This document shows positions 1 through 64,000 of a DNA stretch of 64,000 bases, piece by piece; position 1 is the first letter of the stretch, and each line of letters starts with the position of its first letter. The DNA is from Poseidonia sp. (GTDB lineage Archaea; Thermoplasmatota; Poseidoniia; Poseidoniales; Poseidoniaceae). The notes beneath the pieces are model-generated. The model was not told the origin of the DNA. It searched no databases and worked only from the letters and a program-made list of their open reading frames with translations. The DNA is taken from the NCBI GenBank assembly GCA_038148515.1, contig JAYQVP010000001.1:294102-358101 (forward strand). The letters run 5' to 3'. Made by a program: the position numbers and the translations under genes.

Positions 1-1410
1 CGAGGCATCAGTGAGGCTTTCTAGCAGGTCGCTTGCCCACCAGTCGCGTGAATAGCCGGCGGGAACCAAGTGTTTGTTGTTCTCGAGAAATTCACCGTAA
101 CCAATCACCAATTCCCCGTTGTCCCACACCTGCTTCACTTGAGGACGCAAAGGAACAAAGTCGGCGGGCTCATCGATGCGTAGGAAGGACCCGTCATCGA
201 GCACGACCCACGGCCCTTCTGCTTCATCGCAAGGCGTTATAGCGCAGGCTTTTCCCGGACGCTCAATTTTCATCTGTGTCCCGATGGTGATGAAATCGTC
301 CAACGCCAACATCGTGGTCGTATTGGTGGAAGCAGCGGCTAGACCGGAAGGGCGCGCCCGGCCGTAACGCAAGCGGAAACCACCGGCTTGCAAGGGGCCA
401 CCGAAGACGGGGCGCCCAGCGATGATATCGTTCATGAATTTCGTGATCGGCTTGATCTGTTGGCTCTTGAAGCCCCCTTTGCCACCCCCTTCGCTGGCTT
501 TGCCTTTGGAAGCGAAGGTAGCGATGAAGTCCCAACCAGGGACCTTCATTCGCTCGGTGTGTTTCTGGATTTTGGGGGCTTTCAAGCACATGCCTTCGCC
601 GATGACGAGAAGAACACCGCCACGGATTCGGGCTTCGTCGATGTTGCGTACATTGCCGTAACCAGCGCACTCGATCCGCTCGGTGGATTCGCCGTTGATC
701 ATCACCGGACAGGCGCGGACGATGTCATCGATTTCTTCAGGTGAAGGACGATACTGCAAATTCCCACGGTACAATCCAAATTCTTCCTTCACTCGCTCCA
801 CCTCGGGGTCGGTGGGTTGGTAAGGCCCGACGTTCATCTCCCGCCGAATCATGTCAGCGATGAGCACGGCCAAGGCTTGAGCCGTACCGCCGGCAGCGCG
901 AATAGGTCCAGCGAAGTGCACGGAAACAAATTGAGAACCATCGACGTTGTTGAGCAAGCGAACCTCGCTGATGCCCTCAAGAGGAGCGACGAGTACAGCC
1001 TCGGTCAAGACCGCTAGGCCCACGCGAAGACCGACATCGATGGATTTCTCCAAATCAAAACCTTTCTCGCGGAAACCACGGGCGACGGATTGGGCGATCA
1101 TGATGGAAGTGGTTTCGCGATCGTGTTGGGCAAGCAATTGCCGGATTTCTTCGGCCACCTCGTACCCTTCGAGATGGTCGATCAGCAACTTTTCAGTTCG
1201 CCCAGCAAGGTCGGATGCTCGAGGGATCTCAACGCGAGTTTTGTGGTCCAAACCCTTGCTTCGTGCTCGTTCAGCGATGGCATAGGCTTCATCCGCCCGC
1301 TCGTCCAACCACTGGTGGTAGGCCGTCATCTCTCCCTCAAGGCGTTCCAAATCAAGCCCGAGCAGTGGGTTGTGCTCGGCTAAGGAGGATTTGGAAGGAG
1401 GGGCGCTCAT
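1..1410 (-). CDS. polD2: DNA polymerase II (PolD) large subunit DP2, N-terminal part (5' end of gene inside window, rest runs off window start)
   Basis: Own translation of the minus strand from the ATG at 1410-1408: MSAPPSKSSLAEHNPLLGLDLERLEGEMTAYHQWLDERADEAYAIAERARSKGLDHK...GPIRAAGGTAQALAVLIADMIRRE...GGVLLVIGEGMCLKAPKIQK. The motif order matches the archaeal DP2 N-terminus. The ORF is open to position 1; it is absent from the ORF track because it is truncated. Confidence 0.8.
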   Translation of the reverse strand, partial: MSAPPSKSSLAEHNPLLGLDLERLEGEMTAYHQWLDERADEAYAIAERARSKGLDHKTRVEIPRASDLAGRTEKLLIDHLEGYEVAEEIRQLLAQHDRETTSIMIAQSVARGFREKGFDLEKSIDVGLRVGLAVLTEAVLVAPLEGISEVRLLNNVDGSQFVSVHFAGPIRAAGGTAQALAVLIADMIRREMNVGPYQPTDPEVERVKEEFGLYRGNLQYRPSPEEIDDIVRACPVMINGESTERIECAGYGNVRNIDEARIRGGVLLVIGEGMCLKAPKIQKHTERMKVPGWDFIATFASKGKASEGGGKGGFKSQQIKPITKFMNDIIAGRPVFGGPLQAGGFRLRYGRARPSGLAAASTNTTTMLALDDFITIGTQMKIERPGKACAITPCDEAEGPWVVLDDGSFLRIDEPADFVPLRPQVKQVWDNGELVIGYGEFLENNKHLVPAGYSRDWWASDLLESLTDAS

Positions 1411-1503
1411 CGTTGTTCAGCCAACCTAACCTTGACGACGACCCTTTATCATCCGCGCGGTGGCAGGGTTTGCTTGCTGTGGATAGGAAGGAAAGTTCAT
1501 GTC

Positions 1504-2124
1504 ATGTCCCTCCGAGTCAACAGCATGACGGTTCACGACGATGTGCGCAACCATCCGTCGTGGCCACGCCTCGCTCGCTTGGTCAACGAACTGGCCTTTC
1601 TGGACGGCGGGAGCGATGATGCCTTTACGCTCGCCAGCGGTAAGCATTCGCGTTGGTTCTTTGACACGAAACCCGTGATGATGCACCCCGAAGCCGGCCA
1701 ACTGCTAGGGACGTTGCTGAACATTCGCCTCCAATCGCTGGGTGCGGCTTTTGTCGGGGGCTTGGAGTTGGGTGCTGTCCCCCTCACGGCGTTGGTGATT
1801 GGCTCGTCCGATGCTTCACCGGATCTCCGCGGCTTTATGGTGCGAAAATCAGCCAAAGGCCGAGGTGGTCGGAAAACCAACAACCCGCCCGGCATCGAAG
1901 GATCATCCCTCGCAGGGGGCGGGCCCACCGTGATCGTGGAAGATGTGACCACGACGGGAGGTTCTTCCATTCTCGCCGCCCAGCGTTTGGAAGCCGAGAC
2001 CGATTGCCGCGTTGTGGCGGTGATCAGCATCGTTGACAGGGAGGAAGGAGCTGCTGAGGCCTTTGCCGAGGCGGGGCTTCACTTCGAGAGCCTGCTGACA
2101 CGAAGCGACGTCGTCGAAGCATGA
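1504..2124 (+). CDS. pyrE: orotate phosphoribosyltransferase-like (type I PRTase)
   Basis: FTLASGKHSRWFFDTK, GGLELGAVPL, FMVRKSAKGRGG...IEG, and VIVEDVTTTGGS (PRPP-binding loop) match the OPRT motif order. Start chosen at the internal Met (MSLRV); the 5' extension at 1432 is unlikely. Confidence 0.65.
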   Translation: MSLRVNSMTVHDDVRNHPSWPRLARLVNELAFLDGGSDDAFTLASGKHSRWFFDTKPVMMHPEAGQLLGTLLNIRLQSLGAAFVGGLELGAVPLTALVIGSSDASPDLRGFMVRKSAKGRGGRKTNNPPGIEGSSLAGGGPTVIVEDVTTTGGSSILAAQRLEAETDCRVVAVISIVDREEGAAEAFAEAGLHFESLLTRSDVVEA

Positions 2125-2133
2125 GGGAAGCGC

Positions 2134-3417
2134 ATGCATCGCGTGATTAAGCCCAACACCGTCGACGATGACGGCTTGCTTGAACACGCCCATGATGCCA
2201 CGGCTCCCGAAGGCGTCTTGTTCTATCATGCCAACGAAGGTCAGCCGTTGGCCACCCCGTGGCAAGTCGCCAGTTTGCGGGCCATGATGCTTCGTGAGCA
2301 ACCGCTTGAGGAGGGGTGGATTCTCGACCCTGCATGCGGAAGCGGCATTCAACTGGCCGCATACGCAACCGTTCTGCAGCGACCCGTATTGGGGGTGGAA
2401 TTGGACCCCGACCGTGCTCGCGCAAGCGGGGTTAATCTGCGAACGATGGCTCATCACCACGGCGAAAAACAGGCCGATTGGATGGTGAACAGCACCATAG
2501 TGGCGGGCGATGGTACCGATCCGAGTGCCGTTCTAGCAGCCGTGGGCGATCGCGCTAAGCAACGGGTGGCGTTGCTCCACCTTGACCCGGCCCGGCCACG
2601 CAACAGCCGCGAACACAACCTCGATGAAATGCAACCCCCGCTACCGAACGTGCTCAAAGCGTGGGCGCCGTATCTCAACGATGTCTCCGGACGCGGGCCT
2701 GCACTGGTGTTGGACCTCTCACCTCGCCTGAGCGAACTTCAACGGTTGGAGGTGGAAGGCATCGTGACCGACATTTGGCCCGACCTTGCTATGACGTGGG
2801 AATGGACGTCACGGGGTCGCGGACGAGTGGACCGGTTGGCTCTGTGGTTGGGAGGTGCCAGCGACCCCAAGGCACTTCGTCGATTTGTTAGGGTACCTCA
2901 GCAACTTGGTACACAGCCGACTGTGTTGCGTTCCTTGGCCAACGTTGAGGCGCTCAAGGTCCGTGTGCATCCGCCTCAACGGGGCGAATTCGTGACGGTG
3001 GTAGATGCCGCACTCGTTGAGAGTGGTTTGGCTGCGGCCTGGTTGTCGATGGTCTCCAAGGAAAACGAGCATCGATGGGGTGAGATCGAAGGGCGACGCC
3101 CGCAAGTGCATCACCAACATCCGTTGCGAGTACCTCCCAATGAGGAACATCTCGTGCAGGCGAGCGGTCGCGTGGTGGAGTTGGTAAAATTCAACCTCGA
3201 CGAGTCAACCGTTGACGAGGTCGTTGCGATGGCCCTTGAGCACAAGTTGGCTTCGGTGAAATTGCGCGTGGAATTGGACCCTGCTCTTCATCCTCGCCTT
3301 CAGGGCTCACTTGACCGTCAACTCAGTCGCCGGCACGGCTCCAGGGACGGATTTCTCGTTCATCATCCGAGTCGTGACGTGATGCTGTTGTGCGTCCACC
3401 AACTTGATGAAGGTTGA
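2134..3417 (+). CDS. class I SAM-dependent methyltransferase with an uncharacterised ~250 aa C-terminal domain
   Basis: ILDPACGSGIQLA (motif I, DPxCGSG as in N2-guanine/N6-adenine RNA methyltransferases) and LHLDPARP (motif IV-like). Unique long ORF with no competing frame. The C-terminal half has no motif I can name. Confidence 0.5.
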   Translation: MHRVIKPNTVDDDGLLEHAHDATAPEGVLFYHANEGQPLATPWQVASLRAMMLREQPLEEGWILDPACGSGIQLAAYATVLQRPVLGVELDPDRARASGVNLRTMAHHHGEKQADWMVNSTIVAGDGTDPSAVLAAVGDRAKQRVALLHLDPARPRNSREHNLDEMQPPLPNVLKAWAPYLNDVSGRGPALVLDLSPRLSELQRLEVEGIVTDIWPDLAMTWEWTSRGRGRVDRLALWLGGASDPKALRRFVRVPQQLGTQPTVLRSLANVEALKVRVHPPQRGEFVTVVDAALVESGLAAAWLSMVSKENEHRWGEIEGRRPQVHHQHPLRVPPNEEHLVQASGRVVELVKFNLDESTVDEVVAMALEHKLASVKLRVELDPALHPRLQGSLDRQLSRRHGSRDGFLVHHPSRDVMLLCVHQLDEG

Positions 3418-3467
3418 TGAACGATGAGAACACTCCCAATCTGAGGCTCAGTGGCGCGAATGTCATC

Positions 3468-3476
3468 ATCGCGGTC
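3468..3476 (+). promoter_or_regulatory. putative archaeal TATA box for the S13-S4-S11-rpoD operon (GATATATGG), with GGTGA SD-like element at 3530-3534
   Basis: AT-rich octamer in an otherwise GC-rich 120-nt intergenic region, ~65 nt upstream of the rps13 ATG. Confidence 0.3.
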
Positions 3477-3539
3477 TTGATATATGGGAGGTTGGTCGGA
3501 GGGATGCTTGACACTGTGGTGTGAACGTTAGGTGAGAAC

Positions 3540-4007
3540 ATGGCGCGACCGAAGGATGAGGACCTTGGTGATGATTTTTCATACATTCTGCGAATGGCAG
3601 ATACCGACATGGACGGCTTGAAGCCGTTGGCTACCGCATTGACCTCTGTCAAAGGCGTCGGTGCCCGCACCGCCATTCAAATTTGCAAGAACACCGGGTT
3701 TGACCCTGCACGCCTCGCCGGCTTCCTCTCCGCCGAGCAGCAAGAACAACTCCGCATCGCCATTGAAACCTACGCCGAGAGTGTCCCTCTATGGATGCTG
3801 AACCGCCAGCGCGATCTTGAAACCGGCTCCGAAATCCACCTCACCGGGCAACAGGTTCGCTTCTCTCTTCAGGATGACATCGAGCGACTGCGCACCATGA
3901 AATGCTACCGTGGTGTTCGACACGCTTCTGGCAACAAGGTCCGTGGTCAACGTGGACGCTCCAACGGCCGTGGTGGCCTGACCCTCGGTGTGAGCCGAAA
4001 GAAGTGA
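3540..4007 (+). CDS. rps13: 30S ribosomal protein S13 (archaeal/eukaryotic uS13)
   Basis: MARPKDEDLGDDFSYILRMADTDMDGLKPL...KGVGARTAIQIC...YRGVRHASGNKVRGQR; typical archaeal S13. Confidence 0.95.
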   Translation: MARPKDEDLGDDFSYILRMADTDMDGLKPLATALTSVKGVGARTAIQICKNTGFDPARLAGFLSAEQQEQLRIAIETYAESVPLWMLNRQRDLETGSEIHLTGQQVRFSLQDDIERLRTMKCYRGVRHASGNKVRGQRGRSNGRGGLTLGVSRKK

Positions 4008-4026
4008 TGAATAGGGGGATGAAACG

Positions 4027-4680
4027 ATGGGTGAACCAAAATTTTCTCGACCAAAATACGACACGCCCTCCCACCCTTGGAAGGCTGACAGAATCGAAGA
4101 AGAGCATGCTATTCAGGCCAATCACGGCTTGAAGAACATGAAGGAGATTTGGAAGGCCAAGTCCCAACTGCGACGACATCGACGTCAAGCCATGCGCCTC
4201 ATTGGTATGGTCGACACCTCCGAAGGTCATGGTAAGCGTGAGATGGAAGACCTGCTTCGTTCCCTCCACCACAAGGGCTTGATCCCTTCCGACGCCGGTC
4301 TTGGTGACATCCTGTCGCTGAGCACCGAAGACATGCTCAACCGACGCTTGCAAGCCCAGGTCTACTACAAGGGCCTCGCTTGTTCGATGAAGCAAGCTCG
4401 ACAACTGGTCACCCACGGCCAAATCTGCATCGGAGACCAAAAGGTGACCATCCCCTCCTACCATGTGAGCCGGGACGAGGAAGCCGAACTCCGGTATCAC
4501 CCACGCTCGGCGCTCAACGACCCCAACCACGCCATCCGCAAAGCCATCGAAGGCGTTCGAGAAGCTGCTCAATACGAAGATGGTGAGGAAGTGGACCCCG
4601 TGGCCACCCCGGAATTTGCTGAGGAAGTTCGTGAAGCTGGAGAAGCCTCAACCCAAGCCATTGAAGGAGGTGACGAGTGA
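4027..4680 (+). CDS. rps4: 30S ribosomal protein S4 (uS4, archaeal type)
   Basis: [19 protein letters not shown]...[41 protein letters not shown]; acidic C-terminal tail; follows S13 by 20 nt. Confidence 0.95.
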
Positions 4681-5063
4681 TGTCTCGCAAGGCCATTGTC
4701 AACATCTTCAGTTCATACAACAACATTCTGATGACGGCCACCGATTTGACCGGTGCTGAAACCATCACAACCTGCAACGGTGGTGAAGTGGTGAAAGCTG
4801 GCAAGGACAAAGGCGGTCAATTTGCTGCCACTCGAGCGGCTGAACGCATGGCGGACGCTTTGAAAGATAAGGAATTCAACGAACTCATCGTCAAGTACCG
4901 TGCACCTGGCGGCAACCTCTCCAACAACACCGGGCCCGGTGCCCAAGCTGCCATCCGAGCGCTGACCCGCGCCGGTATGACCATCACTCGCATTGAAGAT
5001 GTAACGCCCATCGCTCACGACGGCACCAAGAAGAAAGGTGGCCGACGAGGTCGCCGCGTTTGA
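4680..5063 (+). CDS. rps11: 30S ribosomal protein S11 (uS11)
   Basis: [38 protein letters not shown]...[13 protein letters not shown] overlaps the S4 stop (ATGA). Confidence 0.95.
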
Positions 5064-5078
5064 TTTGGGGGACTGACC

Positions 5079-6011
5079 ATGAAGACACAGATTGTAGAAG
5101 GCTGGCCACAAGGCCACGAAATTCGAATCCTCATCACCGAAACGGACTCTTCACAGGTCAACGCTATTCGCCGTGCACTCATCGCCGATGTGCCCAAACT
5201 CGCCATCACTCGTGTTGACTTCTCGCAAGGTGTGACTCAAGACAACAAAGGCGAAGTCGTTGAATCCGTGAACGTTCTTCCCGACGAAGTACTCGCTCAT
5301 CGCCTCGCCATGATCCCCATTCCCACCAACATGAACGAGGGGTTGGTCTTCCCCGACGAATGCGCCAACTGCATGGATGTTGTCGAGAAAGACAAAGGGT
5401 GCCCCAGCTGTCAAGTTCTCTACACCCTTTCAGCCCGTGGCCCCGCCACAGACGCTGATGAGGAATTCAAGACCGTGTACGCTGGCGATATCACAACGAT
5501 CTCCGACCCGGTGTTTGACATCCGAGACGAACACAAGCAAATCCCGCTCACCGTGTTGGCCAAGGGTCAATTCCTCGAATTTTACGCCTTTGCCGTCCTT
5601 GGGCGCGGGCGAAACCACGCCAAGTGGTCACCCGTGGCCGCCGTTGGGTTCCGTCCTCAATGCACCGCTGTTCTCAACAACGCCACGAAGGCCAAGGTTC
5701 TGTTCGACCTCGGCTTGAAGACCACCGATGGAACCCCTATCGATGCCAAATTGTTTGGCAAGGACAAGAAGGTCACGGACATCAACCACGTGATGGACCT
5801 CGAGAAGGCCCTTCACCAGGTGGGGCCCGGCACGGGACGTGAGAGCGACTTTGCAGAGGCCATCACCCTCGAGCCCGTCGACAACGCCTACGTGTTCTCG
5901 TACGAAACCGATGGAAGCCTCGACCCCGTCACCGCTTTCAACATGGCTCTTGGAGAGTTAAAGAACCGCTTTGACAACCTCAGTGAAGACGTGGCATCTG
6001 CACTTGCTTGA
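5079..6011 (+). CDS. rpoD: DNA-directed RNA polymerase subunit D (Rpo3, Rpb3 homolog) with Cys cluster
   Basis: Standard archaeal gene order S13-S4-S11-rpoD. Dimerisation-domain motifs are present, and CANCMDVVEKDKGCPSCQ is the 4Fe-4S/Cys-rich insert known from archaeal subunit D. Confidence 0.9.
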   Translation: MKTQIVEGWPQGHEIRILITETDSSQVNAIRRALIADVPKLAITRVDFSQGVTQDNKGEVVESVNVLPDEVLAHRLAMIPIPTNMNEGLVFPDECANCMDVVEKDKGCPSCQVLYTLSARGPATDADEEFKTVYAGDITTISDPVFDIRDEHKQIPLTVLAKGQFLEFYAFAVLGRGRNHAKWSPVAAVGFRPQCTAVLNNATKAKVLFDLGLKTTDGTPIDAKLFGKDKKVTDINHVMDLEKALHQVGPGTGRESDFAEAITLEPVDNAYVFSYETDGSLDPVTAFNMALGELKNRFDNLSEDVASALA

Positions 6012-6045
6012 GCAGGTTCATGAGCCCGTGGCCCCAGGCAGGGGC

Positions 6046-7098
6046 ATGACCACCAGCACCCAAGTCCGTGCTGGAGGCCATATCACCCTGCTGTTTTCAG
6101 TGGAGAAGGACGCTCAACTTCTGCGCAATCAGGGCAGCGTTGGCGCTGGATTTTCAATTGAGCATGGGGTGGCATTAACCGGAACCCTCCATCGAACCGA
6201 CCGTTCCATCCGTCCACGCTCTGAAGGAGCCGAGCCTGAACCCAGAGAGGCCCCGTTTGCACCGATTGAGTCCTCCGTCGTTGTGCACGACCATCTTGGG
6301 GAGAAGGTGCAGGATGTCTCGTTGTACCTTGACATGATCGATGCGTGTCGACAAGCTACACTCCTACGACCGGATGAATGGTTGACCGTTGAGGTGGAGC
6401 TTGAATGTCCCGTCAGCCAAGGGTTTGGCATGTCGGCAGCAGGCCTCATGGCTTTGGGGCGTCTGATTCACGAATTGACCCAACGGGGTCGGTGGTTGCA
6501 GTACCTCAAGTTGGCGCACCGAATCGAACGCCAGCGAGGAGGCGGGCTTGGCGATGTGCTGGGCGGTTCGGTGGGTGGCATTGAGTTGCGAACCGCACCC
6601 GGCGCTCCGGGTTGGCCAGGGGCGGCGACGGGATTCGAGGCCTCATCTCCCGTTTTGTTGGTTTGGGACCCATCCGAATCCCGCCATACATCAACCTACA
6701 TCGACGACCCGACGTGGCAAGAACGTATCACCTCCGCCGGCCGGGCGAGCGTTCGCGTTCTTGCTGCGTCTCCATGGAACATCGACGCTTGGCCAACATT
6801 GTTGGAACAGTCTCGGATGTTTGCGACAGCGTCTGGACTGGTGGATGAAACGGCCCGAGCGCATGTGTACCGGGACGTGTTGGACGCCTTGTCCAGCTCG
6901 GGCCAAGCCGCTGTTTGGGCGGCGAGGTTATGCATGCTGGGCAGTTCTGTCGCCGTGTTGCCCAGACAACTCAACGCTGCCGGCAAGGAAGAGGATTTGC
7001 AACAGGTGGCCGTGTTGCTCGAAGAGCAAGGGTACGACGTGTTGGTTACGGCTCTGGCCGGCGTTACGACTCTGGATTCAGTCGGGAAAGATCGATAG
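6046..7098 (+). CDS. GHMP-family kinase, most likely archaeal pantoate kinase (alternatively GHMP-type shikimate kinase)
   Basis: GGHITLLFSV near the N-terminus, GAGFSIEHG, and GGGLGDVLGGSVGGIELR (GHMP phosphate-binding glycine-rich loop). Start placed at the internal Met MTTSTQV to avoid overlap with rpoD. Confidence 0.55.
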   Translation: MTTSTQVRAGGHITLLFSVEKDAQLLRNQGSVGAGFSIEHGVALTGTLHRTDRSIRPRSEGAEPEPREAPFAPIESSVVVHDHLGEKVQDVSLYLDMIDACRQATLLRPDEWLTVEVELECPVSQGFGMSAAGLMALGRLIHELTQRGRWLQYLKLAHRIERQRGGGLGDVLGGSVGGIELRTAPGAPGWPGAATGFEASSPVLLVWDPSESRHTSTYIDDPTWQERITSAGRASVRVLAASPWNIDAWPTLLEQSRMFATASGLVDETARAHVYRDVLDALSSSGQAAVWAARLCMLGSSVAVLPRQLNAAGKEEDLQQVAVLLEEQGYDVLVTALAGVTTLDSVGKDR

Positions 7099-8098
7099 GA
7101 CTTGCATCCAACATCAGGACACCGGGCAGGAACAAGTTGGCGCAAAAGCCGTGGCGGAACATGATTGCTCCACTGCCCCACTCCTCGATGTATCGGTCCA
7201 TTTGTTTCTTCATTTTCTTTCGCTGGAATTCAACATCAGCCCCGTAGAAATGTTTGGCGTCAATCCACGCCACAGGTTCGCCGTTGATGTAGACATGGTC
7301 GAGGAACAACAGGTCGGGCGTGCGGACCGGGCGCCCCAACAACTCCGACTGTTCCTTGACCATCTCGGGCTGACGGCGCAGGCGAATACCTTTGGCCTCA
7401 AACCAATCAGCGAGGATGTCTTCAAACAAATCCGCCTTCAGTTGGGTTTCGCCTTGGTCGACGTTGGAGACGCGATCTGCGGCTTCGGCTGCTTCGAATT
7501 CTTGTCGCTCCCTCTCTTTTAATGCTGAAGGATTCCGCAATTTTTCTTTGATGGTGTTTTTTGACCATCCCATGGCTTCCAGCACGACGCGAAACACATT
7601 CATGGGAGGAAAATCGTAGATTTTTGATAATTCAACGACCGATTCACCCTCTCGATACCGTCGGGCCAATTCCTTTCCTTTCGAGCGAAGGCGATGGTGA
7701 GAATAGACGGTTTTTTGTTGGAGCAGGGCCGAACGAAGGGACAAGGCCTGGTCAAGCGTGATGTTTTCACCCCGCACCTGCCCCTCAATTTCTGCGACGC
7801 GAGCGTCTTCAAGCCACCCAAACTCGCCACGTTTCAACACCAGACCCGCCAACTTTTCCTCGGTCTTCAACGGAACGGGTTTGAGCGCCCATTCGAGATG
7901 AAACGTCTGGGGAGGGGTTTCATCCACGAAAAGAGCCATCGGCAACGGCGTTCGGTCAAAACGGGCTTCGGCTTTCGCACGCATCTGCTTGATGTCCTTC
8001 GCAAAACGCTCTTGCTGGGCTGCAATCGACGGCCCTCCATACCGTTTTGAGGACCCGCGACGAGACGATGAACGACTGGACCGTTGGTCTCGTGCCAT
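7064..8098 (-). CDS. CDIN1/C15orf41-like PD-(D/E)xK nuclease with N-terminal helix-turn-helix region (TPD motif family)
   Basis: C-terminal VRTPDLLFLDHVYINGEPVAWIDAKHFYG contains both PD (TPD) and (D/E)xK (IDAK) of a restriction-endonuclease-like fold. The N-terminal ~200 aa are basic/helical. Start chosen at the internal Met MARDQ. Confidence 0.45.
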   Translation of the reverse strand: MARDQRSSRSSSRRGSSKRYGGPSIAAQQERFAKDIKQMRAKAEARFDRTPLPMALFVDETPPQTFHLEWALKPVPLKTEEKLAGLVLKRGEFGWLEDARVAEIEGQVRGENITLDQALSLRSALLQQKTVYSHHRLRSKGKELARRYREGESVVELSKIYDFPPMNVFRVVLEAMGWSKNTIKEKLRNPSALKERERQEFEAAEAADRVSNVDQGETQLKADLFEDILADWFEAKGIRLRRQPEMVKEQSELLGRPVRTPDLLFLDHVYINGEPVAWIDAKHFYGADVEFQRKKMKKQMDRYIEEWGSGAIMFRHGFCANLFLPGVLMLDASPIDLSRLNPES

Positions 8099-8192
8099 GT
8101 GCGTTGGGCGTTGGCGACACTCAATGAAGCCTCGCACCAGCACCTGCACCGCTGCACGCATCATTGATAACGGAAATCTGTGTCCTCAAGGC

Positions 8193-10874
8193 ATGAACTC
8201 CAACGGCATCTTTGCTGTTCTCCTTTCGGTTTTTTTGGTGATGGGAGCCTTGCCCGTGGATTGCGCAAAGCCCCTTGAGGACCGTCCCGCTCCGGCTTCG
8301 TCGGTTGGCGAAACGGTCACGACCGGGTGGCTGGCTTCCGCTAGCGGCTCCAGTTACGAATTCATCAACGCGATGTTGGCGCTGAGCAACGGAAGCACGC
8401 TCGTTGCAGGTTCGTTTTACCAAGACATCATCTTTAACGGCGATATCATCGGTTTTTCCAGCAACGATTCTTCGTTCGGCGAGGATTTGTACATGGCATG
8501 GATCGGCCCAAACGGGGAATGGAACCATTCGATGAGCACCTCAAGTGGAGGAAACGACAGAATCACATCCTTGGCGCAACTGAGCGATGGCACCATCGTT
8601 GTCGCTGGAGTCTTCTGCGACATGAAACTGGGTGATGTCTGCAACATGACCTTGGGTGAACTCGATCCGCTGCAGAAAGCTGACCCGCAAGATGACAACG
8701 CTGTCTTCGTGGCTGCGATGCACCCCGACGGTACATGGTTGTGGGCCCACGCTTATTCCCATCCCTACCGCCTCGGGATCATGGACTTCATCGTGGACGA
8801 AAACGATGGTCTGCACCTCGGCCTTCTTCATTCAGGACATTTTGAAGTGGACAACCTGTCTTCACCGGGTGTTGAAAGCGTGAACTCCTTGGCCGTCATC
8901 GGCATGGACAGGGATGGCAATCACGAATTCATTCACCCCGTGATGGCCAGCGATTCGCTCGAAATCGAAGGTGTTCTGTGTGCTGATGTTGACGGACGCG
9001 CCGCCATCGCCATCACCTTCTACGGCAATCTCTCTCTCGGCGATTTCACCGTCGAAAACGAAGGAGACTCCAACGTTCTTGTCGCCCATTATTCCAGCAC
9101 AGGGTGGGAGTGGGCAACGGCGGGAGGAGGTGTGGGTGAGGTCAATGTGGCCGCCTGCGCAGCCCACCCCGAGGGAGGCGTCAACATCGTCGGCGATTAC
9201 CGTGATGAGGCGTCCTTTGGAACCCATGACTTGCCCACTGCCGTGTGGGTTGACTTTTACGAAGCCACCATCTCCTCAACAGGGGCATGGACTGGAGCCT
9301 CAGGATTTGGAGGAACGGGTGCCGACCACGCTGTTGACATCTACATCACCCCTCAAGGCACCTCGCTGATCACCGGAAAAATCACCGGATCGTTGACGCT
9401 GGGCGCCTTTGTCCTGGAGGATTTGGACAGCAACAACGACGGCAACCACCACGACATCTTCCTCGCACAGCGTTCCTCTGCAGGAGCGTGGGATTGGGCC
9501 ATTTCTGGAGGTGGCCCCGGCAACGATGTACCCCTCGCTTTGCTCAACGGCGTCAATGGTTCGCCCACCGTGGCATTCACCAGCAACGCCGATGGCGTCT
9601 TCGGGGCTCATTCCTTCGATCAACGCTACCAGTATGACGTCGGTATCTGGATGTATGAAACGGATATCGACAGCGACGGTGTGCTCGACGGTAGCGACAA
9701 CTGCCCGCAACTGGCGAACCCCGAACAGTCCAACCACGACAACGATGCGTTTGGGGACGATTGCGATGACGACGACGATGGGGACGGTGTCGACGACCTG
9801 AGCGATGATTGCCCGCTGGGTGAAGCGAATTGGGCCTCAAATTCACTATCGGACCACGATAGCGATGGTTGTCGCGATCTGAACGAAGACCTTGACGACG
9901 ACGAAGACGGGGTGTTCGACACCAACGACCTGTGCCCGTACGGTCCTGTGGGCTGGGTGTCCACGGTGGAAAACGACATGGAGGGGGATGGGTGCTCGGA
10001 CCAAGACAACGACGGCGACGGATGGGTTGACCAAGCCGACAACTGTCCTTTCGCCGCCAACCCAACACAGGCCGATTTGGATAACGACGGCATTGGGGAC
10101 GCCTGCGACGAGGACAAGGACGGGGACGGCGTTCCTGCACCCACCGACCAGTGTCCTCACGATGTCAATCCGTGGATCTCCTTTTCATGGAACGATTACG
10201 ACGGCGACGGCTGCTTGGACGAAACCATGGACGAAGATGACGACAACGACGGAGTTGAGGACAGCCGTGACCGTTGTTTACTGGGTGCTTCCAATTGGGC
10301 GGAAAACGCCTCAGAACTTGACCATGACGACGATGGATGCGCCGATGCCACCGAAGACGACGATGATGATGACGATGGCGTGAGCGACGCATTGGACCGA
10401 TGCCCTCGGGGCCTTATCGGTGTAGCCGGCATTGGTCAGGACAACGACGGTGACGGATGCATTGACGCGGTCGAAGACGACGATGACGACGGTGACGGGG
10501 TGCTCGACCCGTTGGATGCATGTCCAAACTCCAACCTTGCCGACCAAATTTCGTCCAACGGGTGCAGCCAGTATCAATTGGACGACGACAACGATGGTGT
10601 GTCCAACGCCAACGACTACTGTCAAAACTCCCCTGTGGATGCTATTGTGGATGAACGAGGATGCACCGCTCAAGTTCAGACCGAACCCACATCGAGTGAT
10701 TCAAGCGGCATCGGCCTTGCAGGTTATGTGTTCTTGATGGCCCTGGCCGTCGCAGGATTTGCGTTTTACACGAGCGCCAAACGCCCCGGACCTCCGTTGC
10801 CCCCGATGGCATCGGTGACTTCGGTCGTGCCCACGACACCCGAACGCGAGGCCAAGCCTGCTGAAGAAGAGTGA
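8193..10874 (+). CDS. secreted/membrane-anchored surface protein: signal peptide, beta-rich (propeller-like) domain, array of thrombospondin type-3-like Ca-binding repeats, C-terminal TM anchor
   Basis: MNSNGIFAVLLSVFLVMGALPVDCA (signal peptide). More than 12 repeats of DxDxDGxxDxxDxCP (e.g. DNDGDGWVDQADNCPFAANPTQADLDNDGIGDACDEDKDGDG). C-terminal GIGLAGYVFLMALAVAGFAFY followed by a Pro-rich tail. Confidence 0.8.
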   Translation: MNSNGIFAVLLSVFLVMGALPVDCAKPLEDRPAPASSVGETVTTGWLASASGSSYEFINAMLALSNGSTLVAGSFYQDIIFNGDIIGFSSNDSSFGEDLYMAWIGPNGEWNHSMSTSSGGNDRITSLAQLSDGTIVVAGVFCDMKLGDVCNMTLGELDPLQKADPQDDNAVFVAAMHPDGTWLWAHAYSHPYRLGIMDFIVDENDGLHLGLLHSGHFEVDNLSSPGVESVNSLAVIGMDRDGNHEFIHPVMASDSLEIEGVLCADVDGRAAIAITFYGNLSLGDFTVENEGDSNVLVAHYSSTGWEWATAGGGVGEVNVAACAAHPEGGVNIVGDYRDEASFGTHDLPTAVWVDFYEATISSTGAWTGASGFGGTGADHAVDIYITPQGTSLITGKITGSLTLGAFVLEDLDSNNDGNHHDIFLAQRSSAGAWDWAISGGGPGNDVPLALLNGVNGSPTVAFTSNADGVFGAHSFDQRYQYDVGIWMYETDIDSDGVLDGSDNCPQLANPEQSNHDNDAFGDDCDDDDDGDGVDDLSDDCPLGEANWASNSLSDHDSDGCRDLNEDLDDDEDGVFDTNDLCPYGPVGWVSTVENDMEGDGCSDQDNDGDGWVDQADNCPFAANPTQADLDNDGIGDACDEDKDGDGVPAPTDQCPHDVNPWISFSWNDYDGDGCLDETMDEDDDNDGVEDSRDRCLLGASNWAENASELDHDDDGCADATEDDDDDDDGVSDALDRCPRGLIGVAGIGQDNDGDGCIDAVEDDDDDGDGVLDPLDACPNSNLADQISSNGCSQYQLDDDNDGVSNANDYCQNSPVDAIVDERGCTAQVQTEPTSSDSSGIGLAGYVFLMALAVAGFAFYTSAKRPGPPLPPMASVTSVVPTTPEREAKPAEEE

Positions 10875-13709
10875 TCAGACATAGACGACGGCGGGCGAGA
10901 GCGGCATCGCTGAACCTGAACGTTCGGTGGTGTCAGCATCACTCTCACCCAGCACAACATCCACTTCGGCTACACCCAATTCTTCAGCGATGAACTGCGC
11001 GGCCCGGTTGAGCACGGCCGTTTCGTCAATGCCAAGAAGCAGGTCGGCCTTGGAAGCGTCGTCCCATTTGAAGAGTTGAGGCATCATTTTTTTGCCCCAG
11101 AAGCCCAAGATTTCGCCTTGCCGCTCGCCCTGTGCGATAGGCATGGACTTCAGCACAGGCATGAATTGTTTCGGATGTCCACCGTCTTCCATGAAGCGAA
11201 GGGCTGCTTGAGCCAGCTCAGTTTTCCATGAAGGTGAGACCACGAACGTAGCACCTTGTGCAGATGCACCAAGATGACGTTCAGCCACAGTTTGCACCTT
11301 TCGGGCCTGCTCGAGAACGTTGCGAATGTATTGCTCGCTGGCCAAGGTCAACAACTGTGCCTGCGACAAGGGTTCGGGTACGTCCAGTAAACTCCCGGAC
11401 ACAAAACCCTCCGTGCTTTCGAAGGAGGCCCACCATGTTTCGGCCAAATGCGGCGTGGACACCGAAACGAGTTGCGCCCAAGAGGGAAGGATGGCATGAG
11501 CCACCGAACGGTTGTTCCCGCCCCGACGCACATACCAATTGATGTCCTTGATCACTTCAAAGTGTGAAAGTTCCACCGCCCGACGCAGATCGTACCCGTC
11601 CATCGCAGCGACGAATTCATGTTGGCGTTGTGCAAAGCGGGCTTCCAGCCATGCATCCATTGGCGTTGCCTCTTCCCCCCATGCCAGAATCTGTTGGGGC
11701 ATGGTGGCGAGTTGGGTCATCACACGGTGGTTCGCTTCGAGTGCAGCATCGGACCAGTCCATACCGGCGGTTGGGTTAGCGGCGAAGAGAATGAACAGGC
11801 GGACGGTATCGGCGCCAAAGCGTTCAATCATTTCACCGGGCGATACCGTGTTGCCCAACGACTTGCTCATTTTGGCTGAACGAGCGCTCAAGCTACCCTC
11901 GCAGTGCGGGCAAGGCGCGCCTTCGTGGTCCACCGAGAGCGTGATGTTGCACGTCGGGCAGAACGGGGTTGATTTGTTGACCATACCCTGACAGAGCAAT
12001 TCATTGAACGGCTCGTCGATGGACATGAGGCCCAAGTCGCGAAGCGCTTTGGTCATGAAACGGGCATAGATGAGGTGCATTTGCGCATGTTCAATGCCTC
12101 CGCAGTAGAAATCAACCTGCATCCAATGGTCGGCCGCCGCCTCCGCAAAGGCCGCTTCGTCGTTCATGGCGTCGGTATAGCGAAGGAAATACCAGGACGA
12201 ATCGATGAACGTGTCCATGGTATCGGTTTCGCGGCGACCTTCCCCTCCGCAGCTCGGGCAAGAGGCGAGGAGGAAGTCGACTGAGGTTTCCAGCGGGTTG
12301 CCCTGCCCGAACTCAACATCCGTGGGCAACACCACCGGCAGGTCGGCATCGGGAACCGCAACCGGGCCACAGTCGTTGCAGTGAATCACCGGAATGGGCG
12401 TGCCCCAGTACCGTTGTCGGGACACCAGCCACGGCCGAATCTTCCAATTGATGGTGCGGTGGCCACGATTGGCTTGTTCAAGCGCATCGCAAATCGCAGC
12501 CTTGGCGTCTTCGCCGTACAGGCCATCAAAGCCTTCGAGCGTACTGTTGACCATCCATCCGAGATCCGTTTCCGCCTTCTTCATGGGCGCATCGGCGTCG
12601 GCTCCTTCCTTCATCACCAACACCCGCTTGATGGGCAGTTCGTATTGACTGGCAAAATCGAAGTCGCGATCGTCGTGGCCGGGAACAGCCATGACAGCAC
12701 CCGTTCCGTAGGAAGCGATGACAAAGTTCCCGAACCAGATAGGAAGTTCTTCACCGGTCAAGGGATGAACGGCGTATGCGCCGGAAAAGACCCCTTTCTT
12801 CTTGTTCATGTTCTTGATTCGGTCAAACTCAGCCATGCTGGAAACTTCATCGTTGAGTGCCTTCCAGTCTGCCTCGTAGGGCGTTCCTGCGACCAGCGAG
12901 GGCGCCAAGGGGTGTTCGGGAGCGAGCGTAACAAAACTGGCGCCGAACAGCGTATCGGGCCGGGTGGTGAAGACTTCGATATCGCCCTCCCGTCCTGCCA
13001 AAGCAAAGCGAATGTTGGCGCCCTCCGAACGCCCCAACCAATCCCGCTGCAACGCCTTGACGTGGTCGGGAAAATCGATGGTATCAAGTCCGTCCCACAA
13101 CTCTTGGGCGTACGAAGGCAGGTCGAGGAACCACTGGTTCATTTCCTTCTGCGTGACCGGGCCGTTGCATCGCCAGCACCGACCTGCCTTGACTTGCTCG
13201 TTGGCTAATACGGTGGTGCAATCCTCGCACCAGTTCACGGGGGCGTGTTCGCGAGTCGCCAAACCCGAGGCCATAAATCGGGTGAAGAACCACTGGTTCC
13301 AACGGTAATACTTCGGGTCGTGGCTCTTCAATGTGCGACGCCAGTCGTAGGAGAAACCCATTCGCTTGATCTGCTCGGTGATGGAAGCCATGTTTCGCTC
13401 GGTGATTTCGTGCGGATGGCCGCCTTCAGCAATGGCTGCATTTTCTGCGGGCATTCCAAACGAGTCAAAACCCATCGGATAGAGGACATCAAAGCCCATC
13501 ATCCGCTTGAAGCGAGCAACGGCGTCGCCAATCGAGTAATTTCTCACGTGACCCATGTGCATTTTTCCAGACGGGTACGGGTACATCTCAAGGCAGTAAA
13601 AGGCGGGACGGTCGGGATGAATGTCGGCATTGAAAAGGCCGGCCTCCGCCCACCGGCGCTGCCATTCAACCTCGTCCACTTCAACGGGTTCGAACGACAT
13701 GGGCTTCAC
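10875..13709 (-). CDS. leuS: leucyl-tRNA synthetase (archaeal/eukaryotic type)
   Basis: 944 aa. YPYPSGKMHMGHVRNY (HIGH region), CP1 editing domain, and KMSKSLGN (KMSKS). The ORF fills the whole interval. Confidence 0.95.
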   Translation of the reverse strand: MKPMSFEPVEVDEVEWQRRWAEAGLFNADIHPDRPAFYCLEMYPYPSGKMHMGHVRNYSIGDAVARFKRMMGFDVLYPMGFDSFGMPAENAAIAEGGHPHEITERNMASITEQIKRMGFSYDWRRTLKSHDPKYYRWNQWFFTRFMASGLATREHAPVNWCEDCTTVLANEQVKAGRCWRCNGPVTQKEMNQWFLDLPSYAQELWDGLDTIDFPDHVKALQRDWLGRSEGANIRFALAGREGDIEVFTTRPDTLFGASFVTLAPEHPLAPSLVAGTPYEADWKALNDEVSSMAEFDRIKNMNKKKGVFSGAYAVHPLTGEELPIWFGNFVIASYGTGAVMAVPGHDDRDFDFASQYELPIKRVLVMKEGADADAPMKKAETDLGWMVNSTLEGFDGLYGEDAKAAICDALEQANRGHRTINWKIRPWLVSRQRYWGTPIPVIHCNDCGPVAVPDADLPVVLPTDVEFGQGNPLETSVDFLLASCPSCGGEGRRETDTMDTFIDSSWYFLRYTDAMNDEAAFAEAAADHWMQVDFYCGGIEHAQMHLIYARFMTKALRDLGLMSIDEPFNELLCQGMVNKSTPFCPTCNITLSVDHEGAPCPHCEGSLSARSAKMSKSLGNTVSPGEMIERFGADTVRLFILFAANPTAGMDWSDAALEANHRVMTQLATMPQQILAWGEEATPMDAWLEARFAQRQHEFVAAMDGYDLRRAVELSHFEVIKDINWYVRRGGNNRSVAHAILPSWAQLVSVSTPHLAETWWASFESTEGFVSGSLLDVPEPLSQAQLLTLASEQYIRNVLEQARKVQTVAERHLGASAQGATFVVSPSWKTELAQAALRFMEDGGHPKQFMPVLKSMPIAQGERQGEILGFWGKKMMPQLFKWDDASKADLLLGIDETAVLNRAAQFIAEELGVAEVDVVLGESDADTTERSGSAMPLSPAVVYV

Positions 13710-13794
13710 CGTCCTTCAGGACAGACCGACCCACTCGCCCTCACGCTATGAAATCCACGCCTCGCGTCCGACACGAGGTGAGGCCTTCATCGGT

Positions 13795-16365
13795 TCACTC
13801 AGGAGCGAGGTCCTCGCTGGTCTCCAAGAGGAAAATGGCTTCTCGCGTCAACTTGTATCGGTTCTTCACACCCATCTTGCGGCGCTCGACCAACCCGTAC
13901 TTCTGCAAGGTTCGCAAATGGTGGGAGATGAGCTGTTGACTCTTTTCCAGACGCTTGGCCAATTCGGCTTGAGTTGGGAATTGGCCCATTGCGCCATCAT
14001 GGTCAAGAACAGCGAGAATCTTGCCTTGCAGGCTGTTGGGATCGGGTGACAACAGTGGAACAGGGAGGTCATCTTCGTCCATGTTGGGGTGAAGTTGGTT
14101 CGTGAAGGGATAGTACCGAACTAAGCGTCCGTCACTTTTTCGCCAGACATTTTCTTCAGCCTCCAAGATGCGCAGGTGGTGCGTGATTTGCCCGTTGCTC
14201 ATGTCGAGGGCGCTCATCAGTGCACGGAAATGACACCCTGGATTCGCCGTCAAGTACCCCATCAATCGGCCTCGTTGGTATCGCCCGTCGGTGGTTTCGT
14301 GCGTTTTGCCCACCAAGCCAAGGAACCACAACCCTGCCATCGTGGCGGGAATGCGCAACCCCTCGTTGGTCAGACCGATCGCTAAGACGAGGGACAACAC
14401 CGAGGTGGTGACGACCACGGTGACGACCGTCGCCACGGGGGCAATGGTGGCTTGCTCTTCGGTGACGACGGGGGTGGACGCCTCCTCAACAACCGATGAT
14501 TCCTCCGTTGCGAGCGGCGCTTCATGCAGCACAACCACGACTTCCACCGAAGGTGCGGAGAAGCCTGCGCAAGCCGGAGCGACGCTGGCCTCACGGACGG
14601 TGTACATGCCTTGAACCGAGGATGTTGGGGTCCACGAGCCCAAGGTTCGGGCGTGGGCCAGCAGATACGAGTCGCCGCCGTCTTCGAGGGCAAAGCACGT
14701 GCCTGATTCAGTCATCAAACCCATCCACGTACCGGTGATGTCAAAGGTTGGGGGAAGAACCTCCTCGACCGGTGCCTTCTCGACCTCCGTGGTGAAGGTG
14801 CTCGGCCAGACGATATCGATGGAGGTCTGGCTGGGCGTGACGCTTAGGAAAGTCACGGTCAAGGTGTATTCGCCCTCCGGCACGATGGCTATTCCGTCCT
14901 GAATCATGTTGACCTCAAACGAATCAAGGGCGATGGTGGAGGTTTGGTTGTTCAGCAACAATTTACGGCCGTCAAGAACATCGCAACTGGTCAGGTCATG
15001 ATGGACGCGTTGACCGTTCGTGTCAACGAAATCAACTTGGAACGCGCACGGTTGCTGCATGCGGAGATGTTGCGATTCCAGTACGGTGGACAGCGTCGGC
15101 TCCAACCGAAGACGGTCCTCATCCAGCCATGTCGAGGTGAGGTCCAACAACGCCGGAGTCTGCAGTCCACAATTCTTCGGCAACCAATCGATGTATTTCA
15201 CCTCGTGGACGTCCACCAGACCAAATTGGGGAACTTCCGCAACCACCGTATAGGTTCCCGGGTCTACCTTGCATCCGTCTTCGTTGAAAAAGCGCCACTG
15301 GGGGACGCTGATGACGAGAGGACTGTCCCGGCTTAGGGTCGTTTCAAGGTTGATGGGTTGGCATGTGGTTCCCTCTCGGCTGTCAAACACAACCTCGCCC
15401 AAATCATTCACGACCCACACATCGGCTTTGCATGAGGAGTCGAACACGATGGTTTGGCTTTGTTCGCCTTCCAGTTCAAGCACGACCTCGCCGTTCAGTG
15501 TACCTTCCCTGTCGTACACAATGGTTGATGTGTCATCGGGGACAAAGGTCGCTTTCAATCCCTCAACCGCCACCGTTGGTGCGCTAGGTGTGAGGACAAA
15601 CTCGGTCGAGAATTGGTCGCCGGGGGTCGTCAGGGTCACGGTGGTGGCGACCTCGCTTCGCAGAGCAAGATGGTCGACGAGCAGCAATTCACCGGGCATC
15701 AACCGCTTCAATCCCCCGATGCATGAAGGCCCCAAGGAATACTCATCGCCAATTTTGATCTCAAAGCGGCACGTCGGGATGTCCGAAAGGTCAACGGGTG
15801 AAGTGGTCGGGTTGTGGAGGTTCACGATGTAGACCACCGTGCCGTTGGCCACTGAATCGCGGGCCACGGGTTCAACGGCGATCTTCAAACTGGACGGGAG
15901 AGTGACCGGTGTCTGGATGGTTGCTGACATCCGCTCGGACATACCGCTTCCAACATGAACCACCTCAACAGTGTAGGAGCCGCTTTCCAACCAGTCGCCG
16001 GTTTCGTCCTTCATGTCCCACGTCAGGGCGTCATAGGTGTGGCTGTCCCCCTCGTCAAGGTTCATGCCTTGTTCAGCGGATGGGCACCGTTCCACCCCGT
16101 TTACAACGAGCACACCCGTTGCATTGTACACGTTGAGAGCAACCTCACACTGCGGGTTGGTCAGGAGTTCGACAGCCGGCCCGATGTTGACCAGAGAGGG
16201 CGTCAGGACCAGAGGATGGTCGACATCGTACCACGGGCGGTCCACCGGCTCAACGCTTGACGTCCATTGGACATCGCCCGTTTCAGCCGTCACCAAACCG
16301 GCGAACAAGGAGGCGAGCAGGACACCCACCAACGCCAAACGTCGGCCTGTCGGCTGCTCGCCCAT
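13795..16365 (-). CDS. type I membrane protein: signal peptide + ~600 aa extracellular beta-sandwich domains + single TM + two cytoplasmic winged-helix (ArsR/TrmB-like) DNA-binding domains
   Basis: RRLALVGVLLASLFAGLVTAETG (signal peptide). VATVVTVVVTTSVLSLVLAIGL (TM). LMGYLTANPGCHFRALMSALDMSNGQITHHLRILEAEENV and ILAVLDHDGAMGQFPTQAELAKRLEKSQQLISHHLRTLQKYGLVERR (two wHTH). Overlaps the upstream adhesin gene by 14 nt (same strand). Confidence 0.7.
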   Translation of the reverse strand: MGEQPTGRRLALVGVLLASLFAGLVTAETGDVQWTSSVEPVDRPWYDVDHPLVLTPSLVNIGPAVELLTNPQCEVALNVYNATGVLVVNGVERCPSAEQGMNLDEGDSHTYDALTWDMKDETGDWLESGSYTVEVVHVGSGMSERMSATIQTPVTLPSSLKIAVEPVARDSVANGTVVYIVNLHNPTTSPVDLSDIPTCRFEIKIGDEYSLGPSCIGGLKRLMPGELLLVDHLALRSEVATTVTLTTPGDQFSTEFVLTPSAPTVAVEGLKATFVPDDTSTIVYDREGTLNGEVVLELEGEQSQTIVFDSSCKADVWVVNDLGEVVFDSREGTTCQPINLETTLSRDSPLVISVPQWRFFNEDGCKVDPGTYTVVAEVPQFGLVDVHEVKYIDWLPKNCGLQTPALLDLTSTWLDEDRLRLEPTLSTVLESQHLRMQQPCAFQVDFVDTNGQRVHHDLTSCDVLDGRKLLLNNQTSTIALDSFEVNMIQDGIAIVPEGEYTLTVTFLSVTPSQTSIDIVWPSTFTTEVEKAPVEEVLPPTFDITGTWMGLMTESGTCFALEDGGDSYLLAHARTLGSWTPTSSVQGMYTVREASVAPACAGFSAPSVEVVVVLHEAPLATEESSVVEEASTPVVTEEQATIAPVATVVTVVVTTSVLSLVLAIGLTNEGLRIPATMAGLWFLGLVGKTHETTDGRYQRGRLMGYLTANPGCHFRALMSALDMSNGQITHHLRILEAEENVWRKSDGRLVRYYPFTNQLHPNMDEDDLPVPLLSPDPNSLQGKILAVLDHDGAMGQFPTQAELAKRLEKSQQLISHHLRTLQKYGLVERRKMGVKNRYKLTREAIFLLETSEDLAPE

Positions 16366-16423
16366 GTGGAAACATGCCCCCTTCTCCTTTGAAAGGCCAG
16401 CGGTGCAAACGGTGCGTGAAGCC

Positions 16424-19400
16424 TCAGTAGTTGTCAAGGTCCATCATCGTTGGAATCGCAGCCTCGGCGGCTGCCTGCTGTTGAAGTTCGTGCTGCTTCC
16501 ACTCGGGCAACCCTTCCGTGCCCTCCCAGCCCAATGCACGGGCTTCGGCGTAGTTGCCCTGGGACACGTAATGTTGAATCCAAGCCTGCCGTCGTTCCTC
16601 TTCTTCAGCGAAGGATTCGTTCATCATCTGCTCTTCCCGCTTGACTGCCAACGCCTTACGCTTGCCGGCTGCCCGAGAGATTTGCGCGACGAAAATCAGA
16701 GCCAGCATGAACAACACGGCGCCCAGCATCATGGTGATGGTGCCGGACTGGCCTTCGAGGAAGCCTTCCTCCTCAGCCGCTGGTGCGTTGGGGTCGGAGG
16801 TGATCGAGCACACGGCGGTGCTCTTTGCTCCTTCGAACACCTCAGGGTCCCACGGACACGGGTCGTACTCGTCAGCAGCGCCGTCACCGTCCACATCAGG
16901 GCATCCATAGTAATCCTCGCGATACGAAGTCCCAGGGACCTTGTTGCAAGAATCGTATTGGTAGCCCGTTGCGTTGTCGCCGTAGCCGTCACCGTCAAAG
17001 TCGAGCCACTGGCTGGCGCGAAGGGGGAAGTTATCCACGCGATTGGAACTGCTGATATTGTCACCCCAGCCGTCGCCGTCCACGTCGGACCATTGTGAAG
17101 CGATGGTCGGGAAGGCGTCGCCGCGTTGATCGCGCAGTACGAGGAACATACCCTCGTTTTCTTCATCTGCAACCGTCATGTTCTCCCAGAAATAGTTGTC
17201 ACCGTAGCCGTCGCCGTCGCTGTCCATCCACTGTTCGTGGTCTTCAGGGAAGGCATCGTCGACATCGGCGAAGCCGTCGAGGTCGGCATCGGGGCAGCCC
17301 AGTCGGCCCTCTTTGGTGGATTTGCCAAAGACCTCGACGCAATCGTCGCCGTTGGGCACCGCGGTGTTGTCGCCATAGCCGTCACCGTCGGCGTCGGCCC
17401 ACTGGAAGGGGTCGTTGGGGAACGCGTCCAAGGGGTCGGTGACGCCATCGAGGTCACTGTCAGGACAACCCCGGGATTCGGCTGCTTGGGATTCGCCGTA
17501 TTGCAGGGGACAGATGTCTCCGTTGTTGCCCTCGATGTTGTCGCCGTAGCCGTCGCCGTCCTCATCACTCCATTGGGTGGCGTCCGAAGGGAAGGCGTCA
17601 CCGTTGTTGCCGCCGGGGTTGTCGCCGTAGCCGTCACCATCGGTGTCCTTCCACTGGCTTGAATCGTCGGGGAACGTATCGGGGTTGTTTCCGCTAGCAT
17701 TGTCGCCGCGGTTGTCACCGTCACGGTCCGACCACTGCGTGGCGTCGTCGGGGAAGGGGTCGCCGGCGTTGGAGTACCCGTCGCCGTCCCGGTCAGCACA
17801 CCCTTGTCGGTCCACGGTGGAGGTGCCAGCCGATGAAGGACAATCATCAGCGTTGTTCCCGCTGGAGTTGCTACCAAAGCCATCACCGTCTTCGTCGCAC
17901 CACTGGGTAGGGTCGTTGGGGAACGCATCAGCGCCAAAGCAATCGGGCGTTGAGGGCCAGCCGGGTGTTTCGTCGGAGAAACCGTCGCCGTCCGTGTCCA
18001 CGCATCCCAAGCGGTCGTATTGCGAGGTCCCGGGGGTGGTGGGGCAACCGTCGGCTCGGTCGCTGTTTTGATTGTCGCCAAAGCCATCGCCGTCGGTGTC
18101 GAGGTGCTGAGTTCGGTCGAGCGGGAAAGCGTCGGGCTCGTTGGCGCTCGGTAGCAGCAGACCCGGCCATGTGCTCGGACGGTTGGGGCTCCACGAGGCA
18201 TTCTCGTAGTTGTCGCCGTAACCGTCACCGTCGGTATCATTCCATTGCGTTGGGTCGTTGGGGAAGGCGTCGCCGCTCTGGTTGACTTGGAATTGATACA
18301 CGTCGAGGTCGAAGTAGTAATTGTCACCGTGACCGTCACCGTCCGAGTCCATCCATTGGGCGGGGTCGGCCGGTGCCCAATCGCCGGCATCCGACCAGCC
18401 GTCACCGTCCCCATCGGGGCAACCGTATCGATCTTCGGTCGAGGTCCCGGGGACCGTCACGCATTCGTCGGGCTGGTTGGCAGGGGCGGGGTTGTCGCCG
18501 TACCCGTCGTTATCGGTGTCGTCCCATTGGGTGCCGTCGTCAGGGAAAGCGTCCACGATGCCGTCGCCTTGGTCCGTTGAATTGTAGCCGTCGTTGTCGG
18601 GGTCCAAGTCGGCAAACAGGAAGTACACGCCTTCGTCGTTGCGCCCCACCGAGAGGACCATGTCGTAACCACCGGGGTGCCATGCAAGGCCGTAATGAGC
18701 ACCGCAGTTGTTGTTTTGGAAGGAGGTGCAACCACCAGGTTGAGGCGTCGAGTACGTATCGACCTGCGCCCCTGAGGTTGTTTGATAGAGGAAGGTGGTC
18801 GCACCATCGGTGCCGTAGTAATTGAGGGCGTAAGCCACTTGCGTGCCGTCGGGTGAGAACTCCGTATCAAAACAGGTCGTGGTCATGGATTTCTGAAACA
18901 GTTGAGCCCCCGTCATCATGTTCCATACACCGCCTCGGGCCGGCTGTTGACCTCCTGCAGTGCACGCCGAGACGAGGGTCCCGTCAGGTGAAATGTGAAC
19001 GGCGTTGTAGTTGTAATTCCCGCTGGAGATGGTTCGGACCACTTGCCAGTTGGAGGTGTTGAGGATGAAGATGTCGCCGTCTGCACCAACCGCCATTCGA
19101 GTGCCGTCCGGGGAGAAGGTCACGGACGAGAAGGTGTTGCCGTTGCCGGGTGTGAGCTCTTGCCACAATGATCCGGTGGCGATATCGAAGAACATCACCG
19201 AACAGCCGCTGCAACCACCGCCACCGCCACCGCTGGTTTCATCGACCACTGCGAATGACGTGCTGTTGGCCATGAAGGCCACGTCGGAGAACAGGCGAGA
19301 ACCTCCGGTGTGCGTCAATCCGGTGTGGATGGCCGTGAGGTTGTTGGCCCAGAAGACGGCTGCCGTGTCATCGGACAGGGTGGCTGCGATGTATTGACCG

Positions 19401-19867
19401 TCAGGACTCCAATCCACGCTGCAAATACCGGCTGAACCGCCGCCCCATCCACCAATGCAACTCCCGCTCGACACGAGAACGGCGGAAGACACCACGTTCA
19501 CGTGGGTTGAGGTGTTCCAAACCCGAAGTTGTGTGGCCGAAGCGGTCACGGCCAGGTCGCCCGAGGGGTTGTAATCCACAGCGAGGATGTCGTAACTGGT
19601 CGTGAGCACCATTTCGTTTGAAAAATTGGGATTGTTGGAGGTCCATCCATCGGCGGCATCGGAGGTGCCGTCGCCGTCGCGGTCGGGGCAACCGGTGCGA
19701 TCCACCGTTGAATCTCCCGCTGCAAACGGACAATCATCCAGGGCATCGTCAACGCCATCCCCGTCTGAATCTGCTGCTTGGACAGCGGGTAGGGAGCCTA
19801 GCACCATCATGGTGATGAGAACGAAGGCGAGAAGTCGGCGGACTGGGCGTTCGGAAACAGAAGCCAT
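16424..19867 (-). CDS. large surface protein: signal peptide, TSP3-like Ca-binding repeats, beta-propeller (WD40/PQQ-like) region, long second TSP3-repeat array, C-terminal TM anchor and short cytoplasmic tail
   Basis: MASVSERPVRRLLAFVLITMMVLGSLPAVQA (signal peptide). DSDGDGVDDALDDCPFAAGDSTVDRTGCPDRDGDGTSD and dozens of further DxDGDGxxDxxDAFP repeats. ITMMLGAVLFMLALIFVAQI (TM), followed by a tail with repeated E and Q residues. Confidence 0.8.
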   Translation of the reverse strand: MASVSERPVRRLLAFVLITMMVLGSLPAVQAADSDGDGVDDALDDCPFAAGDSTVDRTGCPDRDGDGTSDAADGWTSNNPNFSNEMVLTTSYDILAVDYNPSGDLAVTASATQLRVWNTSTHVNVVSSAVLVSSGSCIGGWGGGSAGICSVDWSPDGQYIAATLSDDTAAVFWANNLTAIHTGLTHTGGSRLFSDVAFMANSTSFAVVDETSGGGGGGCSGCSVMFFDIATGSLWQELTPGNGNTFSSVTFSPDGTRMAVGADGDIFILNTSNWQVVRTISSGNYNYNAVHISPDGTLVSACTAGGQQPARGGVWNMMTGAQLFQKSMTTTCFDTEFSPDGTQVAYALNYYGTDGATTFLYQTTSGAQVDTYSTPQPGGCTSFQNNNCGAHYGLAWHPGGYDMVLSVGRNDEGVYFLFADLDPDNDGYNSTDQGDGIVDAFPDDGTQWDDTDNDGYGDNPAPANQPDECVTVPGTSTEDRYGCPDGDGDGWSDAGDWAPADPAQWMDSDGDGHGDNYYFDLDVYQFQVNQSGDAFPNDPTQWNDTDGDGYGDNYENASWSPNRPSTWPGLLLPSANEPDAFPLDRTQHLDTDGDGFGDNQNSDRADGCPTTPGTSQYDRLGCVDTDGDGFSDETPGWPSTPDCFGADAFPNDPTQWCDEDGDGFGSNSSGNNADDCPSSAGTSTVDRQGCADRDGDGYSNAGDPFPDDATQWSDRDGDNRGDNASGNNPDTFPDDSSQWKDTDGDGYGDNPGGNNGDAFPSDATQWSDEDGDGYGDNIEGNNGDICPLQYGESQAAESRGCPDSDLDGVTDPLDAFPNDPFQWADADGDGYGDNTAVPNGDDCVEVFGKSTKEGRLGCPDADLDGFADVDDAFPEDHEQWMDSDGDGYGDNYFWENMTVADEENEGMFLVLRDQRGDAFPTIASQWSDVDGDGWGDNISSSNRVDNFPLRASQWLDFDGDGYGDNATGYQYDSCNKVPGTSYREDYYGCPDVDGDGAADEYDPCPWDPEVFEGAKSTAVCSITSDPNAPAAEEEGFLEGQSGTITMMLGAVLFMLALIFVAQISRAAGKRKALAVKREEQMMNESFAEEEERRQAWIQHYVSQGNYAEARALGWEGTEGLPEWKQHELQQQAAAEAAIPTMMDLDNY

Positions 19868-20084
19868 GATTCGCCATGGATGTTCAAATAAAAGCGTTGT
19901 TCTTGATTTGCTCTGTTTTGCATCATGCCCCAAACGTTGGCATCGTCGTTGAAAACGAAGCACTGCACGACCGATAAACCAACCATGGGCCTTCCCATGC
20001 AGAGGCGGCCATCCGATAAGACGGGGCATTAGACCGTACCGATGCACGAACTGTATCTTATGTGGGTCTACAGAGGGTTGAATT

Positions 20085-20093
20085 CTAAAATTG
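20085..20093 (+). promoter_or_regulatory. putative TATA box (CTAAAATTG) ~25 nt upstream of the ATG of the low-GC 4-gene glycan operon (leaderless-type spacing)
   Basis: Position relative to the ATG at 20113, in a divergent AT-rich intergenic region 19868-20112. A TTTTATTT element at ~19888-19895 serves the divergent adhesin gene. Confidence 0.25.
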
Positions 20094-20112
20094 AAATCTT
20101 ATTGCTGATGGC

Positions 20113-21072
20113 TTGCAGTGCGAAATAATGCGAGTTCTGATAACGGGCGGAGATGGATTCATTGGCCAAAATTTAGCGCTAAGTTTACTCGAACGGGGAG
20201 ATGATGTCGACATATTGGATAATCATGTTACATCAAAACCAACACTCAACCATGAAAATCTTTCAAGAACGGTAGGTGATGTTTGTGACATTTTCGACCT
20301 CATTTCCGAAGATGAGGGGCCTGATGTCATTGTACATCTTGCTTCTGTTGCAATTCCAAAACTGTACATGAAAGAACCTGATTTTGTTATTCGGCCAAAC
20401 GTAATTGGCACAAACGAAGTTTGTAGATTGGCTGAAAAATACAAATCCAGAGTCATTTTTGCCTCAACGAGTGAAGTATACGGTTCAACCATTGATAATT
20501 CAACAGTAGGAACTTCATTATCCGAAGATTCGGATTCACATTCATCTTTGCTAAGCCCAAGAACACCATACTCCATCTCCAAAAAAATGGGAGAAGAAAT
20601 TATTCGTTCGTTCGTCCACAAAGGAAATTCAGGTTGCTCAATCCGGTTTTTCAATGTAGTTGGCCCGAATATGGATCACGCAGTCCAAGGTTACGGCCGA
20701 GTTATTCCAAATTTCGTGGATTCGATTGTTCAAAATGAGCCCCTCACGATATACGGGGATGGTCAGCAAACTCGGTGCTTTTTATGGATAAGTGATGCAG
20801 TTTCAGCATTGTTGAAATTAATTGATTTTGAGAGTGAACTTCCACTCGTAGTGAACATCGGGCATTCTCAGCAGACATCAATATTGAATCTTGCACACTT
20901 ATTCAACGAAATTTCAGGTACTCAAAACGCGATAGTTTTCTCTGAAAAATTACCCGATGAGCCAAAGCATAGAAGACCAAACATATCGCTCGCTAAATCA
21001 ATATTGGATTGGGAGCCTACAAAGGAATTACGTGATATTGTTTCTACAATTTTGAGCGAGGTTTCGAAATGA
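20113..21072 (+). CDS. NAD-dependent nucleotide-sugar epimerase/dehydratase (SDR, UDP-glucuronate decarboxylase/4-epimerase-like)
   Basis: VLITGGDGFIGQNL (Rossmann GxxGxxG). YSISK (catalytic YxxxK). Low-GC codon usage. Confidence 0.85.
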   Translation: MQCEIMRVLITGGDGFIGQNLALSLLERGDDVDILDNHVTSKPTLNHENLSRTVGDVCDIFDLISEDEGPDVIVHLASVAIPKLYMKEPDFVIRPNVIGTNEVCRLAEKYKSRVIFASTSEVYGSTIDNSTVGTSLSEDSDSHSSLLSPRTPYSISKKMGEEIIRSFVHKGNSGCSIRFFNVVGPNMDHAVQGYGRVIPNFVDSIVQNEPLTIYGDGQQTRCFLWISDAVSALLKLIDFESELPLVVNIGHSQQTSILNLAHLFNEISGTQNAIVFSEKLPDEPKHRRPNISLAKSILDWEPTKELRDIVSTILSEVSK

Positions 21073-22061
21073 AAATTCCGTTATCAAAGCCCAAAATAGA
21101 CTCCCAAAAAAACATGGTCATCGACGTCACCTATGTTTGTAATTACAGCTGCAATTATTGCCGTTGGGGGTCTTCAGATACCCCAGGTAGATTTCATCAA
21201 TTACTTGAGAAGATTCTCGTTGAGAGAAAGGAACTTGAATCCATCGGAGTTGAAAGAATTGTTCTTTCGGGAGGCGAACCATTGCTGCACCCCGATATCA
21301 ACGAAATCGTACGCCACTTTTCCAATCTCGTTGAAGATGTTATATTGATCACGAATGGTTGGCTAGCAGATTTTTCGAAAATTAAAACCTTAATCGATAA
21401 TGGCTTGACTGGTGTCGCCTTTTCGATTGATTCAATAGAACCCTCAATATTACAGGCCTCAAGAGATATGACTGAGAAACAGATTGAACGATCGCTAACG
21501 AATTTCAAAACTATTTCAGATGCACGCAATCGCAAAGAAATTTGTGTAGAATTAGGAATTAACTGTGTTGTGTCCTCTGCTAATTGTTCAATGAAGAGTA
21601 TTTCCAATTTATTGGAATGGTCTGTATCGCATAATTTGGATTATGTTAATTTTAATATGATATTTGATGATGGATATAGCGGCATTCATGCACCTCAGCT
21701 TCTTCTCACGCAATCCCACACAAATGAAATACTCACTATTGCGAACTTCCTCAACTCACAACCTCCGAACATTCACACCAATTCCTACACGTTTTGGCTA
21801 ACAATTGCAGCGATGCTGAATGGATCTAAACTCGACGGTGCATCATGTGGTTTAAGGGATAGGCAAACCCTTCTTTACAGAGGGAAGTATCATTTCTGTG
21901 CATGGTTAGAAAATCCCACTTTGGGCGAGGTTGGTGCAACGAATGTAGATACTGTTACAAAGGCTAGAGCCAACTTCCAAAAGGCATCTAGAGAATGTTT
22001 TACTGGACCGCATTGCCATTGTTTACAAAGCACCAATCACGAATGGGAGTTGATTCATTGA
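21069..22061 (+). CDS. radical SAM enzyme with C-terminal Cys-rich (SPASM/twitch-like) region
   Basis: CNYSCNYCRWG (Cx3Cx2C) near the N-terminus, and LSGGEPLL. The C-terminal CGLRDRQ...HFCAW...RECFTGPHCHC has 6 Cys. ATG overlaps the upstream stop (ATGA). Confidence 0.8.
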   Translation: MKIPLSKPKIDSQKNMVIDVTYVCNYSCNYCRWGSSDTPGRFHQLLEKILVERKELESIGVERIVLSGGEPLLHPDINEIVRHFSNLVEDVILITNGWLADFSKIKTLIDNGLTGVAFSIDSIEPSILQASRDMTEKQIERSLTNFKTISDARNRKEICVELGINCVVSSANCSMKSISNLLEWSVSHNLDYVNFNMIFDDGYSGIHAPQLLLTQSHTNEILTIANFLNSQPPNIHTNSYTFWLTIAAMLNGSKLDGASCGLRDRQTLLYRGKYHFCAWLENPTLGEVGATNVDTVTKARANFQKASRECFTGPHCHCLQSTNHEWELIH

Positions 22062-23176
22062 TGACTAAAGATGCGATAACATTGGATATTGTTATCCCAT
22101 CATTTCGAGCCGATGTTGCCGTTCTAAACTCAATTCGCAATCTTTCCATTCCGAAGAATATGATTCGCAAAATAATTGTCGTTTTAGATGACCCTGTACA
22201 CCCTCTTCCGCGCGAGTTGGATGATTGGTCGACTTTTGACGACCTCATCATAATCAGGAATGAAGTGAATCTTGGAGCAAGTGGTGCTCGAAATCAAGGA
22301 ATCGATGCAGCACGTTCTGATTGGGTATTATTCTTAGATGACGATATTTATCCTGAACCGGACTTGCTCCATGTTTATGCCAAGAGCATTGAAGAGAAGG
22401 GGCGCGAAGTCCCTGGTTTTGTGGGTGTTACGCGTCTACCAGAAACAGTCAGTTCCTTTACGAAAGGAATTGTGGCATCTGATATACTGACGTTTTTCGA
22501 TCTTGCAGAACATCGCGAACACATGCCATGGGGCGTGACTGCTAATTTGTTGGTTCGAAGAGATGCAATTGGAAATCATCGATTCAAATCGATATTTCCC
22601 AAGTCCGGAGGTGGAGAGGATATTGATTTCTGTTTGGAAATTGTCAATTCATTCGGCAAGAACTTCTCCACAGAACCAAATGCAGTTGTTCATCATCCAT
22701 GGTGGAATAATTCTACCCGTACCTACCGCCGTTTCTTTAGATGGGCCTATGGGGATTCAAACCTGCCTGCACTCCATCCACAACATCGATGGAGAAATTT
22801 CCCGAATACAGCAGAATTGCTCATCATATGCCTGTTGAGTGTCATCCCATTCATCCTCGTCGACGAATCCTCTCCAAAATTGATGCTTCTTACCGTTTCA
22901 GGAATTGTTATTGGTGAGTTTTTTTCAGAATGGTTACGGCTTCTTCTTGTCAAATCTATAAAAAATCCATTAACGGCAATCGAATCTTCGTGTGTGCGAT
23001 TTTCGAATGATCTCGGCCGAGTAAAAGCAGTTTTAGAATCAATGAAACTTTGGAGAATTTCTGAAAGGTTCGATTATGCAGCTACCGGCGAGTGGATCTG
23101 GGGTGAAAGGAGGTGGGCATTTGTTAGACTCGCCTGGCAAATTTTCTTCTGTGTTTTGTTATGGTGGTTAACATGA
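22061..23176 (+). CDS. family 2 glycosyltransferase (GT-A, DxD) with C-terminal transmembrane helices
   Basis: LDIVIPSFRAD, ASGARNQGIDAA, and FLDDDI (DxD). C-terminal hydrophobic segments. ATGA overlap with the radical SAM gene. Confidence 0.8.
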   Translation: MTKDAITLDIVIPSFRADVAVLNSIRNLSIPKNMIRKIIVVLDDPVHPLPRELDDWSTFDDLIIIRNEVNLGASGARNQGIDAARSDWVLFLDDDIYPEPDLLHVYAKSIEEKGREVPGFVGVTRLPETVSSFTKGIVASDILTFFDLAEHREHMPWGVTANLLVRRDAIGNHRFKSIFPKSGGGEDIDFCLEIVNSFGKNFSTEPNAVVHHPWWNNSTRTYRRFFRWAYGDSNLPALHPQHRWRNFPNTAELLIICLLSVIPFILVDESSPKLMLLTVSGIVIGEFFSEWLRLLLVKSIKNPLTAIESSCVRFSNDLGRVKAVLESMKLWRISERFDYAATGEWIWGERRWAFVRLAWQIFFCVLLWWLT

Positions 23177-23943
23177 TTGGCACAGATTTACCTATCATTC
23201 GGTCTTTTTGGTTCGGCAAACCACTGAATTGGATTTGTCATCTCTCAATGAAATCGTATCTTCGCCAAGGTCATACTTTTGAGTTATACTGCTATGAAGA
23301 CCTACCCGTCCCAGAAGGTGTCATTCGTATGGATGCAAATGAAATAATTCCTGAATCAGCATCGTTTCAAATGATGAAGTCAGTAGATGGGATTAGAGGT
23401 AGATACTCGACGTTTGCAAACATCTTTCGATACAAACTGCTGTTCGAGAAGGGGGGCGTTTGGTCCGATTTAGATTCTATTTGCATAAAACCGTTGATTT
23501 TTGACGATAGTATCGAGGTCATGTTTGCAACGGAAAAGAGTCGATCGGGTATTGAAATAAATAATTGCAATATTTTTGTGTCGAGAAGCGGAAATCCGTT
23601 GTTCGAGAAACTTTACACCTCAGCCATACATCAACGATTGGAGTCTCTCGAACATCTGAGTTTCAACAAGGATTACATCATTGAAACGATGGAGAAAATG
23701 GGGATTGATTGGACGGCGTATGCCTCGCCAAGCAAAATGTTTTGTCCGATTCCGTGGTTTAAAATCCATCAACTCTTCAGTCCCAAACATGAATTCGAAT
23801 TGATGAAAATGATTGAACATACATATGCAATCCATCTCTACAACAACATCATAGAAGCGGATTATCCGGAATTCCTCATCTCCAAACGCAATAAAACATC
23901 TTTTATATCTAACTTAGAATCTTTTGTTGAGTCTCTTGATTGA
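23173..23943 (+). CDS. GT32-like glycosyltransferase (Gly_transf_sug DXD-containing, OCH1/capsule-type)
   Basis: IIRSFWFGKPL..., FANIFRYKLLFEKGGVWSDLDSICIKP (signature of the GT32 DXD family). ATGA overlap with the GT2 gene. Confidence 0.7.
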   Translation: MIGTDLPIIRSFWFGKPLNWICHLSMKSYLRQGHTFELYCYEDLPVPEGVIRMDANEIIPESASFQMMKSVDGIRGRYSTFANIFRYKLLFEKGGVWSDLDSICIKPLIFDDSIEVMFATEKSRSGIEINNCNIFVSRSGNPLFEKLYTSAIHQRLESLEHLSFNKDYIIETMEKMGIDWTAYASPSKMFCPIPWFKIHQLFSPKHEFELMKMIEHTYAIHLYNNIIEADYPEFLISKRNKTSFISNLESFVESLD

Positions 23944-24181
23944 ACGAAATCAATATCGCTTCTTGTGGTTTGATACGTACAACCGACATATCATATTCAT
24001 GAAATTGCAAGGGTTCACTCAAACTCCTCAAGAGAGTATAGAGGAGTACAATGGGCGTTCAATCCCCCCAGTATACTCGCTACCCTATGAGTGAAACCGC
24101 TTGAAGTGCGCTCGTGCGGTCGTGCAGTCGTGTGGTCGTGTGGTCAAAGCGTTGAACAACACCGACCATCACCCTGCACGC

Positions 24182-25732
24182 ATGGCGGGTGACATTCCTA
24201 AGGTCAATGTCGCCGCCAAAGACCGTGTCCTGTTGCACCTCTTGGCCAACGATTCCTGGGCCAACCGCTACCTTGTCCCGCCCAGCATGACCCGCCCCGG
24301 CATCGCTGAGGCATGCGCCCAACATCCGCCCAACGTCAGCCGGACCATGCGTGACCTGCTGAAAGAGGCGTTGGTGGAAGAACATACCCGCGCCGTGCAG
24401 GGCGATGAACGCCGGCAGAAGACCTGGCAGTTGACCGGAACCGGACGAGCCCAAGCCAAGCAACGTCATGCCGCCCTACGCAAGACCAACATCCTCGTCC
24501 GCAACATGGACGGCGACCTTTTGGAAGTCAAAGCCTCTGAAGCCTCGGGCCTGCTCAACACGGATTTGAGCCTCCTGCAAATCCTTCTGCATGCTCAGCA
24601 CGAAGGCGTACTTACTTACGGCGACATCCGGTTTGGAACCATTCGCAAATCCGAAGACGGAAACCTCCCTCCACCTGGCCGGCTCACACCGCTGGTGGGG
24701 GTCCACGCAACCTACGCCAATGCGCCACCCGTCACCCGTCCGGTCTACGGTCGCGACGACGAGTTGGCGACCATGCGCACCTGGTTTGAGGACCGCCATC
24801 CTTGCATGGTGATTCACGGCATTGCCGGCATCGGAAAGTCCACACTGGTAGCCCATTGGCTGCAAGAGCGTATGGAAACTGACCCCCATTTGTCCGTGTG
24901 TTGGTACACCTGTCAGCCGTGGGATCGGGCGCTTGGTTTGGCAACGAGCCTCTTGCACCGCTTCGGCATCGACGAGACGCACGACCCGTACCGAATCATC
25001 GACACCTTGCCCTTGACACCCGGAGCGGACATGGATGTGGACGCATGGCGGCGACGATTGTTGGCCTACATGACCGATGCGAACACCATCCGTGAACGGT
25101 TCAAGGACGCTGCTGGCGGCCCTCCGCCCTACTGGCTCATCGTGTTGGACGATGTGCACCACATCGCTTCACCCGCTCGGCATTTGCTCGGCTCGCTCTT
25201 GGAATTGGCGAAACAAGCACCGTTGCGCATCGTGATGGTGTCGCGAACTGAGATGGATGTCTACGACCGAAGGGACGTTCACATTCGAAAGACTGTGCGC
25301 GAACTTCCTCTTTCTGGCCTGTCCCTCGAAGCCACCAAGGCTTGGTTATCCAGTTTGGAGGGCGAAGATTCGCCCGAAGCCTCGGAGGTACACGCCGCTA
25401 CCGGCGGTCACCCGTTGGCCTTGGAGTTGCTCGAACTGTACGGACAACCCACCCATAAAGACTGGCTGAGGTTCCTCGACGAGGAAATTCTGTTGCGACT
25501 CCCCGAGCAAGAATTGGAATTGCTGTCCACGTTGGCCGTAGCGACAAAACCCGTCGAGTGGGCGACCCTGGCCAAAAGTGTCAGCTGGAACGGCCCTCCA
25601 CCGGGCAACCTCTTGCAGCACGGTTTGCTGTTGGAACTTGAGGACGGCATGTGGTTGCACGAGGCCCTCAAAGAACGGTTGCTGCGTGACGTGGGCGACG
25701 AGCAAGAACGCCGCAAGGCGCGTCTGGCGTGA
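24182..25732 (+). CDS. winged-helix + archaeal AAA-type ATPase (Arch_ATPase/STAND-like) putative regulator
   Basis: N-terminal KDRVLLHLL...NVSRTMRDLLKEALVEE (wHTH). VYGRDDELATMRTWFED...MVIHGIAGIGKSTLV (Walker A). WLIVLDDVHH (Walker B). Start placed at the internal Met MAGDIPK. Confidence 0.6.
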   Translation: MAGDIPKVNVAAKDRVLLHLLANDSWANRYLVPPSMTRPGIAEACAQHPPNVSRTMRDLLKEALVEEHTRAVQGDERRQKTWQLTGTGRAQAKQRHAALRKTNILVRNMDGDLLEVKASEASGLLNTDLSLLQILLHAQHEGVLTYGDIRFGTIRKSEDGNLPPPGRLTPLVGVHATYANAPPVTRPVYGRDDELATMRTWFEDRHPCMVIHGIAGIGKSTLVAHWLQERMETDPHLSVCWYTCQPWDRALGLATSLLHRFGIDETHDPYRIIDTLPLTPGADMDVDAWRRRLLAYMTDANTIRERFKDAAGGPPPYWLIVLDDVHHIASPARHLLGSLLELAKQAPLRIVMVSRTEMDVYDRRDVHIRKTVRELPLSGLSLEATKAWLSSLEGEDSPEASEVHAATGGHPLALELLELYGQPTHKDWLRFLDEEILLRLPEQELELLSTLAVATKPVEWATLAKSVSWNGPPPGNLLQHGLLLELEDGMWLHEALKERLLRDVGDEQERRKARLA

Positions 25733-25733
25733 A

Positions 25734-26096
25734 TCAGAAGTCGTCGGCCGACATCACTTCGTCAATCCATGCTAACAGTTTGGTCTTGGGCATACCGCCC
25801 GTCTTGTTGCTGACCATCTGGCCGTTGTGGTACATGAAGAGCGCTGGAATGCTGCGGACGCCGAGTTGACCGGCCGTGGCCTGATTGACGTCGGTGTTCA
25901 CCTTCGCCACCACGAGTTCTCGCTCCTGAGCGACGGCTTCGAGCACGGGGCCGATGGCTTTGCAGGGGCCGCACCACGGAGCCCAAAAGTCGACGATGAC
26001 CCACTCGCTGTCGTTGATGGTGGCGTTGAATTCGGCATCGGATACGTCTCTGACTTCGCCCATGGCTGTTCCCATCGAAGGGTCGAAGAGCCGCAT
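25734..26096 (-). CDS. trxA: thioredoxin
   Basis: VIVDFWAPWCGPCKAIGPVLE (WCGPC active site). The true start is probably an internal Met (MGEVRDV, ~26063). Confidence 0.9.
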   Translation of the reverse strand: MRLFDPSMGTAMGEVRDVSDAEFNATINDSEWVIVDFWAPWCGPCKAIGPVLEAVAQERELVVAKVNTDVNQATAGQLGVRSIPALFMYHNGQMVSNKTGGMPKTKLLAWIDEVMSADDF

Positions 26097-26182
26097 TATA
26101 GGCGTTTGTGCGCCCCATCATGGCGGTGTTGGGGACGGTAAGCCTCTTCATGTGCCGTCCCGTGCCTTGCATGAGGCTTGAC

Positions 26183-26854
26183 ATGATCATCGCCCCCAGT
26201 GTGCTGACGGCCAACTTGGCAGACCTCGCTTCAGACTGCAACGAAGCGCTGGACGCCGGACTTGACTGGCTTCATCTGGACGTGATGGACGGTAACTTCG
26301 TGCCCAACCTCACGTTCGGGCCGCCGGTGATTCGCAGCCTACGAGCGGCGCTTGGCCCCGAGGCGACCTTTGACGCCCATCTCATGATCGAGAACGCCGA
26401 AGCCTCCTTCCAAGACTACATCGATGCGGGGTGCAACCACATCTCTGTTCACGTGGAAGCGGTGAAACACCTGCACCGACTGCTCACCGCCATTCGTCAA
26501 GGTGGCGCAACCGTTGGCATTGTCCTCAACCCCGCCACCCCCGTGGAAGCAGCGCTTGAAGTCTTGAGCGAGGTGGACTTGGTTCTCATCATGAGCGTGA
26601 ACCCCGGGTTCGGCGGCCAGTCGTTCATTCCCAACGTGGAGAGCAAAATCAAACGCCTGGCCACGGCTATTCAAGAGCAGGTCGCCAACGGCGGACGCCC
26701 CGTTCAGATTCAGGTCGATGGTGGCGTCAAGGCCCACAACATCGCCATGTTGCGGGACTGGGGCGTGACCAACTGCGTGGTCGGCTCGGGGTTGTTCAAC
26801 GCCCATGCCGATGTCGCCACAAACCTCGCCGACATCCATGCCGCCTTGAACTGA
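26183..26854 (+). CDS. rpe: ribulose-phosphate 3-epimerase
   Basis: MIIAPSVLTANLADLASDCNEALDAGLDWLHLDVMDGNFVPNLTFGPPVI; GFGGQSF; canonical RPE. Confidence 0.85.
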   Translation: MIIAPSVLTANLADLASDCNEALDAGLDWLHLDVMDGNFVPNLTFGPPVIRSLRAALGPEATFDAHLMIENAEASFQDYIDAGCNHISVHVEAVKHLHRLLTAIRQGGATVGIVLNPATPVEAALEVLSEVDLVLIMSVNPGFGGQSFIPNVESKIKRLATAIQEQVANGGRPVQIQVDGGVKAHNIAMLRDWGVTNCVVGSGLFNAHADVATNLADIHAALN

Positions 26855-26881
26855 GGAGGGTGTAGCATCAAACTCCTGGTC

Positions 26882-27961
26882 GTGAGCCTGCTCTATCCTG
26901 TCCCCATCAACCCCAGCAGGGGAGTCTTCGTGGACGACCACGTCGCTTTGCTGCGCGAAATGGGTCACGAGGTTCGCGTCGTCAACACCTTGCCTCGCAT
27001 GCCGAAGTACGCTGAAGCACGACGCTCCACGATGTACGGCGTGGCCCGCACCCCCAAACGATGGATGCATGAGGGCCACGAGATTCTTGTTCCACGCTTC
27101 CTTGCTCTGCCCGACCACCCTTACCCCCGAATCACGGCATGGAGCATGGCACGACGCCGTTCATGGATTGAATCCCAGTTGGGCGACTGGCGCCCCGACC
27201 TCATCGTGTGCCACACCTTGTGGCCTGCTGCCGTGCTGGCCAAGACCTTGGCGCGACGGTGGAACGTACCGTGGGTCGGCGTGGTCCACGGCCACGACTT
27301 CGACGTCGGGCTGGCTGCCCCCAATCTGCGCCGTTCCATCTGCGAACTGGCGACGTCCTGCGACGCATTGGTCTGCGTCACGCCACGCTTAACCGACATC
27401 GGACGAGAACTGAACCCGCCGCCCTCCCGTCTGCTCACCGTCCCTTGCCGAACGGTGGTGGACAAGGAATGGCTCCGTCCCGTTCGACCGCTGTCCAAGC
27501 CGTGGAAGAAGGAACCCATCGACATCCTGTTCCCTGCCGACCCGCGACGCCCCGAAAAACAACACCTCCTCGCCTTGCAAACCGGTGAAGTGCTCGAGGG
27601 GCGGGGATGGATGGTCGGCATCACCTCGCTGCGCCACCAACCCCGACACATCGTCCTCGACCGCATGCTCGTGGCCGACGTCACGCTGATCACCTCTCGC
27701 CGAGAAGCGGGGCCCTTGGTTGCTCGGGAATCGTTGTTGTGCGGCACGCCCGTGGTGAGCGTGGACGTAGGGGAGGTCGCCACTTACCTGCCCGAGGCCT
27801 GGGTGAGAGAAGCCGACCCTGAAGCCTTGGCCGACGGCATTGAAGCCGCTCTCAAAACGGGGTGGACATCGCAACGGACGGTCGAGGAATCCTTGGCCTT
27901 CGCCTCCACGCAACAGGTCAGGACGGCGTGGGACGAATTGCTCGCCAGCCTGGTGGAATAA
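26882..27961 (+). CDS. GT4-family glycosyltransferase (GT-B)
   Basis: GTG start. N-terminal LLYPVPINPSRGVFVDDHVALLREMGHEVRVV (GT4 N-domain). C-terminal RREAGPLVARESLLCGTPVVSVDVGE (E-x7-E-like donor-binding). Confidence 0.7.
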   Translation: MSLLYPVPINPSRGVFVDDHVALLREMGHEVRVVNTLPRMPKYAEARRSTMYGVARTPKRWMHEGHEILVPRFLALPDHPYPRITAWSMARRRSWIESQLGDWRPDLIVCHTLWPAAVLAKTLARRWNVPWVGVVHGHDFDVGLAAPNLRRSICELATSCDALVCVTPRLTDIGRELNPPPSRLLTVPCRTVVDKEWLRPVRPLSKPWKKEPIDILFPADPRRPEKQHLLALQTGEVLEGRGWMVGITSLRHQPRHIVLDRMLVADVTLITSRREAGPLVARESLLCGTPVVSVDVGEVATYLPEAWVREADPEALADGIEAALKTGWTSQRTVEESLAFASTQQVRTAWDELLASLVE

Positions 27962-29369
27962 ACAACAAGAGAGGGGTGCTCAACAGCGCCCACCACCACG
28001 TGTGAGTGACGGCCCCCGCCACCAGCGCCAACGTCCCCAGCAAGGCCAAGGTGAGGTCGTCCTTCCGCATCTTGACGAGGACCGCCTCCCCGCTCATCCA
28101 CCACGACAGGACCAGCAAGGCCCCGGCGCTCAGGCTGCTCGCCAGAGCAGCCCCGTACAGGCGTTGGGCATCGGTGCTGGCCCATGCCACGACGGTCAGG
28201 TAGCCCACAGCGAGGGCGACCACGACGACGAGCAGAATGAACTGCGTGAATCGCCATGGTTGCGCGCCCGCCATGATGCTCGTGTACGTCGGCGTGGCCA
28301 ACAGCGTGAAGGCCCAACCGGCCAGCAACACGGCGAACATGTCGACCGCCGATGCTCCGTAGGTGCCGTCAAAGTACGCCGATGGAAAGGCGACGGGCGC
28401 CAACACGGCCACGATGAGGTAGCCGCCCAACAACCCGACCGGCAGCAAGGCCAAACAAAGGTCGTAGGCACGGTTCATCTCATGGGTGTAACGCGCCGTA
28501 AAGCGAGAAGACCCGAGCACCGGTAGCAAGGCCGAGCGCACGGCAGCGGGCACGACCAATCCCGCCAACCACGCCAGTTGAGCGACGTGGAAAACAGCGG
28601 CGAGCGCTGAGCCGGACACCGAAGCGAGGAGGAATTTCTCGATGCGAACCACGTAAGGCAGGATACTCAGTGTCAACGCGAAAGGCAGGGCGGAGGCGAG
28701 CAACAATGCAGGCGAGGTCCAACATGCGCCCAAGCGCGACCAATCGCCCGTATCGGTGGACGGAGCCGTTCGCACCAGCCAGTACAGGGACAACAACCAC
28801 CCCGTCGTTGCTCCCAGCAAGAATGCCGCCGTGAAGGCCGTGGGCGAGGTGGATTCTTGCCAGGCCAACCATGCATAACCCAGGACCGTCAAGATGCGTT
28901 CGACCACCTTCGTCAGCGCTTCCAAGCGGGCTTCACCCAGCGCCCGCAGGCCTGAACGCGGAGCATAGGAGGCGACGTGAACCAGAGCGATGAGTCCGGC
29001 GAGCAACAACAACGTCACCGGCGCTTCGAGATGGAGCCAACGGTGGGGCTGGGCGACGAGTACGACGGCGACGAAGGGCAGAGCGGTCAGTGCCTGCCAG
29101 CGGTAGGAGCGCCAAACGGCGGGCTTGACCATGTCTGGATGGTTGGCTCCGTCACGTGCCAACAGCGTGGGCAGACCAAGGTCGACGATGAGGAACACCG
29201 AGGCGTACAGGTCGATGGCGAGGACCATCCAGCCGTAGTGAGCGGGCAACAGGGCACGAGCCAGCAGAATTTGGCCGAGAAAGGCGAGCCCCACCGCCAC
29301 CAGATCGGCGCTGACCAACCAGCTGGCGTCGCGCCCACTCGAAGGCGTGCGACCGCTGCCTTCACCCAT
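27918..29369 (-). CDS. polysaccharide biosynthesis/oligosaccharide flippase (Wzx-like MOP superfamily), ~12-14 TM
   Basis: 483 aa, almost entirely hydrophobic helices (LVAVGLAFLGQILLARALLPAHYGWMVLAIDLYASVFLIVDLGLPTLLAR...). Length and topology typical of Wzx/PST family. Confidence 0.65.
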   Translation of the reverse strand: MGEGSGRTPSSGRDASWLVSADLVAVGLAFLGQILLARALLPAHYGWMVLAIDLYASVFLIVDLGLPTLLARDGANHPDMVKPAVWRSYRWQALTALPFVAVVLVAQPHRWLHLEAPVTLLLLAGLIALVHVASYAPRSGLRALGEARLEALTKVVERILTVLGYAWLAWQESTSPTAFTAAFLLGATTGWLLSLYWLVRTAPSTDTGDWSRLGACWTSPALLLASALPFALTLSILPYVVRIEKFLLASVSGSALAAVFHVAQLAWLAGLVVPAAVRSALLPVLGSSRFTARYTHEMNRAYDLCLALLPVGLLGGYLIVAVLAPVAFPSAYFDGTYGASAVDMFAVLLAGWAFTLLATPTYTSIMAGAQPWRFTQFILLVVVVALAVGYLTVVAWASTDAQRLYGAALASSLSAGALLVLSWWMSGEAVLVKMRKDDLTLALLGTLALVAGAVTHTWWWALLSTPLLLFIPPGWRAIRPTPS

Positions 29370-29393
29370 GGCCCAGCATGAGGGGGGTTGTTT

Positions 29394-29705
29394 TCAATCA
29401 CTCCGCTCGTGGTGCTCAACATCGTCGTCTTCCAGACCGAAGGCCCAGCGGGTGACTTGACCGCGTTCACCTTCTTCGGTCGCCACGCGATGGACGAACG
29501 GCGAGCGGCGCAGGGCTCGTTGCAACACGTGGGCGGCGACGGGGCGGCCGGCGTGTTCGAGCGCCTGAACGATGTCGGGCGTCGTGGCGGGGCCGTTGGT
29601 GCGCAACCAGCCGACGATCCAGTCCGCTTGTTCCCGAGTGGCCTTTCGCTCATCGCTCCATCGAGAAGGGCGGGCCATACGCAACCGACTTCGCCGATGA
29701 GCCAA
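29394..29705 (-). CDS. small hypothetical protein, possible winged-helix fold
   Basis: 103 aa ORF with strong GC3 codon bias, 25 nt upstream of the flippase gene on the same strand. TTPDIVQALEHAGRPVAAHVLQRALRRS is helix-turn-helix-like. Confidence 0.3.
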   Translation of the reverse strand: MAHRRSRLRMARPSRWSDERKATREQADWIVGWLRTNGPATTPDIVQALEHAGRPVAAHVLQRALRRSPFVHRVATEEGERGQVTRWAFGLEDDDVEHHERSD

Positions 29706-29835
29706 GAAAATTGCCGTTGGCCCAGCGATGCTCCATGACGAGCCTCACCGCCGATTCGGGAGGGCTAACCCCTCTGGCATCCCGCCGGGTCGCAGGACGC
29801 CTTCATCGCACAGCCAACGGCCTGTCTGCGGGCGC

Positions 29836-30717
29836 TTATCGCCAACCCAATGCCTTCTCGGCTTCCAGCAGCCGTGCATACGTTTCGGGCTGGAAAGTTT
29901 GCGAGAGTTGGTGGTCGTTGCCGCCCTCAAAGACGTTGGTTGAGTTCAGCGTTTCACCTTGGCTCCCGGGCAGAACGTCGAAGTGGATGCTCTCGCCGGT
30001 CACCAAACCGATGGGTACGCCGTGTTGGATGCCGAGGAAGGTCAACCACAGGTCGTCGTTGCGTGGTGTGGTGGCTCGGAACCTATCACCCGCCTCGCGC
30101 ATGATCTGCAAAAACGACGGAGGGAACAAGACGCCCGACACGCAGGTCGCGAAGTTCAGGTGGCTGGGCTCGCTCACACCCGGTGGCCACGACGCGTAAG
30201 GCGTGAGCGCCGTCCCTTCGGTGTTGAGCACCATTCGGTGAGCCCGATAGGCCAGCACCACATCGGGGCTGTTGACCGCTTCCTCACCGATGCGCTTCAG
30301 CCACCATTTGGGGTAGAGGATGTCGTCATCCGCGACGACATGGGGTCGGTCGAAGATACCGTTTTGCACCCACCATTGGATTTTCGTGTGCGGGCCGAGA
30401 TTCTCAGCGAGATGAATTTCCAGCCCCCGACGTTTCAGGCGGCGAAGTTGGCGAGTGGGCTGCTCAACGTCCCGTTCCACGTCGAGATAGAGCATGAAAC
30501 GCGACGGCAACACACGGCCTTCTGCAATGGATTCAATCACGGTATGGACGTGTTTGAGGCGGGAACCGTAGGTCGTGAGGGACAGGGTGGGGCCGTCGGG
30601 ATGGCACAGCGGAGCGGAAGACCAACGATTCTTGAGGTTCAAACGAAACGAGCGGAGGTGCAACGGGATGTTGGTCAGGGTGTTGCGCAAAAAACTGCCA
30701 ACGTTGGGAACTCGCAT
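29836..30717 (-). CDS. putative glycosyltransferase (GT-A-like, DxD)
   Basis: LSLTTYGSRLKHV..., VVADDDILYP (DxD). Embedded in the glycan locus. Start placed at the internal Met MRVPNVG. Confidence 0.45.
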   Translation of the reverse strand: MRVPNVGSFLRNTLTNIPLHLRSFRLNLKNRWSSAPLCHPDGPTLSLTTYGSRLKHVHTVIESIAEGRVLPSRFMLYLDVERDVEQPTRQLRRLKRRGLEIHLAENLGPHTKIQWWVQNGIFDRPHVVADDDILYPKWWLKRIGEEAVNSPDVVLAYRAHRMVLNTEGTALTPYASWPPGVSEPSHLNFATCVSGVLFPPSFLQIMREAGDRFRATTPRNDDLWLTFLGIQHGVPIGLVTGESIHFDVLPGSQGETLNSTNVFEGGNDHQLSQTFQPETYARLLEAEKALGWR

Positions 30718-30866
30718 CACATCACCGAGAAGGCAAACCGAGGGCCATCGGTGTGAGGTAAAACCTTTGCTCGCAAGGGACCGTCGCACGCTGGAAACCC
30801 GCAGACCGTCGTGGAGGCCAGCGTTTCTGCGATTGCTTCATGTATGATGGACGGGGCCTTTTGGCC

Positions 30867-31472
30867 ATGACTGAAAAGGCGGAAAGCCCCTCCTTCTTCA
30901 AAAAGTGGGTGATGCGCCAGTACTGGCGAATGCAGCAATCCCAAGCTGTTGTGAGCCTGCTCCTGTGGGGCACCACCATCACCTTGCTGGTATGGCCCTA
31001 CCTGCGGTGGCGGTTCGAGCCCGGATGCGGCGACGGTTTGCTTTGCTTCGACTCCGAGTTGTTCGGCATTCCCCTCACCTACATCGGCCTCGTGGCCATT
31101 TTCATGGCGGTGATGATGGCGGTGTTCACCGTTGGCTTCCTCTACGATCAGGTGTTCTCGCTGTGGACTGAATGGTCCACCGTGGCGACCGAACGGAATC
31201 CCTTTGCCACCTACGCTCTCTCGCCCACTTGGGTGCTCCTCTTTGCCCTTCAAGCCGAGACGCTCAAGCGTCAATCCGGCGACGACGAGGCCGTTCAGGA
31301 GCAAATGGACTGGTTCCTCAACTGGTGCAAGACCTACACCGACGGCGAGATGTTCGCCCGAGCCGTGCAGCAGTGGGACAAAACGCTGGGAGCCACGCCT
31401 ACGTTCTGGTTCACCGATGATGAGGCGATGCAAAAGGCGCGTTCATTGAAGTTCGACGACGAACAAGTTTGA
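30867..31472 (+). CDS. hypothetical membrane protein (2-3 TM)
   Basis: AVVSLLLWGTTITLLVWPYL, LTYIGLVAIFMAVMMAVFTVGFLY. No recognisable motif. Confidence 0.4.
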   Translation: MTEKAESPSFFKKWVMRQYWRMQQSQAVVSLLLWGTTITLLVWPYLRWRFEPGCGDGLLCFDSELFGIPLTYIGLVAIFMAVMMAVFTVGFLYDQVFSLWTEWSTVATERNPFATYALSPTWVLLFALQAETLKRQSGDDEAVQEQMDWFLNWCKTYTDGEMFARAVQQWDKTLGATPTFWFTDDEAMQKARSLKFDDEQV

Positions 31473-31475
31473 GGC

Positions 31476-31805
31476 TCAGGCCTGACGGCCTTCGTCAAAC
31501 ATCTCCCGCAGGCTGCCGTCTTGAAGCATCTCCAAGGCAATGTCCGACCCGCCGATGAGTTCGCCGTGGATGAAGATCTGTGGCATTGTGGGGAAGTCCG
31601 ACCAGGCACAGATGGACGGGATGGCGCGAGGGTCGGAAAGGACGTTGACCGATGCGAATTCTTCACCCAGTTGCTGCAGCACTTGAGCGGCGCGGTTTGA
31701 GAACCCGCATTGAGGCTCGTTCGGGCTGCCCTTCATGAACAGGACAATGGGGTGGTCGTCAACAAGGCTTTGCAGTTCTTCGGGGGTCCAATTCATGGGG
31801 TTCAC
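31476..31805 (-). CDS. grxD: monothiol glutaredoxin (Grx4/GrxD family, CGFS)
   Basis: PIVLFMKGSPNEPQCGFSNRAAQVL...IPSICAWSDFPTMPQIFIHGELIGGSDI. Confidence 0.85.
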   Translation of the reverse strand: MNPMNWTPEELQSLVDDHPIVLFMKGSPNEPQCGFSNRAAQVLQQLGEEFASVNVLSDPRAIPSICAWSDFPTMPQIFIHGELIGGSDIALEMLQDGSLREMFDEGRQA

Positions 31806-32119
31806 TCCTGGTTTCTCTGTATTCGGCGAATGTGGACGCCTTGGCCACCCCCGTGGGGGTCAAACGCCGTGTCACCCGCCGTTTCGGCTTGGGCTGGCGT
31901 CATGCACTTGAGGTCAAGCGCGTGAATCGGGTGGGGGATGTGCTGACCCATAACGGCGAGCACCTGCTTTTGGCGCTGGAGTGGACGAACGCCCTCGAAG
32001 GACTCCGCTATGATGCGGACATGGAAGTGGTCGCCCGAGCGGTGCAGGTCAATGACCTCGACCTGAGCATCGGGGACGGCCTTCAGCACTTCGGCTTCAA
32101 TCCACGCTTCGTCGACCAT
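31802..32119 (-). CDS. bolA: BolA-family protein
   Basis: LHRSGDHFHVRIIAESFEGVRPLQRQKQVLAVMGQHIPHPIHALDLKCMTPAQ matches the BolA signature (HF.v.i.S..F.G...l.rhr.V...l....IHAL.l.t.TP.E). 4-nt overlap with the grx start. Confidence 0.7.
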   Translation of the reverse strand: MVDEAWIEAEVLKAVPDAQVEVIDLHRSGDHFHVRIIAESFEGVRPLQRQKQVLAVMGQHIPHPIHALDLKCMTPAQAETAGDTAFDPHGGGQGVHIRRIQRNQE

Positions 32120-32178
32120 GCCTTCGCCTCGGTGGTGAATCGTTGGCCTTGTGCTTTGAACTTGATTGTTGCAGCCGT

Positions 32179-33420
32179 TCACGCCGATAAGCCATCGAGG
32201 ATGGAGTCCACCGCTTGAGATGCGTCCACCTCAAGCCACGGTTCAACGGCCTCGGTCGCCATGTCGTCCTTGAGGCGCTGCGTGCCCCCGCCGCTGATGT
32301 TGAGCACCACGCAATCCTCTTCCTCGACTTCACCCACCTCAATAGCTTCCTGAAGACTGGCCAATGCGATGGCGCCCGGCGGGAGGATGTCGATGCCTTC
32401 GGTGGACTCGAACAAGGCCTTGGCCGCTTCCGCCACCGGCTGTTCAACCACGTAGGTTTGACCGTCGGAATCCTCGAGGATATCGTGCACGCCGCCCGTT
32501 TGGCCGTAGGCTGGAGCAGCGTTGAGCAACAGGTCGGAATACACCTCGACCTCCTCCTCGGGAAAATCCTCGTCGAGCAAATGATCTCGTCCGGCCTGCC
32601 AGGCGTTGTGAATCGGGCTGTGTTCGATGTTCTGCGAGACATGTTGGCGGGGAACGGGGCCGTCAAAGACGCCCTCATCGACCAGACGGGTCGCCATTTC
32701 GTGCGCCCCGATGGGCCCGGGACCTCCACCGATGCCCTGGAAATAATGGTCGGGCAACTGCCCGATGGTGAAAGCAGCATCGAGCATCAGCGAACCCATG
32801 CCGTCGCGACGGGCCACGTTGTGCACCCCGCCCTCCAGCACCCACTCATCAAGGCGTTGAGCAAGACGCTTTGCAACGCGTTTGGCATCGGCATAATCAC
32901 CGTCTTTGAGGACGACCAGACGCACGCTCTCGCTGGGGTGGTCCTTTCTCAACCACAGGCGCTGCGCGTGCTCTTCGCCCACGATGACGATCAGTGGGGT
33001 GTCGGTCAGGCCGCAGTAGTGGGCAAATGCACGGGCGGTGTTGCCGGCGCTGGCGCAGATGACACCGGAGACATCGTGGTCGCGCAGACGCTGAATGGTT
33101 GGAACGGCTTCGAGGTCTTTGAAACTCCCAGTCGGGCACAACCCGCCTTTCTCGGGCCAGTAGCCGTGGAAGGTGACCCAAAGGTTGGACAGGCCCAACT
33201 GTTCACCGAGAGCTTCCGCTTTGTAGGTCAGGGTACCGGCCACCAGTTCGTTGGCTCCTGAAACGGGCAGCCAGTCCTCAAACTGCCACATGCCTTCGGC
33301 GTCTTGAAGTTCCAGAGGCTGATGGTAGACCGACTGCAGCAGGGCGTTGTCGGCGTGATGAAGGGTGTACGCATCGTTGAGAAGTTGGTTCGTTTTCAAA
33401 CACCTGAGTTGATACTTCAT
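32179..33420 (-). CDS. thrC: threonine synthase
   Basis: CPTGSFKDLEA (PLP lysine motif SFKD), 413 aa. Confidence 0.85.
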   Translation of the reverse strand: MKYQLRCLKTNQLLNDAYTLHHADNALLQSVYHQPLELQDAEGMWQFEDWLPVSGANELVAGTLTYKAEALGEQLGLSNLWVTFHGYWPEKGGLCPTGSFKDLEAVPTIQRLRDHDVSGVICASAGNTARAFAHYCGLTDTPLIVIVGEEHAQRLWLRKDHPSESVRLVVLKDGDYADAKRVAKRLAQRLDEWVLEGGVHNVARRDGMGSLMLDAAFTIGQLPDHYFQGIGGGPGPIGAHEMATRLVDEGVFDGPVPRQHVSQNIEHSPIHNAWQAGRDHLLDEDFPEEEVEVYSDLLLNAAPAYGQTGGVHDILEDSDGQTYVVEQPVAEAAKALFESTEGIDILPPGAIALASLQEAIEVGEVEEEDCVVLNISGGGTQRLKDDMATEAVEPWLEVDASQAVDSILDGLSA

Positions 33421-33535
33421 TGTTTCACCTTGCCAAAAAATGGCTCTAAATCACTTGAATTCCAAGGTGCGTTTAAGTCTTCACCATGCAATGATGGCCG
33501 TATCAGCGAGGCTGCGCTCCCGTTGCGCCGCCGAC

Positions 33536-34843
33536 TCAAACCGGTCGGCCCACCGCATAGGTGGTCCAGCCCATGGCGGCCAAGTCGTCCAAATCCAATA
33601 CCCGACGACCGTCGTACAGCAACGGATGATTCATCCTTGCCAGAAGAGCGGACCAATCCATGTTCACGCAGGCTTTGTGGGCGGTGACGAGGACAGCCAT
33701 GTCGTAGCCTTCAACGGCCGTGATGTCGTCCACCCACTCCACGTGGTCGGGCATGCCATCGGCTTCCAGATGAGGGTCGTACACGCCCACGCGGATGCCT
33801 TTCTCGTGAAGCGCCTGCGCCAGCGGTTCGGCGGGCGTTTCACGCGGGTCGCCCACTTCGGCCTTGTACGACCAACCGAGCAGCAGGACCTTGGTGTTCT
33901 CGGACGAGAGCCCGGCTTTCCAAAGAATGTTCACGAGCACCTGTGCGACGTGGTTGGGCATGGAACGGTTGACCGCCCGCGCAGCGGTGATGAGACCTGC
34001 CGGCACACCCACGTCAGCGGCTCGCTGAATCATGTAGTACGGGTCAACGGGAATGCAGTGACCGCCCACGCCAACGCCGGGGGTGTAGCGGTGGAAATTC
34101 CACTTGGTCGCTGCGGCGGAAAGAACGTCCTCGACGTCCACGTCAAGTGCAGGGAAAATACGAGCCAATTCGTTAACCAGAGCGATGTTGATGTCGCGCT
34201 GAACGTTTTCGATCACCTTGGCCGCTTCAGCCACCTCGAGCTTGCCCACGTAGCGAACGTCTTCGCTCGTGAGTTGGCTGTACAGGCCCACCAGAGCATG
34301 GCCGACCTCGGGGTTGGAACACCCGATGACGCGGGCCACGCTGCGAACCCCGTGAGCGGCATCGCCGGGGTTGAACCGCTCGGGGCAGTAGGCGATGTCC
34401 ACGTCCTCGCCAATCACCAAACCCAATTCTTCCACGATGGGCAACCATGTTTGAGCCGTCACGCCCGGGTACACGGTGGACTCCAGCACAACGATGGTGT
34501 TCGAGCCCTTTGGAATTGCTTCAAACACCGCGCGCCCAGCGGCTTCAACGTAGGACAAATCCGGCTTGAGATCGTGGGTGATCGGCGTGGGGACGGTCAC
34601 GAGCACCACGTCGCAATGCGGCACGGCCTCGGCGGTGGAGGTGGTGATGTGCCAGTTTTTGGTGCCCGGTGCGGGGACGATGTCGTCCACGTCGGGGTCG
34701 CCCGTGGGGTTCTGTCCGGCCAGCACCATGTCGACGGTGCGCTGTGAGACATCAACGCCCCAAACGGTGAAGCCGGCGTCGTGAAAACCGATGGCGGTGG
34801 GCAGGCCGACGTAGCCCAAGCCGATGATGCCGACCGTTTGCAT
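33536..34843 (-). CDS. nucleotide-sugar dehydrogenase (UDP-glucose/UDP-ManNAc 6-dehydrogenase family)
   Basis: MQTVGIIGLGYVGLPTAIGF (Rossmann). GGHCIPVDPYY (catalytic Cys). C-terminal UDP-binding domain. Start at the internal Met; the 54-aa 5' extension is unlikely. Confidence 0.85.
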   Translation of the reverse strand: MQTVGIIGLGYVGLPTAIGFHDAGFTVWGVDVSQRTVDMVLAGQNPTGDPDVDDIVPAPGTKNWHITTSTAEAVPHCDVVLVTVPTPITHDLKPDLSYVEAAGRAVFEAIPKGSNTIVVLESTVYPGVTAQTWLPIVEELGLVIGEDVDIAYCPERFNPGDAAHGVRSVARVIGCSNPEVGHALVGLYSQLTSEDVRYVGKLEVAEAAKVIENVQRDINIALVNELARIFPALDVDVEDVLSAAATKWNFHRYTPGVGVGGHCIPVDPYYMIQRAADVGVPAGLITAARAVNRSMPNHVAQVLVNILWKAGLSSENTKVLLLGWSYKAEVGDPRETPAEPLAQALHEKGIRVGVYDPHLEADGMPDHVEWVDDITAVEGYDMAVLVTAHKACVNMDWSALLARMNHPLLYDGRRVLDLDDLAAMGWTTYAVGRPV

Positions 34844-35003
34844 GTCTCGCCCACCCGCCGTGCCTTCTTCAATTATTTGTGGGGACATGAGGGTGGTCGC
34901 GCCAAACAACGCCCTCGGAAGCGTTTCCACCGTCCCAAGAAGCGGGCGATGGAGGTGCAGAGGGTCGTCGCCTTTATGTGCCGAAGGAGTGGCATTCGCC
35001 TCC

Positions 35004-35864
35004 ATGTCCCAAGAGATTCACGAGCAGGAACTCGTGCCTCTGTGGGGAAAACGGTCCATGCATCGGCTCCCGTTCATCGTGGCCAGCGACCTCGTTCGTT
35101 CGCGCCACTTGCTTCGGTTGTTGGTGAAGCGAGATCTAAACGCTCGTTACCGTCGAGCGTATCTGGGCTACGCTTGGGCTGTGTTGGAGCCCTTGCTATT
35201 GGCCATTGTCTACACCTTCATCTTCACCATTCTCGTGGGGTCGAGCGACCCGATGTACCCGGTCAAAATCATCGTTGGAATCATTGGCTGGACCTTATTT
35301 GCCCGCTCGCTAACCACCTCGGCCAAATCGCTGTCGAGTTCCATTAACCTCTTCCAATTTGCACGGGTCCCAAAGACGGTGTTTGCGACCAGCGGAACCC
35401 TCACCAACGCCTTGTTGGCGGTGATCTCGCTTACTTCCATTCTCCCGTTTTATTTCATTCACGACTTACCAATCTCCTTGGATTTGGTTCTAATTTTGTT
35501 CTGGATGTTCGTTCTGACCTTCACTGGATGGGGCCTTGGTTTGCTAATTGCCCCCATTTCATGCAAGGTTCCCGATGTCCTCAACGTCGTTAATTTCCTG
35601 GTTCGCGCTGGATTTTTCCTCTCACCGGTAATGTGGACGTACGACATGTTCAGCAATCGGTTTGGAGAGGGATGGCATGCAATTGTAGCTCATCTCAACC
35701 CTACTGTTATTCCCATCACTGGGATGCGAGATGCACTGCTGGGTGAATCATCGACGATACCCACTTACGCTTACGTGATGTGTTTTGTATTCGCACTCGG
35801 CTCCTACATACTTGGCACCATCGTGTTTGAACGGAAAGCGCATCAGGCGGTGGTGAATGTATGA
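35004..35864 (+). CDS. ABC-2 type polysaccharide export permease (Wzm/TagG-like)
   Basis: RRAYLGYAWAVLEPLLLAIVYTFIF is the ABC-2 permease signature; six TM segments. The start is uncertain (35004 or 35058). Confidence 0.75.
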   Translation: MSQEIHEQELVPLWGKRSMHRLPFIVASDLVRSRHLLRLLVKRDLNARYRRAYLGYAWAVLEPLLLAIVYTFIFTILVGSSDPMYPVKIIVGIIGWTLFARSLTTSAKSLSSSINLFQFARVPKTVFATSGTLTNALLAVISLTSILPFYFIHDLPISLDLVLILFWMFVLTFTGWGLGLLIAPISCKVPDVLNVVNFLVRAGFFLSPVMWTYDMFSNRFGEGWHAIVAHLNPTVIPITGMRDALLGESSTIPTYAYVMCFVFALGSYILGTIVFERKAHQAVVNV

Positions 35865-36559
35865 GCACCGTCATGCGACTTGAGGACATCTCGCTGGAAT
35901 ACCCGGTGCCAAGGCAATATCGCAAAGAGAATGTCCTGCCGTCGGGCGTACGTAACATCTCTCTTGACATTCAACAGGGTGAAGTTCTGGGCATTGTTGG
36001 ACGCAACGGTTCAGGCAAAAGCACACTGCTCAAAATCATGGCAGGCGTCTTCCCTCCCGACGACGGCATCATTTCTTCCAAAGGTTCAGTGTCCCTTCTT
36101 GCAGGAGTCGGTGTTGGCTTTCACAAAGAACTCACGGGCAGGGAAAACGCATACTTGTACGGCGCACTGATGGGGCGCACCCAACAGCAAATCGACGAAT
36201 TGATTGGGGAAATTCAAGACTTCGCCGAACTCAAACATCATTTTGACCGACCCATTCGAACGTATTCATCGGGGATGAAATCTCGATTGGGTATTTCGGT
36301 CGCGACGGCGTTTCGACCCGATTTGTTGCTCATCGATGAGGTTCTCGGTGTCGGCGATGCTTCGTTCCGAAAAAAGAGCGAGGATCGGGTCAAGCAATTG
36401 ATTCAAGATTCGGGTACGGTGGTCATCGTGTCGCATTCGATGGGTCTCTTGAGTTCCATTTGTACGCGAATTGCTTTGGTTGAAAACGGAAACATCGTTT
36501 CCATCGGTCCGCCTCAAGACACCCTCAAGGCTTACTCTGAATTGCTCAAGATAGAATGA
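35861..36559 (+). CDS. ABC transporter ATP-binding protein (Wzt/TagH-like)
   Basis: GIVGRNGSGKSTLLK (Walker A). YSSGMKSRLGISVA (signature). LLLIDEVL (Walker B). 4-nt overlap with the permease. Confidence 0.85.
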   Translation: MSTVMRLEDISLEYPVPRQYRKENVLPSGVRNISLDIQQGEVLGIVGRNGSGKSTLLKIMAGVFPPDDGIISSKGSVSLLAGVGVGFHKELTGRENAYLYGALMGRTQQQIDELIGEIQDFAELKHHFDRPIRTYSSGMKSRLGISVATAFRPDLLLIDEVLGVGDASFRKKSEDRVKQLIQDSGTVVIVSHSMGLLSSICTRIALVENGNIVSIGPPQDTLKAYSELLKIE

Positions 36560-37935
36560 AAGGTGGCGATTTCGCTCCACAAAGCGGCATCGACTGTGGC
36601 TCCGTTCTGTTCCGCAACCTCGATGAAACACGACACAAACTCACTCAAAAAATTACGATGATGACCCAATGCCTTGCGCTGTTTGAATTCATTGCTAAGT
36701 GCAGCAAGGATGTTCGCTATTGATCCTACATCGACCTTTTTCCAGCCTTCTTCCTCCGGTTCAAGATATGGTTTTGTCATAGAAAACCAACATTGTAAGC
36801 CCCAGAGAACAGCATAAATGTCCAAATTTGTTTGGCCTGCAACAAGATAATTATTCAAGAAGGAGAGATCAAAGATTTTTTCTTCGATGTTGTGTTTCTC
36901 AAAAAAGGCTCTATCGAAACGAACCAAGTTAAGAGGGGCTTTGTTGGAGCCGATACCATGTATTGGAGGGAACGACAACTGCGATTCGACTTGAGATTTA
37001 TTAACTGGCCGAGGGAGGAACTCGTTCGCCACAGCCTGAATGATTTCCCTGGACGATTGTCCATCCAAGGCCATTGACAAACACAACAATATGTGTTCTT
37101 TCCACACAACAGAATGGGTGTCACCCCAAGGGCCAATGACATAACCAAGATCATCGGTGTGGCCAAACCAATCAGAGAGAGACATTTCCGCAATGTTCGG
37201 CAAGAGAAAAGGCGTATGAAGACGAAGGTGATGCGTATCGTTCCAATTTTGCAACAAAATGTAATCGCAAAGAGGATTCAACGAGTCCTTCGTTACCTTT
37301 GTCACGAGCCCTTGTGATTGAAAGAAAGTTACCCATGCGTCACGGTTTTCCATGAAATTTTCTTTGTTTGAAATCGCCATTGATGGGAAAGCCTTCGTTG
37401 CAAAAACATTGGCGGTAGGATACAGGGTGATGTCGAGTTGTGGATTCATGCCGATGATCGTTGAGGGTACAGTAAGCCCGAGACTGATGGCGAAGGAGGC
37501 AAAACCTCCGCCTGACCCACCAAAAAAGACCAATCTCTTGGAAAAATGAGCCGATAACCGGTCAAGCAGTGCACACAAATCTGCCTGTAAAGAGAACCAC
37601 TTTTCGTTTCCAATATACCACGCTAAATTTACCCCGTCAATGTGAGTCGAGGGGTCGGAGATGGAGATAAGGCAGGATTGCAACGAAGCACCAATGCCTT
37701 CTCCTGAAAAAAAAGGAGGAGACTTGTTGCTTTTACTGCTGATGGCCGCATTCAAACAGATGAGAAGGCTTTGGTGAGAATCTAAAAAGCGAGTGTTGCT
37801 TATTTTCATGTACAATGTATTGGTACCGAAAACAACCTCGTAGACCCCGTCCTCAAGATTGGTTTGAAGCAACTCCTCCGGACTTCCTGAACTGACGATT
37901 GACCCCCAATCGCCCACGTCAATGCGTCCATTCAT
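36532..37935 (-). CDS. hypothetical protein of the glycan locus (contains FFGGSGGGFASF GxSxG-like motif)
   Basis: 467 aa, unique ORF in the low-GC sub-island. No family assignment possible by eye. Confidence 0.45.
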   Translation of the reverse strand: MNGRIDVGDWGSIVSSGSPEELLQTNLEDGVYEVVFGTNTLYMKISNTRFLDSHQSLLICLNAAISSKSNKSPPFFSGEGIGASLQSCLISISDPSTHIDGVNLAWYIGNEKWFSLQADLCALLDRLSAHFSKRLVFFGGSGGGFASFAISLGLTVPSTIIGMNPQLDITLYPTANVFATKAFPSMAISNKENFMENRDAWVTFFQSQGLVTKVTKDSLNPLCDYILLQNWNDTHHLRLHTPFLLPNIAEMSLSDWFGHTDDLGYVIGPWGDTHSVVWKEHILLCLSMALDGQSSREIIQAVANEFLPRPVNKSQVESQLSFPPIHGIGSNKAPLNLVRFDRAFFEKHNIEEKIFDLSFLNNYLVAGQTNLDIYAVLWGLQCWFSMTKPYLEPEEEGWKKVDVGSIANILAALSNEFKQRKALGHHRNFLSEFVSCFIEVAEQNGATVDAALWSEIATFHSILSNSE

Positions 37936-40900
37936 TCCTCCACCCCCAGAGTGCTTCGAAAGGTCTGAGATACCGTCAAAATGTTGTGCTTTTCGAGTCG
38001 AGGTTTGAGTTTTGAGATTCTCTCATTGACCGTTTCAAGTTTCACTCGAAGGTCAACAGTCCATGAATCGTCATCGGGACCTTCGACAAAGAACGGCCAG
38101 TCCGAACCCAACAATTCCTCGTGCAACACGGAGCGGGTCAGGACAGGAGGCGTACCCACAAGGATGCATTCCAACACTTTCGTGGACAGTTCTCGGGTTT
38201 GGCTCTCGAAATATGCATCTCGGGCACACCACGCAAGATCGGCCAAGGCCACGTGCTTGAGCACTTCTTCGCGGGGTAGACGATGGATCCAGTCTACGTG
38301 CTCGTTGGTCTCCAGTTTTGAGATCATGCGTCGACGGAAGGTTGCATCGTCAGCTGGACCGTTGTGAATCTTATCGCCAATGACCTTGACGGCAAGCTCT
38401 GAAGAAGCAACGTCAAGCAATGGTTCAACTCCCCACAAGGGAGCCATTTTTCCAGCATAAACGATGTTTACTTTGTCATCGTGAACACCGCCGCTCAACG
38501 GTTCAGGAGCCTGGTCTGGAATCATCGGTGGAAGTTCCACAAATTGATGGTCAGGCATACCGGAAAGGTGGGCTAATTCCTTCTGAATGAGCGAGGTTTG
38601 ACAGAGGATTTTTCCACCTTGTTCACATATTGCTTGAACGAGTTGGGCGGTCGTTTCCTTGACGGTCGCCGACCCGTCATCATCGTGGCCGTAATAATCG
38701 GTCAAATAGGCCCATACCTCAATCCCATCAAGTTGTGACAAATCTTGGACGAGGTCAAAACCTCGGCTGAATACCTTGGTCTGACCGGGTAGATAGGTCG
38801 CAAGACTGTTCACCATGTTGACATAATCGTCATGAGGAAGTTTGCGCCCGAAGTCTTTGAAGCCCATTTTTGTTGGCGTAATGATGGTAACGTTGTCAAG
38901 CAGCAACAGAGGCTGGATGATGGGTGAGGATTCGGCTTCGCTGGCGATGCTGCAGACCACATGGACGCCGGTTGCGGCCAACATTTCGGCCATTGAGGCA
39001 AACCAGATTGCAGACCCATCAATCAAGTTGAGGTCCATATGAGCGGCTAAAAGAACGATTTCGTCTATGGGTTCACGTATCTGGCGAATCGCCTCGTCGG
39101 CTGCAGCGAACAACTGATTATCGTCGTGAACCAAGGTCTTAATCCACATTCGATTAGCCTCAGAACAAATCTTCGGAAGAAGATTGGAACGATGCATTTC
39201 ATGAACAAATGGAACAGAGGTATCCATGTTTTGCTTTGATTCTGCGATAACATCCCATAATTGGAGCGATATCTTTCGAAGATCGTAATTTTCCATCACA
39301 AATTGACGATTGTTCTCGCCACGTTCGTACAGTTCTCCTTTCCGAACATGAGACACATATTTTTCGGATAGGTCTGAGACAGAATCCCGAATCCAGTCTT
39401 CTTTGTGTATGTCAGAAGCCCCAGTCCATCCGAGCATCAATACATCTGTACGAGCCGCTGCCCCTTCCAAGGGAGCAAGGTGGAACGATTCAAAATCGGA
39501 AACCGATAACATCGCAGATACCGATGAAAAATAGGAAGCGATAGTCTTGGTATAGCCTTCTTGGGTCACGAGGCGGCGCTCAAACATGTTTTGATGCTCT
39601 TCAAACAAGGCAGTGTACCATTCATTATCTGCCGTTCTACGCTTCATCCAAGCAAAATCCTTTGGCAGTTTTCCTTTGAGAATCAATTTGATGGGATTTA
39701 TTTCTTGATTTATACCATTGAGTATAGATAGAGCAAAATCGAATCTCTTTCGCTGAGGAGTGATACCAATCAGTCCAATCGCTGCAGCATCTTGTCGCTC
39801 TACATCCAGCTCTAAACAATCAACTGCATTGGCGACGACAATTTTTTGAACGGGATCAACGATTCTGGGGTCGTCTTCCATTGTGTGGTTTGAAACAAAT
39901 ATCATGTTGTCGTCTTCACGGAGGGCTGCATCCAGTAGATATTCGGTATTACGCTCTTGGAGATGATAACGCATTGAAAGCGAACGTTCACCTCTCAATC
40001 CTGAAATCTTGGTGACATTGCCCAAAGCCCACTCGCAGAACAAGACATCGTGTGTGCTCATGAGGTGCATGAGCTCTTGGTCGTCAATATCCAAAGCCCC
40101 CGAATGTGTTTTCGACTTGAGCAAGGTCACGGCAATACCCCACGAACGCCAAGTGTTCGCAATGGGTGTAATGAACTTCAAGTCGTGGCCCACAATCAAT
40201 ACACGTTGGTTGATGGGGAGAACGGAGAGACGGTCAGCCTCGCTCGGTTCATTGAATTCGCTTACCCCTTCGGTGACCAACGTGTTGAGGCAATGGTCGA
40301 GACCGGTGTGTTCATTCATGCTTGGAGTATAAGCGATGGCGCGATTCGTCAGAGGTGTCGTACTGCGATGCACGATGATGCCGTTCACCAACAAGGCATT
40401 GATGGCAAGCAACCACTCATCGGTTTGCTCAATGGTCGCCGGTAGCGTGACCCATGCCGGTTTAACTCGTTGACACAAGACTTGACTGACAAATTGGCTT
40501 GTGTCGATGGGATCGTCTCCAGAGACATGCAACTCGTATCGCATGGGATCGAGCCTTTGGAGGTGAGAGCGGTCGTAAGCGGATTCTACAAGTCGAACCC
40601 ACGGATGAAGTTTCAAGATTCGACGGCGCCAATTCTCCTTGCGTTGATGGTCGTGGGTTTCTTCTCGCCGAAGGACGGTTTCTACGATGCTGTTGAAATG
40701 TTCGCTTTCAGCCAAAATGCCAACATAGCCCCGAAGATGGGCTGTTCGTTCCGCTAGCAGAATTGACCCGTGCCCTACGGCATGGTGCAGTTCTGATTCC
40801 GTCGTCAAAGCGTCACAGAGGAAGACGGTTGAGGTCGCTTGAGAAAGGTCGTGTTGCTTGGGCACGCCCAGCACACCAACGCATGAATGGTCTTCACGCA

Positions 40901-43310
40901 GAGTGAGTTCGCCATAGGTGGGTACCGTAGACACCCATGGATGGAAGTGAAGTTCCTCGGGTTGAACCGATAATTTCGGTGTCAACTCAATGGCGCCTGA
41001 GGTCAACTGCCAACCGTCGGCAAGGGAAACAGGAGAGTCCAACCAAGAAGGAGCGCCGGTGGGTGCGAATATCTCCAAACGGTTCAACTCCATCGGCATG
41101 CCGGTTAATCGTCCGTTGTTGACGGTAGAGGGTAACACGTCCAATTCCCATTCAAGCAATCCCTCGGACGTGAGGCAGTGAGTGTACACGCTTGCGATGA
41201 CCGAAGCCATTGTGTTCCAAGAACGCCGCTCCTCAACCCATGAACGACCAGCCTCGGACAATTCACGAAGGAGGGAGGGGTTCTCGATCAGCACCCTCAA
41301 CTTTTCAGACAAATCTTGAGCGTTCTCCTTCTCAAACAACAATCCGTTTTTGTTAGCGATCACGTGTTCAGCGATGGCGCGAACGTTGCTGGCCAACACG
41401 ACGGACCCCATGGCCATCGCTTCTAGGGGTTTGAGTGGGGAAATCATCTCGCATACTTCAGCCGATATTCGAGGGAACGGCGCGATGTCGATGAGCGAAT
41501 AATAATCGTTGACTTCGTCCATCGGCACCTTGCCAGTAAACTGGACCATGTGCGAGAGTCCTAATTCTTGAACCTGAAGTTCAAGCGACGCGCGCATCGC
41601 ACCATCGCCGACGATGAGAACCGCCAAGTTGTTCCGAAGCAATTGTGGAAGCATAGCCACCGCCTCCAATAAAAAATTCAATCCTTCATAATGCAGGAGA
41701 GAGCCAACATAACCAACAACCACCTTGCCGTTCAGCATCAATGAACGTTCAAGCAGCTCATTTCTTGGTTGAACCGTGAATTGCTCTGCATCCACACAGT
41801 TCGGGGCGAGGCTGATTTTTTCCTCAGGGATGCCCCAATCGATCAGTTGCGCACGCAAGCCATCAGTAATAGCAATGACATGGTCTGCCGCGTTGGCGAC
41901 ATGACGCTCAAGCGCCATCTCCAATTGAAAACGGTCGCTTTGTCGGTATTCCTCGTCTTTCGCCGCCCTGCTTAACGCCCACAAACCACGCATTTCGTAG
42001 ACGAACGGAATGTTGAGGGCACGAGCCACCATGGCCGCAGGGAATCCCACCGAGTGGTTGGAAGCAGCGTGAATGGTTTGTGGACGTAGTTCCATCGCTG
42101 TACGAAGCAAGGAATATGCAGACCTCACCGCATAATCTTCCATGGCGTATGTCCCGAATGCGTCTTCGGCAGGGTCGTGGAGATAGGTAACGCCATCGAG
42201 CACCGTGTTCACAATGTCTTCGGGTTTGAGTTCGACCTCCTTTCGGTCGCAGGGATAGCCCCATCGAGTTCGTACATGCAAATCAACGCCTTGTTCAAGC
42301 AAAGATTTGCAGATGTGGTGGGTGCGCGTACAGTATCCTGCCGTGGTGTAATCGATGCTGGCGTGAATGTGGTAGAGGACCCTCCCTTGAACGGGCTGAT
42401 AGTTTTTCACCGGTTTGAGTACATTGAGATCGTAACCGTTCAAACGCCAGTTCAACCGTTCTTGAATGGAATTTCGCAGACGTTGACTCGTCTGATCAGT
42501 GGAGGATGAAAGGAGAGAGATGGCTTCTTCAGAACGATGCGTTCGTTCAAGTTCAACGGCTAAACGGCGCTGAAGGCGCGCATCCAATGCCAAATCAGCG
42601 ACGGAGGAGCCAAAATGAAGTGCATGCTCAAGGCTGCACTCAAGAAGGAGGGTTCCCGCTTGGAAAACGATCTCCCTTTTTCGGCGAACATCCATCTTTT
42701 TTGAGGTAAGAAGGTCGGTGACATCGTTGATGAAAGTTGACTGATAGTGGCCTGCGAGATGTCGGGTCAAACGGGGACCGATGCGGTCAATATCGACCGT
42801 TTTCAAATCAAAATCAAGTGATTGATCATCATCAATACTTGGCGTTTTCTGCTGAGGAACAGAAGTTGATTGAGGGGTCATAAAGTCGAAAATTTTGCGT
42901 CGCTTGGCGCGTTTTTTCAACACAAAATCAGGGGCTCCAAGAAGCGTTTCTCCGAATTCTGGCTGCCCGATACGGTTGAAATAGGTATGAAGAGAACGCA
43001 TCGCTCGTTGATCGTCCAACAACTCGGGCATGGCTGCCAGGCATTGAAAAACATACGCTGCATCAACAGTACAATAGGCACGCAGCGTTGCCAATCTGAT
43101 GTCTTTGCCCACGATTTCATCAACTTCATCAGCCAGACGAGCGGAATCAGAGTGCACGTGCAGTGTATGCAAGTCAAGGGTTTGGCGCAATGAAAATTCA
43201 TCCTTCAGGTCTGTAGGCCTGTCCAAACAGTGCAGAGCAATCTGGATGACGGGGTTGTCAATCTCCTTCAGCCGACGAATCCGTCGATTTCTTCGATACC
43301 GTTTGAGCAT
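37932..43310 (-). CDS. giant multi-modular glycosyltransferase (at least three GT-B/GT4-like modules)
   Basis: 1792 aa. Module 1: RVLYHIHASIDYTTAGY...YVGSLLHYEGLNFLLEAV...PLKPLEAMAMGSVVLAS (GT4 E-x7-E). Further GT-B-like modules include RVLIVGHDLKFI... and VHVVCSIASEAE...NIVYAGKMAPLWGVEPLL. Confidence 0.8.
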   Translation of the reverse strand: MLKRYRRNRRIRRLKEIDNPVIQIALHCLDRPTDLKDEFSLRQTLDLHTLHVHSDSARLADEVDEIVGKDIRLATLRAYCTVDAAYVFQCLAAMPELLDDQRAMRSLHTYFNRIGQPEFGETLLGAPDFVLKKRAKRRKIFDFMTPQSTSVPQQKTPSIDDDQSLDFDLKTVDIDRIGPRLTRHLAGHYQSTFINDVTDLLTSKKMDVRRKREIVFQAGTLLLECSLEHALHFGSSVADLALDARLQRRLAVELERTHRSEEAISLLSSSTDQTSQRLRNSIQERLNWRLNGYDLNVLKPVKNYQPVQGRVLYHIHASIDYTTAGYCTRTHHICKSLLEQGVDLHVRTRWGYPCDRKEVELKPEDIVNTVLDGVTYLHDPAEDAFGTYAMEDYAVRSAYSLLRTAMELRPQTIHAASNHSVGFPAAMVARALNIPFVYEMRGLWALSRAAKDEEYRQSDRFQLEMALERHVANAADHVIAITDGLRAQLIDWGIPEEKISLAPNCVDAEQFTVQPRNELLERSLMLNGKVVVGYVGSLLHYEGLNFLLEAVAMLPQLLRNNLAVLIVGDGAMRASLELQVQELGLSHMVQFTGKVPMDEVNDYYSLIDIAPFPRISAEVCEMISPLKPLEAMAMGSVVLASNVRAIAEHVIANKNGLLFEKENAQDLSEKLRVLIENPSLLRELSEAGRSWVEERRSWNTMASVIASVYTHCLTSEGLLEWELDVLPSTVNNGRLTGMPMELNRLEIFAPTGAPSWLDSPVSLADGWQLTSGAIELTPKLSVQPEELHFHPWVSTVPTYGELTLREDHSCVGVLGVPKQHDLSQATSTVFLCDALTTESELHHAVGHGSILLAERTAHLRGYVGILAESEHFNSIVETVLRREETHDHQRKENWRRRILKLHPWVRLVESAYDRSHLQRLDPMRYELHVSGDDPIDTSQFVSQVLCQRVKPAWVTLPATIEQTDEWLLAINALLVNGIIVHRSTTPLTNRAIAYTPSMNEHTGLDHCLNTLVTEGVSEFNEPSEADRLSVLPINQRVLIVGHDLKFITPIANTWRSWGIAVTLLKSKTHSGALDIDDQELMHLMSTHDVLFCEWALGNVTKISGLRGERSLSMRYHLQERNTEYLLDAALREDDNMIFVSNHTMEDDPRIVDPVQKIVVANAVDCLELDVERQDAAAIGLIGITPQRKRFDFALSILNGINQEINPIKLILKGKLPKDFAWMKRRTADNEWYTALFEEHQNMFERRLVTQEGYTKTIASYFSSVSAMLSVSDFESFHLAPLEGAAARTDVLMLGWTGASDIHKEDWIRDSVSDLSEKYVSHVRKGELYERGENNRQFVMENYDLRKISLQLWDVIAESKQNMDTSVPFVHEMHRSNLLPKICSEANRMWIKTLVHDDNQLFAAADEAIRQIREPIDEIVLLAAHMDLNLIDGSAIWFASMAEMLAATGVHVVCSIASEAESSPIIQPLLLLDNVTIITPTKMGFKDFGRKLPHDDYVNMVNSLATYLPGQTKVFSRGFDLVQDLSQLDGIEVWAYLTDYYGHDDDGSATVKETTAQLVQAICEQGGKILCQTSLIQKELAHLSGMPDHQFVELPPMIPDQAPEPLSGGVHDDKVNIVYAGKMAPLWGVEPLLDVASSELAVKVIGDKIHNGPADDATFRRRMISKLETNEHVDWIHRLPREEVLKHVALADLAWCARDAYFESQTRELSTKVLECILVGTPPVLTRSVLHEELLGSDWPFFVEGPDDDSWTVDLRVKLETVNERISKLKPRLEKHNILTVSQTFRSTLGVEE

Positions 43311-43319
43311 CTTTTGACC

Positions 43320-44426
43320 TCACAACAGTTGTTTCAAAGATTCAATACACCGAATCGCCGCTTGTCCATCCCACATATCAATAGAAGGGCGAGTGGTGGA
43401 TTGAGAGGCGAACAAGACTGACTTCGGTCCAATCTCTTCGGGGACAATCAATTGATTCGTTCCTTCGCTGATGGTGATCGGCCGTTCGGTGTTGGGTCGC
43501 ACTGTTAGACATGGTAAACCAAGGTAGGTTGTTTCTTCTTGAATTCCGCCGCTGTCCGTGATGACGCCGTTCGAGGATGCGACCAAACTCATGAACTCAA
43601 CATAGCCAAGGGGTGGGACGCAACGAATGTTCTCATGTTCTATGTAGGCTTCAAGGCCAAACGATTCTATCCGAGCCTTCGTTCGAGGATGCATCGGCCA
43701 AATGAGTGTATAAGTAGTGGCAAGTTCGTTGAGTTGTGCCAAAATGAGAGCGAGAATCGCTTCATCATCGACATTTGATGGTCGGTGCAAAGTAACAACA
43801 AGATGCGAGTGAGATATACCCAATTCTTCCTTCATGTTGCGGGCTCTGAAAAGAGGTTCCATTTCGACAAGAGTGTCGATCATAATGTTGCCCACTCGAA
43901 CAATTTTTCTCGCATCAATGCCTTCTTTCATCAAATTTTCATCGCCATCGGGCGATGGCGTCCACAACAAATCGCATAGATGGTCAGTGACAATTCGATT
44001 CAATTCCTCGGGCATTCCTCGATCGTTACTGCGCAAACCCGCCTCTAGATGCACCGTTGGAATGCCGAGCTTTGTTGCTGCCAGCGAACACGCAACAGTG
44101 CTGTTCACATCGCCAATCACGATGACACAATCTGGTTCACGCTCAAGCAACACGGCTTCGTATCGCTCGAGAATGTTTGCGGTTTGCTTACCATGGCTGG
44201 CGCTTCCGACGTTCAACGATATGTCGGGATGGCCCATGCCAAACTGTTCAAAGAAAATGCCCGCCATTTCGTGGTCATAATGTTGGCCTGTGTCCACGAG
44301 ATAGGGTGTGAATTCGTCGGACGAACGGAGAACACGAAGAAGCGGAGCCGCTTTCATTTGGTTTGGCCGGGCGCCAACAACAACATGAACCTCCTTACTC
44401 ATGATTTGCGCTGTATCAACAGGCAT
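43320..44426 (-). CDS. wecB: UDP-N-acetylglucosamine 2-epimerase (non-hydrolysing type, WecB/MnaA-like)
   Basis: VHVVVGARPNQMKAAPLLRVL, DCVIVIGDVNSTVACSLAA, HLEAGLRS, and GVITDSGGIQEE are all canonical. Confidence 0.85.
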   Translation of the reverse strand: MPVDTAQIMSKEVHVVVGARPNQMKAAPLLRVLRSSDEFTPYLVDTGQHYDHEMAGIFFEQFGMGHPDISLNVGSASHGKQTANILERYEAVLLEREPDCVIVIGDVNSTVACSLAATKLGIPTVHLEAGLRSNDRGMPEELNRIVTDHLCDLLWTPSPDGDENLMKEGIDARKIVRVGNIMIDTLVEMEPLFRARNMKEELGISHSHLVVTLHRPSNVDDEAILALILAQLNELATTYTLIWPMHPRTKARIESFGLEAYIEHENIRCVPPLGYVEFMSLVASSNGVITDSGGIQEETTYLGLPCLTVRPNTERPITISEGTNQLIVPEEIGPKSVLFASQSTTRPSIDMWDGQAAIRCIESLKQLL

Positions 44427-44496
44427 TTCATTTCATCGCCAAAAACCAAGCGAATCGATTCGTATAGACTAAACCCAAAGCCTCCTTGGAAGAGGC

Positions 44497-45780
44497 ATGG
44501 AGGTCCGTATCGAGGTTGAACAATCAAGGATTGTTCTGTCCCTATCTGCTTCGAAAGAAGAGCGAGATTCGGTTTACGGAGAGAAAATGGCTGAAACACT
44601 TGATTTTTCAATCGCCTCCAACGGGCCGATTGATCTTCGAACGGTTCACGATGATCACCTCGCTCTCATCGTTCTGTTAGCGGTTCATCCTTTTGCCATC
44701 GGAAAACTACCCATACCTCTTCATGTCTCCAAACAGTTTGAGGAAGCAACCCAAATTTTTTCTCGGTATCGTCCTGAGTTTCTGTCCACTTCAGGAAGAC
44801 CGTACACCTCAAAATCTGATGGAAAACCAGGTCTAGCATTTTCAGGAGGCATGGACTCCACAGCGGCCCTTCTACTGATGCCAAACAACACCGTTCCGGT
44901 CTTTCTTGACCGACCTCATCGAGCAAACACGACGCTTTACAATAAATCCGCAGCCAAAGCCACAATGGCGTTTCTCGAAGCAAAGGGAATTCCAAATATC
45001 GCCATCAGCACTGATGTAGAGTTCATTCGAAACCCTGTAGGATTCCCGACTGATTTAGCAACGGGCATTCCAGTCCTTGCGTTGGCATCTCATTTCCAAT
45101 TTGATTCAATCGGGTTTGGAACGGTCATGGAATCGGCATATCGAATCGGGCATGAAAAATCTCGGAATTACGTTGAATCGCCCCACTACAAGGTTTGGGC
45201 GCCGTTGTTTTCTGCCGCAGGATTGCCTCTGTTTTTGCCCGTTGCAGGCGTCAGCGAAGTCGGAACGAGCACCATCGTCCATCGATCGCCCTTTCGGGGG
45301 ATGGCGCGATCGTGCATTCGCGGAAATTGGCCTCAAACATGCAACAACTGTTGGAAATGTTTCAGAAAACAATTGATTGAACATGGCATCAATCAAACAG
45401 AATTTAACGACAACCAATTCCTCTCATCGCTTCAATCAAAAGAAGTCGTTAGCAAACTCTCTGCGGAATTCATCTCTCACGAAAATGTGTTGGGTTGGGC
45501 ATTGAATAAAATTCAACGTGGTCCGAAACTCGATGTGTTGTTCAACCGATTGGTTGCTTCAACCTACTCGTTGAATCATCTTGATTCGTTTTACCCACCG
45601 GCGATTGACCTCGTCCCACCAAAATATCGTTTGCATGTCCTCGAACAACTGAGGAGTTACCTTCCAGAAATGCAAGAGGCGGACCAAGAACGAATGATTG
45701 AACAAGATTTCGCAGACCTACTCAAGTCAGAGCAACACCAAGAAAAAGTGCGGGCGTTGATGGCCATGCTCAACGTTTAA
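44497..45780 (+). CDS. PP-loop ATPase with C-terminal Cys cluster (QueC-like / sugar amidotransferase-like), low-GC copy
   Basis: LAFSGGMDSTAALLLMP (SGGxDS PP-loop) and CIRGNWPQTCNNCWKCFRK. Paralogous to the gene at 47158-48525. Confidence 0.6.
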   Translation: MEVRIEVEQSRIVLSLSASKEERDSVYGEKMAETLDFSIASNGPIDLRTVHDDHLALIVLLAVHPFAIGKLPIPLHVSKQFEEATQIFSRYRPEFLSTSGRPYTSKSDGKPGLAFSGGMDSTAALLLMPNNTVPVFLDRPHRANTTLYNKSAAKATMAFLEAKGIPNIAISTDVEFIRNPVGFPTDLATGIPVLALASHFQFDSIGFGTVMESAYRIGHEKSRNYVESPHYKVWAPLFSAAGLPLFLPVAGVSEVGTSTIVHRSPFRGMARSCIRGNWPQTCNNCWKCFRKQLIEHGINQTEFNDNQFLSSLQSKEVVSKLSAEFISHENVLGWALNKIQRGPKLDVLFNRLVASTYSLNHLDSFYPPAIDLVPPKYRLHVLEQLRSYLPEMQEADQERMIEQDFADLLKSEQHQEKVRALMAMLNV

Positions 45781-47089
45781 GCAGGCGCTCAACAACCGAA
45801 ATAGCTCCGTTGGCTTGAGCGTCGTTCATCGGTGCATGTGGCAGGTTGAGCAACTTCTCGATTCCTTTGCCAAGTGTCGCTTCTTCCGGCTTCATGACAA
45901 CCAACCCCCACCCCTCTTCTTCGGCCTGCTTGCATCGCTTCACCTGGTCGTCCATGCCCGTGTCGGTGTTGGGGATGAACAGGGTCGGCACACCAAAGGT
46001 GCGCATTTCCTGATACGAGTTGTAGCCCCCGGCTTGAACCGCTGCATCAAAGCCCTTGATGTAGAGGGAATTGGGGTAATCACGAATCACCCGCAGGCGC
46101 TCGTGGTGCACGTCAAGACGCTCGCCCAGCATCGATTCGCCGAGCACCACGTGAACGTGTTCGTGAGCGAACAGCGCATCGAGGACGCGGTTGAGCACGC
46201 CTTCAATGTCGTTGATGCGTCCTGCGCCCAGTTGAACGTAGACCACCTTGGCGTCCTCGGGCACGGCCAATCGGGAACGGGCGTAGGCTCGGTCCCACAC
46301 CTCCTCGGGATCCATGACGCGAATGGGCGGCACGACGTGTTCGCGTTCGGTCTCCTCGCCCGAAGCTTCGCCGGGAACGATGAAGCCGTCAAAGAAGTCG
46401 AAACTGTCCACTGGCACGGAGGTGTTGGTTTTCATCGAACCTCGCCGCATCCACCACTTTTCCATGCCCCGCTGGGAAGCGATAGCGTTGAGCATGCCTC
46501 GGTACGGATAGGCGCCGTCAAACATGAACCACTTGGGCCGGTGCTGGTCGAAGACCAAGTGAAGCATGTCCTCCACCAGTCCGTTCCACTGCGTCGCTGA
46601 CATGTTAGCGTGTTTGTAGCGGCCCGCCAGATGGTACGTGGGGAATTGGTCGCTGTAGAGCACGTGGAGTGTCGGCATTGGGGTGAAGAAGACGATTTCG
46701 AGGCTTGGGTCCGCTTTGCGCAAGGCGCGAGCGACGGCGTACATGCGGGTGAAGTGACCAAAGCCCACGCCGTTGGTTGGGAAGAGAACGATGCAGTGGT
46801 TTCGGTCCGTTTCGTCGGAGGAGTGGATACCGTCGGTTAACGCCACGGGGCGCTTGCCCAAGCGCTGGAGACCAAGACGGAACGCGTGGAGGGGGAAGGT
46901 GAGGGGCAGAAAGGGCAGGCGCCACGGTTGACGAACGGCGTTGGTAAGGTGAAGACCCAACTGAAACGACACGCTGTTGCGAAGACGACGGATTTCACGT
47001 TCGTTGCGAGCGTTTCTCACGCGGAGTCGCTCGTTGGCCGAACCTACAGGGTCATTGAGGTCGCCGTCGTGGTGCGCCCCATCATCCAT
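45770..47089 (-). CDS. MurG/PseG-like GT-B (GT28 family) glycosyltransferase or UDP-sugar hydrolase
   Basis: IVLFPTNGVGFGHFTRMYAVARAL (GxGHxxR N-terminal motif of the MurG/PseG/SpsG family). C-terminal GAGRIND...AVQAGGYNSYQEMRTFGVPTLFIPN. Start at the internal Met MDDG to avoid overlap with the upstream gene. Confidence 0.55.
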   Translation of the reverse strand: MDDGAHHDGDLNDPVGSANERLRVRNARNEREIRRLRNSVSFQLGLHLTNAVRQPWRLPFLPLTFPLHAFRLGLQRLGKRPVALTDGIHSSDETDRNHCIVLFPTNGVGFGHFTRMYAVARALRKADPSLEIVFFTPMPTLHVLYSDQFPTYHLAGRYKHANMSATQWNGLVEDMLHLVFDQHRPKWFMFDGAYPYRGMLNAIASQRGMEKWWMRRGSMKTNTSVPVDSFDFFDGFIVPGEASGEETEREHVVPPIRVMDPEEVWDRAYARSRLAVPEDAKVVYVQLGAGRINDIEGVLNRVLDALFAHEHVHVVLGESMLGERLDVHHERLRVIRDYPNSLYIKGFDAAVQAGGYNSYQEMRTFGVPTLFIPNTDTGMDDQVKRCKQAEEEGWGLVVMKPEEATLGKGIEKLLNLPHAPMNDAQANGAISVVERLLKR

Positions 47090-47157
47090 GCTCTGGCCTT
47101 GGAGGCGGACTTCTTCATGCTTCCTCGTCGTGCTCGCTCTCGGTCGGGATTTGCTGG

Positions 47158-48525
47158 TCAAGGCGAGGTGTCGATGTGAACCGATTCCAAGGGATAGGGT
47201 TCGGTCATGCGCGACAGGACGGCATCGCTTCGCTGCTCCACCGTCGCTCGCCACGGCTCGTCGATGAGGTCGAGCCCGGGCGGATAGATGTCCACCCACC
47301 ACGAAAGGTCCGATTCCAAAAACGGCGCAAGGTGCGGGGCCAAGTGCTCGAGCCGCTGAACTTGCAGGGCCCACAGGGCGTGTTGGGCGGTGCGCAACGG
47401 CTTGGTGTTGAGAAAGGTCGTGATTTCGGGGGCGTTGGGGTCAAACTCACGCCCCAGCGGGCCGTTCTTGTGGAAGCATTTCCAGCACCGACCGCACCAG
47501 CGTTCACCTACCCCTCGCAAACACGAATTGACCACATCGCCCAGTTCGCTCTGTCTGCACACCTCAAGGGCGCCTGCCTCGGAAAGGTGGTTGATCGGCA
47601 GCACGTAGGCCAGTCCTGCCTTGGCGAACATGGCTCGTGATTTCGCCCAGTAGGGGTCGGTTGCGAAATCTCGGAACACCGAACCTCGCTTCAACCAGGT
47701 ATTGTCAATGGGGGTTCCGTAGGCGATGCCGGCGAGGTTGAGATGGTCCGCCAAAAGGACGAGGTGAACGCCGGCGGCGTGCGCGTCCGAAAACCCGTTG
47801 ACCTTGCCGTGGTAGGTTCGAATGCGTTCGTGATTGGAAGGGATGCACAGCACCTCTCGCCCCGTGCGCTGCTTGATGGCCTCGAAGGTCGCCAACGGCA
47901 AGGTGTGGCTGAGCATGGAGTCGAAATTGCGCTGATGGTAGGCGAGGACGGTGTCGTCGGGAAGCAGGAGCAGAGCCGCCGTGGAATCCACGCCCCCCGA
48001 ATAAGCCAAGGCCAACCGCTCACCGGGTTCACGCGCATCGACCGACCACTGCTTGGCGGCGGGAACCCATTGGCCGATGAGCAACTGCATGGCCAGATGA
48101 AGCAGCGACGGGTGGGTCTTGGCAAGCGAATAATCCTCGGGCATGTCCCAGTGCGTCCAACCCCACGGATGGCGCATCCACACACGCCTCCCTTCTTGCA
48201 ACCAGTTCGAGAGAAGGTCGTCGCCGTTCCACGGACGGTCCTCGTCCGGAGTTGGCTCGCCCTGTTCGGCCTGCGTCACCTGCGCCAGTTTGAGTCGTGC
48301 TCGTCGCTCGTAGGTCCCGTCGTCGGCTTCGGGGTGTTCGCTGATGAAGGCGAGAACCTCTTGCCACGCTTGCTGGTTGTAGAGGGAACGCAGCACGATG
48401 TCCCTAGCAAAGGCTCGGTTGCCCGTCGTCAGTTCGCGCGCGGCAAGGTCCGCTGCCCGTTGGTACTCGCCTGCGTTGTAGGCTTTGCGAATGGGCCAAC
48501 GACGCCACGCCTTCCACATCGCCAA
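47158..48525 (-). CDS. PP-loop ATPase with C-terminal Cys cluster, high-GC paralog of 44497-45780
   Basis: LALAYSGGVDSTAALLLLP and CLRGVGERWCGRCWKCFHK. The overall architecture is shared with the low-GC copy. Confidence 0.6.
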   Translation of the reverse strand: MAMWKAWRRWPIRKAYNAGEYQRAADLAARELTTGNRAFARDIVLRSLYNQQAWQEVLAFISEHPEADDGTYERRARLKLAQVTQAEQGEPTPDEDRPWNGDDLLSNWLQEGRRVWMRHPWGWTHWDMPEDYSLAKTHPSLLHLAMQLLIGQWVPAAKQWSVDAREPGERLALAYSGGVDSTAALLLLPDDTVLAYHQRNFDSMLSHTLPLATFEAIKQRTGREVLCIPSNHERIRTYHGKVNGFSDAHAAGVHLVLLADHLNLAGIAYGTPIDNTWLKRGSVFRDFATDPYWAKSRAMFAKAGLAYVLPINHLSEAGALEVCRQSELGDVVNSCLRGVGERWCGRCWKCFHKNGPLGREFDPNAPEITTFLNTKPLRTAQHALWALQVQRLEHLAPHLAPFLESDLSWWVDIYPPGLDLIDEPWRATVEQRSDAVLSRMTEPYPLESVHIDTSP

Positions 48526-48619
48526 CGCCTCTGCCGTTGCCGAACCGTTCCTCGCTTTTCGTTATCACCCTCCGATGTGGGCTACAAAGGCTAAGGCGTG
48601 GGTGCCCCGTCAACAAACC

Positions 48620-49582
48620 ATGGCGAGCGTCCTCATCACCGGTGGAGGGGGCTACATCGGCCAGGCCTGCGCTCGTGCCTTCCGCGATGAGGGGTGGCAG
48701 GTTCGCGTGCTCGACCGACGTTCCTCCGACGAATGCGAAGGCATGGATGCCTTGCTCGCCCAAGGCTGCACGTTCCACCATGCCGACATTCTTGACGAGG
48801 TTGCGATGGCGGAGGCCATGGCGAACTGCGATGCCGTCCTCCATTTGGCAGCGGTATCCTCGGTGCCCGATTCCATCAGCGACCCAACGACCACCATGCG
48901 CGTCAACGTGGACGGAACGGAGACGGTGCTCAGGGTCGCCGCCCGACTTGGTGTGCCACGCGTCGTGGCGGCGTCAAGCGCTGCCGTGTACGGGTCAAAC
49001 CCCAACATGCCGCTTGAAGAGACGGCCACCTTGCAACCGCTTTCACCGTACGCTGAGAGCAAGCGGTTGAACGAGCAAGCGGTGAACGCCTACCGAGATT
49101 CGGGGATGGACGCCATTGCGGTGCGATTTTTCAACGTCTACGGGGGAGACCAGGTCCGATTTGCCAACAATCGGTCGGTGGTACCCTCCTTCCTTCGCAC
49201 GATGATCGCCGGCGAAGCACCGTGCATGTTCGGTGACGGTTCGCAAACGCGGGACTTCATTCACGTGGACGACCTTGCCCGGGCACTGATGGTGTTGATG
49301 GGTTTGGAGGGACCTTTTCAGCATGCGACGGTCAACCTCTGCACCCAGCGTGAGCATTCCATGTTGGACGTGATGAACGGCATCAACGAAGCGTTGGTGA
49401 AACGGGGCGTGCTCGACAAAGCTCTGGTTCCCACCCATCAACCTCCAAGAGAAGGTGACATCCACCGCTCATACGGCTCAAATCGGCGGCTCGTCGAAAC
49501 GACAGGTTGGGCACCTCAGCATGATTTTGTGAGCGGGCTTGACGATACGGTGGGCCGGTTCCTTGGAGGAGCGAGGGAATGA
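48620..49582 (+). CDS. NAD-dependent epimerase/dehydratase (UDP-sugar 4-epimerase-like SDR)
   Basis: MASVLITGGGGYIGQAC (GxxGxxG) and YAESK (YxxxK). Confidence 0.85.
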   Translation: MASVLITGGGGYIGQACARAFRDEGWQVRVLDRRSSDECEGMDALLAQGCTFHHADILDEVAMAEAMANCDAVLHLAAVSSVPDSISDPTTTMRVNVDGTETVLRVAARLGVPRVVAASSAAVYGSNPNMPLEETATLQPLSPYAESKRLNEQAVNAYRDSGMDAIAVRFFNVYGGDQVRFANNRSVVPSFLRTMIAGEAPCMFGDGSQTRDFIHVDDLARALMVLMGLEGPFQHATVNLCTQREHSMLDVMNGINEALVKRGVLDKALVPTHQPPREGDIHRSYGSNRRLVETTGWAPQHDFVSGLDDTVGRFLGGARE

Positions 49583-50691
49583 AGGTCGCTTGGTTCACCG
49601 TCCGAAAATGGGCCGATTTTTGCGCCACCACCACCGATGCGCTTGCGCATGGGATGGTCGCCAACGGTCACGAGTTGACGGTGTTCAACCCGGATGCGTC
49701 GGAAGCGCACCGCGACGCTCCGTGGAGCCACGTTTCGCTTGACCAGAGCGAGCGACGAGGTTTTCGAGCCCGCAGCGTGGCTAAATCGGGGGCTCGCTGG
49801 CTCTCCAACGCGGCGAACACCGTCGATGTTGACGTCGTTCTCGTCGACTGGCAGTTGCTTCCTACGCTCATGCCCACGTTGACGCACCTGAACCGTCCGG
49901 TGGTGCTGGTTGACCGTTCGCCCCCCGCCGATGCAGGTTTGCTTGGAAGGCTGCAGTGGAGGGTCTGGAAGCGAGCGTGGCAGTGCCTACGTTACGGACG
50001 CGTTCAGGCGGGGACCGTGGTGTCGCAAGCCCACGCAGCCTTCGTGACGCAACGGGCCGGTGTGCGAGCGAGCGACATGCATTCGCTGCCCGCCGGCGTG
50101 GACGTCAACGCCTTCCAACCGCACGCCATCCCAAGCACACCTCTGCGAACGGTGTACCACGGCCGGCTTGACAAGAACCGAGGCGTGCTCGCTTTGCCGA
50201 TGCTCGTTCATTTGCTCCGACAGGACGGCGTGGACGCTGAACTCACGCTGATCGGTGACGGCGATGCGTTGCCTGCGCTCAAGCAGATGGAAGCCGAACG
50301 GCCGTGGATGAACCTCGTGCCCACCCTCACTCACGAGGACTTGCCGGCTGAACTCACCCAACACCACGTCGGCTTCTTGCCGATGCCGGCGACGACGGTG
50401 TGGCAACTGGCCAGCCCGCTCAAGCGGAGCGAATACCTTGCTGCAGGCCTTCTGGTTCTCGGCATCGACCACGACGGTCACCGTCTTGAAGGTGTGAGCG
50501 AGGCATGGTACCGGCTTCTTGCGCAAGAGGACTTTCTGGGCGACGGTGTGGCGTGGTTGAAACAACTCGACGAACACCGCCTTGCGGATGGCCGGGCGGC
50601 AGCCAGAACGTTCGCTGAATCCTCTTGCTCGTGGAACACCAGCGTTGAGGTTCTAGAAAACCTGCTTCAGTCCTTCAACCACGACGCGTAG
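49579..50691 (+). CDS. GT4-family glycosyltransferase
   Basis: MKVAWFTVRKW... N-domain. C-terminal GFLPMPATTVWQLASPLKRSEYLAAGLLVLG (E-x7-E region). 4-nt overlap with the epimerase. Confidence 0.7.
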   Translation: MKVAWFTVRKWADFCATTTDALAHGMVANGHELTVFNPDASEAHRDAPWSHVSLDQSERRGFRARSVAKSGARWLSNAANTVDVDVVLVDWQLLPTLMPTLTHLNRPVVLVDRSPPADAGLLGRLQWRVWKRAWQCLRYGRVQAGTVVSQAHAAFVTQRAGVRASDMHSLPAGVDVNAFQPHAIPSTPLRTVYHGRLDKNRGVLALPMLVHLLRQDGVDAELTLIGDGDALPALKQMEAERPWMNLVPTLTHEDLPAELTQHHVGFLPMPATTVWQLASPLKRSEYLAAGLLVLGIDHDGHRLEGVSEAWYRLLAQEDFLGDGVAWLKQLDEHRLADGRAAARTFAESSCSWNTSVEVLENLLQSFNHDA

Positions 50692-51647
50692 AGCGCCCCC
50701 CACCGCTGCGCAACAGCGGCGACCCGGTGGTCATCGAGGTTGACCTGTGGTTGTGGGGAGCCGTCCATCACCCCTTGCACGGCCTGAACCCAATCTTGCA
50801 CGTTCGGCCCGGCGCGAACCGTGCCTTCGGGCAGGGAATGAAGCCGCTGCGGTGCGATCACGGGAAGGCCGCACGCCAACGCTTCGAGCACGACCAAAGG
50901 TTGGCCTTCAACGCTGGAAGGCAGGAGCAACACGGTTGCTGTTTGAAGAAGTTCGAGTTTTTTCTCCTCGCTGACCCACCCCAGCGGTTGAACAAAATGC
51001 AGCGATGAGTGTTCCCGCCCGGTCATGCTCAAACGGACATCGGGGTGGTTTTCCACGAGACGAGCGACCACCTCTTCGGCAAACCCGTGCCCTTTGACCG
51101 GGTCGTCTCGACCGAGAACAAGCACATGGTTGGTGTCGCGGGCGCGTTCACCGGGAGCATACTTCGGCCCCACCGGATTCACAACCGCTTCAACCGGCCC
51201 AAGCACTGGAGCGAGTAACCGCTTCCACTCCTCGCTCAACACTGCTTGGTGCAATCCGAGTTTAGCCACACTTGAACGGTGTTGTTTCGCTCGTTTTCCG
51301 TCCGCAGGACCCATCCATGCCGCCAGTCGGCCCGAATGGTGGTGAAGCACGGCCGGCACCTCAAAGCGGCGCACGGTCCTCAACAGGCGAAGCTTCCGGC
51401 GGAGGGACCAGTCCGAGGCCACGTGAACGTGAACGATATCGGGCCGCTGGTCGGCTGAGGCACATCGCCGCTTCAGTTCCGCCCTTGCCCGCCTGTAGGC
51501 TCGCCATTTCGTCCACGGGCTTCCCGGGGCATGCGAGGCGAGCAGGTCGGCCTGCCAGCCATCGGGAGGGTGTTCAGCCAGCGTCCGCATCACGGTTGCC
51601 ATGCCCCCAGGCGTGTCGCACGGCCCCACATGCAACACCCTTCGCAT
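50667..51647 (-). CDS. GT4-family glycosyltransferase
   Basis: MRRVLHVGPCDTPGGMATV... and VLLLPSSVEGQPLVVLEALACGLPVIA (E-x7-E). Confidence 0.7.
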   Translation of the reverse strand: MRRVLHVGPCDTPGGMATVMRTLAEHPPDGWQADLLASHAPGSPWTKWRAYRRARAELKRRCASADQRPDIVHVHVASDWSLRRKLRLLRTVRRFEVPAVLHHHSGRLAAWMGPADGKRAKQHRSSVAKLGLHQAVLSEEWKRLLAPVLGPVEAVVNPVGPKYAPGERARDTNHVLVLGRDDPVKGHGFAEEVVARLVENHPDVRLSMTGREHSSLHFVQPLGWVSEEKKLELLQTATVLLLPSSVEGQPLVVLEALACGLPVIAPQRLHSLPEGTVRAGPNVQDWVQAVQGVMDGSPQPQVNLDDHRVAAVAQRWGALYASWLKD

Positions 51648-51708
51648 GGTTGGACGGAGGGCTTCGGGATGAAGAAAGCACGGGCGAAAGCGGCTTGGAG
51701 GACCGAGC

Positions 51709-52977
51709 ATGAACAGGAGGGCTCAAGGATGGAAGGGAACACGTACCTGCATGGTCGTTGTGCCAGCGATGATCGAAGGTGCGGCTTTGGGAGTGGCCCT
51801 GCTGCCCTTCGTCGTTCATCGCTGGGACATGTATCGCTGGGACCGCGACCATCGTCAGGACCACCGCCCCAAAGCCGTGAACCACCAGGAAGCACTGACG
51901 GTCGTGCTGCCCTTGTGGAACGAATCCGCTATCATCACCCAGAAATTGGACAACCTCGCACAGCAAGACATGGCGTGTACGCTGCTCGTCATCGATTCCG
52001 CCTCCACCGACGACACCATTGCCAAGGTGGAAGGGTGGTTGAAGGCGAATCCCACGGCCTTCGCTGCCTCGCAGGTCATCGTCATGCCAGAACGAAAGGG
52101 AAAATCCGCCGCCGTGATTCAGGCGCTCACCCACATTGGCCAACACGCCGAAGGGCTGGTGTGCATGACGGACGCTGACGCCTTGCTGGAGACGGGTGTG
52201 CTTCGGCGCATGATGCAGTGGTTCGCCGACCCGATGGTCGGTGCTGTGGGCGCTCTTCCTCGACGGATAGGCGCACGGCCCGAGGAGCAGGAACACCGGG
52301 CGTCCTGGGAGGCCATGCGACTGGCTGAATCCATGGTGGATAGCACCCCGTTTCTCGAGGGTTCATGCATGATGTGGCGGCCTTCGAGCATGGCTATTGA
52401 CGATCTCGTGGAGCACGCCAACGCCGACGACGCCCAAATCGCCACCTCGGTGCGCTGCAAGGGATGGCGCGTCGTGGTCGACCCCCAAGCACGGTTCGTG
52501 GATGCTGCACCGGCATCGGCCATTGAACAGCGACGCCAAAAAATTCGCAGGGCTCAAGGACTCCAGCGTTTGCTCGTGCGGCAACGTCGCGTGGCAACGC
52601 AGCGCCATCAGGGGATCTTTGCTCGCATCTTTCGCCGACAACACCACTTCCATGTCGTCGCTCCCTTGGCCCTGACCGTGGCGGTTGCTTCTGCTGTGCT
52701 GCGGTGGGCGTTCATTCTGCTGTACGGTTGGCCAGCGACCTTCACATTGGCCAACAGTTTGCATCTGGGCTTCACCGTGGCCGAATTGGTGACGGTTGCC
52801 TTGTGGTGGCGAGGCAGACGTGGATTGAGCAACGGACCGTTCAGCGTCTTGGGCCATTGGCTGGCCAGCATGGAATTGCTGGGTCGAGCCTTGGTGACCA
52901 CCGCCCGTGGCCGTTCGCTCCATGTTTGGGAGCAACACGCCGACGTTCGAGAACGGCTCAAGGATGTCAAAGTTTGA
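51709..52977 (+). CDS. GT2-family glycosyltransferase with N- and C-terminal TM helices (synthase-like)
   Basis: LTVVLPLWNESAII..., LLVIDSASTDDT, and MTDADA (DxD). C-terminal hydrophobic helices. Confidence 0.7.
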   Translation: MNRRAQGWKGTRTCMVVVPAMIEGAALGVALLPFVVHRWDMYRWDRDHRQDHRPKAVNHQEALTVVLPLWNESAIITQKLDNLAQQDMACTLLVIDSASTDDTIAKVEGWLKANPTAFAASQVIVMPERKGKSAAVIQALTHIGQHAEGLVCMTDADALLETGVLRRMMQWFADPMVGAVGALPRRIGARPEEQEHRASWEAMRLAESMVDSTPFLEGSCMMWRPSSMAIDDLVEHANADDAQIATSVRCKGWRVVVDPQARFVDAAPASAIEQRRQKIRRAQGLQRLLVRQRRVATQRHQGIFARIFRRQHHFHVVAPLALTVAVASAVLRWAFILLYGWPATFTLANSLHLGFTVAELVTVALWWRGRRGLSNGPFSVLGHWLASMELLGRALVTTARGRSLHVWEQHADVRERLKDVKV

Positions 52978-53064
52978 GAAAAAGGCCCCGCCGTCAGCCT
53001 TGGCTGACGGAGGGGCGTTGTACAGGTCAGAGACCTGGAATCGGCTGAGGCCGTGTGATCGAAA

Positions 53065-53565
53065 TCACTCAGCGACGACGTTGTTGGTCGTGTCGATGGT
53101 CTTGCCTTCTCGGGTGTCCGTGATGGTCACGTCGATGCTGCAAGAGCTGCTGCACAGGTCGGTACCGGTCTCAACGATGGTGACGCCATCGCCAACGGAC
53201 CAGACTTGGTCGTCGGTGGTGCCGTACTCAACAAGGCCGCAGACGCCGCCAGTGTTGCCAGGGTTGTCACAGGTCACAGGTGCTGCACCGTCGATGGACA
53301 ACTTCACTGAGATCGAAGCCCAGTTGATGTCGCCGCCTTGGTCCATGCTCAGCATGATCAGGTTGTCATCGGATTCTGCGCTGGGGGAACCTTGAGCGTC
53401 ATCGCCGCTGAACGCGTACAATGCCAGGTTTCCATCGGTGTTGCCTTCAGCGAGGGAGCTAGCCCACACGTACAGCACACCAGCCAACACAACGGTGATG
53501 GCCACCATCAAGATGGTAGCAATGACCGGGCTGACAGCCTCTTCATTTCGGTTTTCGTTTTGCAT
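53065..53565 (-). CDS. archaeal type IV pilin-like protein (class III signal peptide, Pilin_N)
   Basis: MQNENRNEEA|VSPVIATILMVAITVVLAGVLYVW matches the archaeal pilin N-terminal consensus (GVSPVIATVLLIAITV). The remainder is a beta-rich Thr/Asp/Gly-rich ectodomain. GGAGGA SD 6 nt upstream. Confidence 0.75.
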   Translation of the reverse strand: MQNENRNEEAVSPVIATILMVAITVVLAGVLYVWASSLAEGNTDGNLALYAFSGDDAQGSPSAESDDNLIMLSMDQGGDINWASISVKLSIDGAAPVTCDNPGNTGGVCGLVEYGTTDDQVWSVGDGVTIVETGTDLCSSSCSIDVTITDTREGKTIDTTNNVVAE

Positions 53566-53877
53566 ATTTTTGTCCTCCTTGCCCCTCAGGGGGCACCATT
53601 GCCATAGCCGTCCTCATATTAAATGATACGGTGCCAGATGTTCGCCTTCCGCGCGAAAAACGGCGTTTTTCAGAGAATTTTCAAGGTGGTGCCGAACAGT
53701 CTTATCGCGCCGAAGAGTGGTGCAGACCGTTTGTAAATACCATTTCTGCATCGATGATGGCTGACGCTGGGGTGGAGTAGAGGTGAACAGGGTGAGAGAA
53801 AACGAGAGGGGATGGGATGCACTCAACGAGAACTTCAACAGCCCTGTTCATGAGACTGGAGGTGTTGACAGTTTATA

Positions 53878-53897
53878 GGGCTTTTCAAGCCCAAAAA
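53878..53897 (-). terminator. putative terminator: GGGCTTTTCAAGCCC hairpin plus T5 run directly after the MetAP stop codon
   Basis: Read on the minus strand: TAA-tctcgcTTTTTgggcttgaaaagccc. Archaeal oligo-T with adjacent stem-loop. Confidence 0.3.
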
Positions 53898-53904
53898 GCG
53901 AGAT

Positions 53905-54918
53905 TTACTCGACGGTGAGGATTTCCGGGCCGCCGGAGGTCACGTGGACGGTGTGCTCGAACTGTGCGATATTGCCCCCGTCCTTGCATCGCAACACATG
54001 ATACGTCTCCAAAAAGCGAATGCTGATGAGTTTCTTGATCAGCGCATTCCACTTGCTCTGAAGGCTCGCTTCGTCGGCGTCCGGGAAGGGTTTCTTCAAC
54101 ATGGGGTAGGCCCAGCGTTCTGCAAATGGAAGGGTGGAATAGCGCTCTTCGAGGTTGCGAGCCATTTGCGCCCCCAGCGGTTTGAGTTGGCCCTTGGCGC
54201 GAGCCTTTCTCGATGTGGTAATGCCCGTGACCCGGTAAATGTTGGAGGAGTGGTGACTCCCGATGTTCTCGATAAGCCCCGATGAGCCGGTCGTGTTGAA
54301 CGGTTCGATGGCGTAAACACCGCCATCCTCCACGACACCCTTGAACCCCTGGTTGTCCTTGCCGCAGGCATAGGATGGAACGGAGACGCCGGCATGCAAC
54401 TCCCAGGGCTTGAGTTGGTGACCGCAGAGGTTGCGAATGGGTTGGAAGCCAGCGTCAAGCGACGGCTGCGCCGCTGCTTGGCCCACTTTGTACCACGGCG
54501 TTCCCGGGTGCATCAGTTCCACCGCTGCGTCCCTGGCTTCCTTGGCCGCTTTGATCTGTTCAGTGTGCTCGTTGCTGTTGCCCACTTCAAAGGTCAACGC
54601 ATTGTCGCCGATGTGGCCTTTGATGTGGACGCCGAAGTCAATCTTGACCAGGTCGCCTTTCTGCAACACCATGTCGCCCTCCCATCCTTCAACGCCCTCA
54701 ACGAGGTGGTTGGTGGTGAAGTGGGCAGCGAGATCGTTCACGGCGATGGTGCCGGGGAAGGCAGGTTTGCCACCGTGGCGATGAATGAAGCGTTCGGCGC
54801 TTTCGATGATCTCGTGAAAGGTCTTGCCCGGTTGCAATTCCAATTTCATCGCTTCGAGGGTTCGCCGTGCGACGTGGCCTGCATCTCGCCAATATTTCAG
54901 GTCCGATTCGTCCACCAT
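53905..54918 (-). CDS. map: methionine aminopeptidase, type 2 (archaeal/eukaryotic class)
   Basis: HGGKPAFPGTIAVND, DLVKIDFGVHIKGHIGDNALTF, and the type-2 insert. Metal ligands D/D/H/E/E in the expected order. Confidence 0.85.
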   Translation of the reverse strand: MVDESDLKYWRDAGHVARRTLEAMKLELQPGKTFHEIIESAERFIHRHGGKPAFPGTIAVNDLAAHFTTNHLVEGVEGWEGDMVLQKGDLVKIDFGVHIKGHIGDNALTFEVGNSNEHTEQIKAAKEARDAAVELMHPGTPWYKVGQAAAQPSLDAGFQPIRNLCGHQLKPWELHAGVSVPSYACGKDNQGFKGVVEDGGVYAIEPFNTTGSSGLIENIGSHHSSNIYRVTGITTSRKARAKGQLKPLGAQMARNLEERYSTLPFAERWAYPMLKKPFPDADEASLQSKWNALIKKLISIRFLETYHVLRCKDGGNIAQFEHTVHVTSGGPEILTVE

Positions 54919-55490
54919 TCCATCACGCTATCGGCGGATACAATGCCTTCTCTCATAATGGTTATGTTTGCCCCGTGTTCATTTCCTGTCACGGACACGA
55001 TGGTGCTACCGACCCCTCCCGGGCAGGCGCCGGGCAAAATTGCCACCTCGGGCAGCCCAAGACTCTGCCCGGCTGCTTCCGCCGTCGCCTCTGGGATTTC
55101 GCCAGATTCGTTCGCACTCGTGGCGGTGATGGGGCCACACGCCGTCACCAGTGCCCGAGCGGTTGGGTGAGCGAGGCAACGAACGGCCACTCGCCAACCC
55201 CCCAAACGTGGGTCCAAGGCTTCGTGGGCATCAAGGATGAACGTGAAGACGCCAGGTGGGAACGCCGCCTCAAGGGCGTGAACCTCTGGCGGGACGGCCA
55301 CCACGGAGCTGGCTTGTTCCAAGGAGAGAACGCCCAAACTCACGGGTTTGTCGGGCGAACGTTGTTTGAGGGCAAAGAGGGCATCGAGGCCCTCCTTGGT
55401 GGGCAAACAGGCCAATCCGGGCAGGGTGGAGGTCGGGTAGGCCACCACGCCACCTTTCTCGAGGTGGCGAATCAAGGCCACGTTCAACAT
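54897..55490 (-). CDS. tsaC: L-threonylcarbamoyladenylate synthase (YrdC/Sua5 domain, TsaC-like)
   Basis: GGVVAYPTSTLPGLACLP and ...ATSANESGE, 197 aa YrdC-only form. Confidence 0.8.
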   Translation of the reverse strand: MLNVALIRHLEKGGVVAYPTSTLPGLACLPTKEGLDALFALKQRSPDKPVSLGVLSLEQASSVVAVPPEVHALEAAFPPGVFTFILDAHEALDPRLGGWRVAVRCLAHPTARALVTACGPITATSANESGEIPEATAEAAGQSLGLPEVAILPGACPGGVGSTIVSVTGNEHGANITIMREGIVSADSVMEWWTNRT

Positions 55491-55493
55491 CGT

Positions 55494-55766
55494 TCACGCA
55501 CGCACCCATGAGGTGACGTGCTGCTTGGCAACGGTGGAGGCCAACGTCTTGTCTTCGGTACGCACCATGAGTTTCCCGCTGGGGTACAGCGTCATCTCGC
55601 AAGGACCCGAGAAGGTCCAGCACAAACGAGAACGAACACCCACGTCGTAGCCTTCGGCTTCAATCGCTGCGCCGACTCGCTCAAGATCGATGGATTCCAC
55701 TCCCTCTGGGACGATTTGGTACGCTGCTTGTGTACCGCACAACTCCATTGCAAAACCTTCGGTCAT
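55494..55766 (-). CDS. small hypothetical protein (90 aa)
   Basis: Unique ORF filling the 4-nt-spaced gap between the repeat protein and tsaC on the same strand. No recognisable motif. Confidence 0.35.
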   Translation of the reverse strand: MTEGFAMELCGTQAAYQIVPEGVESIDLERVGAAIEAEGYDVGVRSRLCWTFSGPCEMTLYPSGKLMVRTEDKTLASTVAKQHVTSWVRA

Positions 55767-55775
55767 CGATTCACC

Positions 55776-56975
55776 TCAAAGTTCAGACGGGCGTTGGGGT
55801 GGGCCGCTGGGAGGACCGGATGGAGGGCCAGTCGGAGGACCCGTGGGTGGACCGCTGGGGGGACCAGTCGGAGGACCAGTCGGAGGGCCGCTGGGAGGAC
55901 TGGATGGAGGACCAGTCGGAGGACCCGAAGGTGGACCGCTGGGAGGACCCGAAGGTGGACCGCTGGGAGGACCCGAAGGTGGACCGCTGGGAGGACCTGA
56001 CGGAGGACCCGAGGGTGGACCGCTGGGAGGGCCAGTCGGGGGACCCGTAGGTGGACCGCTGGGAGGGCCAGACGGAGGACCCGAAGGTGGGCCGCTGGGA
56101 GGGCCAGAGGGTGGACCGGACGGTGAAACAGGGGCGGCTTCTTCGACGATCTCAGGCTCGAGCGCCGGCGATTCAAGAGCTTCGGGCGGTGCGGCTGGAG
56201 GGAGTGGGGGTGGGGTGGCGGCAACGGCGACCGGTTCGGGCGCTTCGAGGGGTTCAGCAGGTTCGGCGGGTTCGGCAGGTGAAGCAATCGGAGCGATGGG
56301 GGCCAAGAGTGGGTCGGGAGTGGAGGGTGTGGGCGCCAGCAGGTCGACAGGTTCGGGCGCAGGTGCCGCTACGGGCGGGGTCAACGGGTCCAGCGGTGCA
56401 GGTGCCACTTGGGCCCAAGGCGGGGTACGGGGGCCTTCTTCCTCTTCTTCAGTGACATGGCCTTGGCTGACCATGGTGCCACCACCTTCCATGTTCTCGC
56501 CCACATAGGCGGTCATCATGATTGAACTCGGATCGATGAGGCCCCGCTCTTCGGTTTGGCCGAAATCGCCGAGGTGAGCATCGAAGGCTCCGCTGAACAA
56601 GGTCGAACCGATGGCGTTGCCCAATGCACGACCCTTTTCGGCCTTGTATTCAAACGCGCAGTCGTAAGGGCCCAAGGCAAGGGTTTGCCCACCACCCTCA
56701 AATTCAAAGGTCCACGTGCCAAGTGAAATTGCCGCTTCGAATTTGAATTGCCGCGTGAGCCCTGGACCGATGGACGTGATGCCTTCGGTGGGCTCAAAGC
56801 GAGCTCCGCTATCGGTCACGATGGTGGCGTGAAGACCACCCACGGGAATGGCCGACTCGTTGATCAACTCAACAACCACCAACACGATGTCTTCATCGTC
56901 GTCATCAATGTCCATGGCAACGGACATCAAATGGGCGCTCAACGAACCAGCCCGCGCCGAGTGTTCATCGCTCAT
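55776..56975 (-). CDS. protein with N-terminal globular domain, Pro/Ala/Glu-rich linker and C-terminal (GPPS/GPPT)n ~35-copy tandem tetrapeptide repeat
   Basis: ...APVSPSGPPSGPPSGPPSGPPSGPPSGPPTGPPTGPP...GPPQRPSEL*. The N-terminal ~200 aa are non-repetitive (FEFEGGGQTLALGPYDCAFEYKAEKGRALG). The start is uncertain (56975 or 57080). Confidence 0.55.
   Translation of the reverse strand: MSDEHSARAGSLSAHLMSVAMDIDDDDEDIVLVVVELINESAIPVGGLHATIVTDSGARFEPTEGITSIGPGLTRQFKFEAAISLGTWTFEFEGGGQTLALGPYDCAFEYKAEKGRALGNAIGSTLFSGAFDAHLGDFGQTEERGLIDPSSIMMTAYVGENMEGGGTMVSQGHVTEEEEEGPRTPPWAQVAPAPLDPLTPPVAAPAPEPVDLLAPTPSTPDPLLAPIAPIASPAEPAEPAEPLEAPEPVAVAATPPPLPPAAPPEALESPALEPEIVEEAAPVSPSGPPSGPPSGPPSGPPSGPPSGPPTGPPTGPPSGPPSGPPSGPPSGPPSGPPSGPPSGPPSGPPSGPPTGPPSSPPSGPPTGPPTGPPSGPPTGPPTGPPSGPPSGPPQRPSEL
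55795..56115. repeat. 12-nt tandem DNA repeat (GGACC[AG][CG][TC][GC]GGAGG-type) encoding the (GPPS/T)n array
   Basis: Visible periodic ggaccgctggga / ggaccagtcgga / ggacccgaaggt units over ~320 nt. Confidence 0.8.
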
Positions 56976-57040
56976 CCAATCCCACCGATTGGCACTGAGG
57001 GGTGGCTCTACTTCAAGGGCGTGGCTGATTGAACTGGGCC

Positions 57041-57604
57041 TCAGCGCAATCGCAGGCGGGTCTCGGAAGGCAGTGACCAATCCACCGCTGCCACCGTGTG
57101 ATGCTCACGGTCCACCTTGGTTCGGTATTCCGACTTCTCCGACCCAGCGTTGAAGGTGTCGCGCAATCCGAACCACAGCGGTCCAATGACGGGCAACAAG
57201 TACAGCATTTTGGCCACGGCTCGAGGGCCCCAATGATGGGATTCGAGCAAGGTGCCGTTGTCGTGGACGATGGCGATACGAAAGCCACGTTGGGCCAGTG
57301 ACCGCCCTATCGTTTGGCCGGTGTACTTGAAGTACAGGTAGAAGGCTGAAATGAAGATGAACCAGTTGGCGAAGAAGAACATCACCGTTCGTACATCACC
57401 ACGAAGCAATCCAACATTGTACAGATGGACGATGAGTTGGCCTCGGGACAGGAACGAGAGGACCACGCTGATCATGATGACATCGAGCATGAAGGCCAAG
57501 ACTCGCTTCCATGCGGGAGCGATAAGCATCCCTTCAGGAGCCGAGGCGAGAAGAGTTTGGGCCAAGGTTCCCCCCTTGACGATGGTCACGGGACTCTCGG
57601 CCAT
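57041..57604 (-). CDS. RDD-family membrane protein
   Basis: APAWKRVLAFMLDVIMISVVLSFL (R..A..lD motif with following TM). Three hydrophobic segments. Confidence 0.5.
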   Translation of the reverse strand: MAESPVTIVKGGTLAQTLLASAPEGMLIAPAWKRVLAFMLDVIMISVVLSFLSRGQLIVHLYNVGLLRGDVRTVMFFFANWFIFISAFYLYFKYTGQTIGRSLAQRGFRIAIVHDNGTLLESHHWGPRAVAKMLYLLPVIGPLWFGLRDTFNAGSEKSEYRTKVDREHHTVAAVDWSLPSETRLRLR

Positions 57605-57715
57605 GGTCTTCGCACACCTTCCCCTTTGTCAAAGGCTGCGTTCGGGCCGTGCGGTGGGGAACGGCGACATCCATCTGAGAGGGGCTCATGCGCTCGAGGG
57701 AATCAGGAGCTGAAT

Positions 57716-57970
57716 TCACTTTGTGGCAATTCTGTGCCCGTTGCCGTCCTTGTAGCTTCCCGTGGCGAGGAGGATGATGTCGATGAGCCACCAGAGGCCG
57801 AGACCGCCGGAGGTGATCAGTTTCAGCACACCCAGACCGATGGAGCCCGCATAAAAACGGTCAATGCCGAGGAATCCGAGGACGACGGCGAGCACCATGG
57901 TGACGACCCAATCCTTCTCGGAAACAAGGTCGGTTTGGGTCGGATAGATGGAAACGGGTACTGGTTGCAT
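57716..57970 (-). CDS. TM2-domain membrane protein
   Basis: VVTMVLAVVLGFLGIDRFYAGSIGLGVLKLITSGGLGLWWLIDIILL matches the TM2 domain consensus (GxDRFYxG ... GGxGxWWxxD). Confidence 0.6.
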   Translation of the reverse strand: MQPVPVSIYPTQTDLVSEKDWVVTMVLAVVLGFLGIDRFYAGSIGLGVLKLITSGGLGLWWLIDIILLATGSYKDGNGHRIATK

Positions 57971-58080
57971 GGTAGCGTTCGGGTGCTATCGGCTTATGAG
58001 CCTCACCGTTTATTGGTCGCTTTTCGAGTTGAGTGTCTGATTCTCGCTGCGAATCGTGAACTTCGTTCACCATCTGCGCC

Positions 58081-60096
58081 TCAGGCTTGGTGGGTGATGT
58101 GCCATGCGTACAACTGGGATTCTTCCACCCAATCGAGGTAGGAGCGCCAGGTCGGGTCGTGGCGCAACGTCGCTGGATGACCCAAAATCACCAAGCCGCG
58201 TTTCGCTCGTGTGATAGCGACGTTCAATCGTCGGTAGTCGGCTAAAAAGCCCACTTCGCCCTCGTCGTTGGCTCGAACGGTGGAGAACACGATGACGTCC
58301 TTTTCCCGCCCTTGGTACCCGTCAACGCTTTTGATCTCAAGTCCTGCATAGGGCTGACCGGGTTCTCTGCCGCCGGCTTGGTCAAACAGGTTGGTCAGAG
58401 CTCGCACCTGCCCGTTGTACGGCGTCACGACGCCGATGTCCTCCGGTTCCACGTCGCCCGCCATCAGCAAGTCGTTGACGATGGTCAGCACGAGAGCGGC
58501 TTCGTCGCGATTGGAGCGACTTTTCCCTTCTTCGTCGGTTTCCTCGACACCTGACACAGGAACGAAGGCCATCGGACGGTCCCAATCAGGCCACAAAAAA
58601 CCCGCAGGAGGGGGGCGTTGCTCGGGGGTGCAACCGTCTTCCAGTCGGTTATCGTAAAAACGAGCGCTGGGGAATTCGCGCATGATAGGGTGCATTCGGT
58701 ATTGAGTGGTTAGCATCGTTGAGACCAAGCCGCAAGCGATGAGGCGGTCGAACAAGGAACGATTCAACCCGCCCTTTTCGGCGTCTCGGCTCAAGACGGT
58801 GGGTGGAAGTTGTTGGTGGTCGCCCACGAGAACGAGTTGTCGGCATCCTTTCACCAAGGGCACCAAGGCGCTGGGTTCGGTGGCTTGGGTTGCCTCGTCC
58901 ATCAGCACCACAGGGAAGCGCCGGGATTCCAATAGACGATGGCCGCATCCAATGGTAGTGGCGCAAATCACCTCGGCTTCGTCGAGGACGCTGGCCGTCA
59001 TGGTGTCTTCGAGGCGGCGAATTTCCTTCTGGTTGTGATTGATGTCGCGGTGCATCAAGCCCTTTTCTTTGCCCTTCAACGATGGAAGGGCTTTGCGCAA
59101 TTCCCGCTGTTCGTCCTGCAAAAACGCCAGTTCCTCCTGCATGGGGTGGTCCTCGAGCACGGCATCAAGGGTTGCTGAACGCAGGGCCTCCCTCACCTTG
59201 ACAGGCCGACCGATGCGGAGAGCCTTGACACCCAAATCCAGCAAGCCCTCGAGGAGATTGTCCACGGCGACGTTGGATTCAGCCGTGGCCAAGATTGGGC
59301 CGGACCCCAACTGGACCATCGTGTGAAGCAGGTGGGTTGCTGTTGTCGTTTTCCCCGTGCCTGGCGGCCCTTGAATCAAGGTCATGCGTCGGGCGAGAGC
59401 CTGTTCGATGGCCGATTGCTGGGAGGCGTTGAGATGCTCGAGGGAGGGGCGTGGACCTCGTTGCATGGGCCGGCCGCGGATGTCGGGTGGAAGCGCAGCA
59501 CTGTCGTTGATGTCAAGCACGTTGCCAAGGAGCAATTCTCGAAGCACGGTCCCTCCATCGCCCTCCGTTGAATGAAAGGCGATGAGGGCTTCATGCATGC
59601 GGTCATGGGCGACGCGATTGGCGCCGCGGTCCAGTCGCCAGCCGCCTTTGCGCACATCTCGCGGTCGTTCACTCACGACGATGCGAATCCGCGTGGGCCC
59701 TCGGTCAAGAACAACGCCTTCGACCACCTTTTCTCCCCACGGACGGGAGCGGGAGATCAACACAATGTCGCCGGGCGAGAAGCGGTGTTCGGGCAGCCGG
59801 CCGCCGTCTTGAGCCTCAAACACGATGATATCTTCGCCAAAAAACCGCCCTTGTGCTCGAGCCGAGAGGTCAAACAACGCCAAGCCGGCCAGTAACAAAC
59901 GTTGCTTGGTCCATGTTTTCCAGCGTTCTTCCACCTGCTTGGTCTCGTCGTCGAGTTCCTGGCGAATCAACGCCGTGAAGCGGTTGAAGTGGTCTTGGCT
60001 TCGCCTCCAACGGTCCGGCATCGCCTCATCCTTCAATTCCGGCAACTCGGGAGGAGCAGCGTTGTTCATTCGTTTAACCGAACCTTTCCGCCCCAT
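58081..60096 (-). CDS. Upf1-like superfamily 1B helicase (DNA2/NAM7 family; AAA_11/AAA_12)
   Basis: LIQGPPGTGKTTTATHLL (I), VVLMDEATQATEP (II), LVLVGDHQQLPPTV (III), TTQYRMHPIMREFPSARFY (IV), VDGYQGREKDVIVFSTVRAN (V), and RRLNVAITRAKRGLVILG (VI). N-terminal beta-barrel 1B-like region. Start at the internal Met MGRKGS. Confidence 0.8.
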   Translation of the reverse strand: MGRKGSVKRMNNAAPPELPELKDEAMPDRWRRSQDHFNRFTALIRQELDDETKQVEERWKTWTKQRLLLAGLALFDLSARAQGRFFGEDIIVFEAQDGGRLPEHRFSPGDIVLISRSRPWGEKVVEGVVLDRGPTRIRIVVSERPRDVRKGGWRLDRGANRVAHDRMHEALIAFHSTEGDGGTVLRELLLGNVLDINDSAALPPDIRGRPMQRGPRPSLEHLNASQQSAIEQALARRMTLIQGPPGTGKTTTATHLLHTMVQLGSGPILATAESNVAVDNLLEGLLDLGVKALRIGRPVKVREALRSATLDAVLEDHPMQEELAFLQDEQRELRKALPSLKGKEKGLMHRDINHNQKEIRRLEDTMTASVLDEAEVICATTIGCGHRLLESRRFPVVLMDEATQATEPSALVPLVKGCRQLVLVGDHQQLPPTVLSRDAEKGGLNRSLFDRLIACGLVSTMLTTQYRMHPIMREFPSARFYDNRLEDGCTPEQRPPPAGFLWPDWDRPMAFVPVSGVEETDEEGKSRSNRDEAALVLTIVNDLLMAGDVEPEDIGVVTPYNGQVRALTNLFDQAGGREPGQPYAGLEIKSVDGYQGREKDVIVFSTVRANDEGEVGFLADYRRLNVAITRAKRGLVILGHPATLRHDPTWRSYLDWVEESQLYAWHITHQA

Positions 60097-60213
60097 GACC
60101 CCTGCTTGCAGGCGTGCTTCATCATCGTATGCATGGAGAAGTCGGGCTTGCTCAAGCGGGAAACCCTCACTCTTAAACACGCCACGGCCCGCCGAGGAGT
60201 TGGGGTGGAGGTG

Positions 60214-61569
60214 ATGTTCGGTCGGAAGAAGAAAGCCTCCGACAACATCGGCGCCACCTGCCCGTATTGCGAATTCACCAACCCTCTGGGAGCAGAAACC
60301 TGCGCCCAATGTTACTACGACCTCAACAAATCCGCCCGGGACCAACCGATGGCGAAACCCACCACTTCTGGCGAGGACATCATGAATCTCTTGCTAGGTG
60401 ACAACGAGGACGAAGACGACGAACCGATTCAAGTCGTCGAAGCCGTGTTGAGCCTCGAGGATGTGACGGTGGACATCGACCAGTACACCGTTGCCGAACC
60501 GCAACACAACGAAGATGGCGAGGTCGTTCCCGAATCGTTTGAGTTTCTCGGCAGCCAAGGTCCGACGCTGTCCTCAACCGTCGCCGCCGTCGAAGACGAT
60601 GAAGTGGAGCTCACGGCAGCCGATGCGCCCACCAACGTGGCCACCTTCGAGGCCGGCACAGTCGACCCTCTGGCCGAAGTAGCGGAACCCGTTCACACCG
60701 GTCGGGGTGGTTTGTACTCGCCGACCGTCGCCGCTCCCAACGACGATGACCTCACGGGAGATGTTGGCCCGACCCCGGAAGACAGCGGCATGGACATCCC
60801 TGACTTGCCCGATGATGAACCCGAAACGCCTGCATCGCTGACCCAACGGGACGTGCCGTTCGTGACCGAAATGGCAACGGTTCAACCCGACTTGACCAAC
60901 CAGCCATCAACAGCCGATGGATGGAACGATACGGCCCTTCCCGACCTTCCCGACGACGAAGAGACGGTCATTGAGCCATCCTCGGCTTGGCCCGAACCGG
61001 CCCTCGACGCCTCGCAGGACAGCATGATGTTGCCCGACTTGCCCGAGGAAACGGGAGATGAAACACCGGGCCTGCCCGGGGATGAGGCGCCATCATCGCC
61101 CGAACAGGCGATGGAGGGGGGGCAGGATGAAGCCGTGCAGCACGATCCAATGACCGTCCCCGATTTGCCTGAGGACACGGAAGACGAAACACCGGGCCTG
61201 CCAGGGGATATGGGAGACGAAACGCCGGTCCTGCCCGACTCTACTGAAATGGAAGAGCCACCCTTGCCAAACGCGCCTCCACGTATTTGGCCGTGGGCCA
61301 AAGGCGAGGCGTGGACGCCCACGCAAGTCTACCAAGAAGTGGTCAAAGCGATGGAATGCATCAAACACGGCCGGATGGAAGAAGGTGCGTCCACCCTCGA
61401 CCACCTCGGCCCCCATTTGGACGTGAACCTCGATATGTTGCTTCACATCTCTGCGCTCATGCAGCACCTTGGCCGGCACGACCACGTGAAGTGGACCTTG
61501 GACATGGCAGCCTACGTCTACCCGGACGACCCTTATGTTCATCAAGCACGGGCCCAACTTCTCGGGTAG
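60214..61569 (+). CDS. zinc-ribbon protein with long acidic Pro/Asp/Glu-rich repeat region and C-terminal helical domain
   Basis: ATCPYCEFTNPLGAETCAQCYYDL (CxxC...CxxC). Repeats PDLPDDEETV / PDLPEETGDETPGLPGDEAP / PDLPEDTEDETPGLPGDMGDETP. GGAGGTG immediately upstream of the ATG. Divergent from the helicase with ~120 nt spacer. Confidence 0.5.
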   Translation: MFGRKKKASDNIGATCPYCEFTNPLGAETCAQCYYDLNKSARDQPMAKPTTSGEDIMNLLLGDNEDEDDEPIQVVEAVLSLEDVTVDIDQYTVAEPQHNEDGEVVPESFEFLGSQGPTLSSTVAAVEDDEVELTAADAPTNVATFEAGTVDPLAEVAEPVHTGRGGLYSPTVAAPNDDDLTGDVGPTPEDSGMDIPDLPDDEPETPASLTQRDVPFVTEMATVQPDLTNQPSTADGWNDTALPDLPDDEETVIEPSSAWPEPALDASQDSMMLPDLPEETGDETPGLPGDEAPSSPEQAMEGGQDEAVQHDPMTVPDLPEDTEDETPGLPGDMGDETPVLPDSTEMEEPPLPNAPPRIWPWAKGEAWTPTQVYQEVVKAMECIKHGRMEEGASTLDHLGPHLDVNLDMLLHISALMQHLGRHDHVKWTLDMAAYVYPDDPYVHQARAQLLG

Positions 61570-61578
61570 GGGAACACC

Positions 61579-62148
61579 ATGGTAGCCACGCCGGTGCTGC
61601 AGGTCAGCGACTCAGTGGATTTGCGTCCGGCGACGAAATCCATTCTCCCGGCCATGCTCGACGCTTACCACGAGGATTCCGAGGCGGCACAAACGGCCTT
61701 GCCTTGGCTCGACCCAAACGACGATGTGCGTCGCCAACTCCGTGATATGCTGTACGATATTCAAGCCCAGCACGGCACGGACACGCTCCATTTTTGGGGC
61801 ATCCACGACCGAAGCAACGACGAATTTCTCGGATTGATCGGGTTGGGCGACGAATTGCAGTCACTTCATTCCGATTTCAGCCTCGGCTACTGGGTGCGCC
61901 TCAAGCACAGAAGGCGGGGGTTGGCCTCCACATGTGTGGACGCCGTCCTGAACTGGTTGGCCCAGCGAGAGGTGTCCACCGTAGTGGAAATTGCCGTCCA
62001 TCCGCGCAACGCCGCCGGTTTAGCCACGGCAGGCGCCATCTGCCAGCGCTGGAACGGCGAGCATCTTGAGGAGTTCATCGGAATTGAATTCAAGGAACGC
62101 ACCGTTCCCCATCATTTACATCTCGTCGAGGTAGGGCCGGGGGCTTGA
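61579..62148 (+). CDS. GNAT-family N-acetyltransferase
   Basis: FLGLIGLGD..., LGYWVRLKHRRRGLASTCVDAVLNWL (acetyl-CoA binding motif A region). Confidence 0.65.
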   Translation: MVATPVLQVSDSVDLRPATKSILPAMLDAYHEDSEAAQTALPWLDPNDDVRRQLRDMLYDIQAQHGTDTLHFWGIHDRSNDEFLGLIGLGDELQSLHSDFSLGYWVRLKHRRRGLASTCVDAVLNWLAQREVSTVVEIAVHPRNAAGLATAGAICQRWNGEHLEEFIGIEFKERTVPHHLHLVEVGPGA

Positions 62149-62149
62149 C

Positions 62150-62962
62150 ATGCCCACCTGGCTTTCCATTGACACCGATGACCTTCGTCATCTCCCCGTT
62201 CACCAAGGCCACCCCACTCGCAGCAGGGTGCCGTTTGCTGGTGCGATGAGCGAACTCTCTTCCACGTTTGTCGAGGGGTGGGAAGGCTTCGTGGAGTGGA
62301 TGGGACGCCATGATGGGGCAGTCACCCTGTTCGTGATTTCGGATATGCTCGACATCGAAGGTTTTCGGCTTCGTCTTGGTGAAGCACTGCAAGCCTTTTC
62401 CGGTCGCCTCACGGTGGGATGCCACGGCCACACCCACCGTTCATGGTCGGCATGGGGCGAAGACGGTGAGGGTTTCTCGTCCATGCTGTCCACCTCCACA
62501 GCGGCTCTGAAAGAGGCGGCAGGTGACGCATTTCTCCCGGTGTTTCGAGCCCCCAACGGATACATCGCCCCCTGGATGGCGCCAGTGCTGGCAGCCCATG
62601 GCTACCGTATTGATTCCTCCGTGAACCCCTCCTTGCTAGTGCGTCGCAAAGCGGGCGGAGCGAGGTGGAGCGACGTGACCGCCGCCATGCGTGAGGCGAA
62701 CGTGACGGAGCGAGCCTGGTTGACCCGATTTGGCTTGCCGGTCAACGGTCCTGCTTTGTTTCGTTTTCCCCTCTCTTTGCTCGCTCAACGGGCTTGGGCG
62801 AAGGCGCCGCCGTTGTTGACGAGCATGGCTGAGCCATCCTTGGCGGATGTTGATATGGACCTGACAACGCTGTACTGCCACGTTCTGGATTTTGCACGAC
62901 AAGGTGGAACCTGGACGCCGCCGCTGACCGGGCGAACAATCAAGGGCGACGGCCCAACATGA
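62150..62962 (+). CDS. polysaccharide deacetylase-like (NodB/CE4-like) protein
   Basis: LFVISDM..., RLTVGCHGHTHRSW (HxxxH-like metal motif). 2-nt spacing to the GNAT gene. Assignment tentative. Confidence 0.4.
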   Translation: MPTWLSIDTDDLRHLPVHQGHPTRSRVPFAGAMSELSSTFVEGWEGFVEWMGRHDGAVTLFVISDMLDIEGFRLRLGEALQAFSGRLTVGCHGHTHRSWSAWGEDGEGFSSMLSTSTAALKEAAGDAFLPVFRAPNGYIAPWMAPVLAAHGYRIDSSVNPSLLVRRKAGGARWSDVTAAMREANVTERAWLTRFGLPVNGPALFRFPLSLLAQRAWAKAPPLLTSMAEPSLADVDMDLTTLYCHVLDFARQGGTWTPPLTGRTIKGDGPT

Positions 62963-62968
62963 ACGGTC

Positions 62969-63250
62969 GTGGACGAAGGGACCGGAACGCCGTTTCAGCG
63001 TGAGGTGTGGCGAGCCCTGTTGACCATTCCCGAAGGCGAGGTGCGAACCTACGCGCAGCTTGCGGCTCAAATCGGCCGCCCGAATGCTGCTCGGGCCGTT
63101 GCCAATGCCTGTGCAAAAAACCCCTATGCCCCCGAAGTACCCTGTCATCGCGTGGTCAGGAGCGACGGCGGATTGGGCGGGTACAGCGGCGAAGGGGGCG
63201 TTGAGGCTAAGCGGGCCTTGTTGCTGAGCGAAGGCGTCGTGATCGACTGA
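62969..63250 (+). CDS. ogt: methylated-DNA--protein-cysteine methyltransferase DNA-binding domain protein (Ogt C-domain only, active-site Cys present)
   Basis: FQREVWRALLTIPEGEVRTYAQLAAQIGRPNAARAVANACAKNPYAPEVPCHRVVRSDGGLGGYSGEGGVEAKRALLLSEGV (PCHRV). Confidence 0.8.
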   Translation: MDEGTGTPFQREVWRALLTIPEGEVRTYAQLAAQIGRPNAARAVANACAKNPYAPEVPCHRVVRSDGGLGGYSGEGGVEAKRALLLSEGVVID

Positions 63251-63268
63251 GCGAAACCAAGGCTCGGC

Positions 63269-64000
63269 TCACACATCTGCAATGTCGGGGCGTTCAACGC
63301 TGACGCCGAAGTCCTTGACCGCTTTCTCGTACACGGTGGCTTGAACATCGCCCTGACGGACGAGGGAGGAAAGCGCAGCCAAAGCGATGGCAGCACCGTC
63401 AATTTCGAAGAAACGGCGAAGCGATTCGCGGGTGTCTGAACGGCCGAAACCGTCGGTTCCCAGCACCGTGTACGAACCCTTCACCCATTGACGAATCATG
63501 TCGGGCACAGCTGCCATGTTGTCGGACACAGCCACGGTCGGCAAGGATTCACCAAGAAGGGTTTCAACCCACGGCTGGCGAAGTTCCTCGGTGGGATGAA
63601 GACGGTTGTACCGGTCGCAGGCCAACCCCTCTCGACGCAATTCTCCGTAGGAGGTCGCCGAGTAAATCTCGCTGCGGACTCCCAAGGCCTCCAATTTCTC
63701 CACGGCATCCAACACCTGAACCATGATGGGTCCCGAGCCGATGAGGCGAACCATGGGGCCGTCGCCCTTGGGTGCGCCGCGAAGCAAGTACATGCCCTTG
63801 ATGATGCCCTCGTCGACGCCTTTTGGTTTGGGTGGCATGGGGTAGTTCTCGTTGTAGACTGCGATGTAATGGAGCACGTCCTTGTTCTCCACATGCATCT
63901 CTTCAATGCCGAACTTGATGATGGCAGCCAGTTCGTAGGCAAAGGCAGGGTCCCATGCTCGCACGGCCGGGTTGGTGTGCGCCATCAACAAGGAGTGCCC
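63269..64000 (-). CDS. aceE: pyruvate dehydrogenase E1 component, homodimeric AceE type, C-terminal part (gene continues beyond window end)
   Basis: VLGTDGFGRSDTRESLRRFFEIDGAAIALAALSSLVRQG and IGSGPIMVQVLDAVEKLEALGVRSEIYSATSYGELRREG line up with the AceE C-terminal domain (LGTDGFGRSDSRENLRHHFEVD...). Confidence 0.65.
   Translation of the reverse strand, partial: GHSLLMAHTNPAVRAWDPAFAYELAAIIKFGIEEMHVENKDVLHYIAVYNENYPMPPKPKGVDEGIIKGMYLLRGAPKGDGPMVRLIGSGPIMVQVLDAVEKLEALGVRSEIYSATSYGELRREGLACDRYNRLHPTEELRQPWVETLLGESLPTVAVSDNMAAVPDMIRQWVKGSYTVLGTDGFGRSDTRESLRRFFEIDGAAIALAALSSLVRQGDVQATVYEKAVKDFGVSVERPDIADV

Follow-up and report, generated by a model that had tools for sequence, protein, structure and literature searches.

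Introduction

Membrane-bound one-component activators of the ToxR / CadC / TcpP family in bacteria combine an extracytoplasmic sensor and a cytoplasmic winged helix, connected by a single TM helix, in one polypeptide. Often a partner protein in the membrane (ToxS, TcpH), or else proteolysis, modulates their activity. Gene B of a Poseidonia sp. locus, the candidate transmembrane transcription regulator described here, has the same overall plan. However, the topology of ToxR and CadC is opposite to that of B, with the DNA-binding domain N-terminal and inside and no signal peptide. The DNA-binding domain of these activators is a single winged helix of OmpR/Trans_reg_C type, whereas gene B carries ArsR/MarR-type winged helices in tandem, and no sequence relationship between B and ToxR, CadC or TcpP was found with Pfam.

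In archaea, TTRs are defined by a TM region together with a DNA-binding domain, both predicted, within the same polypeptide, and gene B, a single-pass protein, shares both features. According to the main text of the census by Demey et al. (2023; PMC10269533), 1,384 archaeal TTRs occur in 367 of 404 archaeal species and single-pass proteins are the commonest type; the TTRs represent there a class definition and not a characterised family. The terms Thermoplasmatota, ArsR, MarR, C-terminal DNA-binding domains and signal peptides are not mentioned in that main text, and hence no description of a type-I architecture with C-terminal tandem wHTH, or of its pairing with a surface protein, was found in it. 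ArnR and ArnR1 of Sulfolobus acidocaldarius, like candidate B, are archaeal membrane-bound one-component regulators; they have been studied experimentally and control surface structures, the archaellum and pili (PMC6396743). ArnR consists of an N-terminal HTH, a HAMP-like domain, a cytoplasmic sensing domain and two C-terminal TM helices (PMC6396743) and, compared by description and not by sequence, differs from gene B in having no large ectodomain. Since relatives of gene B also carry annotations such as 'predicted transcriptional regulator' or MarR/ArsR family, the statement in the initial annotation that no described archaeal system of this kind was known was too strong.

Both cytoplasmic domains of B match the ArsR/SmtB and MarR repressor families, recognition helix included. 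Classical members of these families are small soluble homodimers, whereas B is a tandem fusion tethered to the membrane. The Pfam family of winged helix 1 (PF24266) takes its name from HVO_0163 of Haloferax volcanii, listed in one paper as an ArsR-type transcription protein increased under hypochlorite stress. Calcium-repeat surface proteins with TSP type-3 repeats are widespread in marine Group II (MGII) archaea and implicated in adhesion (Rinke et al. 2019, PMC6461757). Gene A, the neighbour of B, and the protein encoded at 7992-10874 belong to these surface proteins, although the repeats of A, unlike those of the thrombospondin type-3-repeat proteins described there, are not recognised by Pfam TSP_3. 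'Transcriptional regulator' is absent as a term from the main text of that paper, which thus apparently does not link calcium-repeat proteins to one.

Results and Discussion

Architecture and topology of gene B

The window, i.e. the whole stretch of 64,000 nucleotides that was analysed, contains genes A and B as ORFs on the minus strand, where the initial annotation had placed them (Table 1). Gene B starts with the ATG at 16365. The equivalent methionine (MGEKP) is the start in 30/30 full-length homolog clusters (850-883 aa), and no in-frame start codon was found 5' of this ATG in many related loci examined; both observations support the start. An ortholog of B is present in 153 Poseidoniales species genomes, and B is a core gene of the abundant MGII archaea.

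Table 1. Positions of genes A and B, their domains and the promoter-like elements in the window.
Feature	Position	Strand	Description and basis
Gene A TATA-like box	19885..19894	-	CTTTTATTTG; sequence; T-run starts 26 nt 5' of ATG
Gene A	16424..19867	-	1147 aa; ORF call; type-I surface protein
Gene A beta-propeller head, residues ~92-420	18608..19594	-	Pfam WD40 (PF00400), ANAPC4_WD40
Gene A stalk, residues 422-1010	16838..18604	-	18 DxDxDG repeats; regex listing
Gene A TM helix (1043-1063) and cytoplasmic tail (1064-1147)	16427..16741	-	Hydropathy, sequence
Promoter/operator-like motif in A-B spacer	16389..16407	-	TGCACCGCTGGCCTTTCAA; conserved upstream of B in related loci
TATA-like element in A-B spacer	16387-16394	-	TTTCAAAG; begins 29 nt 5' of gene B ATG
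Gene B	13795..16365	-	856 aa; ORF call; type-I TM protein, C-terminal tandem winged-helix module
Gene B signal peptide, residues 1-27	16285..16365	-	Read from sequence; hydropathy; alignment; AF2
Gene B ectodomain, residues 28-640	14446..16284	-	AF2, Foldseek, Pfam, Cys/charge counts
Gene B TM helix, residues 641-666	14368..14445	-	Hydropathy; AF2 helix 642-666
Gene B juxtamembrane element, residues 667-686	14308..14367	-	Ortholog conservation; AF2 helix 668-685
Winged helix 1, residues ~694-753	14107..14286	-	Pfam; PDB profile match; AF2
Winged helix 2, residues ~779-849	13819..14031	-	Pfam; NCBIfam; PDB profile; Foldseek; ArsR/SmtB-like

The N-terminus of B is an AxA-type signal peptide (MGEQPTGRRLALVGVLLASLFAGLVTA|ETG) with a hydropathy peak at residues 7-30 and an AF2 helix at 6-23. 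The cleavage motif is VTA|E in B and ASA|D in homologs, AxA being conserved in the alignment. The ectodomain that follows (~610 aa) is all-beta, with about five beta-sandwich domains in the AF2 model (pLDDT mostly 80-92 across residues 30-620). Foldseek matches it to macroglobulin and Ig-like domain arrays, and Pfam places BsuPI at 284-378. It contains 12 invariant cysteines, in keeping with its description as disulfide-bonded beta-sandwiches, and is strongly acidic (net charge about -62, range -62 to -88). Identity among orthologs is only 25-45% in this region (median 33%).

Residues ~641-666 are the sole hydrophobic stretch of membrane-spanning length and, the signal peptide apart, contain the only 19-residue hydropathy window that exceeds 1.6; three polar residues within the helix, T653, S655 and S658, are invariant. 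The juxtamembrane element consists of a NEGLR loop and, straight after the TM helix, a short invariant hydrophobic helix at 672-686 (IPATMAGLWFLGLVG), which is lacking from the initial annotation. The element is almost invariant among orthologs, and its Glu is conserved family-wide. By hydropathy the short helix is not long enough to span the membrane, and in the 330-aa paralog a basic amphipathic stretch takes its place; thus, it does not represent a conserved second membrane span. In the flank N-terminal to the TM helix there are 4 negative charges and no positive ones, while 4 positive and 2 negative charges lie past the short helix. In the cytoplasmic module the net charge is 0 to +3, and there is a single cysteine. 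Charge, cysteines and hydropathy together point to a single-pass protein with N-out/C-in topology. The motif, the AF2 model and hydropathy bear out the signal peptide, the extracellular beta-sandwich region of ~600 aa and the one TM helix of the initial annotation. As architecture and topology hold, B qualifies as a candidate for the type-I (N-out) membrane-anchored one-component regulator that was proposed.

Gene A, a calcium-repeat surface protein

Gene A encodes a signal peptide, two TSP3-like motifs, a WD40 propeller, a DxDxDG stalk, a TM helix and a cytoplasmic tail. It is itself a type-I membrane protein, a point absent from the initial annotation. WD40/beta-propeller families cover residues 92-347 (PF00400, 43.8 bits, cut-off 27). 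The propeller head is the most divergent part of the protein, with 36-64% identity among orthologs; the 84-aa tail is conserved (45-86%). A regex search finds 20 DxDxDG motifs in all, and the stalk repeats alternate between two types, AFPxDxxQWxDxDGDGYGDN and GCPDxDGDGxxD. Pfam TSP_3 was not detected on A even at E <= 10, and in BLASTP A shows weak similarity to the protein at 7992-10874, which is a true TSP_3 protein (E = 8e-4). Hence, of the earlier description as a 1147-aa TSP3-repeat/beta-propeller surface protein, the length and the WD40 propeller stand, and the repeats are to be called TSP3-like by motif only.

The B family is recurrently associated with calcium-repeat proteins

Wherever the sequence of a locus reaches far enough, gene A is found upstream of B, in both groups of ortholog loci, including the distant, probably MGIIb, group. 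The pair is part of a block (STAND ATPase, A, B, LeuRS, TPD, RpoD) whose synteny extends over all 80 loci and also over the more distant, probably MGIIb, ones, so that conservation of the pair is inseparable from general synteny. The association also recurs outside this block. In locus L160 (68% GC, no LeuRS synteny), an A-like gene, whose product has a C-terminal TM helix and tail as in A, is upstream of two family members. A paralog of 330, 345 or 355 aa is always followed by a lipoprotein of ~990 aa with 7-11 DxDxDG motifs; locus L098 has nothing but this pair in common with the other loci, the flanking genes all being different. A 1207-aa paralog contains TSP3-like repeats inside its own ectodomain. 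DxDxDG-rich proteins are very rare in the background: 0/31 large ORFs elsewhere in the window, and at the paralog loci 2 ORFs (one gene, two loci) of ~300, excluding family members and adjacent neighbours. No calcium-repeat neighbour was found within 7 kb of the 549-, 602- and 1096-aa paralog groups. The survey of homologs thus shows a recurrent genomic association of the B family with calcium-repeat surface proteins, with pairing in both ortholog groups, at L160 and for the 330-aa paralog and with three paralog groups as exceptions. This recurrence reaches past what the initial annotation could see; its coupling of an adhesin to a regulator is retained as an association in independent genomic contexts, and the translational coupling of A and B is not.

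Taken as a whole, these observations are probably best explained by B being a single-pass transmembrane transcription regulator, expressed from its own promoter, that relays the state of the cell surface to DNA binding. The Sec signal peptide would export the fast-evolving, acidic, disulfide-bonded beta-sandwich stack, which the TM helix and the invariant juxtamembrane helix would join to two cytoplasmic ArsR/MarR-type winged helices. These two together may form an intramolecular 'pseudo-dimer' for DNA binding. Transcription would start from a promoter in the 58-nt spacer, without translational coupling to A. The ectodomain would sense the surface state through binding of a ligand or particle or through interaction with protein A, the calcium-repeat neighbour, and the signal would then travel via the TM and juxtamembrane element. 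DNA binding would change with the protein staying in the membrane, as in ToxR, CadC and ArnR, or being released by proteolysis. A and B may be in physical contact; signalling by A/B that depends on contact or on Ca2+ is put forward as a hypothesis.

A rather unlikely explanation is that B is a TM regulator whose adjacency to A is merely inherited gene order, B sensing and regulating unrelated things and A being an independent adhesin. The synteny of the block from STAND ATPase to RpoD is in its favour, as are the three paralog groups named above, the separate promoter-like elements of A and B, and the opposite-strand gene, in one locus together with a histidine kinase, that may intervene between them. 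The motif preceding B was not found upstream of A in related loci, and no co-variation is seen between the head of A and the ectodomain of B with LeuRS identity as the control variable (partial rho = -0.02). However, the pairing at L160 outside this synteny, the ~990-aa neighbour kept by the 330-aa paralog among different flanking genes and the TSP3-like repeats fused to the module in the 1207-aa paralog, set against the rarity of DxDxDG-rich proteins in the background, speak against it.

The cytoplasmic module resembles DNA-binding winged helices

Winged helix 1 is matched by Pfam HTH_HVO_0163_N at 697-754 (E = 1.9e-14; 53.9 bits, cut-off 31) and by 5duk_A in a PDB profile search (E = 7.7e-10), and its elements follow the order H-S-H-H-S-S in the AF2 model. 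For winged helix 2, Pfam gives HTH_5, HTH_24 and MarR at 780-830, NCBIfam gives HTH_metalloreg (55.9 bits, cut-off 55) and the PDB profile search gives SmtB/ArsR. The AF2 model of this domain superposes on SmtB with an rmsd of 1.5-1.9 A over 74 residues (Foldseek), confidence for the C-terminal module being only moderate (mean pLDDT 71.5). The recognition helix of winged helix 2 is SQQLISHHLRTL, and ArsR-like recognition-helix signatures are seen in both domains. Thus Pfam, the PDB profile search and the SmtB-like fold of the AF2 model uphold the two tandem wHTH domains assigned earlier to the C-terminus, and B is likely to bind DNA. A large archaeal family of type-I transmembrane regulators, as yet unstudied, shares this module: there are 1930 matching representative clusters with E <= 1e-3, of which 277 reach E <= 1e-10, and in all full-coverage matches checked the module forms the very C-terminal end of the protein, preceded by ectodomains that vary (CARDB, He_PIG, Big_9, NosD). 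ScpB and ESCRT-II, for example, also have tandem winged helices, without acting as transcription factors.

It appears improbable that the tandem winged helix is instead a constitutive tether or adaptor connecting the envelope with the nucleoid or with some other conserved machine of the cytoplasm, in the manner of ScpB or ESCRT-II, and not a gene-specific transcription factor. The module is more conserved than LeuRS next door (median identity 86.5%, minimum 75%, against a median of 72%), a degree of conservation that lineage-specific regulators do not usually show, and the gene is found across Poseidoniales amid housekeeping genes. Tandem winged helices of ScpB, ESCRT-II, TFIIIC and RPC34 type are also among the fold matches. 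However, the sequences of both domains, recognition helix included, match DNA-binding families of ArsR/MarR type, the soluble tandem-wHTH relatives that exist resemble ordinary small regulators, and the conserved motif before B suits the gene of an autoregulated transcription factor.

Gene B has its own promoter-like motif

The stop of A and the ATG of B are separated by a 58-nt gap (16366-16423). The overlap of 14 nt that had been reported is true only with the TTG at 16437 as start, in contradiction to the start coordinate 16365 given with it, and the MGEKP methionine is the start in all the homolog clusters. The spacer contains a promoter-like motif separate from that of A. TGCACCGCTGGCCTTTCAA is a single copy in the window, is present directly upstream of B in 75/80 related loci, and was not found at any other position within 10 kb in the 80 loci. 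It is also found before B at loci with an opposite-strand gene between A and B. This gene, an MBL-hydrolase, intervenes in many MGIIa genomes and in the distant, probably MGIIb, loci, accompanied in L159 by a histidine kinase; A and B are thus not an obligate operon and co-transcription is not required.

It is very improbable that A and B make up a genuine operon of two translationally coupled genes, even though they share a strand and are 58 nt apart both here and in the closest relatives, a strong T-rich terminator is not visible after A and read-through transcription may occur, since the overlap hangs on a TTG unused by homologs, the conserved TATA-like element of the spacer is spaced from its ATG as in A, and this element is kept before B where the opposite-strand gene parts B from A. 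The earlier claim that the two are 'almost certainly co-translated' fails with the overlap and with the conserved promoter-like element preceding B. The spacer TATA-like element lies at the same distance from the B ATG as the BRE/TATA of gene A from the A ATG, and before A a conserved ACAAAAACCCCTTTATAT element is found at equal distance in related loci.

Start site of gene B and its spacing from gene A

Two long minus-strand ORFs fill positions 13795-20047 of the window. Gene A, which encodes the calcium-repeat surface protein, has its stop at 16424 and its most plausible start at ATG 19867. For gene B, downstream of it, TTG 16437 and ATG 16365 were considered as start codons. All 30 full-length homolog clusters of gene B (850-883 aa) open with MGEKP as does the ATG product, many related loci have a stop codon and hence no in-frame start 5′ of the gene B ATG, and the signal peptide begins directly after ATG 16365. 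TTG 16437 was ruled out by the homolog N-termini and the missing upstream in-frame starts. With ATG 16365 as the start, genes A and B are separated by 58 nt and do not overlap. The 14-nt overlap described in the initial annotation requires TTG 16437, while the coordinate assigned there to gene B is that of ATG 16365.

The spacer was compared among the 80 retained loci carrying gene B orthologs. It measures 55-59 nt in the closest genus-level group and 65-70 nt in another group of loci. In about 20 of the 80 it extends to ~800-900 nt and contains an opposite-strand gene for an MBL-fold hydrolase; three orthologous loci from further afield show a spacer of ~800-900 nt or more, again with an opposite-strand gene inside. 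Overlapping or abutting stop and start codons, as expected of a translationally coupled operon, were found neither in the window nor in the related loci examined.

The motif TGCACCGCT-N2-CCTTTCAAG lies immediately 5′ of gene B in 75 of the 80 loci, irrespective of the preceding gene, and CCTTTCAA begins 29 nt before the B ATG. This element and that of gene A look like BRE/TATA promoters of leaderless mRNAs, and at gene A it is ACAAAAACCCCTTTATAT that suggests such a promoter and transcript. The upstream half of the gene B motif, unusual and highly conserved, could be an operator. A search of the window, and of 10 kb around gene B across the 80 loci, gave no second copy of the motif, and a regulon signal was rejected on this basis. 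Models of bacterial sigma-70 promoters and terminators do not apply to archaea, and a scan with them was uninformative.

Co-translation of A and B, earlier considered almost certain, is difficult to reconcile with the 58-nt gap, a promoter-like motif of gene B's own and the MBL gene lying between the two in many loci. Since A and B have separate promoter-like elements and spacers may hold an opposite-strand gene, co-translation is unsupported, and A-B is not an obligate operon. Read-through from A into B may take place in the window genome.

The intervening MBL-fold (Lactamase_B) gene encodes ~250 aa and is exemplified by loci L043, L046, L055, L066, L079, L157 and L159. Many MGIIa genomes have it, as do the more distant loci that are probably MGIIb, and it is absent from the lineage of the window; the tight A-B spacing in this lineage may therefore be derived. 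In L159, on a hydrothermal-vent metagenome contig, a PAS-HisKA-HATPase histidine kinase (3309-4511) lies between the A-like and MBL genes, upstream of the B ortholog.

Coordinates of genes A and B, their predicted parts and associated elements (residues refer to the protein, other positions to the window)
Feature	Position	Strand	Description
Gene B	13795-16365	-	856 aa
Signal peptide of B	residues 1-27		predicted; cleavage motif VTA|E
TM helix of B	residues 641-666		only segment passing the 19-residue hydropathy threshold; AF2 helix 642-666
Juxtamembrane element of B	helix 672-686		loop NEGLR, then a 15-residue hydrophobic helix
Winged helix 1 of B	residues 694-753		Pfam HTH_HVO_0163_N (PF24266) at 697-754, E = 1.9e-14, 53.9 bits vs cut-off 31
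Winged helix 2 of B	residues 779-849		HTH_5, HTH_24, MarR, MarR_2 at 780-830; NCBIfam ArsR/SmtB
TGCACCGCTGNCCTTTCAA element	A-B spacer, just 5′ of gene B		conserved promoter/operator-like motif
Gene A	16424-19867	-	1147 aa; N to C: signal peptide, two TSP3-like motifs, WD40 propeller, stalk, TM helix (residues 1043-1063), 84-aa cytoplasmic tail
ACAAAAACCCCTTTATAT element of A	19885-19894	-	T-run begins ~26 nt before the A ATG; conserved in related loci
TSP_3 protein	7992-10874	+	Pfam TSP_3, E = 2.1e-29; 14 DxDxDG motifs; C-terminal TM helix

Gene B encodes a predicted membrane protein with tandem winged helices

Residues 30-620 of gene B were modelled with AlphaFold2 (AF2; 31 homologs) as an all-beta region of about five sandwich domains, with pLDDT mostly 80-92. 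Foldseek matched this ectodomain to macroglobulin and Ig-like domain arrays of complement C5, alpha-2-macroglobulins and CEA; these matches indicate no specific function. Twelve cysteines of the ectodomain are invariant, and its net charge lies between -62 and -88.

In the C-terminal part, Pfam HTH_HVO_0163_N, HTH_5, HTH_24 and MarR each scored over their cut-offs, as did NCBIfam HTH_metalloreg (55.9 against 55). The family profile matched 5duk in the PDB at winged helix 1, and SmtB 1r22/ArsR at winged helix 2, including the recognition helix. For the C-terminal 237 residues, AF2 gave a model (mean pLDDT 71.5) that consists of two H-H-H-S-S units and fits SmtB with an rmsd of 1.5-1.9 Å across 74 residues; Foldseek matches spanning both units included the tandem winged-helix folds of TFIIIC, an RNA polymerase III subunit, ScpB and ESCRT-II. 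Gene B also has the two features of an HVO_0163-like tandem winged-helix module, a PF24266 match and a second winged helix directly downstream. Thus Pfam, PDB profile and AF2/Foldseek agree on the tandem and, together with hydropathy, bear out the annotated architecture of signal peptide, beta-sandwich ectodomain, one TM helix and two winged helices. Gene B shares with the ArsR/SmtB metalloregulators the winged-helix fold with a conserved recognition helix. NCBIfam equivalog models of particular metal sensors all stayed far under their cut-offs, and C711 is the only conserved cysteine in the cytoplasmic module.

The juxtamembrane helix is nearly invariant among gene B orthologs, and the Glu preceding it is conserved throughout the family, i.e., the archaeal proteins with a gene-B-type C-terminal module. 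The flank N-terminal to the TM helix has no positive and four negative charges, and that after the short helix four positive ones; cysteines and acidity are restricted to the N-terminal part of the protein. A 330-aa paralog has the basic stretch DEPTRAKMARSMGRFSQLRV in place of the short hydrophobic helix, which is therefore no conserved second span. A second membrane span at 672-686, which would put the winged helices outside, was rejected on three counts: the segment is not long enough, the charges point to a C-terminus in the cytoplasm, and the stretch is lacking in the 330-aa paralog. We infer an N-out/C-in topology, the type-I arrangement originally proposed, to which hydropathy, charges, cysteines and paralog comparison all lead, the last three pointing to a cytoplasmic location of the winged helices. 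Within the TM helix, the conserved helix-destabilising or polar residues T653, S655 and S658 are the sole hints towards intramembrane proteolysis of the RseA/RsiW/SREBP kind. Together with the invariant juxtamembrane helix, they form a candidate transduction or cleavage element.

Gene A is a TSP3-like calcium-repeat protein

In the stalk of gene A, repeats of two types alternate and carry another 18 DxDxDG motifs, bringing the total to 20. The WD40 propeller was detected over the cut-offs (PF00400, 43.8 bits against 27; PF12894, 26 against 22.9), and residues 92-347 gave long alignments to propeller families in Pfam. No match to Pfam TSP_3 (PF02412) was obtained in gene A at E <= 0.01, nor in residues 420-1147 at E <= 10. 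About 8 of the 20 motifs occur in a GCPDxDGDG context, and BLASTP similarity to the neighbouring TSP_3 protein is weak (E = 8e-4). Thus, of the earlier description as a TSP3-repeat/beta-propeller protein, the propeller was retained and strict TSP_3 membership was not; 'TSP3-like calcium-repeat protein' is accurate as a name, calcium binding being predicted.

The TSP_3 protein is encoded convergently with LeuRS; it was seen there in most of the 80 loci and is missing from the distant loci L157 and L159. On the other side of gene A, 24182-25732 (+) encodes an AAA_16/STAND NTPase preceded by a wHTH-like segment at the N-terminus. This gene is divergent from A in the related loci where both are found, including L157, and is a candidate for a conserved regulator of A. 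The two are separated in the window by a 40% GC island (20113-23943; genome ~58-60% GC) encoding an NAD-dependent epimerase, a radical SAM protein, a GT2 glycosyltransferase and a Gb3-synthase-like glycosyltransferase. As the same spacer is usually only ~50-250 nt in related loci, it looks like a strain-specific inserted glycosylation island.

Synteny and evolutionary rates

Relatives of gene B were found in 153 genomes in a scan of one genome per species. The 80 retained loci, among them the original MG-II assembly CM001443, are nearly all labelled Poseidoniales or with broader archaeal names; one has a bacterial label. The gene order across them is STAND/AAA_16 ATPase (opposite strand), A, B, LeuRS, TSP3 protein, TPD protein, RpoD, and in distant, probably MGIIb, orthologs it is A, B, LeuRS, TPD, GHMP kinase, RpoD, S11, S4, S13. 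As the whole block is syntenic, conservation of the A-B pair is indistinguishable from general synteny in that order.

Amino acid identity across loci to the proteins of the window
Protein or part	Median	Minimum
B cytoplasmic module	86.5%	75%
RpoD	86%	55%
LeuRS	72%	65%
A repeat stalk	67%	26% (non-orthologous match); 57% among clear orthologs
A cytoplasmic tail	64%	45%
A propeller	44%	36%
B ectodomain	33%	25%

By these identities, the cytoplasmic module of gene B is extremely constrained, outranking LeuRS, and the distal ectodomains of A and B are fast-evolving, that of B being among the fastest in the neighbourhood. It is this combination, in a protein found order-wide, which makes gene B noteworthy.

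The C-terminal module defines a widespread family

With residues 640-856 as the query, an exhaustive HMMER search retrieved 1930 representative clusters at E <= 1e-3, of which 277 also passed E <= 1e-10; the family comprises at least 277 representative clusters at 50% identity. In all full-coverage matches checked the module is at the extreme C-terminus, preceded by N-terminal regions ranging from almost nothing to ~1300 aa. CARDB, NPCBM_assoc, He_PIG, Big_9 and NosD are among the ectodomains; minimal members consist of TM helix and module alone, and soluble tandem-wHTH members exist too. Most of the short 'paralogs' of 244-330 aa were rejected as separate architectures, being truncated gene calls or contig fragments of the gene B ortholog. 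The organisms named are Poseidoniales and Methanomassiliicoccales, and the labels in the source records go no further than 'predicted transcriptional regulator', 'MarR/ArsR family' or 'uncharacterized membrane protein/DNA-binding...'.

Gene B shows two features of the transmembrane transcription regulators (TTR; Demey et al. [quoted passage not shown] In ToxR/CadC, an N-terminal cytoplasmic OmpR-type (Trans_reg_C) domain is followed by the TM helix and a C-terminal periplasmic sensor, whereas the order in gene B is reversed (signal peptide, ectodomain, TM helix, C-terminal wHTH), and no Pfam match to Trans_reg_C was found in it. Gene B is also unlike ArnR, which has an N-terminal HTH, a HAMP/sensor domain and two C-terminal TM helices (PMC6396743). 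Literature searches covering HVO_0163, COG2512, archaeal membrane proteins with a C-terminal wHTH, and regulators of MGII yielded no study of the family. The earlier statement that no such archaeal system was known to have been described agrees with these searches for the family and fails for the general class: transmembrane regulators have been catalogued in archaea (PMC10269533), and ArnR/ArnR1 have been studied (PMC6396743). Gene B is apparently an uncharacterised, widespread form of this known class, and its recurrent pairing with calcium-repeat proteins is apparently unreported.

Family members recur beside or fused to calcium-repeat proteins

The main alternative to a functional link is that A and B are adjacent by inherited gene order only, and within the syntenic block the two cannot be separated. 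The pairing, however, recurs beyond A-B synteny. In locus L160, on a 3-Mb contig of 68% GC without the LeuRS synteny, five genes lie on one strand (1-12179): an A-like protein, a 148-aa membrane protein, a 1263-aa type-I membrane protein and two tandem family members (852 and 865 aa). The A-like protein has 18 DxDxDG motifs, a C-terminal TM helix with a tail, and BLASTP similarity to gene A (2e-48). In all loci long enough (L098-L153; e.g., L112 9500-10489 and 10545-13520), a 330-355-aa paralog has a ~990-aa protein encoded next downstream on its strand. Features of this neighbour are a lipobox-like signal, beta-rich domains that repeat, and 7-11 DxDxDG or DxNxDG motifs. In L098 (43% GC) the pair is kept with a 1-nt overlap, and no other flanking ORF is common to other loci at E <= 1e-8. 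In a 1207-aa paralog (L085 7079-10699; also L084 and L086-L089), five to seven TSP3-like CxDxDxDG repeats are fused within its own ectodomain, N-terminal of the TM helix and tandem wHTH, with BLASTP similarity to the TSP_3 protein (5.6e-9). Such proteins are rare in the background: of 31 large ORFs elsewhere in the window not one is DxDxDG-rich, and in the paralog loci, family members and their adjacent neighbours excluded, only 2 of ~300 ORFs are (one gene in two loci).

Speaking against the link, three other paralog groups have no calcium-repeat neighbour within 7 kb and other members adjoin PKD or propeller proteins instead. Mirror-tree-style partial correlations between parts of A and B were uninformative, since the control gene (STAND ATPase) correlated equally well. 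The adhesin-regulator pairing expected of homologs was thus recovered in L160, the 330-355-aa paralog including L098, and the fusion, and not in the three paralog groups. These results give moderate support to a functional association with calcium-repeat proteins at the level of the family, which is not a proof for A and B specifically.

Possible mechanism

Most likely, gene B is a type-I transmembrane regulator whose ectodomain would report the state of the surface. Its tandem ArsR-like winged helices would bind DNA as an intramolecular pseudo-dimer, from the membrane or following proteolytic release, and the partner calcium-repeat protein could act as co-sensor or modulator. The steps past architecture and genomic association are those that we infer. 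The other main alternative is that the ultra-conserved module serves as a structural tether and not as a gene-specific regulator. Of the grounds on which a surface-to-transcription module had been put forward, the architecture persists, now with the recurrent calcium-repeat pairing, and the overlap and co-translation fall away. That the type-I tandem-wHTH family and its adjacent or fused calcium-repeat proteins constitute a dedicated outside-in module, by which attachment to cells or particles, or the Ca2+ state of the surface, in MGII would directly control transcription free of kinase and messenger, is a tentative and rather doubtful proposal.

Marine Group II are described as the most abundant planktonic archaea of ocean surface waters, uncultured at the time of analysis (PMC6461757). 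If gene B does act in signalling, it would connect cell surface and genome by a simple route free of kinases. It would also make MGII attachment biology accessible to tests, the DNA motif, soluble domain and partner proteins all being defined, and a large unstudied branch of archaeal transmembrane regulators would come into view. If it does not, the finding amounts to a correctly annotated predicted regulator beside an adhesin.

Other features of the window

A second low-GC stretch (36000-46000; 47-49% GC) contains a 1792-aa ORF at 37932-43310 (-). A 166-aa ORF at 53065-53565 (-) begins with MQNENRNEEAVSPVIATILMVAITVVLAGVLYVWAS, which we take to resemble an archaeal type IV pilin-like (class III) signal peptide.

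Follow-up and report, generated by a model that had tools for sequence, protein, structure and literature searches.

Two QueC-like PP-loop ATPases of family DUF6395 in a conserved archaeal glycan-biosynthesis module, with a possible role in uronic acid amidation

The 64,000-nucleotide stretch of DNA analyzed here (the window) comes from a marine group II archaeon and contains two genes of the family DUF6395 (Pfam PF19932) on either side of a glycosyltransferase gene, together with genes for sugar-nucleotide synthesis and glycan export. The original prediction had placed two divergent paralogs at this site, and both open reading frames are present; aligned by BLASTP, A and B are 29% identical over 289 aa (E 2e-29). 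The genes and features are listed below in window coordinates.

33536-35005, minus strand: UDP-N-acetylhexosamine 6-dehydrogenase, WecC/TviB-like clade (Pfam UDPG_MGDP_dh N, central and C domains)
34824-36559, plus strand: ABC-2 permease and ATPase, Wzm/Wzt-type glycan exporter (the pair recurs in loci L001, L042 and L045)
37932-43310, minus strand: multidomain glycosyltransferase of 1792 aa (GT4 domain, residues 325-700), in a low-GC cassette with WecB and A
43320-44426, minus strand: WecB, non-hydrolysing UDP-GlcNAc 2-epimerase (TIGR00236 9e-83, above cutoff), divergent from A
44497-45780, plus strand: paralogue A, DUF6395, QueC-like PP-loop ATP pyrophosphatase of 427 aa (PF19932 2.4e-43; AF2; Foldseek)
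44842-44859, plus strand: PP-loop of A, SGGMDS (S116-S121), between strand 110-115 and helix 119-127
45313-45369, plus strand: Cys4 cluster of A, C273-x8-C282-x2-C285-W-K-C288-F-R-K291, CIRGNWPQTCNNCWKCFRK (alignment)
45770-47089, minus strand: GT-B glycosyltransferase of GT1/GT28 type, about 439 aa (weak Glyco_tran_28_C, PseG and MurG matches; Foldseek)
47158-48525, minus strand: paralogue B, DUF6395, 453-455 aa (PF19932 6.2e-19; homologues; alignment)
47467-47523, minus strand: Cys4 cluster of B, C335-x8-C344-x2-C347-W-K-C350-F-H-K353, CLRGVGERWCGRCWKCFHK
47983-48000, minus strand: PP-loop of B, SGGVDS
48485-49582, plus strand: SDR nucleotide-sugar epimerase/dehydratase family, GalE/TviC-like (below equivalog cutoffs), divergent from B

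Both proteins score above the PF19932 threshold, and both carry the SGGxDS PP-loop and the C-x8-C-x2-C-W-K-C-F-x-K cluster first noticed in their translations. Protein A comprises an N-terminal alpha/beta region (1-100), a PP-loop Rossmann domain (105-270), the Cys4 knuckle (273-291) and a helical C-terminal domain (292-427). B has a catalytic core like that of A and a longer helical N-terminal extension bearing W-x-RHPWGW-x-HWDMP. Read from its TTG start B is 455 aa long, and since its homologues are 453-454 aa long, the ATG at 48519 is suggested as its start; the true start of the SDR gene is probably at about 48620. In a sample of 46 diverse DUF6395 members, S116 and G118 never vary, and D120 and S121 reach at least 90% conservation. 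Conservation extends to the basic residues R139, R178, K287 and K291 and to all four cluster cysteines. The Cys4 knuckle of the family probably binds zinc. Alignment further shows that a motif lining the pocket differs between A-type (GTVMESAYR) and B-type (GTPIDNTWL) proteins.

The AF2 model of A is of high confidence (pLDDT 91, pTM 0.90), and its Foldseek matches in the PDB, though weak (E about 1e-2), are all PP-loop enzymes: NcsA, TilS, LarE, MnmA, GMPS and ArgG. The near-invariant SGGxDS at a strand-loop-helix junction of this model, together with these matches, identifies the proteins as PP-loop ATPases. DUF6395 forms an uncharacterised branch within the superfamily of PP-loop ATP pyrophosphatases, and it is not mentioned in any paper that our literature search found.

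The nearest relative within the superfamily is QueC (7-cyano-7-deazaguanine synthase; PF06508, TIGR00364), based on the following: 1) in both families SGGxDS is followed after about 160-180 residues by [ST]-C-x2-G...C-x2-C-x2-C with the same spacing, and the Cys4 of A aligns to C188/C197/C200/C203 of E. coli QueC, so that the motif is, as had been proposed, QueC-like rather than WbuX-like; 2) weak matches to the QueC Pfam family occur in 25 of the 46 members, versus at most one for any other PP-loop family; and 3) the five best Foldseek matches of A in BFVD are phage QueC models (probability 1.00, TM at most 0.63 on the target). QueC was not among the top 50 matches of A in the PDB, and the similarity lies under family thresholds throughout (11.5 bits versus a cutoff of 22; best TIGR00364 E 0.04). 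Unlike QueC, DUF6395 proteins begin with an additional domain of about 100-170 aa and end with a helical one of about 135 aa; their neighbors are glycosyltransferases and UDP-sugar enzymes, with no queuosine or archaeosine gene context. By HMM, neither A nor B is a WbuX/PseA, QueC, LarE or AsnB protein.

The gene between the paralogs, previously described as GT28-type, is indeed a GT-B glycosyltransferase of GT1/GT28 type. The protein contains NGVGFGH (encoded at 46754-46774) and has three long helices in its N-terminal part, its homologues within Poseidoniales are 54-89% identical, and Foldseek searches with its AF2 model (pLDDT 77) give YojK, CalG1, SpnG and MurG as best matches at about E 1e-12. 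It shares with MurG, PseG and the GT1 macrolide-type enzymes the GT-B fold, the N-terminal G-x-G-H loop and the C-terminal nucleotide-binding motif, but scores under all family cutoffs and forms a separate, highly conserved family with extra N-terminal helices. Bacterial versions carry a methyltransferase at the N-terminus, and their long intervening region weakly matches a Pfam family of coiled-coil type (TPR_MLP1_2). A homologous GT-B gene adjoins 48/65 A-type and 26/43 B-type DUF6395 genes, often overlapping them, and the association recurs in Poseidoniales, Bacillota and Planctomycetota. The flanking epimerases named in the original prediction were found as well: WecB lies within 300 nt of 19/65 A-type genes, and an SDR gene adjoins 25/43 B-type genes. 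Across Poseidoniales the order WecB/A/GT-B/B/SDR is kept down to 43% identity.

Glycosyltransferases and sugar-nucleotide enzymes surround DUF6395 in archaea, in bacteria and in viruses, and in some proteins, 627-1205 aa long, DUF6395 is joined to GT2 domains. The GT-B adjacency and the GT2 fusions point to a role in glycan synthesis. Dehydrogenases associated with the family belong to the WecC/TviB clade; in NCBIfam the copy in the window is scored higher by UDP-ManNAc dehydrogenase and TviB than by UDP-Glc dehydrogenase. Of 18 bacterial loci, 13 have a UDP-HexNAc dehydrogenase gene no more than 6.4 kb from DUF6395, and in nine of these the distance is at most 1.3 kb. In Alkalithermobacter a minimal operon of dehydrogenase, GT-B and DUF6395 is surrounded by unrelated genes, and the same order occurs on a Priestia megaterium plasmid, where a 2.2-kb stretch without intact genes precedes DUF6395. 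In the window the dehydrogenase is 9.5 kb away; in many archaeal loci it is not adjacent, and in the viral contexts seen it is absent.

The analysis shows the family to which the proteins belong, their motifs and fold, and the associations and fusions of their genes; a sugar-modifying, amidotransferase-like role in a glycan-biosynthetic module, as first suggested, is the best reading. We propose, with a probability of about one half and by analogy with QueC, that DUF6395 proteins catalyze the ATP-dependent, QueC-style amidation of the carboxylate of HexNAc-uronic acids. QueC acts on a carboxylic acid. This, the linkage to UDP-HexNAc dehydrogenases of the WecC/TviB clade and the minimal operons favor the C6 carboxylate over an N-acetyl group as target. 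A, B, the GT-B gene between them, WecB, the SDR gene and the dehydrogenase may form one conserved unit, which would make a modified N-acetylhexosaminuronic acid and install it in a surface glycan, here assembled by large glycosyltransferases and exported by the ABC-2 transporter. The substrate, nucleophile, metal and order of steps are those that we infer. The epimerases would convert UDP-GlcNAc to UDP-ManNAc or a 4-epimer, and the dehydrogenase, the presumed source of the carboxylate, would yield UDP-HexNAcA. DUF6395 with ATP would then adenylate the C6 carboxylate, giving acyl-AMP and PPi, and displacement of AMP by ammonia (an amine or amino acid being a possible alternative) would form a uronamide. 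This would correspond to the half-reaction with which QueC starts, from carboxylate to amide, both families likely using ATP and ammonia to convert a carboxylate. The GT-B enzyme would transfer the residue before or after amidation. A, with WecB, and B, with the SDR enzyme, probably each have a HexNAcA epimer of their own as substrate, or form a heterodimer.

Glycans are known to contain uronamides. The enzymes that make them are unrelated and AsnB-like (WbpS, WbqG, PGN_1234, WbmC/I/Z); their net reaction (HexNAcA to HexNAcAN) is the one proposed here, they adenylate the carboxylate with an ATP-pyrophosphatase domain, and they are encoded in O-antigen-type clusters (PMC7468200, PMC2615507). 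DUF6395 is analogous, not orthologous, to these enzymes: it is without the Ntn glutaminase domain, and Asn_synthase finds a match in one of the 46 members (E 0.33). The annotated surroundings of DUF6395 loci showed no AsnB-like gene, and no glutaminase partner for DUF6395 was found.

Other chemistries have to be weighed against QueC-style amidation, and both N-acetyl-to-acetamidino conversion and sulfur insertion are compatible with the same fold. In the former, the N-acetyl carbonyl of HexNAc(A) would be adenylated and attacked by ammonia to give an amidine, as in the N-acetyl sugar amidotransferases (NASAT: WbuX, PseA, WbpG, LfnA, AglX; TIGR03573; PDB 8WEX). These, too, are PP-loop enzymes that act in glycan pathways, have a Zn-Cys4 site and are presumed to use ATP and ammonia (PMC10607449), and the sugars associated with DUF6395 are all N-acetylated. 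TIGR03573, however, is matched by one of 46 members (E 0.079), and the CXXCXn[GN]XCXXC motif is missing, as the only cysteines of A are the four of its cluster, placed differently as C-x8-C-x2-C-x2-C after the Rossmann domain. A HisH/HisF-like partner was found neither in the window nor among 85 loci, and the close dehydrogenase link would be unaccounted for. The WbuX/PseA-type identity originally proposed was therefore not upheld, and acetamidino formation seems unlikely. Capture of a uronic acyl-adenylate by an amino acid or amine, with A and B attaching different substituents, is a variant of the amidation proposal and not its true opposite. It shares the evidence for that proposal, and the divergence of the pocket motifs and the potential of WecB and the dehydrogenase to make UDP-ManNAcA, as in methanogens, also favor it; ManNAcA6Thr occurs in Methanococcus glycans. 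Against it, no amino-acid-handling gene is consistently associated with DUF6395 and QueC uses ammonia, and we consider such a ligase rather improbable.

An enzyme without amide formation, either transferring AMP to give an AMP-linked donor or acting as a GT-B scaffold in regulation or termination of chain growth, would fit the unusually strict GT-B adjacency, the fusions to polymerase-like GT2 arrays and the domain composition of the bacterial GT-B, which recalls chain terminators of ABC-transporter pathways. The PP-loop, R139, R178, K287 and K291 are nevertheless conserved as in catalytic members, the minimal bacterial operons have no ABC transporter, and we know of no precedent for AMP-linked glycosyl donors from a PP-loop fold, which makes this role quite unlikely. 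Sulfur insertion of the LarE/NcsA/TtuA type, in which the Cys cluster would be an Fe-S centre and the product a thiocarboxylate or thio-sugar, finds some support in the best PDB match ([4Fe-4S] NcsA), in LarE, TtuA and MnmA standing with it among the best matches, and in weak LarE matches in 5/46 members; LarE also acts on carboxylates. Sulfur-transferring clusters, however, have three cysteines and leave one Fe free, whereas all four are conserved in DUF6395 with the spacing of the QueC zinc site. No sulfur-carrier genes were seen in annotated contexts and these lie among glycan genes, so that we regard this chemistry as very unlikely. Least probable of all is that DUF6395 is QueC itself or a different PP-loop enzyme modifying nucleobases, tRNA or DNA, as in the 7-deazaguanine pathway or QatC-like defence. 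The Cys motif and fold would suit it, as would one homologue on the viral contigs that also carry the family, next to genes for a radical SAM protein and a ParB-methyltransferase, but the low QueC scores and the glycosyltransferase and sugar-nucleotide neighbors speak against it, no RNA-binding domain was found in DUF6395 proteins, and a PADLOC defence-system search gave nothing significant.

The contrast in base composition between A and B, read in the original prediction as the gain of a second copy by transfer, is real (GC3 0.46 in A, 0.73 in the GT-B gene and 0.76 in B). That history fails because the A/GT/B arrangement is shared across Poseidoniales, and A and B are equal in GC3 in other genomes. 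What remains of the transfer is import on the A side: the GC break does look like a swap of the A-side cassette for the allele of a lower-GC relative.

Two PP-loop proteins encoded in the window, here called A and B, belong to the Pfam family DUF6395 (PF19932), on which a literature search found no paper. Judged from sequence, structure models and gene context, this uncharacterized family is predicted to consist of ATP pyrophosphatases that descend from QueC and are devoted to making glycans. The Pfam model spans the C-terminal half of the proteins only; at a gathering cutoff of 25 bits it matches A with 148.6 bits, B with 69.1 bits and all 46 members of a set of diverse relatives. An exhaustive profile search retrieved 859 cluster representatives at E<=1e-3. 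The window is from a Poseidoniales (marine group II) archaeon, and the named homologues of its proteins are all from Poseidoniales. The two genes and their immediate surroundings are as follows.

33536-35005, minus strand: UDP-HexNAc 6-dehydrogenase (HexNAc, N-acetylhexosamine)
43320-44426, minus strand: WecB, UDP-GlcNAc 2-epimerase, left of A (9e-83, above cutoff)
44497-45780, plus strand: A, 427 aa (ORF list)
44842-44859, plus strand: PP-loop of A, SGGMDS (translation)
45313-45369, plus strand: cysteine cluster of A, CIRGNWPQTCNNCWKCFRK (translation)
45770-47089, minus strand: GT-B glycosyltransferase gene, NGVGFGH with weak GT28_C, PseG and MurG similarity
47158-48525, minus strand: B, 455 aa from TTG (ORF list)
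47467-47523, minus strand: cysteine cluster of B, CLRGVGERWCGRCWKCFHK (translation)
47983-48000, minus strand: PP-loop of B, SGGVDS (translation)
48485-49582, plus strand: SDR epimerase-family gene, right of B

These coordinates and translations agree with the original prediction in its account of the reading frames, PP-loops and cysteine clusters, of the GT28/PseG/MurG-like gene between A and B, and of the flanking UDP-GlcNAc 2-epimerase and SDR genes. The proposed paralogy of A and B is borne out by alignment (29% identity over 289 residues, E 2e-29). Homologues of B are 453-454 aa long, which makes the ATG at 48519 its likely start. Mechanical ORF starts are overextended nearby (48485-48620 and 47090-47374): the SDR gene probably begins at ~48620 (MASVLITGGGG) and the GT-B gene probably at 47089 (MDDG...).

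The AlphaFold2 model of A (pLDDT 91, pTM 0.90) comprises an N-terminal alpha/beta domain, a Rossmann domain, a cysteine knuckle and a helical C-terminal domain. Its PP-loop lies between strand 110-115 and helix 119-127, and SGGxDS is kept family-wide; this motif, at the junction of strand 1 and helix 1 of a Rossmann-like domain, is the hallmark of the PP-loop ATP pyrophosphatase superfamily. Foldseek searches of the PDB with the model returned PP-loop enzymes only, all weakly (best E 1e-2): NcsA, TilS, carbapenam synthetase, LarE, MnmA, GMPS and ArgG. PDB sequence searches gave no match with protein A and noise only with the profile.

Among these enzymes the resemblance to QueC is specific, although it stays below thresholds. 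All four cysteines of A lie in its cluster after the Rossmann domain (C273-x8-C282-x2-C285-x2-C288), with the same spacing as in E. coli QueC (C188-x8-C197-x2-C200-x2-C203), and B has the same motif (C335/344/347/350). An hhalign comparison of the family with the single E. coli QueC sequence pairs these columns exactly; it covers the 26-column cysteine cluster only, at a probability of 31%, and is suggestive rather than proof. Since all four cysteines are conserved across the family, with one outlier excepted, a structural zinc site like that of QueC is more likely than a three-cysteine Fe-S site. Scanned with Pfam at E<=10, 25 of the 46 diverse members gave weak QueC matches (best 0.002), and every other PP-loop family was matched by at most one of them. 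The corresponding NCBIfam matches, none significant, were to QueC in six members, LarE in five, ArgG in three and WbuX in one. Against predicted viral structures, the top five Foldseek matches and two lower ones are phage QueC proteins (E 2e-4 to 1e-3, probability 1.00, target TM up to 0.63).

A and B do not appear to be QueC proper. Pfam QueC (PF06508) reaches 11.5 bits against a cutoff of 22 in the window proteins (E 0.21), covering the PP-loop only, and the best TIGR00364 match among the 46 members (E 0.04) falls short of the curated QueC cutoff. No 7-deazaguanine gene (folE, queD, queE, tgt/dpdA) occurs among the annotated neighbors in the window at 20-54 kb or in eight loci with homologues from other contigs (L001-L004, L042, L045, L046, L049). 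The genomic context is instead that of glycosylation. Within marine group II (MGII, the Poseidoniales), the order WecB(-)/A(+)/GT-B(-)/B(-)/SDR(+)/GT4/GT4/GT2/pilin/MetAP recurs both where A is 86% and where it is only 43% identical to A of the window. A scan of 185,579 species genomes yielded 79 loci with DUF6395, in which adjacency was scored by local BLAST. A GT-B homologue lies within 300 nt of 48 of the 65 A-type genes and 26 of the 43 B-type genes, mostly with a gap below 100 nt or with overlapping genes. WecB adjoins 19 A-type and no B-type genes, and SDR adjoins 15 A-type and 25 B-type genes. A-type genes thus pair with WecB or SDR and B-type genes with SDR; the two types also differ in the motifs lining the Rossmann domain, and bacteria have one, A-like copy. 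We propose that A and B may serve two substrate epimers or form a heterodimer.

The partner gene is better conserved (54-89% identity) than either paralogue. Its family matches are below cutoff (Glyco_tran_28_C 18.6 bits vs 22, PseG 17.1 vs 153, murG 15.7 vs 250); Foldseek assigns it a GT-B fold of GT1/GT28 type (YojK, CalG1, SpnG and MurG at ~E 1e-12), and its bacterial orthologues score above the Glyco_tran_28_C cutoff. The pairing with DUF6395 also occurs in isolates of Oceanirhabdus, Halobacillus, Cohnella, Alkalithermobacter and Paenibacillus and in metagenome-assembled genomes (MAGs) of Planctomycetota. In Halobacillus and Oceanirhabdus the partner carries an N-terminal SAM-methyltransferase and a long intervening region before the glycosyltransferase domain, and is neighbored by an ABC-2 exporter, GT4s and a Bac_transf initiating enzyme. 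Proteins of 627-1205 aa also combine DUF6395 with GT2 domains in a single chain. Some Poseidoniales carry, beyond the free-standing B-type gene, a second DUF6395 gene that is a 900-1200-aa GT2 fusion with C-terminal DUF6395 (L065 1746-4484, L068 6669-10304, L081 10781-14407; proteins P0294, P0297, P0299). By BLAST the fused domain is more B-like than A-like, and a second, divergent GT-B gene lies adjacent to each fusion or no more than ~0.5 kb away.

The bacterial labels of seven contigs were discarded as evidence of wide bacterial spread: L007 (Flavobacteriales), L022 (Pseudomonadota), L023 (a delta-proteobacterial single-cell assembly), L030, L072 and L075 (Opitutia) and L079 (Verrucomicrobiales). 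These are probably mis-binned archaeal contigs, because most of them carry DUF6395 genes that are only 36-46% identical to B or 39-93% identical to A of the window, which is the MGII range. The A-type genes of L007, L022, L023 and L030 are 39-93% identical to A, with the A/GT-B arrangement of MGII type in the last three, and the B-type genes of L072, L075 and L079 score like those of MGII loci. The bacterial occurrence is therefore based on isolate genomes and distinct MAG contexts (L041-L069).

In bacteria the module is closely linked to sugar acid formation. In 13 of 18 bacterial loci, no more than 6.4 kb separate DUF6395 from a UDP-sugar 6-dehydrogenase gene, which is directly adjacent in four and one gene away in five. 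Alkalithermobacter has a bare dehydrogenase-GT-B-DUF6395 operon in unrelated surroundings; in Paenibacillaceae the order is dehydrogenase, CE4 deacetylase, DUF6395, GT-B; and a Priestia megaterium plasmid (NZ_CP109861) carries, in this order, a dehydrogenase, a glycosyltransferase, a 2.2-kb stretch without intact genes and DUF6395. For all five dehydrogenases tested, the best model was UDP-ManNAc or UDP-GlcNAc dehydrogenase, not UDP-glucose dehydrogenase. The window combines WecB with such a dehydrogenase (33536-35005), from which UDP-ManNAcA is predicted as a product. QueC itself adenylates and then amidates a carboxylic acid, and the carboxylate is the sole group introduced by the genes of the minimal operons; for these two reasons, ATP-dependent amidation of N-acetylhexosaminuronic acid (HexNAcA) would be the most parsimonious reaction for DUF6395. 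We assign carboxylate amidation a probability of about 0.5. If correct, it would give DUF6395 a function and bring to three the independent enzyme families that put nitrogen-containing modifications on sugar acids, here with altered surface charge, and the QueC scaffold would have been recruited from nucleobase to glycan chemistry.

Other enzyme families were also considered. The original prediction compared A and B with the WbuX/PseA amidotransferases; its sugar-modifying PP-loop module, distinct from QueC proper, stands, and the WbuX/PseA analogy does not. Against WbuX, QueC, LarE, AsnB and the tRNA-modifying families, A and B gave 17-18-residue PP-loop stubs only, at E ~0.2. TIGR03573 (WbuX/PseA/NASAT) matches neither protein at E<=1 and one of the 46 members at E 0.079. 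The defining feature of the NASAT/WbuX enzymes, the tetracysteine motif CXXCXn[GN]XCXXC (PMC10607449), is absent from A, whose only four cysteines follow the pattern C-x8-C-x2-C-x2-C. An ammonia-supplying HisH/HisF-like partner of the WbuY/WbuZ or AglY/AglZ type was not found by tblastn with E. coli HisH, HisF and HisA (E<=0.01) in the 64-kb window and 85 loci. Known uronamide formation is the work of unrelated AsnB-like enzymes of the WbpS/WbqG type (PMC7468200, PMC2615507). Neither A nor B has a Pfam match to their domains (Ntn glutaminase, Asn_synthase); Asn_synthase matches one of the 46 members at E 0.33, and no AsnB-like gene was seen in the annotated DUF6395 contexts. To the tRNA-modifying PP-loop enzymes (TilS, MnmA, ThiI, TtcA/NcsA) the similarity is a remote one of fold only. 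The corresponding models match one of the 46 members each (ATP_bind_3, E 0.16; TilS_N, E 0.18), and no RNA-binding Pfam domain of the THUMP, PUA or TilS C-terminal type was found. LarE (TIGR00268) gives B 10.9 bits against a cutoff of 150 (E 0.2) and weak matches in five of the 46 members. A QatC-like defense role was dropped because the PADLOC library gave no significant match. The window contains no tRNA or Rfam elements.

Within carboxylate activation, an alternative is that an amine or amino acid, rather than ammonia, captures the activated HexNAcA. A PALP-family PLP-dependent enzyme (threonine synthase/cysteine synthase-like; 32179-33420) adjoins the UDP-HexNAc dehydrogenase; its role may be a housekeeping one or the provision of an amino acid as nucleophile. 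We consider it quite improbable that DUF6395 performs the full QueC-type chemistry on a sugar, in which two ATP-dependent steps, or steps split between the paralogues, would convert HexNAcA through the uronamide to a C6 nitrile. Were this so, the surface glycans of one of the most abundant archaeal groups in the ocean, and of some phage-modified hosts, would bear a cyano-sugar or some other group without precedent that derives from the carboxyl.

Poseidoniales are among the most abundant planktonic archaea and are uncultured. The enzyme-glycosyltransferase pair recurs in cultured Bacillota, metagenome-assembled Planctomycetota, the Priestia plasmid and viral contigs, so its function is testable in tractable organisms. 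Virus-like contigs that encode capsid, portal, terminase and SSB proteins also harbor DUF6395, in a short form of ~350-390 aa that resembles the B-type more (L088 8001-9083, L090 8001-9080, L093 1830-2885, L112 8001-9056, and IMG/VR L094-L111). The 18 IMG/VR contigs are 12-297 kb in size, and L104 has two such genes in tandem. Neighbors of the short-form genes include GT1, GT2 or GT10, a 672-aa methyltransferase-GT fusion, DUF2334, WecB or SDR.

The module is conserved, and it sits as a core on the margin of a glycosylation island that is hypervariable and exchanged laterally. Third-position GC (GC3) breaks sharply within the module: A (0.46), WecB (0.50) and a 1792-aa glycosyltransferase (0.53) contrast with the GT-B gene (0.73) and B (0.76). 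The original prediction read this contrast as acquisition of a second copy by transfer. A and B have equal GC3 in other genomes and the pair is syntenic across the order; B is therefore not a native gene joined by a newcomer A. In the window, the stretch that starts with the ABC transporter, takes in the 1792-aa glycosyltransferase and WecB and ends with A shares 68-86% identity with its counterparts in L001, L005 and L006, loci that have lower GC and A genes of GC3 0.42-0.48; B (57-61%) and SDR (43-44%) are far more diverged from theirs. The left cassette (35000-45780) has GC3 0.46-0.63, and the right-hand genes (45770-53000) have GC3 ~0.7 and only 43-76% identity to the same three loci. The two parts of this mosaic meet where A and the GT-B gene, which converge, overlap by 11 nt. 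This pattern fits a swap of the left half of the cluster by homologous replacement, with the end of the exchanged segment within ~10 nt of that overlap.

The exception to the high identity of the left cassette is a 467-aa protein encoded between the ABC transporter and the giant glycosyltransferase (36532-37935). This protein matches nothing in Pfam or the PDB and is conserved at 47-49% in L001 and L006 and ~29% in L004, L014 and L018. In the 1792-aa protein (37932-43310), residues ~325-700 are recognizable as GT4, and the flanks, >1000 residues on either side, have no Pfam or PDB sequence match; L003 and L004 carry quite different glycosyltransferase sets instead. A second, sharper low-GC island (20113-23943; GC ~0.40 vs 0.60) encodes an SDR epimerase/dehydratase, a radical SAM protein, a GT2 and a Gb3_synth/DXD-type glycosyltransferase, and is directly followed by a 543-aa STAND/AAA_16 NTPase (24101-25732).
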